From contig OZ245040.1 in assembly GCA_965224195.1 (NCBI GenBank), forward strand, positions 1,728,001 through 1,792,000: 64,000 nt of DNA, in the 5' to 3' direction. Each line of letters opens with the position of its first letter. Within the stretch, counting starts at the first letter, position 1. Origin of the DNA: Nitrosopumilus sp. Lineage in GTDB: Archaea; Thermoproteota; Nitrososphaeria; Nitrososphaerales; Nitrosopumilaceae. This document shows, one piece after another, positions 1-64,000 of the stretch. The position numbers and the translations under genes are program-made. A model generated the notes under the pieces. That model was not told the DNA's origin, ran no database searches, and saw only the letters and a list, made by a program, of their open reading frames with translations.

Positions 1-3000
1 ATATGGCCCCCTTGTCTGCTCCATCAGTGTCATCAAGGTCCGCACCTGCCACAATATCTGGTATGCCATCATCATCCAAGTCGCCAATCAGTGCAACTGA
101 GGAGCCGAACTGGTCGCCATCAAATACTTCTGCATCATCAGGGCCGCCGCCGCCGGGGGAGGCAGAGCTGTCAATCACTTTAGTCGCCTTTACTGAGCCG
201 TCAATGTTGTTCATGAGCAGGACGTATACGGCGCCAGTATCAGCTTTTCCTCCGGCAGCTCCCTGTACGCCCACTGCGATATCTGGGGCACCATCACCAT
301 TGATGTCGCCAATGCCTGCAACTGAGGAGCCAAACTGGTCATAGTCAAGTATTGTGGGGACGTTTGCAACAGTATCGTCAATCCTTTTGGTGCTACTTAC
401 TGTACCATCAGAGTTCATGAACAAGATAAATACGGCGCCACCGTCATCGGCTGTATCACTATCCCTTTCTGCGCCCACTGCAATGTCTGCGGTGCCGTCG
501 TTATTCAGGTCTCCAATGTTTGCCACTGATGAGCCAAAATAGGAATAATCTGAGATGGTGGGGCCGGAGTTAGTAGAACCGTTGATCTCAACTGATCTCT
601 TTATCGAGCCGTCAGCATTCATGAGCATGACAAATATGGCGCCATCGTTAAAGTAATTTGTGTCAGCCAGTGGCGCGCCTGCCACGATATCTGGGATGCC
701 ATCACCGTCAAGGTCGCCAATGCCTGCAACTGAGTAGCCAAAGTTGTCATCATCTGAGAGGACGGGGCCGTTTGCAGTGGAATTTTTGATTGGACTGTAG
801 CTTTTTGCGGTACCGTCAGGGTTCATGAACAGGACGTATACGGCGCCAGTATTAGTCGTACGGCCATTGTTATCATCCTGATATGCGCCCACTGCAATGT
901 CTGTGGTGCCATCACCATCAAGGTCTCCAATGGATGCCACTGAATAGCCAAAGCCGTCATGGTCAGAGAGGTAGTAATTATTGCTGCCAAATTCGGGGTT
1001 ACTGATCTGGGCTGTTCTCTTTATAGTGCCATCACGATTCATAAATAAAATGTGGATGGCGCCCTTGTCAGTTCCTCCATGATCATCCTTGTATGCGCCT
1101 GCTACAATATCTGGGATGCCATCACCATCAAGGTCACCTATTCCTGCAACTGATGCGCCAAACAGGTCGCCATCAGAGAGGATGGGGCCGTCAGCAGTAG
1201 TGTCATCAATCCTTTGGGTGCTTTTTACTGTGCCGTCAGCGTTCATGAACATGGTGTAGATGGCGCCCTTGTAGATATCATTTGGATTTTGAGAATTGAT
1301 ACCCACTGCAATATCTGCGATGCCGTCGTCGTTGATGTCGCCAATGCCTGCAACTGAGGAACCAAACTGCTCTTGGTCGAAGAGGACGGGGCCGTTTGCA
1401 GTGGAATCGTCAATCTTTGCGGTGCTCTTTACGGTACCGTTAGTGTTCATGAGCATGACAAATACGGCGCCCCTCCTATCACCTCCGGTGGGATCCCCTG
1501 GTGCACCCACTACAATATCTAGGACACCATCACCATCCAAGTCTCCAATGTTTGCCACTGATGTGCCAAAATAGGAATAATCGGCGGGGACGGGGCCGGA
1601 GTTAGTAGAACTGTCAATCTTTATGGTGCTCTTTACCGTGCCGTCAGTATTCATAAATAAGACGTATACGGTACCCTTGTTGTCATTGCCTGGTGCACCC
1701 ACTGCAATGTCTGTGGTGCCGTCATTATTCAGGTCACCAATGCCTGCAACTGATGCGCCGAATTTATCATAATCGGCGAGGGCAGGGCCGTCTGTAGTAG
1801 AATCGTCAATCTTTATGGTGCTCTTTACTGTACCATCAGAGTTCATAAGTAAAATGTGTATGGCGCCCCTGCCATCACCTCCGGTGCCATCTACTGGTGC
1901 GCCTGCTGCAATGTCTGAGACGCCATCATCATCCAAGTCTCCGATTAGTGCGACTGAAGAGCCGAATTCATCATCGATGGAGAGGACGGGGCCGTTTGGA
2001 GTAGAATCGTCAATCTTTACAGTCTCTTTTACTGAACCGTTAGTGTTCATAAGTAAAATGTGTATGGCGCCCTTGTCTCGTCCTCCGGTGTCATCGTAAT
2101 TTGCGCCTGCTACAATATCTGGGATGCCGTCGTTATTCAGGTCACCAATTGATGCTACTGATATGCCGAATCTATCATCAGTGGAGAGGGTGGGGCCGTT
2201 TAAAGTAGAACTGTTGATCTCAACTGATCTCTTTATGGTGCCGCCAGTATTCATAAATAAAATATGTATAACACCGGTGCCGGCTCCTCCATGATTATCC
2301 TGGTATGCGCCCACTGCAATATCCTCAACGCCATCACCATCAAGGTCGCCAATGCCTGCAACTGAGTAGCCAAAGCGGTCGCCATCAGAGAGGATGGGGC
2401 CATCAGCAGTAGTGTCATCAATCTTTACAGTCTCCCTTGCGCTGCCTGTCCCATGCGGGGCAATGGCATCAAGATAGATGATGTGTACGGCCCCTGTGTT
2501 AGATCCCCCATCATTTGTGCCCTCATAAGGTGCGCCTACTGCAATATCTGGCATGCCATCACCATTAAGGTCGCCAATGTTTGCCACTGATGTGCCGAAA
2601 TTCGAATCACTGCCAAAGACAAGGCTGTCTGTGGTAGAATCGTCAATCTTTGCAGTACCATTTACTGTACCATCAGAGTTCAAAAGTATAATGTAGATGG
2701 CGCCGCTGTCATTGCCTGATGCGCCAACTGCAATATCTGTGGTGCCGTCAGAGTTGATGTCTCCAATGGATGCCACTGATGCGCCAAAAAAGAAATAATC
2801 TGCAAGTGAGGGGGGGCCGTTTGTGGTGGAATCGTCAATCTTTGCGGTGCTCTTTACGGTGCCGTCAGTATTCATGAATAAGACGTATACGGTACCCTTG
2901 TTGTCATTGCCTGGTGCACCCACTGCAATGTCTGCGATGCCGTCGTTATTCAAGTCTCCAATGTTTGCCACTGATAAGCCAAAATAATTAACTAGATGGG

Positions 3001-4747
3001 AGGCGACAGTTGTACCAAAGTCGTCAATCTTTTGGGTGCTCTTTACTGTACCATCAGGGTTCATAAATAAAATGTGGATGGCGCCCTTGCCAGATCCTCC
3101 GCCGGAATCATTATTTGATGCGCCCACTGCAATATCTGTGGTGCCGTCATTATTCAGGTCACCAATGCCTGCAACTGATGCGCCAAACATGTCATGGTTA
3201 GCAAGTACAAGACTGGCTGTAGTAGAGTCGTCAATCTTTACGGTGCTCTTTACTGAACCATCAGTGTCCATGAGCATGACGTATACGGCGCCCCTGTAGG
3301 ATCCTTGAGTGCTGGTAATGCTTGCACCTGCTACAATATCTGGGATGCCATCACGATTCAGGTCTCCTATTCCTGCAACTGATGCGCCAAAATCATCACT
3401 ACCGACGATATCAGTAGGACCGTTGGCAGTGGAACCGTTGATCTCAGCTGTTCTCTTTATGGAGCCATCAGGGTTCATGAACAGGACGTGTACGGCGCCA
3501 GTGCTGGCTGCCACAGTGAGGCCTCCAGTCAAACCCACTGCAATGTCTGCAGTACCGTCGCCGTCCAAGTCTCCTATTCCTGCAACTGATGTGCCAAAAT
3601 AGGAATCATCTAAGAGTGGGGGAAGATTTGCAGTAGAGTTGTTGATTTTTACAGGAGGGGCAGTGGAGCTCGGATATGCATAGTTGTTTGCATATGCCAC
3701 ACTGTCACCAAACTCTAGCTTTAGGTGGTGCTTTCCGGGGGTGTGGACCAGCATCTCAAAGGAGCTGGTGGTGCTGTCACCTGAGTAATCTGGAAATACG
3801 ACAGACGTTATTTTGGATTCATCATCATAGACAAACTCGGGTGCAATCATCATGTTGCTGTTACTACTGATATCTGAACTATACAGTGAGACAAACTCCA
3901 GGTCATCAGGCAGCCCCGTCCCAAAGCTGGTCCCGTTGACTGCAGATATCACCAGGTCGTGTGTTCCCTCTGTTACAAAGTCTACAGTCCAGTGTCCTCC
4001 CACAGCAGGATATGACTGCTCATTTAGCACCCTGATGCTGCTGCTGCCGTGCTGCTGCATCTCCGAAAGAAACTCTTGCACTGCTGTTTTCTCATGGCCG
4101 CTCAGAGGCCTGTTGTTGCCAGGGCTGTCATAGCTGGCATTATTATCATAGCTGGCATTATTATTATCATATCTGGCATTATAGCTGGTATCATACAGCG
4201 AGTCAGCCAAGGCATCCAAATCTGCTCCGTACAGCACAGAGTCCTGCAAATCCTGATACTGCTGATACTCACCTGTAATAGAATCAAGAACAGGCCAGGA
4301 GCTGCTGCTGTTGTTGTTGTTGTTATTGTTGTTGTTGGCACTGTTGTTACTGCCATCTAAATCACCCATGCCTTCAGGTGGATATGCAAACGCGTGCTGG
4401 ATTGGAGAGAAGGTCAGTCCGATTGGGCCAAGCATGCTACCAGACACAAACACGATGCAGACAAGCACGGCAAGGGATCTTTTCAGAAAAGGGCGGCTGT
4501 CGTATCTGCTTGGCAGCATGCTTGCAAGCACAAAGATTCCTGGCGCAACTACAAAGAGCACGTAAAAGTGTGCAGAAGGCGACTGCTGATTCCACAGCAA
4601 AATCCCCTGAGACTCTGATGAGGAAGAGCCTGCAGGATGCGGCGTGGCCTCATTGTACACAGTCTCCTGTGCAGATACGGGAGGCATGCCAGACAATGCA
4701 AGAACTGTAAAAAGCAAAAACAGCAAAAAGACACTCTTTGGAGCCAT
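1..4747 (-). CDS. Giant secreted/surface protein with >=18 FG-GAP (integrin-alpha-like) repeats; runs off the window (>1580 aa)
   Basis: Hand translation from ATG at 4747: MAPKSVFLLFLLFTVLALSG signal peptide, two more hydrophobic segments, an Asn-rich tract, then repeats of FGxSVAxIGDLDGDGxxDIAVGA...GAVYxLFMNxDG every ~200 nt. Absent from the ORF track, probably because no stop lies in the window. Confidence 0.9.
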   Translation of the reverse strand, partial: MAPKSVFLLFLLFTVLALSGMPPVSAQETVYNEATPHPAGSSSSESQGILLWNQQSPSAHFYVLFVVAPGIFVLASMLPSRYDSRPFLKRSLAVLVCIVFVSGSMLGPIGLTFSPIQHAFAYPPEGMGDLDGSNNSANNNNNNNNNSSSSWPVLDSITGEYQQYQDLQDSVLYGADLDALADSLYDTSYNARYDNNNASYDNNASYDSPGNNRPLSGHEKTAVQEFLSEMQQHGSSSIRVLNEQSYPAVGGHWTVDFVTEGTHDLVISAVNGTSFGTGLPDDLEFVSLYSSDISSNSNMMIAPEFVYDDESKITSVVFPDYSGDSTTSSFEMLVHTPGKHHLKLEFGDSVAYANNYAYPSSTAPPVKINNSTANLPPLLDDSYFGTSVAGIGDLDGDGTADIAVGLTGGLTVAASTGAVHVLFMNPDGSIKRTAEINGSTANGPTDIVGSDDFGASVAGIGDLNRDGIPDIVAGASITSTQGSYRGAVYVMLMDTDGSVKSTVKIDDSTTASLVLANHDMFGASVAGIGDLNNDGTTDIAVGASNNDSGGGSGKGAIHILFMNPDGTVKSTQKIDDFGTTVASHLVNYFGLSVANIGDLNNDGIADIAVGAPGNDNKGTVYVLFMNTDGTVKSTAKIDDSTTNGPPSLADYFFFGASVASIGDINSDGTTDIAVGASGNDSGAIYIILLNSDGTVNGTAKIDDSTTDSLVFGSDSNFGTSVANIGDLNGDGMPDIAVGAPYEGTNDGGSNTGAVHIIYLDAIAPHGTGSARETVKIDDTTADGPILSDGDRFGYSVAGIGDLDGDGVEDIAVGAYQDNHGGAGTGVIHILFMNTGGTIKRSVEINSSTLNGPTLSTDDRFGISVASIGDLNNDGIPDIVAGANYDDTGGRDKGAIHILLMNTNGSVKETVKIDDSTPNGPVLSIDDEFGSSVALIGDLDDDGVSDIAAGAPVDGTGGDGRGAIHILLMNSDGTVKSTIKIDDSTTDGPALADYDKFGASVAGIGDLNNDGTTDIAVGAPGNDNKGTVYVLFMNTDGTVKSTIKIDSSTNSGPVPADYSYFGTSVANIGDLDGDGVLDIVVGAPGDPTGGDRRGAVFVMLMNTNGTVKSTAKIDDSTANGPVLFDQEQFGSSVAGIGDINDDGIADIAVGINSQNPNDIYKGAIYTMFMNADGTVKSTQRIDDTTADGPILSDGDLFGASVAGIGDLDGDGIPDIVAGAYKDDHGGTDKGAIHILFMNRDGTIKRTAQISNPEFGSNNYYLSDHDGFGYSVASIGDLDGDGTTDIAVGAYQDDNNGRTTNTGAVYVLFMNPDGTAKSYSPIKNSTANGPVLSDDDNFGYSVAGIGDLDGDGIPDIVAGAPLADTNYFNDGAIFVMLMNADGSIKRSVEINGSTNSGPTISDYSYFGSSVANIGDLNNDGTADIAVGAERDSDTADDGGAVFILFMNSDGTVSSTKRIDDTVANVPTILDYDQFGSSVAGIGDINGDGAPDIAVGVQGAAGGKADTGAVYVLLMNNIDGSVKATKVIDSSASPGGGGPDDAEVFDGDQFGSSVALIGDLDDDGIPDIVAGADLDDTDGADKGAI

Positions 4748-4856
4748 GGCTACCAAGACTCCGCCGTCGTCATGCCATCAAGAAAGGCAGAACTTTGGGC
4801 TATAAAATATTCAAATATACTGGCAATGGGAGTCTCGCGTCTGACCTCTCTCTCTT

Positions 4857-4868
4857 CCCCCCCCCCCC
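4857..4868. repeat. C12 homopolymer (G12 on coding strand) ~110 nt upstream of the FG-GAP gene
   Basis: ctctt-cccccccccccc-ga read directly. Confidence 0.9.
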
Positions 4869-4995
4869 GAATCAGTGATAGGCAAGATATAAGCAACATG
4901 CACATATTAACCAGAAAACACACGTATTTAATCATTTTGTAATCTGGGTTTTGTGAAGTTACAGTGACCTATTTTCCCTTGTGAAGTTTGGTGAC

Positions 4996-5436
4996 CTATT
5001 GAAAATGACTTTGTTTATTAGGATCATCTTTTCCTTTTAATGTTTTTAGTATTTCTTGCAGAGTTCGTAAAATTAAATCATTTTGTTGTTCTATGTTTTG
5101 TAGCGAAAAGTATGAATCCTGTGTATTTGCAAACATGACAAATTTTCTCCAAAATTCAGAATTAATACGAATTGTGTCAAGTATAGTTTCAAGTTGAGAT
5201 TCTGAAAAATTAGATGATTTACATATTTCAGTAATTCTTTTTTCAGATAAATTTGATCTGATTGCCTCGTTCATAAAAGTACGTGTAATGTTGGATATTG
5301 CTTGTATCTGCGATATTGAGATGTCTTGTTCCTTACTTAGTTCCTTATGAGATTTTCTTTCAACCCATATTTCATTCATACATTTTGGAAATTTCTTCTT
5401 AAATTCATCGTCGGAAATTTTAGATATTTCTTTCAA
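4996..5436 (-). CDS. Hypothetical protein
   Basis: 146-aa AT-rich ORF, no recognised motif. Confidence 0.6.
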   Translation of the reverse strand: MKEISKISDDEFKKKFPKCMNEIWVERKSHKELSKEQDISISQIQAISNITRTFMNEAIRSNLSEKRITEICKSSNFSESQLETILDTIRINSEFWRKFVMFANTQDSYFSLQNIEQQNDLILRTLQEILKTLKGKDDPNKQSHFQ

Positions 5437-5542
5437 ATCATATTGAAGTGTTGGTGCTTGTTCAATAATATTTTTTACAAATAAAATAGAGCATGTTTCT
5501 TCAAGTCCTAAATCAAATAATTTATTAGAAATTGTTGTTTTA

Positions 5543-5881
5543 TCATAATTTGAATATAGAAGTTCTATTCATGTCAAAAAACAAAATAATAGGAGCTACA
5601 TACGCATTGACACTTGTAGGCTTCAAAGTTTTCTTCAAAATTTTGATATAAGATTTCACAAGATCAGTGCTTTTCCCAGCATCAAAATTAGCTAATGCAT
5701 TATAATCATCAAAATGTGAAACATATTTTTTATCAACAAGATAATTCATAAAATTTTTCAGACCACAAGTATATGATTTCAAAGGGGCTTCAGTTTTGAT
5801 GGCATCATAAAAATTACCATATTCAATGTTTTCCTCAGATAGTTCTAATGCTCTTTGTAATTCGACCTTACTACTAACCAT
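5543..5881 (-). pseudogene. Truncated tyrosine integrase (N-terminal core-binding/SAM-like domain only)
   Basis: FYDAIKTEAPLKSYTCGLKNFM...TSVNAYVAPIILFFDMN resembles the N-terminus of thaumarchaeal phage-type integrases; stops at 112 aa with no catalytic R-HxxR-Y. Confidence 0.7.
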
Positions 5882-5892
5882 ATTATCTAGGC

Positions 5893-5980
5893 ATAACTAA
5901 TTAATTATAAAATGTTGTTTTTAGTATAGTTAATTGTTATGATATGCATGAAAAATGACACAAAATCATTAACCGTTTAG
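5893..5980. repeat. Putative recombination site 1 (left arm - AATTGTTA core at 5932-5939 - inverted right arm)
   Basis: 5893-5939 aligns ungapped 34/47 with 7343-7389; reverse complement of 5951-5980 matches 7343-7372 at 22/30. Confidence 0.75.
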
Positions 5981-6069
5981 ATGGGCGATACCAAAAGATT
6001 ATGCAATACAACAATTGAAAAAATTTCAAATTATACACATATTTACTAAATAAATCAAAAAAATAGAAA

Positions 6070-6980
6070 ATGTCCAAAAATGAAGATAAGGAATTAGATA
6101 ATACAGATAAAAGATGGCTCAGAGGTTTTATCTTAGATCATTTGGAGGGATCTAATGGGGTTTTCTTACGAGATTTTGCAAAGGAATTTGATTGTGAATG
6201 GATTCTAAGTTCAAATCAATATTTTGAAGACATACCAAGACAAACAGACGATTGATTGATGAAATAGGATCAGAAATTGAAAAATTTGCAGATATTTTTG
6301 TAGAGACATTCCCCACATCAAAGAATATAGTTTACAGCAGATTGGAAAAATACTTAGAAGAAGAAGGATACAAAATAGAAATTAAAACGGATTTAGTTCC
6401 GTTTGTAAAAGATGGAGAAACCATACAAATTCAGATTCTAAATAAAACTACACTCAAGATAGTGAAAACATTGATTACAAATACTGGAAAATCACAAGAA
6501 AGACTACCAGAAACATTTGGGAAGTTTGAAGAGCCCATGTTAAGAGATATGATGTTAGTTGTGTTAAATTCCGTATTCACAGGTTCTGCAACAGGAGAAA
6601 CTTTTAGTGGAAGTGGTAAAGCTGATATTTTTATTAATTTTAAAGATTTTAAATCGCCCATAATAGAATGTAAATGGTGGGACGGTCAAGAGACAATAAA
6701 CGATGCATTTGAACAATTATTTGCATATAACACACCAAATGAAGGGGATGGAATAATCATAATGTTTTCAGACAGAGTAGATTATTCAGAAGTAGAAACA
6801 AAAGCTGAAAAATATATCAAAAATCATTCATCATTCAACAACAATTCTATTAAAAAAAATGAAGGATGGTTAATTTCAAAGCATGATCATCCACAAGACA
6901 ATTCAAAAAAAATGAACGTTCATACCAAAATTTTCAACTTACATCACATAGATACAATTAGTAAAAAGAATCCAAATTGA
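6070..6980 (+). pseudogene. PD-(D/E)xK restriction-endonuclease-like protein, probably one gene split by a 1-nt frameshift at ~6252
   Basis: ATGETFSGSGKADIFINF...IIECKWWDG motif in 6252..6980; one extra T at gacgattgattgat fuses the two ORFs (RQTDD-LIDEIG). Two coupled genes is the alternative. Confidence 0.6.
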
Positions 6981-6996
6981 AAATATTTACAGCGAA

Positions 6997-7332
6997 TTAT
7001 TCAAAAAAATCACATTGAGCCAAAGTTATCAATGGGAGTTCACCCACATAACATTGGCATCCAAAGAACAATTTCACAATTTCTGCAGATGTAATCCCTA
7101 CACCCATTCCTACAAATAAAGATCGGAATAAAGCAAATATTTTTGCCTCTTTAAAATAACTGAGAATACCTGTAATTACGATAAAAGTAAGCAAAACACC
7201 ATAAGAATATCTAAAAAATGGAATAGATTCAAGATGAAATGATACACCACAGTATTGAGTTGTCAACACAATAGTTCCCAATCCGACTAAAGAACCAATA
7301 ATTAAAATGAAAATCTCAAGTATGCTTTTCAA
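6997..7332 (-). CDS. Small membrane protein (~3 TM)
   Basis: Three hydrophobic stretches in 111 aa. Confidence 0.6.
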   Translation of the reverse strand: MKSILEIFILIIGSLVGLGTIVLTTQYCGVSFHLESIPFFRYSYGVLLTFIVITGILSYFKEAKIFALFRSLFVGMGVGITSAEIVKLFFGCQCYVGELPLITLAQCDFFE

Positions 7333-7342
7333 CGTATTAGTT

Positions 7343-7429
7343 ATAATCGGTTAATTATAAAGTGCCGTTTTTGTGTGAGTCAATTGTTACCAACCAAGAA
7401 AAAATGGCACATAAAGATTATACCCATTT
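7343..7429. repeat. Putative recombination site 2 (left arm - AATTGTTA core at 7382-7389 - inverted right arm)
   Basis: gtgccgttttt ... aaaaatggcac dyad around the core; 39/47 ungapped identity to 8644-8690. Confidence 0.8.
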
Positions 7430-7467
7430 GTACACACAATCGTTCAAAAACAAGAAATCATTTAAAA

Positions 7468-7731
7468 TCAATCTGAACCATATGTGGATTTATGATCTCC
7501 TACTCTCATGAAATCAATTGTTTTTTTAAAAAAATCAACATCGTAAATGATCCTATTGCTTTTATCTAGTCTATAGGCATACACATTCATAGATTTTTTA
7601 AAATCTCCCAAAAGTCTAGGATCATCACTTAACAGGAGTTCTTTGATAGCATCATTTGTTTTGTCTTGTAAAGTATGCTCTAATTTTTTGAATTGTTTTT
7701 TGAACTTTCCTTGTCTATTGGGAGTCCACAA
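7468..7731 (-). CDS. RelE/ParE-superfamily type II toxin
   Basis: 87 aa, basic; FKKQFKKL...YAYRLDKSNRIIYDV...FMRVGDHKSTY. Confidence 0.8.
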   Translation of the reverse strand: MWTPNRQGKFKKQFKKLEHTLQDKTNDAIKELLLSDDPRLLGDFKKSMNVYAYRLDKSNRIIYDVDFFKKTIDFMRVGDHKSTYGSD

Positions 7732-7733
7732 AA

Positions 7734-7997
7734 TTAATCGTTTAGATCATTGATAAAATCATCGACAGTACTAAACTTCTTTGTATTTTCAGAGTTAGAT
7801 CTATATTCATTAATGTCATTAATTTCTTCATTACTTAGATCATCATAATCTCCAAGGGATTTAGTACGTGAATCTAATATTTGCTTGTAATTATCATTAG
7901 CAGTTGTTGATAATTGCAAATCAGTTAATCCAGATACACGAACAAAATCTCTAAATTCTGTTTTGTTTCTTTTAAGAAGCTGCACCATTTGTCTCAC
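7734..7997 (-). CDS. Putative antitoxin
   Basis: Small ORF directly upstream of the toxin; acidic C-terminus KKFSTVDDFINDL typical of RelB/DinJ-like tails. Confidence 0.7.
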   Translation of the reverse strand: MRQMVQLLKRNKTEFRDFVRVSGLTDLQLSTTANDNYKQILDSRTKSLGDYDDLSNEEINDINEYRSNSENTKKFSTVDDFINDLND

Positions 7998-8619
7998 TTA
8001 TTGTTTGTAATACCTCTTTTATAAAATCAGCTCCAAATTTACTGATAAAATCATTAAATGCGTCATATTTTACAGTTCTAAAAATAAATTCAATGTATAG
8101 AGATTCAGTAGGACTAGTAGCTAAAGGTTCCATTCTAATTTGCATATCTACTTCCGAAACATCCGTATTTGCAACTACGACAGAAAGTATCCCAGGTTTA
8201 ATATTCAATTTATCTGCCAAGCTAGATTGGACATTAGGATTCAAAATATGATTTAAAAATAGTTGCGGATTACCATTATCTGTAACAAAAGTTTTGAAAT
8301 TCCCTCCCAATACAGCTATGTTCTCAGGTTTGAAACTTAAGTTAGCAAGTAATTGTGAGAAATCAGAATATTTCGTTTGTAATGAAATGGTATTACGTAA
8401 TCTTAGTGTAATAGTATTTTGTTTAGAATTATTGAAAATAATGGTGTCTTCTTTTTGATAATATGTCTGATTATTATTTTGTGTATCTATTTTTCTTTCA
8501 TAATTACCATCAAGCATAAGTTGATTAAATTGGGTTTCAGAAAATAATGGATATTTGCCCTGAATTGCAATATCACAGGAAGCACCTACTTCAGATACGT
8601 TAACCATAATTGATAACAA
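7972..8619 (-). CDS. Hypothetical protein, first gene of the three-gene TA operon (possibly TIGR04255-like)
   Basis: 215 aa ORF overlapping the antitoxin start; family guess is weak. Confidence 0.6.
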   Translation of the reverse strand: MLSIMVNVSEVGASCDIAIQGKYPLFSETQFNQLMLDGNYERKIDTQNNNQTYYQKEDTIIFNNSKQNTITLRLRNTISLQTKYSDFSQLLANLSFKPENIAVLGGNFKTFVTDNGNPQLFLNHILNPNVQSSLADKLNIKPGILSVVVANTDVSEVDMQIRMEPLATSPTESLYIEFIFRTVKYDAFNDFISKFGADFIKEVLQTISETNGAAS

Positions 8620-8643
8620 AAATAGGATTACTTAAATCAGATC

Positions 8644-8690
8644 ATAATCGGTTAATGAAAATTCGCCGTTTTTGTGAGAGATAATTGTTA
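8644..8690. repeat. Putative recombination site 3 (left arm + core only; island boundary abutting the pus10 stop codon)
   Basis: ataatcggttaatgaaaattcgccgtttttgtgagagataattgtta followed directly by tca (TGA of pus10). Confidence 0.8.
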
Positions 8691-9830
8691 TCATTGTATC
8701 TCAATCTCAAGGAAATCAAATTCCCTACATTCACAGGGAGTATCAAGAATAGTTGAAATTCCAGGTATAACATCATCGCCAATAACAAATCGTTTGATTG
8801 GAAGGCCTCCTTCAGCCTTGATTATTAAAGTAAACAGATTCTTTGAATTTTTCTTAAATTTCACATCAAAAATTTTCTTCTCGGAACGTTTCCCAGACTT
8901 TTCATAGACTATCACAGGACTAATTGTGAGATCTTTTAATTTTTTAAGACTTTTAGAATCAATTTGAGAATCAGTAGAAATTTTTACACTAATAACAGAA
9001 TTGAATTTAAGAGGTTTTTTTGGAGATTCATAAACTGATTTTAAATTATTGATTTTGATAGAATCAACAACAATATCAGATAATTTTACATTTCTTTTAT
9101 GAGGATTTTGTATTTTTACAAAAAATGGCCTCCCGTTTCCCAAAACCAAACTAGATTTATCCTCACCACCAATCCATGTGAATTTTGCAGTTGTACCTCC
9201 AAATTTTTGAAAAACTAGTTTAGAGATTGCACCCTCCACACTGTCATATTCTGCAATGCCATGAAAATCACAAACTCGACATCCTTTCCCAGAACAATTA
9301 TCACATGACTTTTGTTTTTGAGAAAAACCTCTCTCAGATTTTAGATATCGTCCAGAAAGAGTGATAGATTTAGAACGTAATTCGCACAATTCATCTTTAA
9401 AATTCATAGTAAGCATGACATCTGGATCAAGATGATCAATTATTTTTTTTGTCTTTTTAGAATATAGTTTTCCTATTTCGTTAGTAATGTCAGTCTTGAT
9501 GCTATCAATTCCTTTTAATTTATACTCAGATCTAATAAAATCATCTCTATCTACAATGGAGGGTTTCATCATAGCCCCAATACCAAATGTTTTAAAAGAA
9601 TAGTCAGCAGATTTATCAAGCATTTGTTTTAAAAAATGATGCAGATTTTCAAATAGATTTTTACACACATAGCATTTTTCTGTAGAGTCTTGATTTAATT
9701 TTTTACCAAGAAGTTTATTTGATGAAAGGTGTAATTGTTTTGAAAATAGTCGACCTAAACAATAATTGCATAAATTATATTTTTTGGTAATTTTATTTGC
9801 AATAGGAATAATTTGTTGATAATTAGACAT
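8691..9830 (-). CDS. pus10: tRNA pseudouridine(54/55) synthase Pus10-like
   Basis: LCNYCLGR Zn site, THUMP-like region, GGED...LGNGRPF, EGGLPIKRFV; next to srp54. Confidence 0.85.
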   Translation of the reverse strand: MSNYQQIIPIANKITKKYNLCNYCLGRLFSKQLHLSSNKLLGKKLNQDSTEKCYVCKNLFENLHHFLKQMLDKSADYSFKTFGIGAMMKPSIVDRDDFIRSEYKLKGIDSIKTDITNEIGKLYSKKTKKIIDHLDPDVMLTMNFKDELCELRSKSITLSGRYLKSERGFSQKQKSCDNCSGKGCRVCDFHGIAEYDSVEGAISKLVFQKFGGTTAKFTWIGGEDKSSLVLGNGRPFFVKIQNPHKRNVKLSDIVVDSIKINNLKSVYESPKKPLKFNSVISVKISTDSQIDSKSLKKLKDLTISPVIVYEKSGKRSEKKIFDVKFKKNSKNLFTLIIKAEGGLPIKRFVIGDDVIPGISTILDTPCECREFDFLEIEIQ

Positions 9831-9855
9831 GCTTGATTGAAATTTGTATTATTGA

Positions 9856-11184
9856 TTATCCCAATCCCATTTTTCTAAGAGTACCTTGCATCTGTCTACC
9901 CTTTGATGCTTTCATCATGTTCTTAGAATTTTTATAATTTTTAATTAATTCTTTAACTTCACCTTCAGGCCATCCTGAGCCACGAGAAATTCTTTTAACT
10001 CTAGATGAGTTTAACAATCCTTCAGGATCTGCTTTTTCTGCTTTGGTCATACTTTGAATTATGTATCGCCATTTTGTAACTTTGCCTTCCATTTGACCTA
10101 CTTGATCTCCTTTTACCATTCCAGAAAGTCCGGGCATGCTATCAAGAATTCCTTGTAATGAACCCATTTTGCTAACGTCTTCTAACTGAGAAAGAAAGTC
10201 CTCCATGTTCATTTTTCCACTAGAGATTCTTTTCATTCGTACATCATCCCCCTCATTTTCTAATCGTTTAGCCAAATCCAATACGGCCTGAATATCACCC
10301 ATGCCAAGTAGTCTTCCAACAAATCGTGTAGGAGAGAATTTTTCTAAATCATCTATTCGCTCACCAGTTCCTATGTACATTATTTGTGCACCGGTAGCAG
10401 CAGATGCTGCAAGAGCACCGCCTCCTTTTGCAGAGCTATCCAATTTAGTAATTATGACACCACCAACTGGAATTGTCTTATGGAATGCTTCAGCTTGATT
10501 GAAACATTGTTGTCCAATTGTACCATCAATTACTAGTAAAGCTAAATCAGGATCTGCTACTTTGTTAATTCTATCCATTTCTTCTAAAAGATCTTGTTCT
10601 TCCTTATGACGACCAGCTGTATCAATTAGAATTACATCTAATGTTTTCCCTGCAAAATGTTTCAGTCCATTTTTAACAATATTTGGAGAGTCTTTGTTAT
10701 TTTCTTCACCATACACTTCAACATTTGATTTTTTACACATGGTTTTCAGTTGAACTAATGCTCCGGGCCTGTAGGTATCTGCACCTACAACACCAACTTT
10801 GTATCCTTGGCCTGTTAGAAATTTAGCAAGTTTTGATGTTACAGTTGTTTTTCCACTACCTTGAATTCCAAGTAGAATAATCTTATTTTGTTTTCCAGGT
10901 TTAAAATCAAATTCAGATTCATCACCTAGTAATTTTGAGAGTTCATCATAAAGGATCTTTACAATGTGGTCCTTTCTAGAGAGTCCTGGAGGAGGGGTCT
11001 CATTTAGAGCACGCTCTTCAAGGCGTTTAGTAATTTCCAAAACAAGACGCACATTGACATCAGATTGAAGTAGTGCCCTTTGAACATCCTTTGATAATTC
11101 TTTGATTAGTTCCTCATCTATGCCTGAAGATTTTACAATTTTTTTAATTGCATCCCCTAAACTAGTCTTAAGACCATCAAGCAT
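9856..11184 (-). CDS. srp54: Signal recognition particle protein SRP54
   Basis: GIQGSGKTT, DTAGRH, TKLD, Met-rich M domain. Confidence 0.97.
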   Translation of the reverse strand: MLDGLKTSLGDAIKKIVKSSGIDEELIKELSKDVQRALLQSDVNVRLVLEITKRLEERALNETPPPGLSRKDHIVKILYDELSKLLGDESEFDFKPGKQNKIILLGIQGSGKTTVTSKLAKFLTGQGYKVGVVGADTYRPGALVQLKTMCKKSNVEVYGEENNKDSPNIVKNGLKHFAGKTLDVILIDTAGRHKEEQDLLEEMDRINKVADPDLALLVIDGTIGQQCFNQAEAFHKTIPVGGVIITKLDSSAKGGGALAASAATGAQIMYIGTGERIDDLEKFSPTRFVGRLLGMGDIQAVLDLAKRLENEGDDVRMKRISSGKMNMEDFLSQLEDVSKMGSLQGILDSMPGLSGMVKGDQVGQMEGKVTKWRYIIQSMTKAEKADPEGLLNSSRVKRISRGSGWPEGEVKELIKNYKNSKNMMKASKGRQMQGTLRKMGLG

Positions 11185-11866
11185 TGAAATTCAATCCCGC
11201 ATCCACTATTTCAAACCTTCCTCTATAGCCATCCCATTTTTTTTCAGACTGATTAATTTTGATCGAATTTGTAAAGAGAGGACAATTTGTTACAAATGTT
11301 TCAGCCTCGCCTCCTTCAAAATTTAAATTAAAACCAAATTTTTCAGACAAATGTTTCAACGAAACAATGTCAGATTTTGAAATGGTTTTTCCCAACCAAG
11401 AACCATCCAATCCATCTGAAGACACAGTAGTCATAATAAAATCAAACTCTGAATCAACTAATTCATTCATGTATTTTTCTGGATCGGTATTCCACAATGG
11501 TACAATAACTTTTAAATTTAATTTTGAACAAATATTTTCAAACTTATCTTTTTGGAATTTACTTTGTATTCCACCATGAACTAGTCCTTCAATTTGGAAT
11601 TGTTCTTTTGCATTTTGTAACAAATTTTCAATAAGGATTAATTCATTGTCAGTCTCATCTGAAGTTGAAGCAATAGTCAATTGTGGGATATTCATTGATT
11701 CTGATTGTAACTTTGTCCATTTTATGTTTGGATGATGTAACAAATGACTTTCATCAGATTTTGGAAAAATACTCAAGAGACATTTTACTTCATGTCCTTG
11801 TTTTTTAGCAACGTAAATTGCATATGCACTATCTTTTCCTCCCGAAAAAAGAGAAGCTAATTTCAT
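11177..11866 (-). CDS. dph6: Diphthine--ammonia ligase (PP-loop ATPase)
   Basis: SGGKDS, EGGEAET. Confidence 0.9.
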   Translation of the reverse strand: MKLASLFSGGKDSAYAIYVAKKQGHEVKCLLSIFPKSDESHLLHHPNIKWTKLQSESMNIPQLTIASTSDETDNELILIENLLQNAKEQFQIEGLVHGGIQSKFQKDKFENICSKLNLKVIVPLWNTDPEKYMNELVDSEFDFIMTTVSSDGLDGSWLGKTISKSDIVSLKHLSEKFGFNLNFEGGEAETFVTNCPLFTNSIKINQSEKKWDGYRGRFEIVDAGLNFNA

Positions 11867-11915
11867 TATCTAAAAATAATTTAATTCAACAAATTTTTTA
11901 AGTTTATAGAAAAAA

Positions 11916-11979
11916 GATGCTTCAATACTCATAATCGTCATCACAAAATCAGACGGCTTTTCCGATAATCATCAGCATC
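11916..11979 (-). ncRNA. Box C/D guide sRNA
   Basis: Minus strand: gatgc-TGATGA(C)-ttatcggaaaagccgt-CTGA(D')-ttttg-TGATGA(C')-cgattatgagta-TTGA(D)-agcatc, with terminal stem. Confidence 0.8.
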
Positions 11980-11980
11980 C

Positions 11981-12394
11981 TCAATCACTCTTAACGCGCA
12001 TTATTTTAGTTCTATTCATTACAACCCAGTATTCTACATTTTGACCATTTTCCAACTTACCTTTGACTTCATCATCAATCAAAGATATGTCAATAGTCTC
12101 AAAGCTTTCAGAATCCATTACTTGAATTATATCACCATTAATTGAGATAATTTGACCAACTTTTTTGTTAATCATTGGGATGTGAATTTGCATACTGACA
12201 GGTCCCACATGAGGTCTTTTTTGACCATCAAAAATTCCTTGACCAACAATTCTTGCTTTTGCTGCACCGTGTTTACCTGGTTTTGATGTATCATATTCTG
12301 TAATTTTACATGGTTCACCACTAGGTTGATCTGAGTGAGGCAATAGAATGTATGATCCAATTTTCAAAGAACCAAGATCAGAAGGTTTACTCAT
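11981..12394 (-). CDS. eif5a: Translation factor aIF5A
   Basis: SKPGKHGAAK hypusine motif. Confidence 0.97.
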   Translation of the reverse strand: MSKPSDLGSLKIGSYILLPHSDQPSGEPCKITEYDTSKPGKHGAAKARIVGQGIFDGQKRPHVGPVSMQIHIPMINKKVGQIISINGDIIQVMDSESFETIDISLIDDEVKGKLENGQNVEYWVVMNRTKIMRVKSD

Positions 12395-12521
12395 GAAAAA
12401 CAGTTTTTGGTCGAATATTTAACGCTTACACTTGGAAAGGGAATTGAAAAGATCAAAACTGAATTTAGGCATATTTTCACAGAATATTCTACTTGGTTTG
12501 TAAGGAGAATTTTTAACTTTT

Positions 12522-13133
12522 CTACTTTAGTTTGTCAAGAATTGAAAGACTCATCAAATTGGTCATTGTCATTCCTTTTCGATTAATATCTCGTCTAGTT
12601 TGATCACAATATTTCTTTACACTCTGATGACTTTTTTCGCTTGCGACTTCAATTACAACAATATTTTCAGAGTAAGGAAATGTGAATTTTGAAGCGTTTA
12701 AGCAAAATGTGTTCATGTTTCCTAATCCTGCAATCTCAATTTTATCTCTTTTTAGCAAAAGATTTGCAATTTCTTGTAAATCACCTACATCATCACCATA
12801 TTCTAAATAATATACAGAAACAAAATTTGTATCACCTTGAACTTCTCGTTTAAAGAGATCATCTTTGATGTTAAAGACAAAAGATGTTTTTTTTTGATTA
12901 TTAACTACAAGATCTTTTGAGATTTGTTCACTATCTTTGAATTTAGCTAAAATGTAATGGTTTGTAGAATCAGAAAAGTATGGCTTACTTTCACTAGAAA
13001 ATGTTCCTGTAACAAAGTACATTTGTTCAATATTTTTTGATTTTGTCCATTTATCTTTTAGTTCAACAGAATCATGATTGTGTAAATATGGAGCAAGTAC
13101 GTATCCATAATAAGAGAGTTGTAGTTTAGACAT
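12522..13133 (-). CDS. Hypothetical protein
   Basis: 203-aa ORF in core context. Confidence 0.75.
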   Translation of the reverse strand: MSKLQLSYYGYVLAPYLHNHDSVELKDKWTKSKNIEQMYFVTGTFSSESKPYFSDSTNHYILAKFKDSEQISKDLVVNNQKKTSFVFNIKDDLFKREVQGDTNFVSVYYLEYGDDVGDLQEIANLLLKRDKIEIAGLGNMNTFCLNASKFTFPYSENIVVIEVASEKSHQSVKKYCDQTRRDINRKGMTMTNLMSLSILDKLK

Positions 13134-13242
13134 AACAAATTGAAAATCTTTTCAGAGTATTTATGCGTATACAGAGCATGACGATCAAATTTGAATTTCA
13201 TCTACGATAGTTTTTTAATAGTAGAGATCTTCATTTTTTTGT

Positions 13243-13369
13243 CCCGTGGTAGCTCAGCCTGGTAGAGCTCCTGGCTGTAGTTGTTGGCTTTAGATGGCTA
13301 AACGAATAACAGCCCATCAGGCATACAGAAACCGGGTTGTCGATGGTTCAATTCCGTCCCGCGGGACCA
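13243..13369 (+). tRNA. tRNA-Tyr(GTA) with 50-nt intron (13281-13330), encoded CCA
   Basis: C1-G72 acceptor stem cccgtgg/ccgcggg, ct-GTA-g, ggttcaattcc T arm, ctgt/acag BHB-type pairing. Confidence 0.95.
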
Positions 13370-13448
13370 CAAATTTTTGATAATAATTTTAAAAATAATA
13401 AAAAGATAGACTAGTTTAAGATAAATCTTAAATTAAAAAATTTGTTGC

Positions 13449-13643
13449 CTATACTGATTTTTTGACTTGTTGTGCTGCTGGGCCTTTTTGACCTTCGCCT
13501 ACTACAAACTCGACTTTATCGCCTTCGTTGATGAATCCGTCAACATCTGATTTGTGAACAAACAGATCGTCTCCACCTTCTCTTTCAATAAAACCAAAGC
13601 CTTTTGTTCGGTTGAACCATTTTACGGTGCCTTGTTCTGACAT
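13449..13643 (-). CDS. Cold-shock protein
   Basis: GTVKWFN..KGFGFI, LFVH. Confidence 0.95.
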
Positions 13644-13710
13644 TATTTTGAAATAATATATTCACTATATTAACTAAAGCATCAAAATGAAATTAACTTA
13701 GTTGTGAAGA

Positions 13711-14022
13711 TTAGAAATCTTTTGGAATGTGGTTTTGATCTTTAAGCCATTCAACTTGAGGAAGGGTAAACCTCCAAACAATATCTCCACGCTCCTTTTC
13801 TTTAAAATCCCAAGGAGCAATAATTACAATATCATTATCTCTAATCCAAACTCTTCTCTTTAATTTACCTCTAATTCTTCCACGACGAGTGACATTATCA
13901 TCACATTTTATCATTACATTTTCTCCTCCCATCATTTTTAAAACACGGCCAAAAAGTTCACCCTCTTCAGGTAATCGAATTTCTTTTAATGCACTTTCAT
14001 TTTTTACTTGACGCTTTCCCAT
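13711..14022 (-). CDS. eif1a: Translation initiation factor aIF1A
   Basis: RIRGKLKRRVWIR; start placed at MGKRQV. Confidence 0.95.
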   Translation of the reverse strand: MGKRQVKNESALKEIRLPEEGELFGRVLKMMGGENVMIKCDDNVTRRGRIRGKLKRRVWIRDNDIVIIAPWDFKEKERGDIVWRFTLPQVEWLKDQNHIPKDF

Positions 14023-14102
14023 GTCAATTATTTCCATAGTCAGCATATAACTGGTAGGGTTATTGAAAGAGGAAAATTAAGCATAAGAGATTTTTATCAA
14101 GC

Positions 14103-14681
14103 ATGATAAAAAAATACATGAAATTTAGATGCATTGATGAATGCTCTCAGTGTTGTATTGAAAGAGAATACTATCCAAGTAAAAAATTTGGTAAAATAGG
14201 AGTATTGATTCTTCCAGAAGAGAAAGAAAGAATTGAAAATCTTGCAATTAAAAATAATTTAGAAATTAAAATCTTACCAAGGATAGGAATTTCTGAAAAT
14301 AAAAATACACATCCCACAAAAATTTTAGCATACCAACTAATGGGTGCTGAAAAAAATGGGAACACATGTCCATTTTTAGATACAGATAGTGGAGATAAAT
14401 CACCACATGGAGGATTCCCATGTAAGATATACAATGAAAGGCCTCTCGCATGCACGGCATATCCTTTAATCGAATCAGAACCAATCACACTAGATCAAAA
14501 ATGTAAATTCTGTAAAGAACATGGTAATGCTAATGGGAATCTAAATGCTGAAACTGAAGCGCTTTTAAAAATTAAAGAAAAAATGATTCCAGATTTACAA
14601 GTCATTTGGAGATATGCAACAAACGTTGGAGAGATAGGTGATCAAAAAATATTGGAATCAGGTTGGATTTTAGAAGAGTGA
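14103..14681 (+). CDS. YkgJ-family cysteine-cluster protein
   Basis: CxxxCSQCC, CPFL, CKIYNERPLACTAYP. Confidence 0.85.
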   Translation: MIKKYMKFRCIDECSQCCIEREYYPSKKFGKIGVLILPEEKERIENLAIKNNLEIKILPRIGISENKNTHPTKILAYQLMGAEKNGNTCPFLDTDSGDKSPHGGFPCKIYNERPLACTAYPLIESEPITLDQKCKFCKEHGNANGNLNAETEALLKIKEKMIPDLQVIWRYATNVGEIGDQKILESGWILEE

Positions 14682-14765
14682 ATATCCCAAACTTAGGAAT
14701 TAGTACAAATTCAGCCAAAAATTCAAAATGGCATTACATCTTTGGATGAATATGAGTTAAGATGC

Positions 14766-15252
14766 TTGGTCAAATTTAGACAAAGTTGATCAAAAAATTA
14801 TTGAAATTCTTAACAGTAATGCAAGGACTCCGTCAAAAGAAATTGCATCTGAATTAAAAAAATTAGGTCATGACGTTTCAGATAGAACAATCAGAAAAAG
14901 AATAGAATGTCTAGAAAAAAGTGGAATCATCAAAGGATACAAAGCAGTTCTAACAGACGTATCAGGAATTAATGAATATCAAGCTGTGTTAATGAAATTA
15001 AAGCCATCCAAATCACTTGAAGCAGTAAAAGATTCAATCAAAGATTTCATCACAAAAATGGATAATTATCTCCTCATATCAAACATGGAAGGAGAATGGA
15101 ACATGCTTGTACTATTACAAGTAAATTCAGAAAAAACAAACACATCACAAAAAATTGTAGAGAAATTTTCAGATGAGTTAATTGATTATAGAATAAATGA
15201 AATTGACATTAAAGATGTGAATATTCTCAACATGTCATTATTGTTATTGTAA
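14766..15252 (+). pseudogene. Lrp/AsnC regulator with +1 frameshift near the start
   Basis: ttg gtc aaa t tta gac aaa gtt gat: HTH LDKVDQKIIEILNSNARTPSKEIASEL is in frame with 14986..15252 but out of frame with TTG 14766. Confidence 0.75.
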
Positions 15253-15552
15253 TAAGGAATATTCTGATTCTGCAATATCTATTGCATTTTTGACCTCATC
15301 AAGAGTGAAGGGTTTTTGAATAAATGCAGAAACACCAGAACAAATAGTTTTGTTTACACGGGTAGTTGTTTTTTCATCAGCCGTGATTACTACAATTTGT
15401 AAATCAATTTTTTCATTTAATAACTTTGTAGCAACAACATCACCTTCAAGATCAGGCAATCCCATGTCAAGTAAAACTACAGGGTTTCTGTTTTCAGAAA
15501 ATAGTTTTTTGCATCCCTTCACTCCATCTTTTCCATTTTCAAAAATAGGAAT
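15244..15552 (-). pseudogene. Response-regulator receiver, N-terminus missing
   Basis: IFENGKDG...LLDMGLPD...ITAD...KPF; in-frame TAG just upstream, acidic N-terminal strand absent. Confidence 0.8.
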
Positions 15553-15681
15553 CTATTTTTCAAGACATGGGATACTGCACACCATTTCTGCCAAAGAAAT
15601 AAAAGGCCATCCTAACTTTCCAAAGTTTGTAGATGTGTTTGAAAAATTGGCTACTGTGATATTCAGCAAAAACAATGAGGA

Positions 15682-16289
15682 TTGATTGTTATATCTCATC
15701 TGCGTGGAACATATGAAAGTCTTTCAAAATACTATCTACGTGAAGCAAGAGGATGTCTAGAATCCAAATCATATAGAATGGCAATAGTATCTGCTGCAAC
15801 TTCAATACATTTGGCATCTTACTTCATTTTGTTGGCCAGAGGTAAATATCGTCAAGAAGACAGAGTTGCAAAATTCTATAACATCATACAAGAAATCAAA
15901 CAAAAAGATAAGTGGAAGCAAATTGAAGATGACATAGAGTAGTTGATGAATGCAAGAAACGCAATTGCGCATCCAGAAGAATGGGTTGTTCCGGAAACCA
16001 AGACAGACAGCACTACAGGACAAACAACTTTCACAGCAAAAGTAGAAATTGATGATCTTCCTCATATCAAAAAACAGGTTTTACTTTGTCTATGACGAAT
16101 GAATTAGGAAGTCTGTCAAAATTGGCAAAAGACGCAGTAAAAAAATCTGAAAGTATTTTGCTGAATTTTGGGTTTGCAGTAGAAACTAGTTACGTGAATA
16201 AAATGAAAGAATACTTAGAAAAAGAAATTCAAAGAATGACAGGCCAATCGGTAGATTTGGAGAATCTTCCCGAACAAAACCAAGCATAA
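15682..16289 (+). pseudogene. HEPN-domain protein with premature stop and frameshift
   Basis: Reading through TAG at 15940 gives DDIE*LMNARNAIAHPEEW (RxxxxH motif); continues into 16086..16289 after a shift. Confidence 0.7.
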
Positions 16290-16304
16290 TTTATTTGAAT
16301 GACT

Positions 16305-16730
16305 CTAATTTATCAATCCAAGTTTGAGGAAAGCTGTATTTTTGGCGCCATGAATAATCAAATCAACATAATCTAGATGTGATTGAACAAAATCTGTTTT
16401 ATTTACAACTACATATGTAATCATATCGTCAGATAATTTGATTTGTTTGTAAGCTCCTGATTTTACACCTTCCTTGATATCTAAAACATCTAGATCTTCT
16501 TTTGCTACGTCAAATACAACACTACAACAAAAATCACCAAGACTGTAAATAACATCCGCAACACCACCATTTCTATTAACAGATTTTCTAGTGAATCCAA
16601 GTTTGTAATTTTCTAAACGAAATAGTTTTGGGTTTGTGAGTTTTGGAACAGACAAATGTCTTTCCTTGCACCAATCAATCAAATTATTGTGGTCCAAGTT
16701 AGAACCATATGCAAAATATTTCATAATCAT
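16305..16730 (-). CDS. Gamma-glutamylcyclotransferase (AIG2-like) family protein, C-terminus probably frameshifted
   Basis: YFAYGSNL, LDIKEG; one extra A restores GAKKYSFPQTWIDKL. Confidence 0.8.
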   Translation of the reverse strand: MIMKYFAYGSNLDHNNLIDWCKERHLSVPKLTNPKLFRLENYKLGFTRKSVNRNGGVADVIYSLGDFCCSVVFDVAKEDLDVLDIKEGVKSGAYKQIKLSDDMITYVVVNKTDFVQSHLDYVDLIIHGAKNTAFLKLGLIN

Positions 16731-16833
16731 ATTATGTTCGAGTTTATCAAATCTTTTTCGCCTTGCTCATTGTCCTTCTTCTCATCACCATATCTTCAAA
16801 TACTTTAACAGCCTAATCCATTACGAAGATTCT

Positions 16834-17382
16834 ATGACAGAGTATTATTTGGATATTGAAACTTATTCCCCTGGCATGAGGCCAGATCCAGCTAATGATA
16901 AGATCATTACAATACAATATCAACAGGTTTCTACCGAGACAGGCGAACCCATAGGAGATTTGAAAATTCTAACCGAGTGGGAATTAGGTTCTGAAAAGGA
17001 ATTATTATCTAAATTTAAGGATGTCTTCTTGACTGAAAGTGATTTTAACTTCATCTCGATTGGAGTAAATCTTTATGAGTTTGATTTCGTAGCGTTAGCA
17101 AGTAAGTTCAACAAATATTTTGACCTTAGTTTGGGGTTACAGTTTTTCAGAGACAGGATAGCAATTGACCTAAAACCCATTTTAATAATGATGAACAATG
17201 GAAGATTGAAAGGCTATACTGATATTCTGGGCAAAAAACATTCAGGAAATGTGATCAAAGAATGGTACGAACAGAAAAAGCATGATAAGATAATTGATTA
17301 TATCAAAGATGAGGCTGAACACTTTATTGAAAAATACCAGATTTTAAAGAAAAAACTCCCTAAAATCGAATTTTCAGAATAA
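16834..17382 (+). CDS. RNase H-like / DEDD 3'-5' exonuclease
   Basis: YYLDIET, GVNLYEFD, IIDYIKDE; start moved to ATG 16834. Confidence 0.8.
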   Translation: MTEYYLDIETYSPGMRPDPANDKIITIQYQQVSTETGEPIGDLKILTEWELGSEKELLSKFKDVFLTESDFNFISIGVNLYEFDFVALASKFNKYFDLSLGLQFFRDRIAIDLKPILIMMNNGRLKGYTDILGKKHSGNVIKEWYEQKKHDKIIDYIKDEAEHFIEKYQILKKKLPKIEFSE

Positions 17383-17572
17383 CACTAGAAAAAATTCAAT
17401 TAATTCCCAAATTATGTAAAATTTGTAATTTGTACAATATTACCCAGTTCAAATCTCAACAGATTTGAATTCTTGATTTTATCAAATTTTGAAAAGTATA
17501 GTACGAGAAGTTATTATGTATTATTATTTTGGGTTCTGTCAACTTGTTAGCACATAAGTCAAAATCTTTATA

Positions 17573-17681
17573 CTGTTCAATCTCAGGAGCTTTTCAACAG
17601 GGTGTTAATCTTCTTAGCCCGATGAAAGTACCCCTCATTTGTAAGCTGTTCAATCTCAGGAGCTTTTCAACAGGGTGTTAA
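17573..17681. repeat. Two identical 36-nt direct repeats separated by a 37-nt unique spacer
   Basis: ctgttcaatctcaggagcttttcaacagggtgttaa at 17573-17608 and 17646-17681. Confidence 0.95.
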
Positions 17682-17711
17682 ATTAGAGACTTTTGCTGTT
17701 AAGTTAGGTGC

Positions 17712-18416
17712 TTAATTCAAATCAAGTGGTTGCCAGTCTGAAAAATCTACATCATCATACTCGTATTCTTCATTGTCATTGTACAACCATTCGCCATTCT
17801 CAAATACTGCAATACCGCCAAATACCTTCTTGGGCTTGTTATCTCTGATGTATCTTGATAATGCTTCAGCCTTTGGCTTGGCAATCTTAGCTGTAAATCC
17901 TGCTTTTGTATCGTAGAGACCTATTCTGCCATCATTCATACGAATAACAAAGTCAACATAAAATGCGTGAGACTCTCCAGTTTCAAGATCATCATATTTT
18001 ATGGCAAAGTATTTCCTATCATTAACCTCATTTTTGAACCACCATTTTACATTATTTTCTTCTTCAAGGAAATTCATAAATCGAATCTCATTTTGTATAT
18101 CTGTTTTGATATAAGCTGGTGACATTATGCATTTTTTGTAGTCTTTTTTGTCATAGATTTTGATATATTCTGTATTTTCTGGTATGTTCCATTTTTGAAT
18201 ATCTTCTGTTTCGCGATTGATTTTTTCAACAATATCTCGGTTAAATTGAGATTTTGATTCAGATATTGCCCTGATAAAATGATCCTTATTTTTTGTAGAC
18301 AGTGTTATGTTTGCCATATCCATAAGATCAGTTACTTTGGTATTTTTCTCAAAAAATTGGTGAATGCATCTTTTTATGACTCCATGAGAGTGTTCTTTTG
18401 CAAAAGGTTCCGTCAT
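17712..18416 (-). pseudogene. C-terminal nuclease fragment of a type III restriction (Res-like) protein
   Basis: EIRFMNFLE..VKWWFKN..FAIKY..FYVDFVI..GLYDTK..KAEAL; helicase part missing. Confidence 0.7.
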
Positions 18417-19577
18417 CTCTCTTGCAAATGCATCAAATCTGTTATTCTCTTACAGGACAAAATTAGCATAGAGAACAAAATTGAAAGAGTGGAATTACCT
18501 CAAGTATGTCCTAGATGCAGTAGTACGACAATCAAAAAAAACGGATTCAGAAAGCTAAAGAATGGAACAAGACGACAGATGTATTGCTGTAAGCAATGCA
18601 GCTACAAATTCATTCTAGGCGAGAATGGATTCTCCAAAGTTTCATCTGATCCTAAGATTATATCTGAATCACTAAACTTGGTCATGTCTGGAATGTCATA
18701 CAGGGCAATTTCAAGGCACATCTATTCTACTCATCAAATCAAAATATCTCATGTGTCTGTGAACAGATGGATAGCAAAAAACACTGAGATAATCAAAGAA
18801 TATATAGATTCTTTGAATCCTGAAACTTCTGATGTCTGGAGCTTAGATGAAATGTATCTCAATGTAAAAAATACAAAGACGGGAAAAGGTTTTCATGATT
18901 GGCTTTGGTCAATAATCGATCCTAAAACTAGATTCTTGATTGCAACTGAAGTTTCAAAGAAAAGAGAAATTTCAGATGCAAGAAAGATTATTGCAAGTGG
19001 CAAGAAACTAATCTCAAAAAACCCAAACTATGTTTTGACGGACTGTCTTAATTCCTACCAAGAAGCAATAAAAAAAGAGTTTGAAAACAGGACTGCACAT
19101 ATCAAAATAAAATCACTAAAGGAAGGATTTGTAAATAGACCAATAGAAAGATATCACAATGAAATTAGAGAAAGACTAAAAGCTAGACGAGGATTAGGAA
19201 ATGATGAATCCGCTCAAAACTTTGCAGAGTTGCTCAAAATCAACCACAACTTTGTAAAACCACATCAAGGATTAGATGGTAAAACACCAGCTCAAGCTGC
19301 AAATATTGATTTGAATCTTGGAGATGACAAGCACATGGATTTGATAAAACAAGCTGGAACCAAAGTCAATTTTGTAAATAATCTGGGGAAACGAATCAAC
19401 AAAGTAACTATAGTAAATGAGGGAGATTCCATCAAAATAACTCCCAAATGTTGGATCGATAAACACATCTGGCGAGAGATTAATGATATTCTAAAACTAC
19501 ATCAATTTGCATGGCTGTCAAACGGTAAGGATAGTTGTTGGCTCAAGCTAAGTTTCCTAAACTTTTTGTATGTGTGA
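18411..19577 (+). CDS. IS6-like DDE transposase with Zn ribbon; 5' end probably deleted
   Basis: CPRC..CKQC, WSLDEMY, IIDPKTRFLIA, LTDCLNSY, IERYHNEIRER, HNFVKPHQGLDGKTPA. Confidence 0.85.
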   Translation, partial: RHLSCKCIKSVILLQDKISIENKIERVELPQVCPRCSSTTIKKNGFRKLKNGTRRQMYCCKQCSYKFILGENGFSKVSSDPKIISESLNLVMSGMSYRAISRHIYSTHQIKISHVSVNRWIAKNTEIIKEYIDSLNPETSDVWSLDEMYLNVKNTKTGKGFHDWLWSIIDPKTRFLIATEVSKKREISDARKIIASGKKLISKNPNYVLTDCLNSYQEAIKKEFENRTAHIKIKSLKEGFVNRPIERYHNEIRERLKARRGLGNDESAQNFAELLKINHNFVKPHQGLDGKTPAQAANIDLNLGDDKHMDLIKQAGTKVNFVNNLGKRINKVTIVNEGDSIKITPKCWIDKHIWREINDILKLHQFAWLSNGKDSCWLKLSFLNFLYV

Positions 19578-19591
19578 AATTTATCAAAATC

Positions 19592-19690
19592 ATGAAAACA
19601 TTTTGTAAATGCGGATGTCAAACACCACTAACTGATTACGAATATCGTAAATTTTCAGGATATAAAAGGGGACATGAACCACTACCATAA
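19592..19690 (+). CDS. 32-aa Cys microprotein (CKCGC...GH)
   Basis: MKTFCKCGCQTPLTDYEYRKFSGYKRGHEPLP. Confidence 0.5.
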   Translation: MKTFCKCGCQTPLTDYEYRKFSGYKRGHEPLP

Positions 19691-19709
19691 TTTTATTCAA
19701 TGAATAGTC

Positions 19710-19877
19710 ATGTTAGGTATAGAAGTATCAGATCAAGAGATAGTTAAAAGACTAAAGGAAACCATAGAATTTCTTAAAGTGGAATCTATTGGTGGTATGT
19801 GGAATACACCTCAACTAATTGATATGCTTGAGGACTTGCTTAAGGAGGATTCCAAGATTTACAAAAACAATAATTAA
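19710..19877 (+). CDS. 55-aa hypothetical protein inside the transposon
   Basis: MLGIEVSDQEIVKRLKETIEFL... Confidence 0.45.
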   Translation: MLGIEVSDQEIVKRLKETIEFLKVESIGGMWNTPQLIDMLEDLLKEDSKIYKNNN

Positions 19878-19990
19878 AAATTCCAGTTATTTTTTCAATA
19901 TGAAAGCACCTAACTTAACAGCAAAAGTCTCTAATTTAACACCCTGTTGAAAAGCTCTGGAGACTGAACAGTGTATAGTTTTGTATTGAA

Positions 19991-21067
19991 CTATGGATTT
20001 ATTACAGCACGCCCAATGATTTTTCGAGCTTTAAGATCTTCAAGGGCAGTATTTGCATCTTCAAGAGAATATCTTTTAGAGATAACTGGATTAATTACTC
20101 CTTTTCTTGCAAGATCAAGTAGTTCTACCATATCATTATAATTTCCAGTGTATGCACCTTGAATGGTAATTGATTTTAGTGGAATTGTCACAAGAGACAT
20201 TTCTAGGGATCCTCCAAATAATCCAACAAGTATTATATTTCCTCTTTTTCGTATTACGCCCAATGCTGTTTTAACAGTTGGAGGTGCATTTACAAAATCA
20301 ATAACACTATCAACTCCCTTACCATTAGAAATGGAAATGATTTTCTCAACAGGAGACCCAGTTCCACTAGATAGAGAACCAACTATACTAGTATTTACAA
20401 CAAAATCTGCTCCCATCTTTTTTGCAGCGTCAAATTTTTTATCATCATTGTCAATGCAAATAATTTTGGCTTTTGTTATTGCTTTAGCAATTTGAATTGC
20501 CATTAATCCTAGACCGCCAGCTCCAATTATCATCAAAAACTCGGGTGAATTTGTATTTGCCTTTTTTACAGCATTATATGCTGTTAATCCAGAACAAGCA
20601 AGGGAAGTAGCAGCATCAGGATCGACACCGTCAAGTTTTGCCAAATATTTAGAATCAGGAACTAAAGTGTAATCAGCATAGCCGCCATCTTGAAAAAGAC
20701 CCATAGATTTTGGTGCATCACATAAATTTTCGTTTCCCACTTTACATGCAGGACATTCCCCACAACCCATCCAAGGGAACACTAGAACATCATCACCTAC
20801 TGAAACATTAGAAACATTTTCTCCAATTTCTTCAATAGTTCCAACAATTTCATGGCCAGGAGTTACAGGATATTTTACACCTCTATCGGTGACTTTCAAA
20901 AATTGACCATCTCCAAGATCATATCCACCCTCCCACAAGTGTAAATCACTGTGACAGACGCCTTCAGATTTTATCTTTAGTAGAACCTGAGTTCCATGGG
21001 GTTTTGGATTTTCAGATTCAGTTATAGTAAGAGGTTCATTTGGGCCTGGAATTCGGGCAGATTTCAT
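19991..21067 (-). CDS. Zn-dependent alcohol dehydrogenase
   Basis: GVCHSD, GHE, CGECPAC, GAGGLG. Confidence 0.95.
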   Translation of the reverse strand: MKSARIPGPNEPLTITESENPKPHGTQVLLKIKSEGVCHSDLHLWEGGYDLGDGQFLKVTDRGVKYPVTPGHEIVGTIEEIGENVSNVSVGDDVLVFPWMGCGECPACKVGNENLCDAPKSMGLFQDGGYADYTLVPDSKYLAKLDGVDPDAATSLACSGLTAYNAVKKANTNSPEFLMIIGAGGLGLMAIQIAKAITKAKIICIDNDDKKFDAAKKMGADFVVNTSIVGSLSSGTGSPVEKIISISNGKGVDSVIDFVNAPPTVKTALGVIRKRGNIILVGLFGGSLEMSLVTIPLKSITIQGAYTGNYNDMVELLDLARKGVINPVISKRYSLEDANTALEDLKARKIIGRAVINP

Positions 21068-21161
21068 AGTTCGATTTTCCACATTAACAATATAAGAGTT
21101 GACTGGATATGAGAAAAAAATAGAGCCCTTAGATATTATTGAATAGTCAAAGAGAAACTAT

Positions 21162-21839
21162 GTGAGCGAATCACAAACCCCCAATGGCATTTCTCAGGAA
21201 CCAGTAAACATTCTATTTAGTCCATCATCAGTTGTTAAAAAAGACGTTTGGGAAATTGATCTAATTCAAATTTTGGATTTGTTAGTAAAAATTCTCGATA
21301 AGACAGGAAAGAAAGATCTTAAAGTAGCAGGAATAGCTGCATTATCATCATCATTAATTTACAGAATGAAAGTAGAAAGTATTTTTGCATTACAAAAAGC
21401 AGCAATGGAGAAAAAACCAATGCATCAAAGAACTGATGTGGATATTGAATTAATTGATATTCCATACAGACATGAATCCACATATCCAGTTTCATTAGAT
21501 GATTTACTTGGATTGTTACAAAATCTCATAGGTACAATTGCAAATCCACAATCCAGACGAAATAAACAATTAGAAATAGAACCAATAGAAGCACCAGACT
21601 TTCAAGAATTTTTCATATCTCTTGAAAGCATCATAGGAAAATATGAAGACCTCATTATGAAAAAGATAGGCGTAGTTGGATTTGGATTATTACAAGATAT
21701 CATTGCAGACCTTGATCAAGTAGACTCGATCAGATGTTTCTTTGCAGCATTATTTTTAGCAAGAGATCAAAGAGTTGACCTTGAACAAGCAGAAGATGAC
21801 ATCAAAATTATCATCATTAAAGATGAGTTAACAAATTGA
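21162..21839 (+). CDS. scpA: Condensin subunit ScpA (kleisin)
   Basis: DVWEIDL, FFAALFLA; upstream of scpB. Confidence 0.85.
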   Translation: MSESQTPNGISQEPVNILFSPSSVVKKDVWEIDLIQILDLLVKILDKTGKKDLKVAGIAALSSSLIYRMKVESIFALQKAAMEKKPMHQRTDVDIELIDIPYRHESTYPVSLDDLLGLLQNLIGTIANPQSRRNKQLEIEPIEAPDFQEFFISLESIIGKYEDLIMKKIGVVGFGLLQDIIADLDQVDSIRCFFAALFLARDQRVDLEQAEDDIKIIIIKDELTN

Positions 21840-21855
21840 ACAAAGGTACAAAAAA

Positions 21856-22431
21856 ATGGTAAAAATTGAGAATTTAGATGAAGCTACAGCAAGAATAGAA
21901 GCAGCACTATATTCTGCAGGTAGACCACTTAGAATTGAAGACGTAATACGAGCTTCAGGCACAGAATCTAGAACAAAAACACTAGCCTTACTTGAAAATA
22001 TTATGAAAAAGACAAAGTCATCTTTTAAGGCATTAGAAATTGCCATACTTCCAGACGGATCTTATGTTATGCAATTAAAACCAGAATACAGTTCAACTAT
22101 CAAGAGATATGCATCAAAACCAGTTTTGCCAAATGCAACACTCAAAACATTATCATACATTGCATACATGCAACCTATCTCATCAAAACAACTTGTTGAA
22201 ACAAGAGGATCTGGAGTATATGCACATCTCAAAGAATTACGACAGTTGGATTACATTACTAGCCAAAACGTAGGACGAATGAGAATTTTTACAACAACTG
22301 ACAAATTCCAAAAATATTTTGGAATTCAAGGAGATGTAGAAGATCTAAAACAAAGATTATTCTCCAAAGTTAGAAAAACGGCCAGTAGACAAACAACTCC
22401 AACCCCCCCTGTCGCATCAGAAGTAAACTAA
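21856..22431 (+). CDS. scpB: Condensin subunit ScpB
   Basis: IEAALY, LKTLSYIAYMQP, TTDKFQKYFG. Confidence 0.92.
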   Translation: MVKIENLDEATARIEAALYSAGRPLRIEDVIRASGTESRTKTLALLENIMKKTKSSFKALEIAILPDGSYVMQLKPEYSSTIKRYASKPVLPNATLKTLSYIAYMQPISSKQLVETRGSGVYAHLKELRQLDYITSQNVGRMRIFTTTDKFQKYFGIQGDVEDLKQRLFSKVRKTASRQTTPTPPVASEVN

Positions 22432-22495
22432 TATTTTTTAACTCAAGGCTAATTTTTTGCGTTTTGTATAAATTAGAGTAATTTAGACAACATTC

Positions 22496-22879
22496 GTGAG
22501 AAAATCCGTAGAGAATTTAGCAACTAGTAAAATTACTGGTGGAAGAAGAGTTCCACTTAGAATTAGAAGAAAATACGAAACTGATAGATATCCAAATGAA
22601 GCAATCAACGGAGCTCAAGTTACAGTAACTAGAAGAATTCGAGGCAACAATCAAAAAACAGCTTTGAAGTCAACAGACTTTGTTAATTTAGCAACTGGTG
22701 AAGCTAAAGTAAAGAAAACAAAAATTATCAAAGTGCTAGATAACACTACAAATAATGATTACAAAAGACGTGGCATCATTACAAAAGGTGCAATTCTTGA
22801 AACAGCAGAAGGCAAATGCAGAGTTGTTTCAAAACCAGGACAAAACGGAATCGTTAACGCAATTTTACTAAAGGAATAA
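22496..22879 (+). CDS. rps8e: 30S ribosomal protein S8e
   Basis: KITGGRR, IITKGAI, SKPGQNG. Confidence 0.96.
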   Translation: MRKSVENLATSKITGGRRVPLRIRRKYETDRYPNEAINGAQVTVTRRIRGNNQKTALKSTDFVNLATGEAKVKKTKIIKVLDNTTNNDYKRRGIITKGAILETAEGKCRVVSKPGQNGIVNAILLKE

Positions 22880-22880
22880 A

Positions 22881-23180
22881 ATGAAAGATTACGAGCACGT
22901 CGTAATCTGGTTGGACTATTTTAATAAAAATTTAAAAAAATCTAAAGGTCGAAGAGTAGGATTAGAAAAATGTATTTTTGATCCCTCATTAAAAGAATTA
23001 ATGGATGCAACAGCAGCTGGAGGATTTGAAATTACAGAGTCAGATGACAAGGTAAGATTTCCTAAGAGGCCGTTTGTAAGGTCGGGATATGTTATTGTGC
23101 CAAAAGGATCCTCCAAGACAAAAATTCTTAACAAAATTTCTGAAAAGCTAGTGGCAAAAAGATCAAAGCAATCAAAATAA
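22881..23180 (+). CDS. srp19: SRP19
   Basis: VIWLDYFN..KGRRV..P. Confidence 0.9.
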   Translation: MKDYEHVVIWLDYFNKNLKKSKGRRVGLEKCIFDPSLKELMDATAAGGFEITESDDKVRFPKRPFVRSGYVIVPKGSSKTKILNKISEKLVAKRSKQSK

Positions 23181-23254
23181 AACGAATTCTAGCTCTTAGC
23201 TAAAGTAATGTTGACAGAAGTCTATGATAAGAATATGATTATTAGTAATTCTAA

Positions 23255-23521
23255 TTGCAGGAGGTAGGCGAAATAATGCACCTAGCCGGTAGTGGCAGGG
23301 TAATCATTCAACTATCAACAGAATTAGTTGAAGGACAGATACTCTGTGACAAAACGGGAACTAGAGTTGCAAAAGTAAACGAACTGATAGGTCCGATAAG
23401 TAGACCGTTTGCATCAGCAACGCCATTAACAAACAATATTAAAAAATACATTGGCAAACAAGTTTACGCCACTGAAGAATCTCCTGCTAACAAACCAAAA
23501 AAATTTAGGAGAAAAAAATAA
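23255..23521 (+). CDS. gar1: H/ACA RNP subunit Gar1
   Basis: KVNELIGPISRPF; precedes TFB. Confidence 0.85.
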   Translation: MQEVGEIMHLAGSGRVIIQLSTELVEGQILCDKTGTRVAKVNELIGPISRPFASATPLTNNIKKYIGKQVYATEESPANKPKKFRRKK

Positions 23522-24474
23522 TGAACATACTAGAAAAACAAAACTGTCCTGAATGTAAATCTACATTAGTAGATGACATGCAGAATGGTGAAATTATCTG
23601 TTCTGGTTGCGGCGTTGTAGTCGATGATCAGATTGCAGATTTTGGTCCAGAAACAATAAGCTCAAACTTCGAAGACAGGATGAAGCTAGCAAGAGCAACA
23701 GGACAAACAACCTATGCCCAACATGATTTGGGAATAACTACTGAGATATCAATCAGTTCAAAAGACTATAGTGGAAAAACAATCAACCACGGTGTCGCAA
23801 ATCAAATGAACAATCTCAGAAAGTGGCAACAAAGAGTACGAGTTTCCTCACCAAGAGAGAGAAGATTAGTAAATGTCTTAACAAAAATGGGTGAGACATG
23901 TGATGGTCTAAATCTTTCAAAGAATGTTTTGGAAACTGCATCTATGATATACAGAAACTTGGATGGACATGTAGAAGTAAAAGGAAAATCAGTAGTAAGC
24001 ATAACAGCAGCTACAATCTACATGGCATGCAAACAATGTGAAGTAGTAAGATCATTAGAAGAAATTTGCCGAGGAATTTGTCCAGCAAAAGATGTTAAAT
24101 CAAAAACAAAACTTGCATCTAGATACTATCGAACCATGGTAATGGAAATGGGACAATTACATGCCCCAGTTGTAACCATGGACAAATACATCTCAAAGAT
24201 AGCAAACATGACACAAACTGAGGTAAGAGTTGAAAGACTAGCCTTAGAAATTGCAGAAAAAACTAAAGATAGCAGCATTGCTGACGGAAAGGCGCCAAAC
24301 GGTATAGCCGTAGCATATCTGTATGTAGCATCAGTCCTACTTGGTCAAAATGTCCTACAAAGAGACGTTTCAAGTATTGCGGGAGTTACAGAAGTCACTA
24401 TCAGAAATAGATGTAAAGAAATTCTGACATGCTATAAACTCAAAATTACTTTGAGACCATCTCTGACCAACTAA
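23521..24474 (+). CDS. tfb: Transcription initiation factor IIB
   Basis: CPEC..CSGCG Zn ribbon, two cyclin repeats, GVTEVTIRNR. Confidence 0.96.
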   Translation: MNILEKQNCPECKSTLVDDMQNGEIICSGCGVVVDDQIADFGPETISSNFEDRMKLARATGQTTYAQHDLGITTEISISSKDYSGKTINHGVANQMNNLRKWQQRVRVSSPRERRLVNVLTKMGETCDGLNLSKNVLETASMIYRNLDGHVEVKGKSVVSITAATIYMACKQCEVVRSLEEICRGICPAKDVKSKTKLASRYYRTMVMEMGQLHAPVVTMDKYISKIANMTQTEVRVERLALEIAEKTKDSSIADGKAPNGIAVAYLYVASVLLGQNVLQRDVSSIAGVTEVTIRNRCKEILTCYKLKITLRPSLTN

Positions 24475-24513
24475 TTACACCCCCCTTTTTCATTTTATTA
24501 TTCAGTATTACGA

Positions 24514-24527
24514 TTAGGATTAGCTAA
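24514..24527. promoter_or_regulatory. TTAG-N6-CTAA palindrome upstream of the sufC TATA box
   Basis: ttaggattagctaa; similar site at 46415-46428. Confidence 0.5.
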
Positions 24528-24568
24528 ATTTCGTCGGTATTATATAGAGAATCAAAACAAATCGAAAC

Positions 24569-25339
24569 ATGGCAGTACTAGAAATCAAAGATCTTCACGT
24601 GGCTAGAGAAGGTAAAGAAATTCTAAAAGGGGTCAACTTGAAAACAGGGCCTGGAGAAGTACATGCTATTATGGGACCAAACGGTTCAGGAAAAAGTACA
24701 CTAGCATATACATTACTTGCACATCCAAAATATGAAGTCACTAAAGGAGATATTTTATTAGATGGTGAAAGTATTTTAGATTTATCAGCAGATGAAAGAG
24801 CAAAAAAAGGATTATTCTTAGGATTTCAATATCCAACTGAAGTTTCAGGTGTAGGGTTTTCTCACTTTCTAAGAACAGCATACAATGCTCTAAGTAAAGC
24901 ACTCGAAGGGGATAACAGAGAAGTATTCATCACAGTTAGAGAATTTCAAAAATATCTTAAAGAGAATTTAGAAAAAGTAGGATTAAGAGAAGAATTCCTC
25001 TCAAGATATCTCAATGAAGGGTTCTCCGGTGGAGAGAAAAAACGTGCTGAAGTATTACAAATGGCAGTCTTAAAACCAAAAGTTTCAATTTTAGATGAAC
25101 CAGATTCAGGATTAGATATTGATGCCGTACAAGCAGTGGCACAAGCAATCAGTAAAGTTGCAGACAAAGATGCAACAATAATCATTATTACTCACTACGC
25201 TAGAATTTTAAAATTCTTAGACAAATTAGACTTTGTTCATGTATTTGCTAGAGGCCAAGTATTAAAAACAGGTGATGCATCACTTGCAGACAAACTTGAA
25301 GCAGAAGGATATGAATGGGTTTTAGAACAATCAGCCTAA
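24569..25339 (+). CDS. sufC: Fe-S assembly ATPase SufC
   Basis: GPNGSGKST, FSGGEKKR, LDEPDSGLD. Confidence 0.96.
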   Translation: MAVLEIKDLHVAREGKEILKGVNLKTGPGEVHAIMGPNGSGKSTLAYTLLAHPKYEVTKGDILLDGESILDLSADERAKKGLFLGFQYPTEVSGVGFSHFLRTAYNALSKALEGDNREVFITVREFQKYLKENLEKVGLREEFLSRYLNEGFSGGEKKRAEVLQMAVLKPKVSILDEPDSGLDIDAVQAVAQAISKVADKDATIIIITHYARILKFLDKLDFVHVFARGQVLKTGDASLADKLEAEGYEWVLEQSA

Positions 25340-25373
25340 TCAATTTTAACCAAAAGAATATTCAAAAAAACTA

Positions 25374-25586
25374 TTGATTTACAAAGTTCATGTTGAATTT
25401 TCTAAAGAAGTTTTAGAAATAATTAATAATGAAATTATAATTGGAATAAAATCAAAGTCGATTAAAGGAGAGGCAAACAAAGAAATCATTAAAAAAATTG
25501 CAAAACATTTCAAAATATCTACTGCACTTGTACAAATAAAGTCAGAACACAAATCATCAGAAAAAATTATCGAAATTCTGCAATAG
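25374..25586 (+). CDS. DUF167/YggU family protein
   Basis: KGEANKEIIKKIAKHF. Confidence 0.8.
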   Translation: MIYKVHVEFSKEVLEIINNEIIIGIKSKSIKGEANKEIIKKIAKHFKISTALVQIKSEHKSSEKIIEILQ

Positions 25587-25631
25587 AGAATCTAGTTTTT
25601 GTTTAAATAGGGTTTCAAAATTGAGATTGAT

Positions 25632-26306
25632 ATGTCAGAAGAAAATGAACAATATTATTTCAATTTCTCATTTTTCAAAGTTGATCCTAAATGGAGATGG
25701 ATGGCAGATCTAGCAAAAGAAGAATCTGCAAAAGAGGTCGAAAATGTAATGAACAATTCAGGAATCATGTATAGAACATATTCAAATTTGGGGTTAAGAG
25801 ATGACTCTGATTTTCTATTTTGGTTTGCAGCCAAAACAGTTGAAGAGATTCAAGTAGTCATTGAAAAATTATACAAAACAGTTTTTGGAAAATACATAAT
25901 TCCATCAATGACATATTTGTCATGTACAAGACCTTCTCTTTATGTACAAGGACAAAAGGCACTCGGGTTTTTTACAGAAAATGATCCTAAAAAACACGTA
26001 ATAGTTTATCCATTTACGAAAACACGAGAATGGTATTTACTTCCTAAAGAAAAACGTCAGGAAATTATGGATGAGCATATCGAAGTAAGTAAAAAATACC
26101 CACAGGTTGTTCTCAACACTACATACTCCTTTGGAATACATGATGAAGATTTCATGTTAGCATTTGAAGTAGACGATATCAGAGATTTTCAGGATCTAAT
26201 CATGGATTTACGAGAAACTCAAGTCTCCACATATGTAAAAAATGACATTCCGATGATTGTATGTGTCAAAAAAGACCTAGTTCCATTGATTTCTAGTTTG
26301 GGATAA
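25632..26306 (+). CDS. Chlorite dismutase / coproheme decarboxylase family protein
   Basis: YPFTK..WYLL..RQEIMDEH, YSFGIHD.DF. Confidence 0.9.
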   Translation: MSEENEQYYFNFSFFKVDPKWRWMADLAKEESAKEVENVMNNSGIMYRTYSNLGLRDDSDFLFWFAAKTVEEIQVVIEKLYKTVFGKYIIPSMTYLSCTRPSLYVQGQKALGFFTENDPKKHVIVYPFTKTREWYLLPKEKRQEIMDEHIEVSKKYPQVVLNTTYSFGIHDEDFMLAFEVDDIRDFQDLIMDLRETQVSTYVKNDIPMIVCVKKDLVPLISSLG

Positions 26307-26409
26307 ACCTTCAGGTAATTTAAAAACACCCTACACTTGACACGGATAAAATTTTTACATTGGTCAGAACTAGGCGGATTCTCAAGAGGTGGTAAATTCG
26401 GGTTAGAGT

Positions 26410-26680
26410 GGTCAGTTAGGATGCTGACAAGTGGAAAGAATATGATTCCCTAATTTTCAACGGCTACAAACATCTCTTAGTTGATCACAGCAAGATGTGT
26501 GGCAAAGGTGATGTGTACATAAATGGTATTGAAGGCTTTTGAATTTTTGCAAAAGAGAACATGGCAAAACATCACGGTGCAAGTCCAGGAAAGTTTCTGT
26601 CATGCATCAAAGAAACGGAATGGAGATACAGCAATGGAGATGGAGACACTTTCTCATTATTACTTGGTTATATGTTGGGG
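26410..26680 (+). pseudogene. IS1595-family transposase C-terminal remnant (approximate bounds)
   Basis: Across frames: DKWKEYDSL, NGYKHLLVDHS, VYINGIEGF*, FAKENMAKHHG, IKETEWRY. Confidence 0.75.
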
Positions 26681-26721
26681 ACAAATAATTGATAATCACC
26701 AAATTTTATACTCTAATGTAT

Positions 26722-27684
26722 TTAGATTCGTTTTCTGACTTGCCATACTACAATTGCAGGGGTTACAATGTACATTCCTACAATTAATCCGATAGTTGAT
26801 ACACCAAAGAAAATTACTTCATTCTCAGAACCCTCATTTACAAGAGTCATAATAGATAGAGTTGAAATCATTGGAGTGATGAAAATCTTAACAGTCTCTT
26901 TGAAAATTGGGTTTTCATTCTCTAATTGTGCTATTTGTGGTGAAAAAGAATAGTAAGCTGAATTAAATCCATTCATAAATAATGCACCAGAATATGTACT
27001 AAGTAAGATGTTATCTCGAACTTCTCTTAGCATTTGTACTTGTGGTGCTAGTTCTGAACCATAAGATGCTGCAGCAATTAGACAGTCTCTAACTTTACCC
27101 TCATGGAGAGCTTCAAATGGAATACACATTCCATCTACTAACTCAGTTCCTTCTTCACACACAATATCCTCATCAATAATTTCTTCAGATTCTTGTGGTT
27201 CAGATTTAACTACTAGAGCAGTCATTGAATTAGATATTTGATCATTGGAAAATACTTTATCAAAGCAACTACTATCAACTTCTTTGCTTATTATGTATGG
27301 CTCATTGACGGGAGGATATGTAAAAAGCATTTGTATATCCTTGGAATTTTGTAGAAAAATTGTATAATTGTAAAAACATGTATCTTCTGTCATTTCGGTA
27401 GATAATTCTAAATCATTATCACCTAGTACCATCATCGAATCATAAATTGAGAGATCCGTACGGGTAGTCAGAGTTGGAAAATTTTTGGGTATTTTAACAT
27501 CTAGTGTTTTTTCGGTGTTATCAGAATTTATTATAAAAAACAATCCCAGGTATGGATCAAAAACAACATTATCAACAATTTCTGGATCCATTGGAATTTG
27601 AAATACATTATCGTTAGTACTGGGAACAGAGTCAGCAATTCCTGGAACTAAAACAGTTATAAAAAAAAAGAAAAAAGAGATCAT
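26722..27684 (-). CDS. CFI-box-CTERM membrane-anchored surface protein
   Basis: Signal peptide; CEEGTELVDGMC; CLIAAASYGSELAPQVQMLREVRD; C-terminal TM. Confidence 0.9.
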   Translation of the reverse strand: MISFFFFFITVLVPGIADSVPSTNDNVFQIPMDPEIVDNVVFDPYLGLFFIINSDNTEKTLDVKIPKNFPTLTTRTDLSIYDSMMVLGDNDLELSTEMTEDTCFYNYTIFLQNSKDIQMLFTYPPVNEPYIISKEVDSSCFDKVFSNDQISNSMTALVVKSEPQESEEIIDEDIVCEEGTELVDGMCIPFEALHEGKVRDCLIAAASYGSELAPQVQMLREVRDNILLSTYSGALFMNGFNSAYYSFSPQIAQLENENPIFKETVKIFITPMISTLSIMTLVNEGSENEVIFFGVSTIGLIVGMYIVTPAIVVWQVRKRI

Positions 27685-28889
27685 TGAAGATCTAACTTAT
27701 CTGCTAAGAAGTCTTGTGGATGATATTGTCCGTATTCACCATTACCACCTGCTGAAACTAACAATCCATGCAAGTATACATTGTTAGATCTTGTGTTTTG
27801 TTGTTGGAATACTGGAGAACCACTATCACCACCATCAATCCAATTACCAGAATTGAATTTGATCGTGTTGTGGTTATAACCTGCTACATTGCCAACAATT
27901 GAACCGTAAGTAACACCCGTGGAAATACCTGATTTCTTTACAAATTTTCCAATGGTTTAAGACGAGTCTGAAGTTTTGCCTATCACATTGTAATAAGAAG
28001 AACTGGATTTATAGATTCTATTAGAACCAGTTTCATCACTATCCAAGTCAACGAAAGCTCCATCACATGATGATTTGTTTTGTACACAATATTCAGTTAC
28101 TTCTCCAATTGAACGGCCATTTTCGGGCTGATTGATTATGGCACCATCCCAGTCAGCAATGTGTCCCGCAGTCACAAATCCTTTTGCACCATTATTATGG
28201 GTTGCATAATAACCAAGAGTTCCAGAACCACCTGAGTCACCATCTCTCTTAATTTCAACACCACCGTACAAAGAATTACTACAAGTTCCATCACGATAAA
28301 TACATGAGATAGGACCATGCTCGCCCTCATTTACAGTAATACTTACTTCGTAATCTGTATCTTCTTCAAATTGATCAACTGTCAAACCTGAATTTGGATG
28401 AATAAGTACTATGATTTCTTCATCCTGAAAATCAATCAGTGTGTTATCAAAACCAGTATTGGTTTCATATTTGTTCTGAATTGTTTCAAAAGCTATTATC
28501 AGTTTTGACTCAGTTTCAAAATCAACGATGAATGAAGCTATATTGAGTTGTTCTAGTCGGTTAATTTCAGATTCTAAAAAGTTAACTTGAGATAGTTTTC
28601 GATCAATTTTATCTTGAACTTGGATGATCTTTTTTGCTGCCTTCTTCTTTTCAATATCTTTTGTTTCCAGCTTAGCCAACTTATCTTCTAGCCTGTCGAT
28701 TTGCTTTTCTAGCTTAGCAATTTCTTTTTCTGAATTTACTGCTTGCTTATCTGCAACTTCCCATTGATTTACATAATATTCATTAAAAGCCCAAGCATCA
28801 CTTGTGCTAATCAATGAAAGAGTTAATGTTACAGTCAAAGTAGCAAACAGTGCTGTTTTTGCATTTTTCATATTATTAGACAATATCAA
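27681..28889 (-). pseudogene. Secreted S1 (trypsin/alpha-lytic-like) serine protease with in-frame nonsense codon at 27957-27959
   Basis: FVTAGH and DGAF before the TAA, GGDSGSP after it in the same frame; true stop at 27681 overlaps the next ATG. Confidence 0.88.
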
Positions 28890-29003
28890 TTTTGATAATA
28901 CGTATAACAGTTACTGTGCTTTACGATATTCATACTTGTACAATAATGAGAGATTATTTGTGTTAGGATTCAAATCAATATAGGCTTGAACCTTTTTTAG
29001 GAA

Positions 29004-29339
29004 TTAATTTTCCACTGGTAATTCTAGTTTGTTGTCCCATTCACCCCAAGATCCGAGATAAACTCGAACACTTTCAAATCCTAATTTTTTCAAAACCAAA
29101 AAGGAATTGGCAGCCCGATATGCACCTTGACAATATGTCACAATTTCAGAGTCTTTTGGATAGGCATACATTTTAGATAATTCTTCATTATTTTTGAAAG
29201 TGCCATCCTTATTGAGATTTTGATTCCAATCAATATTGACAGAATTTGGAATATGACCTGATTGCGCAGCTCGAACTATACTCCCATCATATTCACCAAT
29301 AGAGCGGACATCAAGAATTTTCAAAAAATCAAATTTCAT
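29004..29339 (-). pseudogene. Sulfurtransferase: only the C-terminal rhodanese domain remains
   Basis: ILDVRS.GEY, GHIP, TYCQGAYRA, YLGSWGEW; no room for the N-terminal domain. Confidence 0.7.
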
Positions 29340-29393
29340 AGGTGCAAATCTTGGATAAACATAAATGATGAAATTTCAATTCAAAAAATAGTT

Positions 29394-30392
29394 TTGAAGT
29401 ACAATAAACTAGGCAAAACAGATATTGAAATATCAGAAATTGGATTTGGAGCATGGGCAATTGCTCTTGATTGGTGGGGGAAAAAAATTGAAGAGGATGA
29501 AGCAAAAAGAATGCTCAAAAAAGCATACGATGTAGGGATTAATTTCTTTGAAACAGGCGACTTGTACGGTAAAGGATTAAGTGAAAAATTAATTGGTGAA
29601 GTCTTCAAAGATATGAGAGACGAGATTGTTATTTCAACAAAATATGGATATGATTTTAGAGATGTTGAACAAATAGGACACAAAGAACTTCCACAAAAAT
29701 TTGATGAAAATTATACTAAAATGGCATTAAGGAACAGTTTAGAAAGATTACAAACAGATCATCTTGACATGTATGGAGTACATAATCCAAAGCTCAAAGA
29801 TGTAAGAGATGACTCAATATTCAATTTACTCGATAGTTTTATCAAAGATGGTTCAATCAAAACATATCAAATTGCTTTAGGCCCAGCAATTGGATGGACG
29901 CAAGAAGGTTTGGAAGCAATGGACAAACCAAATCTTAGTGCAGTTCAAACAGTCTACAATATTCTAGAACAAACACCAGGAAATGAATTGATGAGAAAAG
30001 CTGAAGAAAAAGATGTAGGAATACTAGTTAGAGTTCCAGAAGCATCAGGAATTTTAACTGGAAAAGTTAACGCAGACACAAAATTTGATGACAATGATCA
30101 TAGGTCAGTCAGGAAAAGAGAATGGCTCAAAGCATCACTAGAAAAAGTTGAACAATTCAAACCAATTGCAGACAGAAACGGTTTAAACATTACAGAATTT
30201 GCAATGAAATTTATAATGACAAAGAAAGGATTTGCAACAGTACTTCCAACAATGATCAGCGAAGAAGAGGTTGTAAATTATGCTCAAATGTCAGATGGAA
30301 AATATATTTCAGATTCAGACATGAAAGAAGTTGAAGAGTTGTACAATTCTTGGCCTTCATACGAATTAAAAGCAACACCCCAAACAAGTTAA
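29394..30392 (+). CDS. Aldo/keto reductase
   Basis: LGKTDIEISEIGFG, SLERLQTDHLD; start placed at TTG 29394. Confidence 0.93.
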   Translation: MKYNKLGKTDIEISEIGFGAWAIALDWWGKKIEEDEAKRMLKKAYDVGINFFETGDLYGKGLSEKLIGEVFKDMRDEIVISTKYGYDFRDVEQIGHKELPQKFDENYTKMALRNSLERLQTDHLDMYGVHNPKLKDVRDDSIFNLLDSFIKDGSIKTYQIALGPAIGWTQEGLEAMDKPNLSAVQTVYNILEQTPGNELMRKAEEKDVGILVRVPEASGILTGKVNADTKFDDNDHRSVRKREWLKASLEKVEQFKPIADRNGLNITEFAMKFIMTKKGFATVLPTMISEEEVVNYAQMSDGKYISDSDMKEVEELYNSWPSYELKATPQTS

Positions 30393-30399
30393 TTTGTAA

Positions 30400-30738
30400 A
30401 TGGATAATCCAATAGACGTAGAAAAAACGTTAGAAATTATTGAAAGAATGAAACTGGCTAAAATTGGTAAATATAAAAAATGGGAGTCCATGATTAAAAA
30501 AATCAAAAAAGACCAGGAACTAAACCCTGAAGAATTAGAATATTATTCAAACATAACGAGAATTTACAAAAATTCAAACATTACTCCTAGAAGTAAGGTC
30601 TACCACACTAAATTATCAGAACTAGATGAAAAACCACCATGTAAAAAATGTGGGGGTGATTCCACATACTATTGTAACATGAATGATCAATACTTTTGTA
30701 CAATACATGTCGTCGGACATGATGAAAATGAGATTTAA
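30400..30738 (+). CDS. Hypothetical protein with C-terminal Zn finger
   Basis: CKKC..YYC..YFC.IH..H. Confidence 0.75.
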   Translation: MDNPIDVEKTLEIIERMKLAKIGKYKKWESMIKKIKKDQELNPEELEYYSNITRIYKNSNITPRSKVYHTKLSELDEKPPCKKCGGDSTYYCNMNDQYFCTIHVVGHDENEI

Positions 30739-31751
30739 GATGCTGAAAGTGTTTCTTCTAAACTAAATGAATTTTCTACAAAATATTCAACACGTGTTTT
30801 TTTGAATTCACGAGAGCTGAAAAGAATATTGTATTCATCTACATTAATTTGATCTTGGATTGTTTTTGCTACATCATGTGCCTCATCTTGAGTTTTACAA
30901 TGAATCATTGAGAAAACGTTGTAAGGCCAATCAGCATATGTAGGTCGCTCATAGCAATGACTTACCTGTGGAAATGAGCCTAATGTTTCTCCAACTTGTT
31001 TAATTCGATCTTCAGGAACTTTCCATACAATCATACCATTTGCAGTAAATCCCACTTGTCGATGTCTCAAGATTGCAGCAAATCTTCGCATGACACCAAT
31101 ATCTTCATAATGTTTCATTTTTTTAAATAATTCATCTTCAGATATTCCAAGATTTTTTGCTGCAAGGATAAAAGGTTCATCAATAATATCCATATCTTTT
31201 TGTAATTCACGAATAAAGTCTTTATCTTCTTCAGTTGGAATAAACTCAATATTTTTAATTTCTTTTTTCTCTTCGCTAGGTGCAATATCATGTTTCTTAT
31301 CATCTACCATGTCAAGTTTAACACCAATTTTGAATAATTGTAAAGTTGGAAGCATTCTAACTTTTTTAATTCCTTTTAGAACATTGAATTTTTCAAGTTC
31401 TACTTTTAAATCAGCACCTGGAGGAACAGCTAAAGTAAACCAAAGATTGAATTGATGATCTCTTTCATAGTTATGACTCACACCAGGATGAAGGTTAATT
31501 TTGCTTGCAACATAATCTAATTTATCAGATTCAATTTCCATAGCTACTAGAGAACTAGTGTATCCTAGTTTTCGCGTATCAAAAATTGCACTAAGTTGCC
31601 TTAGAACACCTATTTCTTTTAATTCATTTAGACGAGATTTAATATCTTCAGTAGTAGTATTGAATTTTTTAGCAATTGCATCAAAAGGTCTCGTTACTAG
31701 AGGAAAAGTCCATTGAATTTCATTTAAAAGTTCTTTATCAGATTCGTCCAT
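30735..31751 (-). CDS. ahbAB: Siroheme decarboxylase, fused AhbA-AhbB (Lrp-like)
   Basis: VSHNYER..FNLWFT and VSHCYER..WPYNVFSMIH. Confidence 0.9.
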   Translation of the reverse strand: MDESDKELLNEIQWTFPLVTRPFDAIAKKFNTTTEDIKSRLNELKEIGVLRQLSAIFDTRKLGYTSSLVAMEIESDKLDYVASKINLHPGVSHNYERDHQFNLWFTLAVPPGADLKVELEKFNVLKGIKKVRMLPTLQLFKIGVKLDMVDDKKHDIAPSEEKKEIKNIEFIPTEEDKDFIRELQKDMDIIDEPFILAAKNLGISEDELFKKMKHYEDIGVMRRFAAILRHRQVGFTANGMIVWKVPEDRIKQVGETLGSFPQVSHCYERPTYADWPYNVFSMIHCKTQDEAHDVAKTIQDQINVDEYNILFSSREFKKTRVEYFVENSFSLEETLSAS

Positions 31752-31854
31752 AGAAGGCAATAAGTCAGTAACTTAGTTATTCAATTAAAAATGTAGCTTG
31801 GATTTTAGGCTCTAAATTTTAATACATAAATAGAAACTGGAGTCCATTTGATCG

Positions 31855-32508
31855 ATGATAGTTGATCTAAATCTCCAAAGTAAAAAAATCATCATTGTAG
31901 GAGGAGGAAGTGAAGCACAAAAAAGAATTAATTCATTACTCAAACAAGAATGTGACATTATCATAATTACAGATTCTGTAAATTCGCAGATAAACAAACT
32001 AGCCAAAACTAAAAAAATCAAAATCATAAGACAAAAAGTTACAGATACGAAATTCATTTCAAAATTAAACCCCAATTTGATCATAACAACCACAAATGAT
32101 AGAAAAATAAATCAGAAAATTATCAACGCTGCAAAAAAGAAAGGTATCATAGTATACAGTTCAGATAATCCTGAAGACAGTGACTTTTCTAATCCTGCAA
32201 TCATTGATTTTAAAAATATGATACAGATTGCAATTTTTACGGGAGGAAGAAGTCCAGTAATGTCAAAGAAGATTAAAGAAAAATCAGAAAGAGTACTCAA
32301 AAAAATAATTACAAAAGAAGATATTTCACAGATTAAAATTCAAAAAATAGCAAGGAAATTAGCTAAGGAGATTATTGTTACTCAAGAGCAAAGAAAAGAA
32401 TGTCTACGTAGTATCATGAGTGATAGTGAGATTGATCAGTTAATAAAAGACGGTCAGGTCAAAAAAGCTGAAAAGCGAGCTATCACAATATTGAAGAATT
32501 GGAAATGA
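31855..32508 (+). CDS. Precorrin-2 dehydrogenase / sirohydrochlorin ferrochelatase
   Basis: IVGGG.EA, DNPEDSDF, TGGRSP. Confidence 0.9.
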   Translation: MIVDLNLQSKKIIIVGGGSEAQKRINSLLKQECDIIIITDSVNSQINKLAKTKKIKIIRQKVTDTKFISKLNPNLIITTTNDRKINQKIINAAKKKGIIVYSSDNPEDSDFSNPAIIDFKNMIQIAIFTGGRSPVMSKKIKEKSERVLKKIITKEDISQIKIQKIARKLAKEIIVTQEQRKECLRSIMSDSEIDQLIKDGQVKKAEKRAITILKNWK

Positions 32509-33770
32509 ATCAAAATATCATCAATGCACGTGTTACTTTTCGTAACTCTCCAATTCACATTCTAGAACAATTTACAATAAAGGACATGAAAAATGCCTAT
32601 GAACAATTCAAAAAAGATTCAGGATTGGACGAATGTGTGATTATTCAAACATGTAACAGAATAGAACTATTTGGTAAATCTAAAACATATGATTCAGAAA
32701 AGATCAAGAAAACTTGGGCAACAATTACTGGACTTGAAGAAGAGGCATTTAATGATAATATAGAATTTGTAGAAAACCATGATGCATTACATCATTTATT
32801 GAAACTAACATCAGGGTTGGATTCCATGGTATTAGGAGAAGAGCAGATTTTAGGACAAATAAAAAATTCCATTACCTCGGCTAGAGAAGTAAAAGCATCA
32901 GGGCAGCATCTAAACACTTTGTTTGATAAAGCAATTCGAATAGGAACTAGAATTAGAAATTCAAGTGGAATTGGTGCTGGAGGTATTTCAGTGGGTTCCA
33001 TGGCAGTGAAACTAGCTGAAGAAAACATTGATGAATTAAAAACAAAAAAAGTATTACTCATTGGAACTGGAGAAGTGTCAACGCTGGTTGCAAAATCATT
33101 ACAAAGACGCGGGTATGCATTTGATGTCACTAGTAGAACAATTGGAAGATCAGAAACATTTTGTGAAACAATGGGAGGCAGCCCAATAAAATTTGAAAAT
33201 GTGCTTTCAGGATTTGATAACTATGATGTAATTTTTGTGGCAACAACTGCGCCATATTTTCTAGTTACAAACGAAAAAATTACTGAAGCCATGAAAAATA
33301 AAAGTAAAGGGATGATGATTTTAGATTTATCAAACCCTAGAACTGTAGATGAAAAAGTTGCAACTATCGGCGGTGTAAAACTTATGAATTTAGATCAAAT
33401 TGCAGAAATGGTAGAAAAGAACATGAATGCTAGACTAAACAAGATAAAAACCGTTGAAAATATAATTAATGAGGAAGTCTCTGTATTAGAAGCCTCAATG
33501 AAAAGATTAGATGCAGAACCACTTGTAACAGACGTATTCAAGAATATTGAAAATCTTAGAGAAAAAGAATTACAAAAAGCACTACAAATGCTTAATGAAA
33601 AAGATGAGAAAAAAATCAAGATTATCGAGGAATTAACAAAAGCAGTAGTAGAAAGCATTGTATCGACTCCAATGAATAACATCAGAAAAGCATCAGAGCA
33701 AGGTAATCCAGATGTGGTAGAATTGGCAAGTAAGCTGTTTGACTATAAAAAACAGAATCAAGTAGACTAG
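32505..33770 (+). CDS. hemA: Glutamyl-tRNA reductase
   Basis: TCNRIE, GLDSMVLGEEQILGQ, DLSNPR. Confidence 0.97.
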   Translation: MNQNIINARVTFRNSPIHILEQFTIKDMKNAYEQFKKDSGLDECVIIQTCNRIELFGKSKTYDSEKIKKTWATITGLEEEAFNDNIEFVENHDALHHLLKLTSGLDSMVLGEEQILGQIKNSITSAREVKASGQHLNTLFDKAIRIGTRIRNSSGIGAGGISVGSMAVKLAEENIDELKTKKVLLIGTGEVSTLVAKSLQRRGYAFDVTSRTIGRSETFCETMGGSPIKFENVLSGFDNYDVIFVATTAPYFLVTNEKITEAMKNKSKGMMILDLSNPRTVDEKVATIGGVKLMNLDQIAEMVEKNMNARLNKIKTVENIINEEVSVLEASMKRLDAEPLVTDVFKNIENLREKELQKALQMLNEKDEKKIKIIEELTKAVVESIVSTPMNNIRKASEQGNPDVVELASKLFDYKKQNQVD

Positions 33771-33800
33771 GATTATATTTTACCTAAAGAGAATTCCATT

Positions 33801-34781
33801 ATGTCATTTCCAACTAGACGTCTACGTCGACTGAGAACATCAGAGAAGATGAGAGAACTAGTTCAAGAAACAACCCTATCTCCAAAAGATTTCATTTGTC
33901 CAGTATTTGTTCAAGAAGGTTTGGATGAAAAGATCAAAGTTGAATCAATGTCAGAAATTGAAAGATTACCATTAAAGGATGTTAATGAAGAAGTTGCAAC
34001 AATAATAGAATTAGGGATTCCCGCAATCATGCTATTTGGAATTCCATCTCAAAAAGATGAAGCAGGAAGTTCAGCATTTGATGATAATGGGATAGTTCAA
34101 AAAGCAATTTCTCAAATTAGAGAAAAATTTGGAGATAAAATAGTAATCATGGCAGATGTTTGCTTATGTCAATTTACATCTACAGGTCACTGCGGGATTA
34201 TTCAAGGAGATAAAATTGATAATGATTCTAGTTTAGAAACTCTTGCAAAAATTGCAATTAGTCAAGCTAAAGCAGGTGTGGATACAGTATCACCATCTGC
34301 AATGATGGATGGTCAAGTCGCTGCAATTAGAAAGGCACTTGATAAAGAAGGATTTACAGATGTTTCAATAATGTCACATTCTGCAAAACACCGTTCAAAC
34401 TTTTATTCTCCATTCAGAGATGCAGCAGAATGTGCTCCAAAATTTGGAGACAGAAAAACGTACCAAGTTCCATATACAAATGCTAGAGAAGCAATGATGG
34501 AAGTAGAAACAGACATTGAAGAAGGAGTAGACATTGTTATGATTAAACCGGCTTTAGCATATTTAGATTTAATTTCAGAAACTAGAAGAAAATACAATGT
34601 TCCAGTTTCAGCATACAGTGTTTCTGGAGAATATGCATTGGTAAAAGCAGCTTCACAGTTAGGATATGTAAATGAGAAAGACATTACACTAGAAATTCTA
34701 CATTCTATTAAAAGAGCAGGAGCAGACATGATAGTAACATATTTTGCAAAATCAGCTTCTAGATTCCTTCAAGAGTCATGA
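33801..34781 (+). CDS. hemB: Porphobilinogen synthase
   Basis: DVCLCQFT..GHCG, SAMMDG, MIKP, VSGEY. Confidence 0.97.
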   Translation: MSFPTRRLRRLRTSEKMRELVQETTLSPKDFICPVFVQEGLDEKIKVESMSEIERLPLKDVNEEVATIIELGIPAIMLFGIPSQKDEAGSSAFDDNGIVQKAISQIREKFGDKIVIMADVCLCQFTSTGHCGIIQGDKIDNDSSLETLAKIAISQAKAGVDTVSPSAMMDGQVAAIRKALDKEGFTDVSIMSHSAKHRSNFYSPFRDAAECAPKFGDRKTYQVPYTNAREAMMEVETDIEEGVDIVMIKPALAYLDLISETRRKYNVPVSAYSVSGEYALVKAASQLGYVNEKDITLEILHSIKRAGADMIVTYFAKSASRFLQES

Positions 34782-35089
34782 GAAACGACGAACGTTTTGA
34801 AATTCAAAGAGCATTTGACTTATTGCCACATGTAGTTGGTGCAAGCTGGGCTACTGTTTGGTTTAGAATGAAAGGAATTAAAAAACCAACAAGAGAGGAA
34901 TTTAGAGAGAAAACCTCAGAATATTTGCAACTAATTGAGCCTGTTTTTGATTCATATCCAAATAATGAAGAATTTACAGAGATTGTCAGGTATATCGAAT
35001 CTAGAAAAAATGAAGAATATATCAAAATAAAATTAGGTGAGAATAATGAGATTGAAACTCGATACGACAGATATGTCGATTATGGCTAA
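34778..35089 (+). CDS. Hypothetical protein
   Basis: 103 aa, ATGA-coupled to hemB. Confidence 0.75.
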   Translation: MRNDERFEIQRAFDLLPHVVGASWATVWFRMKGIKKPTREEFREKTSEYLQLIEPVFDSYPNNEEFTEIVRYIESRKNEEYIKIKLGENNEIETRYDRYVDYG

Positions 35090-35706
35090 AGTTCCTGTTT
35101 TAGTTGATTCAAAAATTCTTTGAGTATTTTAGTTCTCTTTTTGGCTTCCATCTTACCTGATTTTGTATTCATTAAAGATTCCAATTTGAATAATTTTTGA
35201 TAAAAATGATCCACAGTCCAAGTTGTATCATCAGGTTTTCTTGTTTTACAAAACGGATCATCAATATTGTAAAATGGTCGTTTTAGTGAACCCCCTGTAG
35301 CAAAAACTCTTGCAATTCCTATCGCACCTATTGCATCTAATCTATCAGCATCTTGAAGGATTTTTCCCACTATACTTTCAGGAGTTTTATTTTGAGAAAA
35401 GCTGTGATCACGTATTGCATTTGAGATAATTAGAATTTCATCATTTGAAAAATCATATTGTTTAAGAATTATTTTTGATTTTTTTGCACTTTCTGTTGAA
35501 GACATTTTTGAACGCTTGTCAGATTTTGGATAAGAAACTATATCATGTAACAATGAAGCACAAAGAACCAATTTTTCATTAGCTTTTTCTTTTTTACATA
35601 TTTTTTGAGCATTTTTGTATACCCTCATCACATGATCAAAATCATGTGCAGAATCATTATCCATGATTTTTTTAACTTCATTTTTAATAGAATTAATAGC
35701 GTTCAT
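35086..35706 (-). CDS. HD-domain phosphohydrolase
   Basis: AHDFDH, LLHD, QDADRLDAIG. Confidence 0.92.
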   Translation of the reverse strand: MNAINSIKNEVKKIMDNDSAHDFDHVMRVYKNAQKICKKEKANEKLVLCASLLHDIVSYPKSDKRSKMSSTESAKKSKIILKQYDFSNDEILIISNAIRDHSFSQNKTPESIVGKILQDADRLDAIGAIGIARVFATGGSLKRPFYNIDDPFCKTRKPDDTTWTVDHFYQKLFKLESLMNTKSGKMEAKKRTKILKEFLNQLKQEL

Positions 35707-36323
35707 TAAATTCTCCATATTTTTGGTTTGACAAATTTAATTTTTCCTTTGGTAATTAAAAGAGTCCAATTTATAGATGCAAATAGAATAATTAATCCAA
35801 TACCAGCACCATCAATTAATAAAATAGCAGTTAATTTATCTTCAAATAATTCCAAGAATGGAGTTAAAACGGCATTTCCAAAATAAATCATAACAATATA
35901 GGAAATAACTCTACCAAACCAAAATCCAACATAAATTCCCATACTTTTTGCACGCATTAATCCATAAGCAATGAACAACATGTTACTAGGAAGAGGAGTT
36001 GCACCAAACAGAAAAGATGCAATAGCATAACCATATTTTTTATTATTCAAATAATTTCCAATCACATCTAGATTAGATTTTTGTTCGTCTGCAACAAATC
36101 TTCTAAAAACCACACTAATCCGTTTAAGAGCAAACCTACCAATGGTAGCTCCTGTAGCTCCAACCATGGCAAGAATAACTACATTCAATGTTGGATCAAG
36201 AAGATAAAATGATGTTAGAATAATCCAGCTCGGAGGCATTAAGATTGGAGCTGCATTTACTCCAATTAGTACAAGAAAAATTCCAAAATATGAAAATTCT
36301 CCAAAAATTTCTAAAATATCCAT
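35706..36323 (-). CDS. DedA/VTT-like membrane protein
   Basis: Multiple TM, GATGATIG, TPLPS. Confidence 0.8.
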   Translation of the reverse strand: MDILEIFGEFSYFGIFLVLIGVNAAPILMPPSWIILTSFYLLDPTLNVVILAMVGATGATIGRFALKRISVVFRRFVADEQKSNLDVIGNYLNNKKYGYAIASFLFGATPLPSNMLFIAYGLMRAKSMGIYVGFWFGRVISYIVMIYFGNAVLTPFLELFEDKLTAILLIDGAGIGLIILFASINWTLLITKGKIKFVKPKIWRI

Positions 36324-36510
36324 GATCTTTCAAAAAATATAGTATTTTTTTTATTTCTAAACCCTTGGATTCACATTCAGTTATAAGAAAATTTCATTAT
36401 GATCTAAAAAATTATAAAAATTACAAGTTTTTTAAGACAATGATCATGTATTGTAAAAAATTGGATCAATGATGCAATATCTTTATAAGCAATTTATGCC
36501 TACTTTGCGT

Positions 36511-36633
36511 ATGTCAGAGATGGTTTGGAAGTGTTTTAGATGCAATCTCTCTTTCAAAGATGACCAAATAGCAAAAATGCATAAAGAAATTTCAGCACAT
36601 TCAGTCACTAAAGTAAAGAGTATTGTCGCATAA
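36511..36633 (+). CDS. 40-aa C2H2-type Zn-finger microprotein
   Basis: MSEMVWKCFRCNLSFKDDQIAKMHKEISAH; tttata ~28 nt upstream. Confidence 0.75.
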   Translation: MSEMVWKCFRCNLSFKDDQIAKMHKEISAHSVTKVKSIVA

Positions 36634-36676
36634 TTGCATATTTTTACAAAATATATCAATTTTAATTAAAATTTAG

Positions 36677-36777
36677 TGCAGAGGGTGGGATTCGAACCCA
36701 CGAACTCCTAAGAGAAGGGATTTCCTATTTTGAGGATCTTGAGTCCCTCTCGGTTGACCGGGCTTCGATACCTCTGC
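36677..36777 (-). tRNA. tRNA-Leu(CAA) with 16-nt intron (36722-36737)
   Basis: gcagagg acceptor, ct-CAA-g, long variable arm, gggttcgaatccc. Confidence 0.93.
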
Positions 36778-36896
36778 AATGAGATTGTGTATTGACCAAT
36801 ATTTCTCGATTGCTATTTGGATAAATTAAAAATTTGATCTATAATTTAGACGATTTTTTAACAAAGCTTATAATCGTGCGCAAATGACTCAAAATT

Positions 36897-37214
36897 ATGT
36901 CAGAATTCATACCAATTTCCGACGCAAAGAAAATGCGAAGTGGAGTTAATGTGGAAGCAGAAGTTGTAAGCAAAGGAGACCCTAGAACTGTTAATCTCAA
37001 AAGTGGAGGAACAGTTGATGTCTGCGATGCAGAAATTGCTAACGAAGATAAATCTGAAGAAAACAAAATGAAACTCACATTGTGGGGTGACGATATCAAA
37101 GCAGTAAATGTTGGAGATAAAGTTGTCATTTCAAATGGATATACTAACGAGTTCAAAGGTGAAGTATCCTTAACCAAAGGCAAATTTGGTAAGATGGATA
37201 TCAATCCTCAATAA
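36897..37214 (+). CDS. ssb: Single-stranded DNA-binding protein (single OB fold)
   Basis: KLTLWG, GDKVVISNGY..F.G. Confidence 0.88.
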   Translation: MSEFIPISDAKKMRSGVNVEAEVVSKGDPRTVNLKSGGTVDVCDAEIANEDKSEENKMKLTLWGDDIKAVNVGDKVVISNGYTNEFKGEVSLTKGKFGKMDINPQ

Positions 37215-37813
37215 TTTCTTTTATTATCTAAATTATTTTTCAAATCTACTAAAATTATAATTGTGCCAATTATTGAAATTATAATTCCCAAAATAAGTAA
37301 GAGCCCGGAAATCAGAAGAGGGAGCACCATATTCATGAGTGGAGAGTTTGGATTTGATAAAGCATCAGAGTTTTCTGGATCTTCTGAAAACATTACAATG
37401 ACATGTACTGGATTTTGACCAATGTTTTTAATTTCAAAATTTAATGTGTCAGATTCAACAGCTTCGATTATTTCAAACAAGCCGGGTTCTGACTGAACAT
37501 ATTCACCGTAACCATCTCCAAAAATATTTGAGATTGTTATAGACAGCATATCACCAGTTTCATATTCAGTCAATTGAACTCCCCAAAGCAAAGGAGAGTT
37601 GTAGGATGATATATCATATGAAACATATACAGACTCACCAGGCACAATTTGTAATTCATCAGTAACCTGATCAAACATTCCATCAAACATAGTAATCATA
37701 GAAATATCATTTGGTCCAGTTACATTAGAAGGGATTGCAGAAGATGCAACAGTGAGTGAAACTCCTACCAAAACTAAACCAACAACTGTAATTATCAAAC
37801 CACGTTTATTCAT
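37208..37813 (-). CDS. Membrane protein, hypothetical
   Basis: N- and C-terminal TM segments. Confidence 0.75.
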   Translation of the reverse strand: MNKRGLIITVVGLVLVGVSLTVASSAIPSNVTGPNDISMITMFDGMFDQVTDELQIVPGESVYVSYDISSYNSPLLWGVQLTEYETGDMLSITISNIFGDGYGEYVQSEPGLFEIIEAVESDTLNFEIKNIGQNPVHVIVMFSEDPENSDALSNPNSPLMNMVLPLLISGLLLILGIIISIIGTIIILVDLKNNLDNKRNY

Positions 37814-37864
37814 TTTAAAAATAATAAAACAATCCCACTATATGTTATAGAAACAATCTAAAGA

Positions 37865-38746
37865 CTAACGTCTAGATTTCTTTTTAGCAGCAGTCTTTTT
37901 CTTTGCTGGTCTCTTTTTAGCAGCAGTCTTTTTCTTTGCTGGTCTCTTTTTAGCAGCAGTCTTTTTCTTTGCTGGTCTCTTTTTAGCAGCAGTCTTTTTC
38001 TTTGCTGGTCTCTTTTTAGCAGCAGTCTTTTTCTTTGCTGGTCTCTTTTTAGCAGCAGTCTTTTTCTTTGCTGGTCTCTTTTTAGCAGCAGTCTTTTTCT
38101 TTGCCATCAATTCTTTTAATTTTGAATATGCATTGTCCAAGGATTTTTGGGCAGATGCTTCAGATTTAGTTCTTCTTTCTAATTCTTTAAGGAATTTTTG
38201 TGCTCCCTTGTGACTTGAAACTTTAGTTTCACGTAAAGATGGTTTTGATTTAGTTTGTTTTTGAATTTTTGAAACAATTTTTGATTTAATATCAGAGAAA
38301 TCTATAACGTCTCCTGAAATTTTCTTTGCAGTCTTTTGTCTACTTTTAATTTCTTCAACTAATTCACCCACATGATCATTTAATGAGCGTAATCTAGCCT
38401 CGGCATTTTGTTTTTCTAGAGGACTATCAGCGAATTCAATTTCTTGTTCGGCCTGCTCAATTGCCTCTTTTTCTTTAGAGAGACGATCTTCTGCTGTTGC
38501 TATCAATCTTCCAATACTTTCCAATTGAGCATTTTTTCTTAGAAGAACTGTTGAAACATCACCAGATTCTTCACGTTCAAATTCAATTTTTTTATCAATT
38601 GTATGTAAACCAGATGCAGAGCGTTTTTCTGCTGTACGAAATTCTTTAACTTGATTTTCAGCTTTTTGACGAAGTTTTGATGCTTCTTGTTTCTTTTGTC
38701 GTAATTGAATTACTAGTTTTTCTAATGAAGCCAATGAATCAATCAT
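37865..38746 (-). CDS. Coiled-coil protein with histone-H1-like Lys/Ala tail
   Basis: Long heptad region followed by (KKTAAKKRPAK)n. Confidence 0.8.
   Translation of the reverse strand: MIDSLASLEKLVIQLRQKKQEASKLRQKAENQVKEFRTAEKRSASGLHTIDKKIEFEREESGDVSTVLLRKNAQLESIGRLIATAEDRLSKEKEAIEQAEQEIEFADSPLEKQNAEARLRSLNDHVGELVEEIKSRQKTAKKISGDVIDFSDIKSKIVSKIQKQTKSKPSLRETKVSSHKGAQKFLKELERRTKSEASAQKSLDNAYSKLKELMAKKKTAAKKRPAKKKTAAKKRPAKKKTAAKKRPAKKKTAAKKRPAKKKTAAKKRPAKKKTAAKKRPAKKKTAAKKKSRR
37880..38104. repeat. Perfect 33-nt tandem repeat, ~6.8 copies
   Basis: ctttttagcagcagtctttttctttgctggtct. Confidence 0.95.
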
Positions 38747-38871
38747 GATAAAAGAGTCGGTTAAGTGGTGAATATGACCATGATTTGACTTTCATGTAAA
38801 GAAAATTAACATCATTTGATCGCAAAAATAGATTTTTTAAAAAATATTAGTCAAAAGGAAATAGCAACAAC

Positions 38872-39183
38872 ATGGAATTTCATCCAAAAGATTTGTCAAT
38901 ATCAAAAACATATGATCTAAAAACTGAAAAAGACGCAATTAGTGCAGTTGAAGACATGGTGAATCTAGGGTTTAAAGGAAAAAAAGAAGGATACAAGGTC
39001 TTAATGCCAAAAGAATCAAAACTTGCAAAAAGAATAGGGTATACAGTTACCACTGGAATAACTACAGGATTAAGACAAAAGAAAGAAGACAGAGATATCA
39101 AATATTGGACGTATCATCATGATGATAAACATTATGCAATAGTTCTGATTCATAGAGATGTTTTAACAGAATTAGGTTTTTGA
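38872..39183 (+). CDS. Hypothetical protein
   Basis: 103-aa ORF. Confidence 0.7.
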   Translation: MEFHPKDLSISKTYDLKTEKDAISAVEDMVNLGFKGKKEGYKVLMPKESKLAKRIGYTVTTGITTGLRQKKEDRDIKYWTYHHDDKHYAIVLIHRDVLTELGF

Positions 39184-39855
39184 TTTATCAAAAATTTTGT
39201 AAAGTTTAGTTCTCTTGGCCATAACTCCAGCCAACATAACTCCAATTACAGTACCACCGATTACATCCATTGGAAAATGCTCCAAAACATAAAGTCTACT
39301 CAATGAAATCAAAATGGGATACAAGAACATCAGATATGCCCCACGAGGGAACCTTTCAGATAGAGCATATCCCAAAATAATTGCAAATATCATGGACCTG
39401 GCTGCATGGCCAGAAGGGTATGAGGCATCATAACCACCCTCACAAAATAAGGCAAAGGTATCTTTGCTTACAGGGACTGGGAATTGGACGGATTCATATT
39501 CAAAATCAGGCCTATCTCTATCCACACCACATTTTACATAACCAGTAAGTAATGTCGAAATTACAATTAAAATCATTAAAGTGACTCCAACTCTTCTAGT
39601 TCTTGGAATTATCAATATCAAAATTGCAAATCCCAACATCCACAAAGCCTCCCCACTTTCAGTGATAGATTGCATTATGAGATCAAGGGATGGATTTCCA
39701 ATATTTTCAGAAAAAAACAATATAATACTTTGATCAAAATTTTCAGTGATTCCAGAATAAACCAAGGCGGTAAGAATTAGAAATAAAATTGTAAGTAGAA
39801 CAAATGAACGAGACCTAATATCAAAAATCCAATTTTGCAATAAACGAAACCTCAA
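39172..39855 (-). CDS. PAP2-family phosphatase
   Basis: K..RDRP, YPSGH, SRLYVLEHFPMD. Confidence 0.92.
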   Translation of the reverse strand: MRFRLLQNWIFDIRSRSFVLLTILFLILTALVYSGITENFDQSIILFFSENIGNPSLDLIMQSITESGEALWMLGFAILILIIPRTRRVGVTLMILIVISTLLTGYVKCGVDRDRPDFEYESVQFPVPVSKDTFALFCEGGYDASYPSGHAARSMIFAIILGYALSERFPRGAYLMFLYPILISLSRLYVLEHFPMDVIGGTVIGVMLAGVMAKRTKLYKIFDKSKT

Positions 39856-39977
39856 ACACGTGTCTTTTAATTTTTGTCAATAGATAAGTTTTGAAATTTA
39901 ACAGTAATTCAGAAATAAAATAATGAAATACCTCAGATCGACTCAAAGAATTTAACCAAGGGGGCAATAGACAAGTT

Positions 39978-41186
39978 GTGAAGGTGCTCACGCTAGATGA
40001 TTTTAACCTAAAAGGTAAAACCGTTTTTTTGAGAGTGGACATGAACTGTCCCATAGATCCTGAGACATTAGAGATTTTAGGAACAAAAAGAATTGAAGAA
40101 GCCATTGAAACTTTACAGTCATTAAAAGAAGCAAAAGTTGTCATAGGTTCTCATCAAGGAAGAGTTGGAAATAATGAGTATATAGGAATGGACAAGCATG
40201 CCAAAGTTCTTGAAAAATTAATGGATAGAAAAATAAAATATGTGGAAGATACAATTGGAGAAGCTGCACAGAATGCAATCAAAAATTTAGAAGATGGTGA
40301 AATTTTACTCTTAGATAATCTTCGATTGTGTGCAGAAGAAAATTACGAATTTACTCCAGAAAATGCAGCTAAAACAATCATGGTTTCTCGCTTATCAAAA
40401 TTATTTGATCTATGTGTGTTAGATTCATTTCCAAGTGCCCATAGATCACATCCATCAATAGTTGGATTCCCACAGGTATTACCGGCATGTGCAGGAAGGA
40501 TTGTAGAGAGGGAAGTTAGAAACCTAGACGAAATAATGACAGTTGCCAAAGCACCTCACGTGATTGTCTTAGGAGGATCTAAAATTCCAGACAGGTTAGA
40601 GGCGATTAAACTATTAATTCAGAATGGTCGTGCAGATCATGTTTTGTTAACTGGATTAATTGGCAATGTCTTCATGCGGGCTCAAGCTAGAATAAAATCA
40701 CCACTTGGAATAAAACGAGAAGAAGAAGTTGTTGCAAAGGCACACACATTGATTGGAGAATATCCAGATGTTTTTGCAACACCAGTAGATATTGCAATTG
40801 ACAAAGATGGAGAAAGAATGGAGATGGATGTAAGAGAAATTGGTAAAGGAGACAAGATATTTGATTTAGGTCCAAAGACAGTAGAGTATTATTCAAAATT
40901 AATTGCAGGAGCTGGAACTGTGTTTATTAGTGGACCTGCAGGATTTTTTGAAAAAGAAAACTTCAGTTATGGGACAAAAGCATTACTTAATTCAGTTGCA
41001 AATTCAATGGCAACAACCATTGTAAGTGGTGGACATCTTACTACTGCGTTAAAGCAGCAAGGATTAGCAGATAAAATTAATCATATCAGTACGGCTGGTG
41101 GTGCTCTAGTACTTTATCTCACTGGAGAAAAATTACCAATGATCAAAGCATTAGAAGATGCTGCAATAAAATACAAATCTAAATAG
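39978..41186 (+). CDS. pgk: Phosphoglycerate kinase
   Basis: RVDMNCP, SHQGR, LGGSK, STAGGA. Confidence 0.96.
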   Translation: MKVLTLDDFNLKGKTVFLRVDMNCPIDPETLEILGTKRIEEAIETLQSLKEAKVVIGSHQGRVGNNEYIGMDKHAKVLEKLMDRKIKYVEDTIGEAAQNAIKNLEDGEILLLDNLRLCAEENYEFTPENAAKTIMVSRLSKLFDLCVLDSFPSAHRSHPSIVGFPQVLPACAGRIVEREVRNLDEIMTVAKAPHVIVLGGSKIPDRLEAIKLLIQNGRADHVLLTGLIGNVFMRAQARIKSPLGIKREEEVVAKAHTLIGEYPDVFATPVDIAIDKDGERMEMDVREIGKGDKIFDLGPKTVEYYSKLIAGAGTVFISGPAGFFEKENFSYGTKALLNSVANSMATTIVSGGHLTTALKQQGLADKINHISTAGGALVLYLTGEKLPMIKALEDAAIKYKSK

Positions 41187-41526
41187 CAGATTTACAAGAG
41201 GGATTTGGACATTGTCTTTCTTCTGATGCTCCAAGATAGACATCATTGTTACAAGCATCACAATGGAATTTTTCAATAGGATCAAATAATTTTAGATATA
41301 CAGTAGTTAAATTCTGAGCAATGTTTCTTGCAAGACCAGAATCACAGATATCTGTAAAAAAGGATTCAGTATCATCAATTATCCAAGAAGGATCTAGATC
41401 ACCATTGGATTTTATGATTTCAAAAATCTCATCATTTGTAAATTTAGAATCAATATCATTGAATTTTTCAAAGATTATTTTCCTAATTTGGAGTGCAATT
41501 GGAACTGTAGGAGTAAAATCACTCAT
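41179..41526 (-). CDS. Hypothetical protein with C-terminal Zn ribbon
   Basis: CDAC..CPNPSC. Confidence 0.75.
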   Translation of the reverse strand: MSDFTPTVPIALQIRKIIFEKFNDIDSKFTNDEIFEIIKSNGDLDPSWIIDDTESFFTDICDSGLARNIAQNLTTVYLKLFDPIEKFHCDACNNDVYLGASEERQCPNPSCKSAI

Positions 41527-41527
41527 G

Positions 41528-41971
41528 CTAGTACAGATTATCTGCCTCTTCTTTTAGTTTATCCACATCTTGAGTTTCACTTAGATTCTTTCCGATGTAG
41601 GTATAAAGAGCAGATTTGAGTACTTTGAGAGAGAGTAGGGCACATTTGATTCGAACAGCTTGTAGATGTTCAAGGCCTAATTCACCCAGAACATCATTTT
41701 TTTCAATTGCCCTTGCTTCATCAATGGTTTTTCCTTTTGTAATTTCTGTCAAAACTGAAGAACATGCCATGCAAATTGCACAACCTTTTCCATGAAATTT
41801 AATATCAGTAACTTTGTCTTCATCAATTTTCATATCAATGTCAATACTATCTCCACATAACGGATTAGAATCATGGAAAGTGACATCATGATTTTCAATT
41901 TCGCCATAGTTTATCGGATTTCTGGAATAATCAACAATCATCTCATGGTAAATGTCTGCATTACCACTCAT
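41528..41971 (-). CDS. sufU: SufU/IscU-type scaffold
   Basis: NPLCGD, GCAIC, RIKCA. Confidence 0.92.
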   Translation of the reverse strand: MSGNADIYHEMIVDYSRNPINYGEIENHDVTFHDSNPLCGDSIDIDMKIDEDKVTDIKFHGKGCAICMACSSVLTEITKGKTIDEARAIEKNDVLGELGLEHLQAVRIKCALLSLKVLKSALYTYIGKNLSETQDVDKLKEEADNLY

Positions 41972-43212
41972 AATTTGAACACCTTTGCCACAATATTTAA
42001 TGAATTTACCAGAATATCAATGTCTTGTTTAGTATTGTAAATATAAAAACTAGCACGAGATGTGGCTGCAACATTTAGCCTTTCCATTAATACTTGTGCA
42101 CAGTGATGACCAGATCTAACTGCAATTCCCTCTCCATCAATAATTTGTGCAACATCATGAGGATGAACATCTGCAAAATTAAATGAGATAACTCCACCAC
42201 GTTTTGAAATATCTTTTGTACCATAGATATGAAGTCCTTTAACTGCAGATAATTTTTCAATAGCATATTTTGTTAATTCAATCTCATGTTCTCGTACATT
42301 ATCCATTCCAATTTTAGTAAGATAATCTATTGCAGCACCCAAACCAACAACATCTGCAATGTTTGGAGTACCCGCTTCAAATTTGTAAGGCAAGTCATTC
42401 CATGTTGTTTCATACTTGTGAACTTCTCTAATCATATCACCGCCACCATGGAATGGGCTCATAGTTTCTAGAACAGATTTTTTGACCCACAAGACACCAA
42501 TTCCTGTTGGACCAAGCATTTTATGCCCAGAGAATGCAAAGAAATCACACCCTAATTTTTCAAGATCAACTTTCATGTGTGGAACTGCTTGTGCACCATC
42601 AACTAAAGTAGGCACACCTGCGGCTTTACATTTTTCAATAATCTTTTCAGCATTAGTAATCGTTCCAAGAACATTTGACATTAAACTAAAGGTTACAAGT
42701 TTTACTTTGCCTGTTGCAAGATATTTGTCAAGGTCATCTAAAATTAATTCCCCATTATCATCCATTCCAATATATTCTAATTTTGCACGTTTTTCTTGAG
42801 TAAGAAGCTGCCATGGAACAATATTACTATGATGTTCATATTCAGTTGTAACAATGATGTCACCTTCATTGATGTGAGGTCTACCCCATGCATATGCAAC
42901 TAAATTAATTGCTTCAGTTGTACCACGAACAAAAATAAGTTCTTGTCGATTTTTTACGTTAACAAAATTTGCAATTTTATCTCTTGAAGCCTCATAAGCT
43001 TCAGTTGCTTCTTCAGCAAGTGCATAAACAGCTCTGTGAATATTTGCATTATGATTTTGATAATAATCAGTAATGGCATCTATTACTTGATTTGGTTTTT
43101 GTGTTGTAGATGCATTGTCTAAATAAACAAGTTGCTTATTATCTCTAACAATTCTTTTTAGAATTGGAAAATCATTTCGTATATTTTCAAATAATGATTC
43201 TGAGCTTTGCAT
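41968..43212 (-). CDS. sufS: Cysteine desulfurase SufS
   Basis: YLDNAST, SGHKM, RSGHHCA. Confidence 0.96.
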   Translation of the reverse strand: MQSSESLFENIRNDFPILKRIVRDNKQLVYLDNASTTQKPNQVIDAITDYYQNHNANIHRAVYALAEEATEAYEASRDKIANFVNVKNRQELIFVRGTTEAINLVAYAWGRPHINEGDIIVTTEYEHHSNIVPWQLLTQEKRAKLEYIGMDDNGELILDDLDKYLATGKVKLVTFSLMSNVLGTITNAEKIIEKCKAAGVPTLVDGAQAVPHMKVDLEKLGCDFFAFSGHKMLGPTGIGVLWVKKSVLETMSPFHGGGDMIREVHKYETTWNDLPYKFEAGTPNIADVVGLGAAIDYLTKIGMDNVREHEIELTKYAIEKLSAVKGLHIYGTKDISKRGGVISFNFADVHPHDVAQIIDGEGIAVRSGHHCAQVLMERLNVAATSRASFYIYNTKQDIDILVNSLNIVAKVFKL

Positions 43213-43215
43213 ATC

Positions 43216-43524
43216 TTAAATCTTCACGTAAATTTCATTAGAGTCTATTTTAACATTATATACCGAAAGAGGTGTTTCAGCAGGAAGATTTTGTGGCTCA
43301 CCATTTACTAAATTAAAAACAGAGAGATGTAGAGGACATCGAACACCCTCATCACTAAGAAATCCGGTTGAAAGGTCTGCATCTGCATGAGAGCACATTA
43401 AATCAGTAGCATGAATTTTACCCTTTAAATTTGCGATAAGGAGTTTTTTGCCTTCATGTACAAATCCAAAAAGTTGACCTTCTTTTACCTGCTCCAAAGT
43501 GCAAGCTTTAATCCATTCAGACAA
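43216..43524 (-). CDS. Rieske [2Fe-2S] ferredoxin
   Basis: CSH...CPLH. Confidence 0.92.
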   Translation of the reverse strand: MSEWIKACTLEQVKEGQLFGFVHEGKKLLIANLKGKIHATDLMCSHADADLSTGFLSDEGVRCPLHLSVFNLVNGEPQNLPAETPLSVYNVKIDSNEIYVKI

Positions 43525-43528
43525 AATA

Positions 43529-44929
43529 TCACCGATACTTGTAGTGTTGTTCTATTTCAGAGTCTTCATTGTAGCGAGTCTCTTCAATTTCAACAAATTT
43601 AGTCAATTCTTCATCGGTGTTAATTGTAAGTTCTTTATTCTCCCATTTAGATTCAATAAGATAAGCAATCCATGCTCTGACTTGGATGGACATTTTTCGT
43701 GAAAGAGGTTCCAAAAAGCCTTCAACAATTATTCGCTCAGCTTCTGCATGGGTAAGACATCTAGTTTTAAGATAGAAAATTTGTTCTTCATCAATTTGTG
43801 CAACAGATGCAGAGTGTGTAGCCTTTACATCATTAGTGAAAATTTCCAATCCAGGAATTGCGTCAGATTTTGCATCTTTATCTAAAAGAATAGAACGACC
43901 AGACAAGAATGAATTAGATTTTGCAGCGTTTTCTTTAATTCTAATCATTCCTTTGAAGAGGGATTTTGATTTATTTCTTAAAATTGATTTTTCAACAACT
44001 CTACCTTCAGTTGCTGGGCTTTCATGATTAACATTAGTTTGAATATCAAATGATTGCTCATTATTTCCAAAAATTACTTCTGAATCATTTGAAGATGCCC
44101 CACGGCCATTAAGGAAATATTCGATTTTGTATCTAGATAGCATTGAACCAAATAATCCAGAATACCAATTAACTTTAGAATCTTGTGCTAAATCAGTTCG
44201 TCTCGTTGTAAAAGTTACAGCATGTTGATCCATCATTTGTAAAGTGGTAATATCTAGTTGCGCATTTGCTGCAACATTGGTATTTAATAATTCAAGATAT
44301 GCTTGTTGTGCTTCAGTTTTTGGAGAATACAACTCTTGAACTATTGCAGCTTTACTATTCTCATCTGCAAATATTATATTTCTAGAAATTACAGATTGAT
44401 CATCATCAGATAGACAAGTCAAAAAGTAAACAGCTTTATCTAAGACTAAATTACGTGGGATGTGAATAAATATTCCAGAATTAAATGCAGCATTATTTAG
44501 TGCAGTAAATTTATCTTCTTCAGATTTAGAAGCCTCTAGTGCTTTTTTGACTAATTCAGGATTATTTTTAATTGCATCAGATATTGAAGAAACCACTAAT
44601 CCTTTAGATTTTAAATCATCAGGGAGGTTAATTTTATGAATATTTGTTCCAATTTGAATAATACAAATTTCTTTTTCTAATTCACTTAATCTTTTTTTAA
44701 GGAAATCTGGAACAGTTGCAGTTGTAGAAGTTGAAAGAGACACTTTTTCTGGATCCATTTTTTTTGCATCAGTGTATTTGTTGTAAAGTGGAGATAACTC
44801 AATTGCCAAACCATCATAGACAGATAGAGAATTTTTTCTATAATCTTTTAGCCAATCAGGTTCATTTCTCGATGAAGAAATCTCATTGATATGAGTAGTA
44901 TTGAGTTTTGAAAGGAGAGATTGGGACAT
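43529..44929 (-). CDS. sufD: Fe-S assembly protein SufD
   Basis: PGLEI..DVKATHSA, QIFYL. Confidence 0.92.
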   Translation of the reverse strand: MSQSLLSKLNTTHINEISSSRNEPDWLKDYRKNSLSVYDGLAIELSPLYNKYTDAKKMDPEKVSLSTSTTATVPDFLKKRLSELEKEICIIQIGTNIHKINLPDDLKSKGLVVSSISDAIKNNPELVKKALEASKSEEDKFTALNNAAFNSGIFIHIPRNLVLDKAVYFLTCLSDDDQSVISRNIIFADENSKAAIVQELYSPKTEAQQAYLELLNTNVAANAQLDITTLQMMDQHAVTFTTRRTDLAQDSKVNWYSGLFGSMLSRYKIEYFLNGRGASSNDSEVIFGNNEQSFDIQTNVNHESPATEGRVVEKSILRNKSKSLFKGMIRIKENAAKSNSFLSGRSILLDKDAKSDAIPGLEIFTNDVKATHSASVAQIDEEQIFYLKTRCLTHAEAERIIVEGFLEPLSRKMSIQVRAWIAYLIESKWENKELTINTDEELTKFVEIEETRYNEDSEIEQHYKYR

Positions 44930-44958
44930 GATTCATCAAAATTATATTTTTGGGGAGA

Positions 44959-46368
44959 TTATCCCACTGAGTCATCCATCTCTAGTTTGATGAGTCTGTT
45001 TAATTCAACAGCATACTCCATTGGTAATTCTTTTGTGAATGGTTCCATGAAACCATTTACAATTAGAGATAGTGCCTCTTCCTCGTTGAATCCTCTACTC
45101 ATAAGATAGAAGATTTGTTCATCACCAATTTTTCCAACAGTTGCTTCGTGTGTAATTGTTGCATCTTCTTGATTAATTTCCATGTATGGATATGTATCAG
45201 TTTTAGATGTATCATCTAAAAGCAATGCATCACATCTTACAGTAGATTTTACACCAGTAGCACCTTTTGCTACATGTAACATTCCTCTGTAAGTAGAACG
45301 GCCATCAAGTCGGCTTACTGACTTTGATGTAACTTTTGAAGTAGTATTTGGTGCAAGATGAACCATTTTAGCACCTGTATCTTGATGTTGTCCTTTACCA
45401 GCAAAGGCAATAGATAGTGTTTCACCATATGCACGTTCACCCATAAGGTAAACTCCAGGATATTTCATTGTTAGTTTACTACCAATGTTTCCATCAATCC
45501 ATTCAACAGTTGCGCCTTCATGTGCATAAGCACGTTTTGTTACAAGATTGTAAACATCTGCACTCCAATTTTGAATTGTAGTGTATCTTAGTTTTGCATC
45601 TTTAAGTGCAACTAACTCTACAACTGCAGAGTGTAGTGATTCTGAAGAATAAACAGGAGCAGTACAACCTTCAATGTAATGTACTTCTGCACCTTCATCA
45701 ACAATAATCAATGTTCTTTCAAATTGACCAATATTTTCTGCATTAATTCTAAAGTATGCTTGTAGAGGCATGTCAATATGAACACCTGGTGGAACATAGA
45801 TGAAAGAGCCACCACTCCACACTGCACTGTTAAGTGCTGCAAATTTGTTATCCTCTGGAGGAATAATCTTACCAAAGTATTTTTTGAATAACTCTGGATG
45901 TTCAATAAGAGCTGCATCAGTATCTAAAAAGAGAACACCTTGTTTTGCTAAATCTTCTCTTAGACTGTGATATACAACTTCAGATTCATATTGTGCACCT
46001 ACACCTGCTAAGAATTTCTTTTCAGCTTCTGGAATTCCTAGTTTGTCAAATGTAGCTTTGACATTGTCTGGAACATCATCCCAGTTCTTTTCTACTTTGT
46101 CAGATGCTTTGGCATAATAGTAAATATTTTGGAAATCAATTACACTAAGATCTCCACCCCAAGTTGGCATTGGTTTTTGCATAAAAATTTCATAAGAACG
46201 TAATCTGAAATCAAGCATCCATTGTGGCTCTTTTTTCATTTTACTGATTTCTATTACAGTGTCCTTAGACAGGCCTTTCTTGCTAAGGTGGACATACAAT
46301 TCTGTAGAATCCTTAAAGTCATATTGTGAATAATCCATATCTAGATTTTCAGCAGTCATGTTCGTCAT
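44959..46368 (-). CDS. sufB: Fe-S assembly protein SufB
   Basis: [26 protein letters not shown]. Confidence 0.97.
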
Positions 46369-46414
46369 AACTCCGTTATATTATAAATACATGAGGAAAA
46401 ATAGGCGGAGCTAG

Positions 46415-46428
46415 TTAGGGCAAGCTAA
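46415..46428. promoter_or_regulatory. TTAG-N6-CTAA palindrome upstream of sufB
   Basis: ttagggcaagctaa; 11/14 identical to 24514-24527. Confidence 0.5.
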
Positions 46429-46447
46429 AATTACAAATTCATCCAAT

Positions 46448-47242
46448 TTAACTAAGACTGGTTTTCACAGTATCAAATGCACCTGCAACAGTATGTATTT
46501 CAGATACGATATAAGAAACATCAAATTTCTTTAGTTCCTCAGATGTAAAAGGTCCAATACCAACCAAAGACAATTTTGAGAGACGAGTAATCAAATCAGA
46601 TTTTTGATAGTCTTTTTGCATAATTTCAAAAAATCCACGAACAGATGAAGCACTAGTAAAAATAACACCATCAATCTTATTTTGAGAAAATAATTCTCGA
46701 AATCCATTCCATTGAGTTGTGTCTCTAAATGCACACACATCATACAGATGAATCTCTACAACATTGATTCCAATCTTGTTTAGTAATTCTTTGAGAAAAG
46801 AGTTTGCTGCACCACTACGAGGAATAATTACTTTTTTACCAACGGCATGAATTTGAGAAAATTCTTCACCAACCCCAACTGAAGAATTATTTTTTGGTTC
46901 GTGATTTACTTTGATACCATAGACATCCAAAGTTGCCGTGGTTTTAGGACCAACTGACATTACTATAGTATTTGCAACTGCCAATTGTAATTTTTCAAAG
47001 TGTCCAACATTTTTTGCAGTATCAAATAATATTTTTACAGCTTTTGAGCTTAAGAATACAGAGTAATCAGGGTGTTCAGTTTCCACTAAAGTCAAAAATT
47101 CATCAACAATTTTCTCGCCCTTACTTACAAGTTCTATTGTAGGTAATGAAATTGGTATTGCTTTGTTTTGTTCAGCAAGAGAGATAAATTCTGATGCATC
47201 AGCTTTTGAACGAGTTATGGCAATTGTTTTTCCATCAAGCAT
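46448..47242 (-). CDS. hemD: Uroporphyrinogen-III synthase
   Basis: AITR, VGPKT, FTSASS, IGPFT. Confidence 0.9.
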   Translation of the reverse strand: MLDGKTIAITRSKADASEFISLAEQNKAIPISLPTIELVSKGEKIVDEFLTLVETEHPDYSVFLSSKAVKILFDTAKNVGHFEKLQLAVANTIVMSVGPKTTATLDVYGIKVNHEPKNNSSVGVGEEFSQIHAVGKKVIIPRSGAANSFLKELLNKIGINVVEIHLYDVCAFRDTTQWNGFRELFSQNKIDGVIFTSASSVRGFFEIMQKDYQKSDLITRLSKLSLVGIGPFTSEELKKFDVSYIVSEIHTVAGAFDTVKTSLS

Positions 47243-47982
47243 TATTTCCAACCTATAGTATCTGACAAATCAACTACTTTTCCAATTATGATATTTGTAG
47301 GAGGAATAATTTTGTTTTCTTTAACTTTTTTTGCAATATTTGTGACTGTACCTTTGATCATTTTTTGTTTAGGAGTAGTACCATTTTGAATTACAGCAAC
47401 TGGAGTTTTTTTATCCATTCCACCAACAATCAATTGTTTGCAAATAACATCTATTCTAGACAAACCCATCATAATTACAATAGTATCAACTGATTTTGCA
47501 AGGTTTTTCCATTTGACAATTTCTTTTTTCTTTTCTGGATCTTCATGTCCTGTAACAAAAACTACTGATGATGCATATTTTCTATGAGTTAACGGAATTC
47601 CAGCATATGTTGCTGAACCAATTCCAGAAGTAATCCCTGGAACAATTTCATATTTTATTTTATTTTCTTTAAGAAATTCTGCCTCTTCACCACCACGTCC
47701 AAAAATAATTGGATCACCGCCCTTTAGTCTAACAACATTTTTTTTAGATTTTGCATATTGTACCATTAAATCATTAGTTGTGATTTGATGTGTTGTGTCA
47801 TCCCCTACTGCACGACCAACATAGACTTTTTCTGCCTTTTTTGGAATCATTGAAATTATTTTTTTGCTAACTAATCTATCATACAAAACAACATCTGCTT
47901 TTTCAAGTAATTCGACAGCACGTAACGTAATTAATTTACTATCTCCAGGGCCTGCACCAACAAGATACACTTTTCCAGTCAT
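47242..47982 (-). CDS. cobA: Uroporphyrinogen-III C-methyltransferase
   Basis: LVGAGPGD, RLKGGDP..FGRGGEE. Confidence 0.96.
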   Translation of the reverse strand: MTGKVYLVGAGPGDSKLITLRAVELLEKADVVLYDRLVSKKIISMIPKKAEKVYVGRAVGDDTTHQITTNDLMVQYAKSKKNVVRLKGGDPIIFGRGGEEAEFLKENKIKYEIVPGITSGIGSATYAGIPLTHRKYASSVVFVTGHEDPEKKKEIVKWKNLAKSVDTIVIMMGLSRIDVICKQLIVGGMDKKTPVAVIQNGTTPKQKMIKGTVTNIAKKVKENKIIPPTNIIIGKVVDLSDTIGWK

Positions 47983-48914
47983 GACTTATTCCATTCCTCC
48001 ACTTTTTCTCTCCAATTTAATGCAAGATCATTTACTCCTTTCATACGAAGTTCTTCTCCTACGCTTTTTCCCAGAGATGCAGGATCGTCCTTCTTTCCAG
48101 TTTTATTTACCAGAAGAGATTGTTTTCCATCTACAGAGAATGCAGACACAGTCAAAGTCATCTCAGAGTCATTTGATTTTGCATATGCCCCTAATGGGAA
48201 TCTGCATCCAGAATCAACATAATCAGAAAGGGAACGCTCAGCCTCAATCTCTAAACGAGAATTAGCATCTTCAATTTTCTTTAACATTGAAATTGTTTTA
48301 ACATCATCTGCTCTTGCAACAATTGCAATAGCACCTTGGCCTGGAGAAGGAGAAAAATCTTCAATGGATAATACAGTGTATTTTACATCCACTCCTAGTC
48401 TTAAAATTCCAGCTTGTGCTAGAACTATTGCATCATAGTTTTCACCAGATGTTTTTTTAATTCTAGTTTCAATATTTCCACGTATTGGTTTTACAATTAC
48501 ATCAGGTCTTTTTCTTGAAACTTGAACTGCTCTTCTTAATGAACTAGTTCCAATTACTGAACCTTCTTTGATATTGTCTAGTGTTGAACCATCTGAAGAT
48601 ATGAATACATCATTAACTACTTCGCGTTTTGGAATAGATGCTAGTATTAGGTTTTCATCTAGTTCGGATGGAACATCCTTCAAACTATGTACTGCAAAAT
48701 CCACTTCCTTTTGAGCAACGGCTCTATCAATCTCTTTTTCAAAAATTCCTTTTTGATCTATTGTAAATAATGGTCGAGTATCAATATCACCCTTTGTTGT
48801 AATTGGTTTAATTTCATATTCACAATCAGGATTTACTTTTTTCAATTCAGAAATTACCCAGTTTGTCTGTGCAACAGATAACTGACTTCCTCTAGATCCT
48901 ACTGTATACTTCAA
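47979..48914 (-). CDS. hemC: Hydroxymethylbilane synthase
   Basis: HSLKD, GTSSLRR, RGNIETR. Confidence 0.96.
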   Translation of the reverse strand: MKYTVGSRGSQLSVAQTNWVISELKKVNPDCEYEIKPITTKGDIDTRPLFTIDQKGIFEKEIDRAVAQKEVDFAVHSLKDVPSELDENLILASIPKREVVNDVFISSDGSTLDNIKEGSVIGTSSLRRAVQVSRKRPDVIVKPIRGNIETRIKKTSGENYDAIVLAQAGILRLGVDVKYTVLSIEDFSPSPGQGAIAIVARADDVKTISMLKKIEDANSRLEIEAERSLSDYVDSGCRFPLGAYAKSNDSEMTLTVSAFSVDGKQSLLVNKTGKKDDPASLGKSVGEELRMKGVNDLALNWREKVEEWNKS

Positions 48915-50191
48915 TTTTTCACCGATTTTAATGCTAAATTATATACATCAAGTGTTTTGTTTAGATCAGTTTGAGTATGCGCATCAGAGAGAAAAACTAC
49001 TTCAAACTGAGACGGTGCAATGAAAACTCCATTTTTCAATAAAGTTCGGAATAGTTTTTGGAATTTCTTGGCATTTGCGTTCTTTGAAGTTTGATAATTT
49101 ACAACAGGCTTGTTTGTAAAGAAAATTTGAAACATTGAGGCTGTAAAATTGATTTGGTGAGGGATTTTCATGTCTGTAGCCATATCATCTAATGCTGTAG
49201 AAAACAAAAGATTGAATCTCTCAAGTTTTGAATAGAGTTTATTTTTGATTTTGTTAATTGTTTTAATTGAACTAATGGCAGCACTAACAGAAATAGGATT
49301 ACCAGCAAATGTACTTGCTTGGTAAACTTTGCCACCAGGAGAAAGTAAATCCATAATTTCTTTTTTACCGCCCACAGCTGAAATTGTAAATCCATTGCTT
49401 AGTGCTTTAGCAATTGTAGTAATATCAGGCTCAATTCCAAAATGCTCTTGTGCTCCACCAGGTGCAACTCTAAAACCAGTAACAACCTCATCAAAAATTA
49501 ATGGGATGTTATTTTCTTTAGTAATCTTTCGTAAATCAGAGAGGAAATTCTTTTCAGGTAAGATTAATCCCATATTAGCTAAAATTGGTTCTACAATAAC
49601 TCCTGCAATGTCTTTATTTTTTTTAATTGTTTTTTGCAAATCTTCTATATTGTTATACTCTACAACCAAAGTATTTTTTGAAACTTCATCCAGCCCACCA
49701 TCAGATACAGAAATTACATTATGTGCAGAACCAGAACCAGCTTTAACTAAAACAGAATCATGTGCACCATGATAACACCCTTCAAATTTTATTATTTTTT
49801 TCTTTTTTGTAAAACCACGTGCCAATCTAATTGCAGTCATTGTAGCTTCACCACCAGTATTCATCAATCTTACTTTATCAACAGATGAAAAATTTCCAAT
49901 AATTAATTTTGAAAGTTCAATTTCAGATTCAGTAGGAGTACAGTAAAGAGTGCCTTTTGTTAATTGATTAGAAACAGATTTGAGAATTTCTTTGCGTCGA
50001 TGTCCTAAGAGTAAAGCCCCATATCCATTGCAAAAGTCGATGTAACGATTGTTATCAGCATCCCAGATGTATGCCCCATTTGCTTTTTTTGTAAAGAACG
50101 GATATGGCTCAAAATATCTAACTGGGCTATTAACGCCTGAGGGGATTACTTTTTTCGCAATATTGAATAATTTTTTGGATTCAGACACCAT
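48911..50191 (-). CDS. hemL: Glutamate-1-semialdehyde 2,1-aminomutase
   Basis: GVNSPVR, GCYHG, FDEVVTGFR, PSQFE. Confidence 0.96.
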   Translation of the reverse strand: MVSESKKLFNIAKKVIPSGVNSPVRYFEPYPFFTKKANGAYIWDADNNRYIDFCNGYGALLLGHRRKEILKSVSNQLTKGTLYCTPTESEIELSKLIIGNFSSVDKVRLMNTGGEATMTAIRLARGFTKKKKIIKFEGCYHGAHDSVLVKAGSGSAHNVISVSDGGLDEVSKNTLVVEYNNIEDLQKTIKKNKDIAGVIVEPILANMGLILPEKNFLSDLRKITKENNIPLIFDEVVTGFRVAPGGAQEHFGIEPDITTIAKALSNGFTISAVGGKKEIMDLLSPGGKVYQASTFAGNPISVSAAISSIKTINKIKNKLYSKLERFNLLFSTALDDMATDMKIPHQINFTASMFQIFFTNKPVVNYQTSKNANAKKFQKLFRTLLKNGVFIAPSQFEVVFLSDAHTQTDLNKTLDVYNLALKSVKN

Positions 50192-50450
50192 TAAAATGGT
50201 ATTTTAGGTCATTATTATTCGTAATAGGAAACAGAAAAGTACTGTTTACATAATAACTCTCTGGGATCAAAATTGTGCCAGTTAACTACATCAGTACATT
50301 ATTGACTCGTGAAGAGTTTTTTGATAAAGCCTAGATAAAATCATACATTCATTACATTGTGTAAGATAATGTTACACAACAAACTCAGTATTTCCCAGTA
50401 TGTGAATATTCCAATTACATATAATAACAAAAAATTAATTTTTACATTTT

Positions 50451-50552
50451 ATGACTGCTAAAGAAACTAGATGTAAAAAATGCGGGGAAAAATTCTCCAA
50501 TCGTGCTAGCAGTTATTGTTCAAATAAATGTGCACAAAGTGATCTTGGATAG
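50451..50552 (+). CDS. 33-aa Cys4 Zn-finger microprotein
   Basis: MTAKETRCKKCGEKFSNRASSYCSNKCAQSDLG. Confidence 0.6.
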   Translation: MTAKETRCKKCGEKFSNRASSYCSNKCAQSDLG

Positions 50553-51023
50553 AATATTACAAGTTAAAAATAAAATTGGATTTTTTTACATTTAGATAAT
50601 TAAAACAGCTTAAGTGGAAAAAACAATGTAAACCACCCAAACACAATCATAAGAAATGCTGTTTTTACTGCAAATCGTAATCTATCAGGTTTAATCTTAT
50701 CCATTACAAGGACAACCCCTAATGAAATAAAAGGTACTGTGAGAATAAAATAATATGGAAACATCACTCTTCCAGTAAATTGCAGTAACAAATATGGAAC
50801 ATACATGGAAATCAATCCAGAAGCAAGGAACAGTGTTGTTTTATCTCGTTTTTTGAAAATACCATATATGATTAATGCAATTGTGGACCAGAATCCTATG
50901 ATCCATAAAGATTGGTTTGGATCTCCTCTCCATTCAATTCCAAATACTTTTCCAATATGCAATACGCCATTGTAGGTATCATCAAATGGTTTTTCCTCAA
51001 TCCAACCTAAACCATTAGCATTA

Positions 51024-52089
51024 GATGAGTTGTGCAACTAGTCCAATTTGAGTATAATCTCAACATTTTCTAATCATAAGATCCAAAGCTAAGACTGAAT
51101 TATTTTCAATTCATGTTTAATTGCACAAACTGGCAAAAAAACCAAAGCAATTCCTGTCAATAGCAGGACTAACTGTTCCACAGTTTGATTCCCTATACAA
51201 GGAAATAAAGAAAAATTGCAAAACTGCAGAACAAAAGGGATTGTCCAAAAATAGAGAAAGAGACATTGGTGCAGGACACAAGTTTGACTTGTCCTTCAAA
51301 GACAGAATTCTAATGTTTTTCATGTACTACAGAATGTACACAACATATGACATGCCAGGGATGATATTTGATTTGGACAAACCAAACGTAATGAGAAACA
51401 TCAGATATTTGGAGCCTGCAGTGAAGCAGTCCATTATAATTGCTGCCAAAAAATATGCAGACTCAAAAAAGATTAACGGCATGCAGGAATTGCAAGAATT
51501 CTTTCCGGAATTAGTTGCAATCACTGATGGCACAGAACAGCCCATCCCAAGACCAAAAAACAAAAAGAAAAGAAAGGCACACCATTCAGGCAAAAAGAAA
51601 AAACATGCAGTACAAAATCAAATCGCCATAAATCCTGATGGGATAACAATCCACAAATCTGCACATTCGCCTGGCAGCCATCATGATTACAGAATTTACA
51701 AATCAAAGCATCCAACATTATCTGAAGGGTTGCTGCAGTCTTATGATCTTGGATATTTGGGGATGGAAAAGGACTTTCCAGAACAGGCAAGTGTTTTGCC
51801 ATACAAGAAAAAGAAAGGAAAAAAATTGACTGTTGCTCAAAAGGAGTGGAACAAGATGCAGTCAAAAATTAGAATAAAAGTTGAACGTGCTATTGCACAA
51901 GTCAGGCAATTTCGGATAAATCGCGATGTGTTTAGAAACAAATTATGCAGATATGATGTGATAAGTGAAATTGTTTGTGGGACTGTCAATTTCAAGATTA
52001 AATGGAAAGAAGAATTCATTGCAATTCCATAAAATTAAGAATTAAATGATAGAAAAGTTAGATTTTTGCTTGTAATTACGCAACTCATC
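51024..52089 (+). mobile_element. IS5-family (ISL2-like) insertion sequence, 1066 bp, TA target duplication
   Basis: TIRs gatgagttgtgcaacta / taattacgcaactcatc, flanked by ta on both sides. Confidence 0.92.
51121..52032 (+). CDS. IS5-family DDE transposase
   Basis: DGTEQPIPRP, SGKKKKH, PGSHHD, DLGYLG, RIKVE. Confidence 0.92.
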   Translation: MHKLAKKPKQFLSIAGLTVPQFDSLYKEIKKNCKTAEQKGLSKNRERDIGAGHKFDLSFKDRILMFFMYYRMYTTYDMPGMIFDLDKPNVMRNIRYLEPAVKQSIIIAAKKYADSKKINGMQELQEFFPELVAITDGTEQPIPRPKNKKKRKAHHSGKKKKHAVQNQIAINPDGITIHKSAHSPGSHHDYRIYKSKHPTLSEGLLQSYDLGYLGMEKDFPEQASVLPYKKKKGKKLTVAQKEWNKMQSKIRIKVERAIAQVRQFRINRDVFRNKLCRYDVISEIVCGTVNFKIKWKEEFIAIP

Positions 52090-53139
52090 TATTTTCTGGA
52101 AGAGGTATCGGTAGAACCCAATTATGAGGAAAATTTGTAATGTTTGTGCCCCAATTTTTAACTTTATAAGCATCAGAGCTAAGATAGCCATTACTTAGAA
52201 AGATTCCAAGATGTTCAATAGGATTAGTAGCCACTCCAACTGGTATTTGTTTAGAGTAACCTCTGGACTCCATAACCTTAACTTTAGGATAAGAAATAGC
52301 CCCTTCTCTTCCATCAGGAAGTTTTTCTGTAACAATCATTGGATCATATATTATTGGTTGATATACAACGTCATAAACCCACAGTGGAATTAAGAATGAT
52401 GCAGGTACGATTCCCAAAAAAATCAATGTCTTTTTTAGACCATTAATTTTTTGATTCCAATTACGATTCAGAATAATATGATTAATCATAATTAAAAAGA
52501 AAAAGAAAATAGCTGTTTCTTTAATTAAAAATGCAAAATCCAAAGGCAATGCTGCAAGATAATATCTCTTTTTAATATAAAAATAAAACGACAATATTCC
52601 AAAAAACATCAATGGTATATCTCTCAAAAAAAGACTTGAATGTACAAAGAATATTGTATCAAATGACAATATTGCTGTGGCCAAAAGAGCATTTTTTTCT
52701 GATGTATATTCACGAAATATTTTATAAAAAACAAACAAGGACATTGCCCCAAAAATTACAGATGGGATTCTCCATGAGAACCAATTATCTCCAAAAACAA
52801 TAGTTGCAGTACCTTGGAAAAAATTAATTCCAGGAAGTTGATATGGAACGTGGTCTTCACCTTTGAGAAAATCTCGCATTATTTCAATAAAAATAGATTC
52901 ATCCCAAATTTGTAAAAATTGAGGTTGTGAAATAACAAAAATATGAAAAATTATTGAAATGAGAATTATGTGGGTGATTGTTACTTTATGAACATATTCC
53001 TGAAGCAATATTCAAACATAAAATAGTTTGATTAAAAATCTTTAAAAATAAAATTAGTTTGTACCGTAATTGATAGATCTCTAAAACATCCAAACTAAGC
53101 CTATTTTGTGCCTATAATACCAGTCATTTCTGACCAATC

Positions 53140-53823
53140 TTATTCGTAATTTGCAGCTCTTTGTACTTGGAATTTCTTTCTGAATAGAAAAGCTGCAATC
53201 ATAGTCCCAACATATGGTGCAGTCCAATAGAGCCATAGATTCTCAAAGGTTCCAGACAACAATGCAGGGGCCAATGCTCTAGCAGGATTCATTGACGCTC
53301 CAGAAATAAAAGCCAAAAACAAAATATCCAATCCAACAATTCCTCCAATTGCAACTCCACTGAATCCTCTAAGACCTTTTGTGTATACAACATAGAAAAT
53401 GACACCCATAAGCATTGCAGAAGCCAAAACTTCAACTGGAAAAATTACAAATATTGAAAAATCAAGATTTGGTGCATTCACTCCAAGATTCACTTTTTCT
53501 CCAATGAAAGATAAAACAAAAAGAGAACCTAATACTGCACCAATTATTTCTGCTGCAAAATAATACACAACTTGAATTTTTGATATATGTCCTGTAATGT
53601 AATAACCAATAGTTACTGCAGGGTTAAAATGTGCAAGGGATATTTTTCCAAAAGAGTAGACACCAATTAGTAGTGCAATAAATGGTGCTACAGCTGCAAA
53701 TGGAATTCCTAATTGTCCATCAAAGACTTCAGCGTCATAAACTATTGAACCAGTTGCAAAAACTACAAGAATAAATGTTCCAACTAGTTCAACTGTAAAA
53801 ATCTGTAAATTTGAATAGGCCAT
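53140..53823 (-). CDS. MIP/aquaporin channel
   Basis: HFNPAVT and SMNPARA. Confidence 0.95.
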   Translation of the reverse strand: MAYSNLQIFTVELVGTFILVVFATGSIVYDAEVFDGQLGIPFAAVAPFIALLIGVYSFGKISLAHFNPAVTIGYYITGHISKIQVVYYFAAEIIGAVLGSLFVLSFIGEKVNLGVNAPNLDFSIFVIFPVEVLASAMLMGVIFYVVYTKGLRGFSGVAIGGIVGLDILFLAFISGASMNPARALAPALLSGTFENLWLYWTAPYVGTMIAAFLFRKKFQVQRAANYE

Positions 53824-54230
53824 TAGTTATTTCCATCAAAAGATTGAATAAGATTCATTACTTCAAATTTTATTTTATCACGAATTATTCTAACATCATC
53901 AAGTGATTTCTCTTTTGGATCAGAAATACTCCAATCAATAACATCTTTAACAAATAAAGAAGGGCATGATTCTTTGTCCATACACCCCATGTTTACAGTT
54001 TTAAAAGAATTATCAATCATTGAATCAGATAATAGTTTTGGTTGTTGATTTTTCATATCAATACCAACTTCTTTCATTACCTGAATTACAATTGGATTGA
54101 GTTGGGAGGATGGTATTGTACCTGCACTAGAAACGTTGAAATGATTTGAAGTAAATTTTCTAAAAAAAGCCTCAGCCATTTGGCTTCTACCCGCATTTTC
54201 TACGCACACAAAGAGGATATTTTTAGTCAT
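53823..54230 (-). CDS. arsC: Arsenate reductase (LMW-PTP family)
   Basis: CVENAGRSQMAE, W.ISDP. Confidence 0.9.
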   Translation of the reverse strand: MTKNILFVCVENAGRSQMAEAFFRKFTSNHFNVSSAGTIPSSQLNPIVIQVMKEVGIDMKNQQPKLLSDSMIDNSFKTVNMGCMDKESCPSLFVKDVIDWSISDPKEKSLDDVRIIRDKIKFEVMNLIQSFDGNN

Positions 54231-54257
54231 TCTTCATTATCACATAAATACCAGTTT

Positions 54258-54277
54258 ATATAAATTTGAATTGATAT
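54258..54277. promoter_or_regulatory. Probable ArsR operator (imperfect palindrome)
   Basis: atataaa-tttgaa-ttgatat between divergent arsC and arsR. Confidence 0.55.
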
Positions 54278-54575
54278 GAATGGCGTCAGTCTCTTAAAAT
54301 GTATTTGTGATGAGACACGTTTTGAAATTTTAGAATTATTGCAAAAAAATAAAGAACTATGTGTAAATGATTTTGTAGAAAAATTAGAAAAAGATCAACC
54401 ACTAGTCTCACATCATCTAAAAACACTAAAAAAATGTGGAATAGTCAAATCAAGAGACGAAGGTAAAAAAGCAATGTACACAATTTCAAACAATCAACTA
54501 TCAGAATTGATTTCAATTGTTACTAAAACAAGCAAAAAAATCCCAGTTTTATGTTCAGATGGTAATTGCTGTTAA
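54276..54575 (+). CDS. arsR: ArsR/SmtB regulator with C-terminal Cys
   Basis: DETRFEIL, ELCV, QPLVSHHL, terminal C..CC. Confidence 0.9.
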   Translation: MNGVSLLKCICDETRFEILELLQKNKELCVNDFVEKLEKDQPLVSHHLKTLKKCGIVKSRDEGKKAMYTISNNQLSELISIVTKTSKKIPVLCSDGNCC

Positions 54576-54874
54576 AATTTTTCAGTTCGTACTACGCCAA
54601 CATCACTAACATAGAGAACAATTGCAAAATTTGCAAATAATGTTCTTGAAATTTCTTCTACAACATCTTGTAATTTTTCTTCACGCATAATAACTTCAAC
54701 TTTAACATTTTTTTCAGTTTTTAATCCTTGTCCACGAATTCCACATGCACCATTCCCATCAACCTCATAAGTTGTATATCCAGTGATATCATGTTTGGCT
54801 AAAATTTCAATGATGTTCTTTTGAGCAAGAATCTCACAAGTAATTGTAAGTAATTTTACGTTGTATAATTTCAT
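54572..54874 (-). CDS. sbtB: PII-like regulator SbtB
   Basis: ITGYT..V.GNG, NVKVEV, VVR..KF; coupled to sbtA. Confidence 0.85.
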   Translation of the reverse strand: MKLYNVKLLTITCEILAQKNIIEILAKHDITGYTTYEVDGNGACGIRGQGLKTEKNVKVEVIMREEKLQDVVEEISRTLFANFAIVLYVSDVGVVRTEKF

Positions 54875-55956
54875 ATCCAATCCTTTGTGAGATAATGGAA
54901 TAAGTCTATCGATCCTTCTCCGTTATGTACAATTGTCGAGATGGCAAACATGATAGGAAGTAAGACTATGATATTGTAGGGAAATGTAATTCCTAAAGCA
55001 GATGTGATGTAAAGACTTGGTTTTGCTTGTGGAATTGAATGACGTAACACTGCAGGTGCTGCAATAAATGAAGCACTAGCCAAAAGTAAACCAAACATTA
55101 CTGCCCCACCTAGGCTCAATCCCATGGCAGTTGCCACCAATACACCAACTATTCCATTGAATGTTGGCATAATTATTGCAAATATAGTAAGAAAAATTCC
55201 GACTTTTTTGATATCATCTAATCTTTGACCTGCAATGATTCCCATCTCAATCATAAAAATTACAATTGCACCAGTAAACATTTCATCAAAGACAATTCTA
55301 ATTGAGCTAAACCCATCTTCTCCAATAATATAACCAATAACTATACTTCCTAAGAGAATTACAATTGCTTTACCAGTTATTGAATCATGTAATACATGAG
55401 AGAGTTTTGTTTTTGTTTCTTGAATACCCATATCAAGATCTGATGTATCACCTTTAGAAACAGATTCTTTTTTCTGTCTAATTTGTTTTGAAACTGCCAT
55501 GTTTGTCAAAAATATCGCCATAATGAAAGCAACAGGTTCTAAAACGGCTAAAATTGCTGCAAGATATCCTTCAGAAGTTACACCTTGATTCTTTAAGAAT
55601 GACAACCCAACCGAAAATGTAACTGCACCTACTGCTCCATATGTAGATGCTAATGCATATGAATCAAAAATATTAAACTTTCCTAATCTTCGTAAAATTT
55701 GATAATGATTTAATGTAAACAGCAAAGACAACCCAATTGCAACTAACATTGGAATCAACATATTTTCAAATCCAGTATTTCTCATCTCTATTCCACCATG
55801 AAGACCAATTGCTGCAAGAAGATAGATTGGCAAAAATTCAGAAATTGCTTCTGGGATTTTTAAATCAGATTTTATTCTAGCTGCAATAATTCCAAATAAG
55901 AAAAAGAGGATTATTGGAGTAAGTAAATTAGATTGTATTAATTGTAAAATGTCCAT
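54871..55956 (-). CDS. sbtA: Sodium-dependent bicarbonate transporter SbtA
   Basis: KSDLKIP, YGAVGAVTF, ASASFIAAPA, LGITFPYN. Confidence 0.92.
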   Translation of the reverse strand: MDILQLIQSNLLTPIILFFLFGIIAARIKSDLKIPEAISEFLPIYLLAAIGLHGGIEMRNTGFENMLIPMLVAIGLSLLFTLNHYQILRRLGKFNIFDSYALASTYGAVGAVTFSVGLSFLKNQGVTSEGYLAAILAVLEPVAFIMAIFLTNMAVSKQIRQKKESVSKGDTSDLDMGIQETKTKLSHVLHDSITGKAIVILLGSIVIGYIIGEDGFSSIRIVFDEMFTGAIVIFMIEMGIIAGQRLDDIKKVGIFLTIFAIIMPTFNGIVGVLVATAMGLSLGGAVMFGLLLASASFIAAPAVLRHSIPQAKPSLYITSALGITFPYNIIVLLPIMFAISTIVHNGEGSIDLFHYLTKDWI

Positions 55957-56009
55957 TTGAATATTTCAAAAAAATTTTGCTGAAATAAAAACCAAGGTAT
56001 TATTGAAAA

Positions 56010-56996
56010 TCAAACAAACAGGTGAATCAGATATGTAAATCCAATTCCCATGGCAGCACTGCCAGGAATAGTTATAATCCATGAAAATACAATTTGCCTA
56101 CTAACTTTCCATCTTACTGCACGTTTCCTACGAGATGCACCTGCACCCATGATAGTTCCTGTAATTGCGTGCGTGGTACTAGCAGGAATACCAAATATTG
56201 CAAATACTGCAAGCATCAATCCACCGCTAGTTTCTGCTGCAAATCCCTGGTACGGCTTGAGTTTTGTGATTTTGACTCCAAGTGTTTTGATAACTTTGTA
56301 TCCCCCAAAGAAAGTACCCAATCCCATGGCAGTTGCTGCAGCAAAGATCACCCATAAGGGCATCTCAAGTTCAGGAATCATTCCTGCTGAAAATAAAATT
56401 AAAACAATAATACCCATTGTTTTTTGTCCATCATTTGCTCCATGGGTTAATGCAAACCAAGCTGATGAGATAATTTGTAATTTACCAAATGTTTTGTTCA
56501 CAGGTCCAGGTTTGTATTTTGCAAAGACTGTAATTATCAAAGTAGTTAGCAAAAGACCAAATATTATACCACCAATAGGCGCAACTACAATTCCTGCAAA
56601 GACTTTGGTTAAACCACCATAAACTAATTTCTCAAATCCTAATCCTGCAATACCTGCACCCATAATCCCTCCAACCAAAGAATGACTGTTTGAAATTGGT
56701 AATCCAAAATAAGTACATAGAGTACTCCATCCAATAGCACCTGCCAACCCACCAATTATCATGTAAACAGTAATGTCATCAGGGCTGACAATTCCTTTGG
56801 CAATAGTGGTTGCTACTGCAACACCAAAAACAAATGGCCCAATGAAATTCATTGCAGCTGATAAACCTACAGCATGGATTGGTTTTAGAACACGAGTTCC
56901 AATAACTGTGGCAACAGAATTTGCTGAATCATTAAACCCATTTACAAAATCAAAGATTAATGCTACAATAATTGCACCTATTGCTATTTCTAACAT
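56010..56996 (-). CDS. pit: Inorganic phosphate transporter (PiT)
   Basis: GFNDSAN, HGANDGQK, PASTTH. Confidence 0.95.
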   Translation of the reverse strand: MLEIAIGAIIVALIFDFVNGFNDSANSVATVIGTRVLKPIHAVGLSAAMNFIGPFVFGVAVATTIAKGIVSPDDITVYMIIGGLAGAIGWSTLCTYFGLPISNSHSLVGGIMGAGIAGLGFEKLVYGGLTKVFAGIVVAPIGGIIFGLLLTTLIITVFAKYKPGPVNKTFGKLQIISSAWFALTHGANDGQKTMGIIVLILFSAGMIPELEMPLWVIFAAATAMGLGTFFGGYKVIKTLGVKITKLKPYQGFAAETSGGLMLAVFAIFGIPASTTHAITGTIMGAGASRRKRAVRWKVSRQIVFSWIITIPGSAAMGIGFTYLIHLFV

Positions 56997-57005
56997 TTAA
57001 TCATC

Positions 57006-57635
57006 TCATGTGTATTTTAAAACGATATCTTCAATGACATCTGCAACATCAACACATCTATCAGATGCAGTCTCCATTGTTTCATAGATATCTTTTAGTT
57101 TGATGATTTTAATTGCATCTTCAGATTCAAAAAGTTCTTTGATGGCTTCTCGATACAAATCATCAACTGTGTGCTCTATATCACCAGTATTTCTACAATG
57201 TTGAATCATATCTTTTGGATTTTTGATACGCTGTAATTTTGAAATCATATATTCTACTTCTTTTGTAGCTTTGACTAATTCATTAGCCATCTCTACAGTG
57301 TATGGTGGAGGAGTAGTGATTTTGTAGCTGTAAACTCTTGCTGCAATTCCATCCATGAAATCAATTACATCATCAATTTTTGATGCAATTCTCTGCATAT
57401 CCTCACGATCTAGAGGAGTGATGAAGGTCTTGTTTAGTTCAGAAAATATATCACGTGTTAAGACATCAGCCTCAGTTTCAAGTTCATGAATCTTTTTTGC
57501 TTGTTCAACATTAGTAAGATCATCAAATAAAACCACTACGGCTTCAGAAGTTTCAACTGCTTTTTTTGCTAAATTATCAAGAATTGTTAAGAGTTCTTTT
57601 TCATTGGATTTTAACCAAGATAACCATTGTACCAT
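57006..57635 (-). CDS. DUF47 / PhoU-like Pit accessory protein
   Basis: TFITPLDRED. Confidence 0.92.
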   Translation of the reverse strand: MVQWLSWLKSNEKELLTILDNLAKKAVETSEAVVVLFDDLTNVEQAKKIHELETEADVLTRDIFSELNKTFITPLDREDMQRIASKIDDVIDFMDGIAARVYSYKITTPPPYTVEMANELVKATKEVEYMISKLQRIKNPKDMIQHCRNTGDIEHTVDDLYREAIKELFESEDAIKIIKLKDIYETMETASDRCVDVADVIEDIVLKYT

Positions 57636-57746
57636 GATTCATTGAATGTATTTTGTAATATAGTCCTAGCCAACATACAGTCTATTGTTCTATATAGTAA
57701 CAGGATCAATTACATATTTTATTTTGATCGGGTATAGAAATAATTT

Positions 57747-59315
57747 TTATTCTTCACAATTGATCAATAGATCTTTGATTGAATCAATATAACATCTATC
57801 AGAATAAGAACCACCATCAATTACATCTGAACCAGAATTGGCATAAATTAAATCACTACCAGATTGACCCTTTAGAATATCATTCCCAGAATTACCTTTG
57901 ATTGTATCATTTCCATCATCTCCAGAAATAATATCATCTCCAGCACCACCAAAAATACAATCATTTCCTAGTCCTCCAGAGATTAGATCATTTCCACCCA
58001 ATCCAAATATTAGATCATCCCCATCAGTTCCAGAAATAACATCATCTTCAGAAGTTCCTTCTATGAGATTATAATCAGAATAACTATGTCCACATGCATT
58101 AACAGTAATTCTTTGAGTGTCAGTTGAACTATGTCCAGCGTTATCAAAAGCAATCCAAATTAGATTTGTGATGCCTGGTTTGAATGCATCAGGAGCATTG
58201 TTTATGATAATTTTAATTCCACTTGCATCAGTAGCATTTGCATTTCCAACAAATACATCAGTTAGCATATCTTCAGCCTCTACAACAATTGAATCAGGGG
58301 CAATGATTATAGGCTTTATTTGATCTCCAGACGAAGGTCTTGTTTCAGCAGGGACAACAAAATAAGATTCTACAGGACTTTCAAAAAAGGTTGTTTCAAA
58401 TGATTTTATTGAATGGGTTGGAGAATCTACAACTAGTAATTCACCATTTATTCCAATTACCATGTCAGTGATTTCTTTAAAAGAATCAAGATAAGGGCCA
58501 TTTTGATCAGATAAGCTGAGTCGTAAATTAGAATTTTGAGATAAATGTAAAATTTTGTTAGTGTAAGAATTTACAACCAACATATCGCCATTAGGATCAA
58601 TCACTAATGCTTCAGGTGAGAAAACATAACTTGGAAAGTAAAAAGAAAATGATTGTAGTAATTCACCGTCTGCAGAAAATTTCTCAATTTTTCCATTTCC
58701 TTTATCAGTGACAAAAATATTTCCATATTCATCTGCAGCAATTCCAGAAACATTAAGGAATTGCCCAGGACCTAAACCACTAGAACCAAATGATGAGATA
58801 AATTTACCATCAGTAGAAAAAACTTGAATCCTTTGATTTCCCGTATCAACTACATACAAAAGTCCATTGCTTAGAGTTATTCCATTAGGATAGAAAAATT
58901 GTCCTTCAGCAGTTCCTTTTTTACCCCATGTTGTAATAAATTCACCATCCAAAGAAAATTTTTGAATTCTATTTAGATCACGGTCTACAACAAAAACTGA
59001 ATCGTCACTTACGGCAATTCCAGTAGGATTATAAAAATCTCCTAATTGCTTTCCGCTGTTACCCCAATGAGACACATATTCCCCAGTACTAGAGAATTTT
59101 TGAATGCGTTTGTTACCAAAGTCACTAACATAGATACTGCCATTTTCGCCTACTGCAATGAATTGAGGAAAAGCAAAATGACTAGGTTCTGTAGGTCCAT
59201 ATTTTCCCCATTTGTATAATAAATCATAATCTCCAGATGCAAAAGATGTTTGTGCAAATGAACTAGTTAGTAATACTGCAAAAAGAATCATCAAGGTAAG
59301 AAATAGTTTCAACAA
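57747..59315 (-). CDS. Secreted NHL-repeat beta-propeller with HYR-like and RTX Ca-binding repeats
   Basis: Signal peptide; GQF..P.GI..YV.D.GN.RIQ repeats; GGLGNDCIFGGAGDDIISG nonapeptides. Confidence 0.9.
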   Translation of the reverse strand: MLKLFLTLMILFAVLLTSSFAQTSFASGDYDLLYKWGKYGPTEPSHFAFPQFIAVGENGSIYVSDFGNKRIQKFSSTGEYVSHWGNSGKQLGDFYNPTGIAVSDDSVFVVDRDLNRIQKFSLDGEFITTWGKKGTAEGQFFYPNGITLSNGLLYVVDTGNQRIQVFSTDGKFISSFGSSGLGPGQFLNVSGIAADEYGNIFVTDKGNGKIEKFSADGELLQSFSFYFPSYVFSPEALVIDPNGDMLVVNSYTNKILHLSQNSNLRLSLSDQNGPYLDSFKEITDMVIGINGELLVVDSPTHSIKSFETTFFESPVESYFVVPAETRPSSGDQIKPIIIAPDSIVVEAEDMLTDVFVGNANATDASGIKIIINNAPDAFKPGITNLIWIAFDNAGHSSTDTQRITVNACGHSYSDYNLIEGTSEDDVISGTDGDDLIFGLGGNDLISGGLGNDCIFGGAGDDIISGDDGNDTIKGNSGNDILKGQSGSDLIYANSGSDVIDGGSYSDRCYIDSIKDLLINCEE

Positions 59316-59383
59316 TCAGTCATTACAAAATATGAGAAACATAACCAGAGTTAGATTATGTTGCAATTATTGTCAATTTTTTG

Positions 59384-60169
59384 TCAAAATGGCTTATTCA
59401 CTTCACGCGTAAACACATAGCTTGCAAGTGCCACCATTGCAAGAACAAATGCAATTAAAACTCCTAGGCTCAAAATTATTGGAATACCACCCTCAGAAAC
59501 TCCCGTCATTAACTCTCTTACCAGTAAAACTGTGTATGTTACAGGATTTAGTTTTGCAATTACTGCAAGCCAATCAGGAAGTAACTCTAATGGGAATAAT
59601 GCAGGACTGAGCATGAATAATGGCATTCCAAGAAAATTAATCATGCCCCAAAAAGTTTCTTGGGACTTTGCAGTAGCTGCAATCATTACAGATATCCCTG
59701 AAAATCCTAAAGAAAATAAAATAACTATCGCCATTATTGGCACAATCATTATCGGATTAGGGAAATTAACACCGATAGCTAAAGCAATCCCTATAATCAA
59801 ACTAGCTTGCAATGCAGCAATCAAAGAGATTGCAGACATTTTTCCCAATGCAATTGCAGAACGGGAAATTGGAGAAGACAGAGCCTTGTTCATAAAACCA
59901 TACCGTCTATCCCACAAAGTATTGACACCACCAAAAATACTTGTAAAAATTGCAGTGAGGATTATGACACCAGGGGCCATAAATTCAATATATTCACCTT
60001 CAAATCCAACTGATTGAATTAATGGTTGTGTTCCAGAAAAGGTATTTCCAATTACTATAATCCAAATTGCAGGTTGGATTAAACGAATTAAAACGCCACT
60101 GCGGGATTTTTTGTATCTCTTTAACTCTCTCCAAAAAATTGTATAGGTATCATAAAATAAATTATTCAT
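59384..60169 (-). CDS. ABC-2 type exporter permease
   Basis: 6 TM, NPVTY. Confidence 0.92.
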   Translation of the reverse strand: MNNLFYDTYTIFWRELKRYKKSRSGVLIRLIQPAIWIIVIGNTFSGTQPLIQSVGFEGEYIEFMAPGVIILTAIFTSIFGGVNTLWDRRYGFMNKALSSPISRSAIALGKMSAISLIAALQASLIIGIALAIGVNFPNPIMIVPIMAIVILFSLGFSGISVMIAATAKSQETFWGMINFLGMPLFMLSPALFPLELLPDWLAVIAKLNPVTYTVLLVRELMTGVSEGGIPIILSLGVLIAFVLAMVALASYVFTREVNKPF

Positions 60170-61164
60170 GCACGTAACCTCTTCATTTTTGCATGTTCAC
60201 GTTTTCTATTAAATCCAGAATCATCACCTTTAATTTCATGTCCAGTGTATGAGATGAAAACATCATCAAGTGTTGGTTGTGTTAGAGATATTGATTTTAT
60301 CTTAATATCAAGTTCTGATGAGATTTGAAAAATTTTAGGAATTACTTCAGTACCATTTGATGCAAAAAGAGTAAGTTTAGAACCATCTTCATTAATCTTT
60401 TTTACAAATTCAATTTTTCTAATTTTAGATAAGAAAGTTTCATGATCCCCTCCTTCATTAATCATAATAGAAATTACTTCATTGCCCATTGCGTTTTTCA
60501 TATTTTCTGGAGAATCAACCGCCTGGATTTTACCACCGTCAATGATTCCTACTCTATCACATAATTGGTCAGCCTCCTCCATATAGTGAGTAGAAACAAA
60601 AATAGTCATGTCAAATTCAATGTGAATTTTTTTGATATATTCCCAAATTTTCCTACGAGTTTGAATATCTAATCCGACTGTAAGCTCATCTAGAAATAAC
60701 ACTTTAGGTCTATGCAGTAATCCCCCTGCAATATCTAATCTTTTTCTCATTCCACCAGAATAAGTTACAACCGCCTGATCTTGTTTGTCAACAAGTTCGA
60801 TTAATTCTAAAACATCATCAATCCGTTTGTTGATTTCATTTCTTGGAATGTGATTTAATTTTGCTTGTAACAAAAGATTTTCTCGTCCTGTGAGATATTC
60901 ATCGACTGTAGATTCTTGTTGAACATAACCAATATTTTCTCTAACTTTTTTGGGATTTGCAGTTACATCAAATCCTGAAATTAATGCTTCTCCAGATGTA
61001 GATTTGAGTAAAGTGGTCAAAATCATCATGGCGGTACTTTTACCAGCACCATTTGGTCCAAGAAATCCAAAGATTTCTCCTTTTTCAACTGAAAATGAAA
61101 TATCATTTACTGCAATGGTATCACCAAATGACTTAGTAAGAGATTTTGTCTCTATAGAATACAT
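60166..61164 (-). CDS. ABC exporter ATPase (DrrA-like)
   Basis: GPNGAGKS, YSGGM, LFLDE, THYMEEA. Confidence 0.94.
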   Translation of the reverse strand: MYSIETKSLTKSFGDTIAVNDISFSVEKGEIFGFLGPNGAGKSTAMMILTTLLKSTSGEALISGFDVTANPKKVRENIGYVQQESTVDEYLTGRENLLLQAKLNHIPRNEINKRIDDVLELIELVDKQDQAVVTYSGGMRKRLDIAGGLLHRPKVLFLDELTVGLDIQTRRKIWEYIKKIHIEFDMTIFVSTHYMEEADQLCDRVGIIDGGKIQAVDSPENMKNAMGNEVISIMINEGGDHETFLSKIRKIEFVKKINEDGSKLTLFASNGTEVIPKIFQISSELDIKIKSISLTQPTLDDVFISYTGHEIKGDDSGFNRKREHAKMKRLRA

Positions 61165-61256
61165 CACATTGATCGCAGTTATCAATTATAAATTGCTAAG
61201 TATTAGCTTAGCCGATCCTCATAAAAAATTTAAAGACCAAATAACGAATTCAAGAC

Positions 61257-61355
61257 ATGAAAGGATTATGTCAAAAATGCCACTCATCAAATGTTGAAGT
61301 TACAGTTCAAGAAGGAATTCCTGTTTGCGACGTCTGTATTAAAAAATCAGATTAA
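61257..61355 (+). CDS. 32-aa Zn-ribbon microprotein
   Basis: MKGLCQKCHSSNVEVTVQEGIPVCDVCIKKSD; tttaa TATA-like element ~27 nt upstream. Confidence 0.65.
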   Translation: MKGLCQKCHSSNVEVTVQEGIPVCDVCIKKSD

Positions 61356-61394
61356 ACAAAAGATGTTATTTTGAAAAAAGAAAATTAAAAGAAA

Positions 61395-61847
61395 TTATTC
61401 AAGATTCTTGAATTCTTCTTTAGTCATTCTTAAAATGACTTTTTCTCCTACACCCCAAATTTCAGATTTGGATAGGATTTTAGAATGCATGAAACCATCA
61501 GTGACTTCAATTGTTTCCAATTCATCTGTTTCTGAATTTTTATGCAATCGCTTTACTTTACCAATTTTGTGACCATCAATATCAGTTACAGGAATTCCAG
61601 TTCTCACAGGAGGTCTGCTAAGTAACAAAGTTTCCTCAGAAAACTTGTCAATATAATCCTCAGATAGAAAATAATCTCTATGAAATCCCTGGTGAATAGT
61701 CACACCATTAACAACTAGTGTGTCTTGGTTGATGTGAATATGTTTGACTTTGCCATATTGAATTCCTTCTCTATCAATGACTTTTTTTCCAGTAAATGTA
61801 TCTGCAGTTGCCAAATTGGTAGGCATTCCTTCAAGTTTTACGGACAT
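61395..61847 (-). CDS. Tandem PRC-barrel protein
   Basis: GKKVIDREG..YGKV and G.PV.D.DG..IGKV. Confidence 0.85.
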   Translation of the reverse strand: MSVKLEGMPTNLATADTFTGKKVIDREGIQYGKVKHIHINQDTLVVNGVTIHQGFHRDYFLSEDYIDKFSEETLLLSRPPVRTGIPVTDIDGHKIGKVKRLHKNSETDELETIEVTDGFMHSKILSKSEIWGVGEKVILRMTKEEFKNLE

Positions 61848-61935
61848 GCTAACAAATCAACAGGTTTACTTATCACACCGAATATCAGAAATTTCTATCA
61901 ATGGGGTTAAATTACTTGACAGAATAAAATTACGC

Positions 61936-62253
61936 ATGAGGATAAGCGAGGAATTATTCAGACCAATCCTAATTACAAAAGGGAGAAAAACAGGAAAAGA
62001 GCATGCTGTGATGCTCAGAGCAGTTAATCATAATGGGAAAATCTATTTTTCAAGACATAACCCAGATGGGGATTGGTTTCAAAACACATTGGTAAATCCA
62101 CTCGTCAAAATACAATATAACGATAATGTGTTCATTGGAAATGCAAAATTAGTTACAAATGAAACATTAAATGAAAAGATTTCTTTTCTAAAATATCCTG
62201 GAGAAGAAAGGGCTAAAGAAAAAAGAGTCGCAATTGAAGTTACGTTAAACTAG
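61936..62253 (+). CDS. Deazaflavin(F420)-dependent nitroreductase-like (split barrel) protein
   Basis: LITKGRKTGK, DWFQN...NP.V; start moved to ATG 61936. Confidence 0.8.
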   Translation: MRISEELFRPILITKGRKTGKEHAVMLRAVNHNGKIYFSRHNPDGDWFQNTLVNPLVKIQYNDNVFIGNAKLVTNETLNEKISFLKYPGEERAKEKRVAIEVTLN

Positions 62254-62992
62254 ATTTTCTAGATTTCCACAAATAGTATACTGTTAGTCCACCCAAAATA
62301 ATTGTAATTACAATAAAGGGTAAAAAGAAATCAGAGTTTACAGTCATCTCAGAATTGACTGCAGTATTTGCAACATCCATACTACGTTCTGCAACATCTT
62401 GGGAGTCAGATTCTGCAATCATTGGGGAAGATGCAGAAAATGAATCCATGGATTCATCACTTGGGATAGATTGTATACCTTTAGCAGATTCATCAATAGA
62501 AGAAATGCCACCATTCATTGTAAAATCATCTACACTGATGGTTTTGTTTTGAAATTGAGATAATGAAAGTAATCCAGAAACACCAGTGGCAATTCCAAGT
62601 CCTGCAATCTTGTAAATATGTCTAAATGAACGAACTAGTAATTTACTTTCTTTTGTTTTTTCAGATAAATTAGGTGGAACAATTACAATACTAAATTTTG
62701 ATGCAGTGTAAATTTTCATGTCTTGTGATTTTGAATTTTTTTCAATTTTGGATATTTTAACTACCCCAAGATGTTGCAATTTGTTAAGATGGTACTTTAC
62801 AAGTTGAAGAGACACATTACTTTTTTGCGCAATCTGAGATGCAGTTAATTCTTCATTGAACAATAATTGAAGTATTTCACGACTAGAATCATTTGTAAAT
62901 ATCTCACCAAAGGACTTTATCTGTTCATCATCTGTGGCAAGAATTTTGATATTTTCAATCAATTCATCATTTGGCAATTCATCAGTAGACAA
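62240..62992 (-). CDS. Membrane-anchored winged-HTH regulator
   Basis: ArsR-like HTH (SLQLVKYHL), two TM segments around a Ser-rich loop. Confidence 0.85.
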   Translation of the reverse strand: MSTDELPNDELIENIKILATDDEQIKSFGEIFTNDSSREILQLLFNEELTASQIAQKSNVSLQLVKYHLNKLQHLGVVKISKIEKNSKSQDMKIYTASKFSIVIVPPNLSEKTKESKLLVRSFRHIYKIAGLGIATGVSGLLSLSQFQNKTISVDDFTMNGGISSIDESAKGIQSIPSDESMDSFSASSPMIAESDSQDVAERSMDVANTAVNSEMTVNSDFFLPFIVITIILGGLTVYYLWKSRKSSLT

Positions 62993-63032
62993 TAGAGTAG
63001 ATTATCTAATTCTAGTATATGTAAATTGTTTG

Positions 63033-63050
63033 GTGAAATTTAAATTTCAC
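63033..63050. promoter_or_regulatory. Perfect 18-bp palindrome, candidate operator
   Basis: gtgaaatttaaatttcac in the divergent intergenic region. Confidence 0.65.
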
Positions 63051-63140
63051 TAAACCTTTTATCATAAACTACAAAATAATAGTAATCACTAAATTGGAGT
63101 TTTCAAAAAAAAGAGGCATCCAACTAAATGAGGAGAAAAA

Positions 63141-64000
63141 ATGAATACAAAAATAATAATAATACCAATTGTAATTGCCATTTCGGTAACAATCACAGCA
63201 GGAATTATGTTCTCATTAGGATTTGACAATCAACCACAAATTACACAAACATCTCAAACTGAAATAATCTATGTTGACAAAACAATTTCAGAATTTTTTA
63301 AAGGAACAAACAATGCTAAAAAAATAGCATCTCAGGAAGAGCTAAAAAATATTCTTGAAACATCATCATTGCTTGGAGGTAATTTTTACAATGGAGGGTT
63401 TATGGGAAATAGAGGATCAGTAAATTTTGCATTTTCTGAAGAATCATCCATGGATATAGCAGTAACAGCATCAGCACCAAATGTTGCCAAATCACAATCA
63501 GGTGGATCAGATTATTCAACAACAAATGTTCAAGTACAAAATGTAGATGAACCAGACTATCTCAAAAATGATTCAAAGTACGTATACATTGCATCACACA
63601 ATACACTTTCAATCATTGATGCATATCCGGCAGAATCTGCAAAATTAGTTTTAAAAATTGCATTAGATATTGAATCACAATACATTCAGAATATGTTCCT
63701 AAATGACGATAGACTTGTAATTTTCTACAATGGTCAAAGTGATGATGAAATTATTCCACAGTATGACTTTGTTCCAATACGCTCACACAGTTCAGTTACA
63801 CATGCATTAATTGTAGATGTATCAAACAAAGAAAACCCAACAATTCTAAAAGATTATTCCATCGATGGTAATTTCATGGATGCACGAATGATTGGAAATT
63901 ATGCTTACTTTGTTACAAACAGTAACGTGAATTATCAATATCCAAAACTCCCAGTAATAATGGAGGATTCAATTAGAATAATGACACCAGATGCATTCTA
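63141..64000 (+). CDS. Secreted beta-propeller domain protein (partial)
   Basis: N-terminal TM, DYSTTNVQVQNVDEPDYLKND; open to the window end. Confidence 0.85.
   Translation, partial: MNTKIIIIPIVIAISVTITAGIMFSLGFDNQPQITQTSQTEIIYVDKTISEFFKGTNNAKKIASQEELKNILETSSLLGGNFYNGGFMGNRGSVNFAFSEESSMDIAVTASAPNVAKSQSGGSDYSTTNVQVQNVDEPDYLKNDSKYVYIASHNTLSIIDAYPAESAKLVLKIALDIESQYIQNMFLNDDRLVIFYNGQSDDEIIPQYDFVPIRSHSSVTHALIVDVSNKENPTILKDYSIDGNFMDARMIGNYAYFVTNSNVNYQYPKLPVIMEDSIRIMTPDAF

Follow-up and report, generated by a model that had tools for sequence, protein, structure and literature searches.

How three copies of one short sequence, separated by small groups of genes, came to stand in tandem directly behind the pus10 gene of a Nitrosopumilus chromosome is the question raised by the window examined here (that is, the whole stretch of 64,000 nucleotides that was analysed). 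The initial annotation saw in this arrangement a candidate undescribed gene-capture system, in which an integrase acting in trans stacks non-autonomous cassettes. The reading favoured here, and considered probable, is that the region arose through tandem accretion of integrative elements sharing one attachment site at the pus10 end, as is indicated by two integrase-less units (1301 and 1450 bp) and one element with a truncated integrase, all of which are bounded by attachment (att) sites.

A repeat search of the window returns a single direct-repeat family of three copies (5893-5942, 7343-7392 and 8644-8693; 70% and 82% identity to copy 2), and thus recovers the repeats, their common core and the spacing first reported for them (1450 and 1301). 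All three copies end in AATTGTTA (5932-5939, 7382-7389 and 8683-8690). The inverted arms that had been noticed at copies 1 and 2, but not to the right of copy 3, are present as well; these are 24 nt long, conform to the consensus GGTTAAY-N8-GYYRTTTTW and enclose a centre of 27-28 nt. Copy 1 (5899..5974, forward strand) is a full junction consisting of a diverged P' arm (5899-5922, 2 mismatches), the core and a P arm (5951-5974, 0 mismatches), with an arm-to-arm distance of 28 nt. Copy 2 (7349..7423, forward strand), likewise a full junction (P-O-P'), consists of an arm at 7349-7372 (0 mismatches), the core and, at an arm-to-arm distance of 27 nt, an inverted arm at 7400-7423 (2 mismatches). 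Copy 3 (8650..8690, forward strand) is an attL-type half site, in which a P' arm (8650-8673) and a 9-nt spacer precede the core and no arm occurs on the pus10 side. The core of copy 3 touches the stop codon (TCA, 8691-8693) of pus10 itself (8691..9830, reverse strand), which encodes the tRNA pseudouridine synthase Pus10 (Pfam Pus10_C, E 1.5e-22; Pus10_THUMP_arc, E 2e-15) and is the chromosomal target gene of the array.

These sites are rare. A 24-nt pattern built on copies 2 and 3 (copy 1 being too diverged for it) and allowing up to 3 mismatches matches the window twice, against 0.01 matches expected, and two or more matches occur in 0 of 100 shuffles. Across the 2.07-Mb genome (G000) a looser 23-nt pattern finds only the three copies (3 forward, 0 reverse; 1+1 for the backwards control), while the strict arm pattern gives 4 matches in this genome and 0 for its control. 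Their position might nevertheless suggest that the 47-nt repeats are merely a promoter or operator shared by three leftward genes, with no recombination involved: a minus-strand gene begins a short way past every copy (start codons at 5881, 7332 and 8619), and a TATA-like box is present in two of them (TTTATAATTAA, within the P' arm of copies 1 and 2, which would place it roughly 24-27 nt ahead of the start codon of the first gene). The P' arm may indeed double as a candidate promoter of the first gene. As a complete explanation, however, this account is hardly credible, given that the motif has no further occurrence in the genome (and hence not upstream of ordinary core genes, which the initial annotation had named as the observation that would speak for a plain promoter), that in relatives inserts are present or absent with their breakpoints exactly at the core, that the half sites divide as attL and attR, and that an integrase gene adjoins the motif in other genomes.

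The target site without an array can be seen in relatives. Orthologues of pus10 occur in 100 of the 101 genus genomes screened, where the gene order is pus10, then a gene for a 30-aa basic protein, then a gene for a 235-aa protein; the neighbourhood first supposed, in which rpl21e follows pus10, is not that of the genus, and in this genome rpl21e lies 141 kb off. The empty site, for which a search in relatives had been proposed, consists of the pus10 stop codon, TAACAATTAACTAG and the basic-protein gene. In the 86 genomes that carry pus10 and its 235-aa neighbour close by on one contig, the spacing between the two is of the empty type (171-192 nt) in 70, intermediate (228-307 nt) in 4 and enlarged by insertions (402-16050 nt) in 12, such that insert content varies between genomes as had been anticipated. 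Among 30 pus10 loci of genus relatives, 18 show the stop codon followed by TAACAATTAACTAG and the basic-protein gene, one is empty after an extra stretch of 66 nt, four have an arm after the core, and seven differ.

Occupied sites repeat the layout seen in the window. One genome (G013) holds a complete single unit, in which pus10 and the core are followed by a P' arm, two ORFs within 1.1 kb, a P arm, a second core and the basic-protein gene; a metagenomic locus (L218) is laid out in the same way, its unit containing an integrase remnant together with four Usp genes. The arrangement of copy 3 also adjoins pus10 in G013, G135, G405, L092, L198, L218 and L230. Among 151 genus genomes, a P arm with core is found in 7 and a P' arm with core in 5 (control matches, 0); over 121 genomes of the family another pattern gives mostly chance-like matches at a rate near that of the control, only G013 being real. 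A scan of metagenomic and viral sequences for an arm with a degenerate core yielded, among the matches listed, 120 metagenomic and 5 viral loci; at least nine of these listed loci combine an arm with the exact core, which is found in 0 of the 5 listed viral contigs. Four loci with arm and exact core (L135, L198, L218 and L230) were studied, and five others (L143, L197, L220, L227 and L248; GC 0.37-0.50) were taken for chance. Since the insertions at the same spot in six relatives (G137, G214, G194, G145, G158 and G183) show no arms, the sequences indicate that elements or processes of at least two kinds use the pus10 spot.

The recombinase to which such sites would belong has left a fragment in the window. 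A truncated integrase gene (5543..5881, reverse strand) still encodes the N-terminal SAM-like/core-binding domain (residues 1-112) of a tyrosine recombinase some 400 aa long, but lacks the catalytic domain. Just as the initial annotation had recognised, this 112-aa ORF lies beside copy 1: it starts at 5881, 11 nt away, and corresponds to the first 112 residues of proteins of 284-448 aa (at most 82% identity over 99% of the ORF); its homology to the integrase gene of L092 ends at 5549. The expected association of integrase and motif elsewhere is also observed. Full-length genes start 16-17 nt past the P' arm adjoining pus10 in L230 (415 aa) and L293/G405 (415 aa), an integrase gene with 82% identity stands beside pus10 in L092 (where it reaches the contig end at residue 323), and in L135 an arm-core-arm site lies immediately upstream of a 405-aa integrase. 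Across 31 diverse members of the family R161, R285, R287, H309 and Y317 are invariant; the profile of these 31 matches the XerA structures 5hxy (E 3.8e-7) and 4a8e (E 5.3e-6), 17 of the 31 match PF00589, and the cognate integrase (P0001) matches NCBIfam XerA_Arch with an E of 2.2e-8, under the model cut-off. P0001 and its close kin give no match to Pfam PF00589 at E <= 0.01, a narrower 13-member profile finds no recombinase in the PDB, and an hhalign comparison with a PF00589-positive integrase of the same genome aligns the box-I arginine region only (3.6% probability).

No full-length cognate integrase was found in this genome. Remnants occur at the pus10 site in the window, G198, L198 and L218, which shows that loss of the integrase after integration is common at this site. 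Partition of the gene by integration, as with SSV-type (class I) integrases, whose attP lies inside the gene, was rejected: here the att site precedes the start codon and is thus outside the gene, which is intact when integrated in L230 and L293, and the stump ends at a break unrelated to the core. Between the stump and a 298-nt dispersed repeat (4700-4997; 5 copies) lies a 146-aa ORF (4996..5436, reverse strand) with weak family matches only and no assigned family; its membership of the element is uncertain, and no homologue was found in the other loci compared. No counterpart to a loose end at 5554 in run X2 was found in the genome.

The two intervals between the copies hold cargo but no recombinase, as first stated: neither PF00589 nor an integrase-family search gives a match in either, and no integrase remnant was found inside them. 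Unit A (7390..8682, reverse strand; 1301 bp core to core) is a three-gene module consisting of a 215-aa ORF (7972-8619), an 87-aa ORF (7734-7997) and a RelE/ParE-like toxin gene (7468-7731; RelE_StbE TIGR02385, 28.3 bits against a cut-off of 27.9; ParE-like, E 3e-4), all on the reverse strand; the same module occurs, without arms, in G351 (75% nucleotide identity) and G137. Unit B (5940..7381, with genes on both strands; 1450 bp core to core) comprises a 111-aa membrane-protein ORF (6997-7332, reverse strand) and a candidate defence gene that resembles PDC-S54 and is interrupted by a frameshift (6070-6255 plus 6252-6980, forward strand). The latter matches PADLOC PDC-S54 (E 1.1e-40) over profile positions 235-407 of 410, shows an extra A behind 6247 in run X2, and has a homologue in 0 of 150 other genus genomes (E <= 1e-8). 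Pfam, NCBIfam and PADLOC give nothing convincing for the 215-aa, 87-aa, 111-aa, 61-aa and 146-aa ORFs. Both units keep arms and cores on both sides. The ends of unit B are of mixed type, the P end resembling that of L218 and the P' end belonging to the mini class described below; in copy 1, P arm and core share 96.6% identity over 58 nt with the L218 element at its right end, and the P' side is part of the element that bears the integrase. Direct repeats can also come from duplication, and the dispersed repeat lies close by; nevertheless, an origin by local segmental duplication or homologous recombination, rather than through an integrase, is very improbable, inasmuch as the intervals are unrelated in content and have only the 47-80-nt sites in common, and as in other species the same sites flank cargo of unrelated kinds.

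The right end of the array has been displaced. The half site of core and right arm that had been predicted to lie left of the window is found instead 807 kb away and inverted (attR, P arm and core, G000:C1:926542-926584, opposite strand). The downstream flank of pus10 in relatives maps to G000:C1:926576 onwards (93% and 90% identity, opposite strand), where it is preceded by P arm and core. Because a matching attR and the normal downstream genes thus lie far off on the other strand, the sequence points to an inversion of about 807 kb, one break of which would lie inside the third element, as the event that split the array. No C-terminal part of the integrase was found near attR, so more than one rearrangement is needed; DNA synteny searches for the inversion breakpoints returned fragments only. 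The core TAACAATT is shared by attL (8683-8690), both junctions, attR (G000:C1:926577-926584) and the unoccupied sites in related genomes. The existence of both empty and occupied alleles, the position of the integrase gene and the displacement of attR together lead us to regard the repeats as tyrosine-recombinase attachment sites with an 8-bp core.

Under tandem accretion, a lineage-specific tyrosine recombinase of about 400 aa would recombine an element-borne site (P arm, 10-11 nt, TAACAATT, 9 nt and P' arm, the arms being inverted, conforming to GGTTAAT-N8-GYYRTTTTW and putatively bound by the integrase) with the chromosomal site (the pus10 stop codon followed by TAACAATTAACTAG). Crossover would take place in or at the 8-bp core and so would leave pus10 intact. 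A first insertion would give rise to attL (core and P' arm) and attR (P arm and core), and a later insertion into either of these would create a full arm-core-arm junction between units. The order away from pus10 is: attL (copy 3), A, copy 2, B, copy 1 and an element whose integrase is cut after codon 112. A and B may either have arrived as mini-units or have shrunk in place. Lacking a recombinase, they would be mobile only with an integrase supplied in trans and, as the sole cognate integrase in this genome is broken, the array is probably fixed today.

A more far-reaching proposal is that Nitrosopumilus-type archaea harbour minimal cassettes--each consisting of two 24-nt putative integrase-binding arms, a built-in promoter and 1-3 cargo genes, typically of toxin-antitoxin or defence type--that are inserted, stacked and reshuffled in trans by a pus10-specific tyrosine recombinase at the 8-bp site. 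If true, this minimal-cassette lineage would represent an integron-like form of gene capture with another site logic, namely a central crossover and a half site at either end of each cassette. The P' spacer GTGnGAG(TC/AT) is common to four integrase-less units in three genomes (A and B of the window, G013 and G178) and absent from all 9 other P' ends, 7 of which stand beside an integrase gene or remnant; the four units differ in their cargo or lack any. This combination hints at a trans-mobilised cassette lineage, as do the compactness of the units (1.1-1.45 kb, the outer genes lying 16-44 nt from the arms), the occurrence of the cargo of unit A elsewhere without arms, and the TATA-like box of copies 1 and 2. 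Against this, such mini-class ends occur in only 3 of 151 genus genomes, and full junctions (arm-core-arm inside arrays) in only 1 of 401 family genomes, namely this one (98 of the 401 being from the genus); the numbers are small and the genomes related. Moreover, integrase stumps at the site imply that decay in place is common, the arms of G178 have no gene between them, as expected after deletion, this genome has no full-length cognate integrase, and the assembled contigs of four runs show neither excised circles nor deletion joints or alternative junctions at the cores (contigs, it should be noted, drop rare forms). The proposal as worded for Nitrosopumilus-type archaea is therefore held only tentatively, as rather unlikely, and it is unlikely that the array is the work of a dedicated system, in which evolved, promoter-bearing, integrase-less cassettes are captured and stacked in trans by a pus10-specific integrase with integron-like function. 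Of the initial claim, the part concerning site-specific recombination stands, but the term 'undescribed system' is overstated: an ordinary integrase that inserts elements in tandem leaves just such a series, which runs from attL through an element, a P-O-P' junction and a further element to attR.

The locus marks an integration hotspot in globally important ammonia oxidisers, with a conserved target (empty in 70 of 86 genomes), a compact element-borne site (about 80 bp) and the integrase family that goes with it. To our knowledge no genetic system exists for these archaea, and the trio of integrase, attP and attB could therefore serve as a starting point for a site-specific integration tool. 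The array also shows small defence and toxin-antitoxin modules piling up behind a core gene in streamlined archaeal genomes, and raises the question of whether integrase-less mini-units spread in trans.

The site architecture does differ from attC, as originally noted, in that attL and attR each keep one arm and the central core; the arms, presumably, do not fit attC core motifs either. The array is, however, neither an integron nor a pdif system, to which the initial annotation likened it in function. Like integrons, the archaeal ones (bioRxiv 10.1101/2022.02.06.479319) included, the array has stacked, small, promoter-proximal cargo units, imperfect palindromes and a tyrosine recombinase gene nearby. 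Its crossover, however, is central in the palindrome rather than at one end, which places a half site at each unit end; it has no IntI-type integrase, attI or common promoter, and sits in a conserved chromosomal attB with the pus10 stop codon at its head. Its integrase is of the thaumarchaeal family, the best NCBIfam match (to the XerA/integron-integrase model) scoring 34 bits against a cut-off of 220. Whereas pdif (Xer-dif) sites are dif-like, 28 bp long (11-6-11), alternate in orientation and are recombined by the host Xer, the sites here span 76-80 bp, with 24-nt bipartite arms around a 27-28-nt centre, and share one orientation.

Thaumarchaeal elements offer a further comparison. According to the portions available of two studies (PMC6563490, PMC8371274), these integrate in 3' ends of protein genes, their att sites may be as short as 8 bp, and both tandem arrays and loss of the integrase after integration are known. 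The cryptic integrated elements of Krupovic et al. 2019 (PMC6563490) resemble the array in being tyrosine-recombinase elements in 3'-distal parts of protein genes, with short att sites, empty sites in sister species and known tandem arrays; in that paper, as far as its accessible text goes, elements are defined by their integrase and the smallest is 2.6 kb, whereas two units here have none, and pus10 is not named among the targets, although three 'hypothetical protein' targets could include it.

Similar accretion is described, in the available sections of PMC5704250, for ICESt1/ICESt3-related ICEs, IMEs and CIMEs of Streptococcus thermophilus: there too elements share one att site, located where a protein gene ends; units that keep attL and attR but have no integration genes stand in tandem with an integrase-bearing element, hybrid internal att sites are present, and genes are captured through accretion. 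Units A and B resemble a CIME in keeping attL and attR and in having no integration or transfer genes, and may, like a CIME, derive from an autonomous element by decay; they differ in their archaeal host, in showing no conjugation genes, in being far smaller (1.1-1.45 kb), in their thaumarchaeal recombinase family and in a compact attP of about 76-80 bp. The tycheposons of Prochlorococcus (bioRxiv 10.1101/2020.12.28.424599, available part) share with the array a streamlined marine host, att repeats between units, repeated integration at one site that pushes older elements inward, fragmented integrases, remnants and defence or adaptation cargo; they differ in targeting tRNA genes, in their integrase and element families and in that their excision was shown by experiment, the present case resting on sequence. 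The closest parallels to the pus10 array are thus CIME/ICE accretion and tycheposon islands, and not integrons or pdif modules.

A repeat search of the window, which spans 1728001-1792000 of contig C1 in the source genome (G000), returned one family of three direct copies (5893-5942, 7343-7392 and 8644-8693, termed here copies 1, 2 and 3), which are spaced 1450 and 1301 bp apart, show 70% and 82% identity to copy 2, and all terminate in AATTGTTA. A 24-nt pattern taken from copies 2 and 3 matches only those two copies in the window (0.01 matches expected), and a looser 23-nt pattern matches exactly the three copies across the whole 2.07-Mb genome; repeat search and genome-wide pattern matching thus both confirm the three-copy repeat noted in the initial annotation. 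The building block of these sites is a bipartite 24-nt arm, GGTTAAY-N8-GYYRTTTTW, which at one mismatch or fewer matches the source genome (G000) four times--at 1733951 (-), 1735349 (+), 1736650 (+) and 926542 (+); a backwards control of this pattern, allowed zero mismatches, has no match there. Copies 1 and 2 are full junctions, in which two inverted arms (termed P and P') enclose a centre containing the core: 28 nt between 5899-5922 and 5951-5974 in copy 1, and 27 nt between 7349-7372 and 7400-7423 in copy 2. Copy 3 has a single arm, and its core abuts the stop codon (8691-8693) of pus10 (8691-9830, minus strand, identified by Pfam), next to which lies SRP54. Among assembled contigs of four public sequencing runs, a single 5845-nt contig from run X1 confirms the contiguity of 4953-9300; no joints at the cores occur in these contigs.

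Pus10 is present in 100 of 101 genus genomes, and 30 of its loci were inspected by sequence. In 18 of these the pus10 stop is followed by TAACAATTAACTAG..., about 20 nt, and the ATG of a 30-aa basic protein (without a Pfam family match), that is, by an empty site; one locus reaches this layout after an extra 66-nt stretch, four (G000, G013, G135 and, with a variant arm, G198) have an arm after the core, and seven differ. With the distance from pus10 to the next conserved gene, encoding a 235-aa protein, as a ruler, the two genes are close on one contig in 86 genomes (171-192 nt apart in 70, 228-307 in 4 and 402-16050 in 12), far apart on one contig in G000 and G182, and on separate contigs in nine, among them G156, which is empty by sequence; one or the other gene was not found in four. 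The expectation that rpl21e should follow pus10 is wrong for this lineage, where the basic-protein gene and then the 235-aa gene are found instead (rpl21e lies at 1878308 in G000). The ATG of the basic-protein gene follows the core TAACAATTAA at a distance of about 27-36 nt (G000:C1:926577-926614; empty sites L024-L052), so the core may coincide with the TATA box of that gene.

A single complete unit occurs in G013, which reads pus10 stop, core, P' arm, 1.1 kb with two ORFs (neither of known family), P arm, core and basic-protein gene. Metagenome contig L218 is organised in the same way and carries four Usp genes and an 83-aa remnant of the integrase; across 58 nt, the right arm and core of copy 1 share 96.6% identity with the right end of the L218 unit. 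In G178 (L266, G178:C11:34800-35300) a 178-bp insert with three arm-like sequences, a degenerate core and no gene lies between pus10 and the basic-protein gene, and looks like an emptied pair of units. Judged by ORF sequences alone, other inserts at this site (L261 in G140, L256 in G137 and L263 in G145) differ widely in cargo, which includes a 15.9-kb heavy-metal P-type ATPase island, a protein of 1416 aa, and a TFB-like factor accompanied by a small ORF of DNA-repair type.

Site anatomy was compared across 27 instances (13 P' arms and 14 P arms). The P' arm stands 9 nt from the core in all 13, and the P arm 10-11 nt from it across all 14; attL retains core plus P', and attR P plus core, in every case, which places the exchange centrally, within or at the 8-bp core. 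The common repeat reaches ATGATAACAATT in many elements. Among 151 genus genomes, 7 have P arm plus core and 5 have P' arm plus core, and control patterns gave no match; a full junction (the core enclosed by the inner half of each arm) is confined, among 401 family genomes, to G000, which has two. The N8 of the P' arm contains TATAAA in copies 1 and 2, L092, L218 and G198, about 24-27 nt 5' of the first start codon, which suggests that this arm may double as a promoter. The 9-nt spacer sorts P' ends into two groups. In one, found at copies 2 and 3 of the window, in G013 and in G178 (3 of 151 genus genomes), the spacer reads GTGnGAG(TC/AT), and all four units are integrase-less. In the other it ends in AGTT (AGCT in G140); the nine remaining P' ends belong here, and seven of them adjoin an integrase gene or stump.

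The stump in the window is a minus-strand ORF (5543-5881) starting 11 nt from copy 1. It has no Pfam integrase match, aligns almost end to end (99% of its length, identity up to 82%) with the N-termini of 284-448-aa proteins, and is matched at E <= 1e-3 by 16 of 160 candidate proteins, two of which are called integrase by their source. Its close homologues lack a match to PF00589, and a 13-member profile found no recombinase among its PDB matches. In a wider 31-member alignment R161, R285, R287, H309 and Y317 are invariant; the corresponding profile matches the XerA structures 5hxy (E 3.8e-7) and 4a8e (E 5.3e-6), and PF00589 is matched by 17 of the 31 members (best E 1.9e-11), several of which also match N-terminal SAM-like domains. 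Judging by these residues and matches, the fragment is probably the DNA-binding N-terminal domain of a divergent tyrosine recombinase, with the catalytic domain absent. At the nucleotide level it is homologous to the integrase gene of L092 as far as 5549. A contig of run X2 matches the window to 5554 and continues into sequence absent from G000, and 5515-5541 resembles the copy 1 arm (23/27 nt) just before the break at 5549-5554, which may be a strain-variable junction. G000 encodes paralogues at 42-46% identity elsewhere and no intact copy of the cognate integrase.

Integrase genes adjoin the motif at other loci. L230 and L293 (G405) each have a full-length integrase gene (415 aa) starting 16-17 nt past the P' arm, directly after pus10 and followed in G405 by ParB-N-like and DNA-methylase genes; in L092 (Nitrosopumilus sp. 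LS_AOA) an 82%-identical integrase occupies the same position up to the contig end at residue 323; and stumps lie there in the window, G198, L198 and L218 (these loci come from different collections, and some may be identical records). In L135 arm, core and arm stand immediately 5' of a 405-aa integrase, as either a free attP or a tandem junction. PF00589 (E <= 0.01) had no match in nine insertion intervals of genus genomes, and tblastn of two family members against 13 locus stretches matched only the G198 stump.

The right end of the array lies elsewhere in the genome. Sequence that follows pus10 in close relatives maps, at 93% and 90% identity, to G000 926576 onwards on the plus strand, pus10 being on the minus strand at 1736694; just ahead of this flank are GGTTAATAAAAAATTGCCGTTTTT, 11 nt and TAACAATT, and this end is a normal attR. 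Because attR and the normal flank are far from pus10 and on the opposite strand, an inversion spanning about 807 kb must have parted the array from attR, with one break within the integrase-bearing element. No C-terminal part of the integrase occurs near attR, and a DNA synteny comparison did not locate the breakpoints. The displaced attR (G000:C1:925243-926584 = L053 17243-18584) is preceded by a Fic/Doc gene (145 aa, E 1.8e-11) and a 107-aa ORF, with IS-like transposase fragments 4-6 kb further left. At the other side, a 298-nt repeat (4700-4997; five genome places, 86-99% identity) ends exactly at the stop of a 146-aa ORF (4996-5436, minus strand) and surrounds the start of a repeat-protein gene, of which window 1-4756 (minus strand) holds the 5' part (>1585 aa, about 49% GC versus 33.6% for the genome). 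Rearrangements at this locus may recur, since pus10 and its usual downstream gene lie far apart or on separate contigs in two further genus genomes: G182 (C1, 610326-611471 and 2183808-2184506) and G405 (contigs C4 and C8).

Nothing recombinase-like lies in either unit of the array. Three ORFs, all on the minus strand, make up unit A (7390-8682), and the final one encodes a RelE/ParE-type toxin (TIGR02385, 28.3 bits against a cut-off of 27.9; ParE-like, E 3e-4), whose 215-aa and 87-aa partners match no family in Pfam, NCBIfam or PADLOC. The same gene order recurs in G351 (L277; 75% nucleotide identity over 861 nt, interrupted by a transposase-like ORF) and at another G137 locus (L278; 30% protein identity), neither with arms or cores nearby. 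That the 215-aa, ~90-aa and RelE-like genes stay together as a module elsewhere on chromosomes points to a toxin-antitoxin-like system with three parts and of no known type. Unit B (5940-7381) holds two genes on opposite strands: a 111-aa membrane-protein ORF and a gene split over two frames (6070-6255 and 6252-6980), the larger part of which matches the C-terminal 173 positions of PDC-S54, a PADLOC candidate-defence family (E 1.1e-40). None of 150 further genus genomes has a homologue of this split gene at E <= 1e-8. Its split may be a frameshift private to this strain, inasmuch as contigs of run X2 (same organism label, other sample) have an extra A behind 6247.

Empty and occupied alleles, integrases beside the motif, and attL and attR half sites together give good support to the repeats as recombination sites. 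The proposal of an undescribed gene-capture system receives only partial support. What the evidence matches is successive insertion, in tandem, at a conserved site behind pus10 through a tyrosine recombinase that is divergent but otherwise ordinary. On this reading an element would first have integrated and its integrase decayed, after which more elements inserted and, later still, the inversion took place. That the mini-units form a real class of trans-mobilised cassettes is considered rather unlikely. Integron, pdif and SSV-type readings were rejected, as each fails a defining feature. A literature search found no report linking Pus10 with integration, and in the text of PMC6563490 covered by the analysis pus10 is not named as a target, three targets being given only as hypothetical proteins. 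Relative to the reports cited here, two features are new: the two complete units of very small size that lack an integrase, and the end class that such units have in common in three genomes. The array agrees with features reported for thaumarchaeal integrated elements, of which 14 of 68 lie in 3' ends of protein genes, with att sites down to 8 bp, known tandem arrays, and integrases lost after integration (PMC6563490; PMC8371274); and the same accretion pattern has been reported from bacterial ICE/IME/CIME tandems (PMC5704250) and tycheposon islands (bioRxiv 10.1101/2020.12.28.424599).
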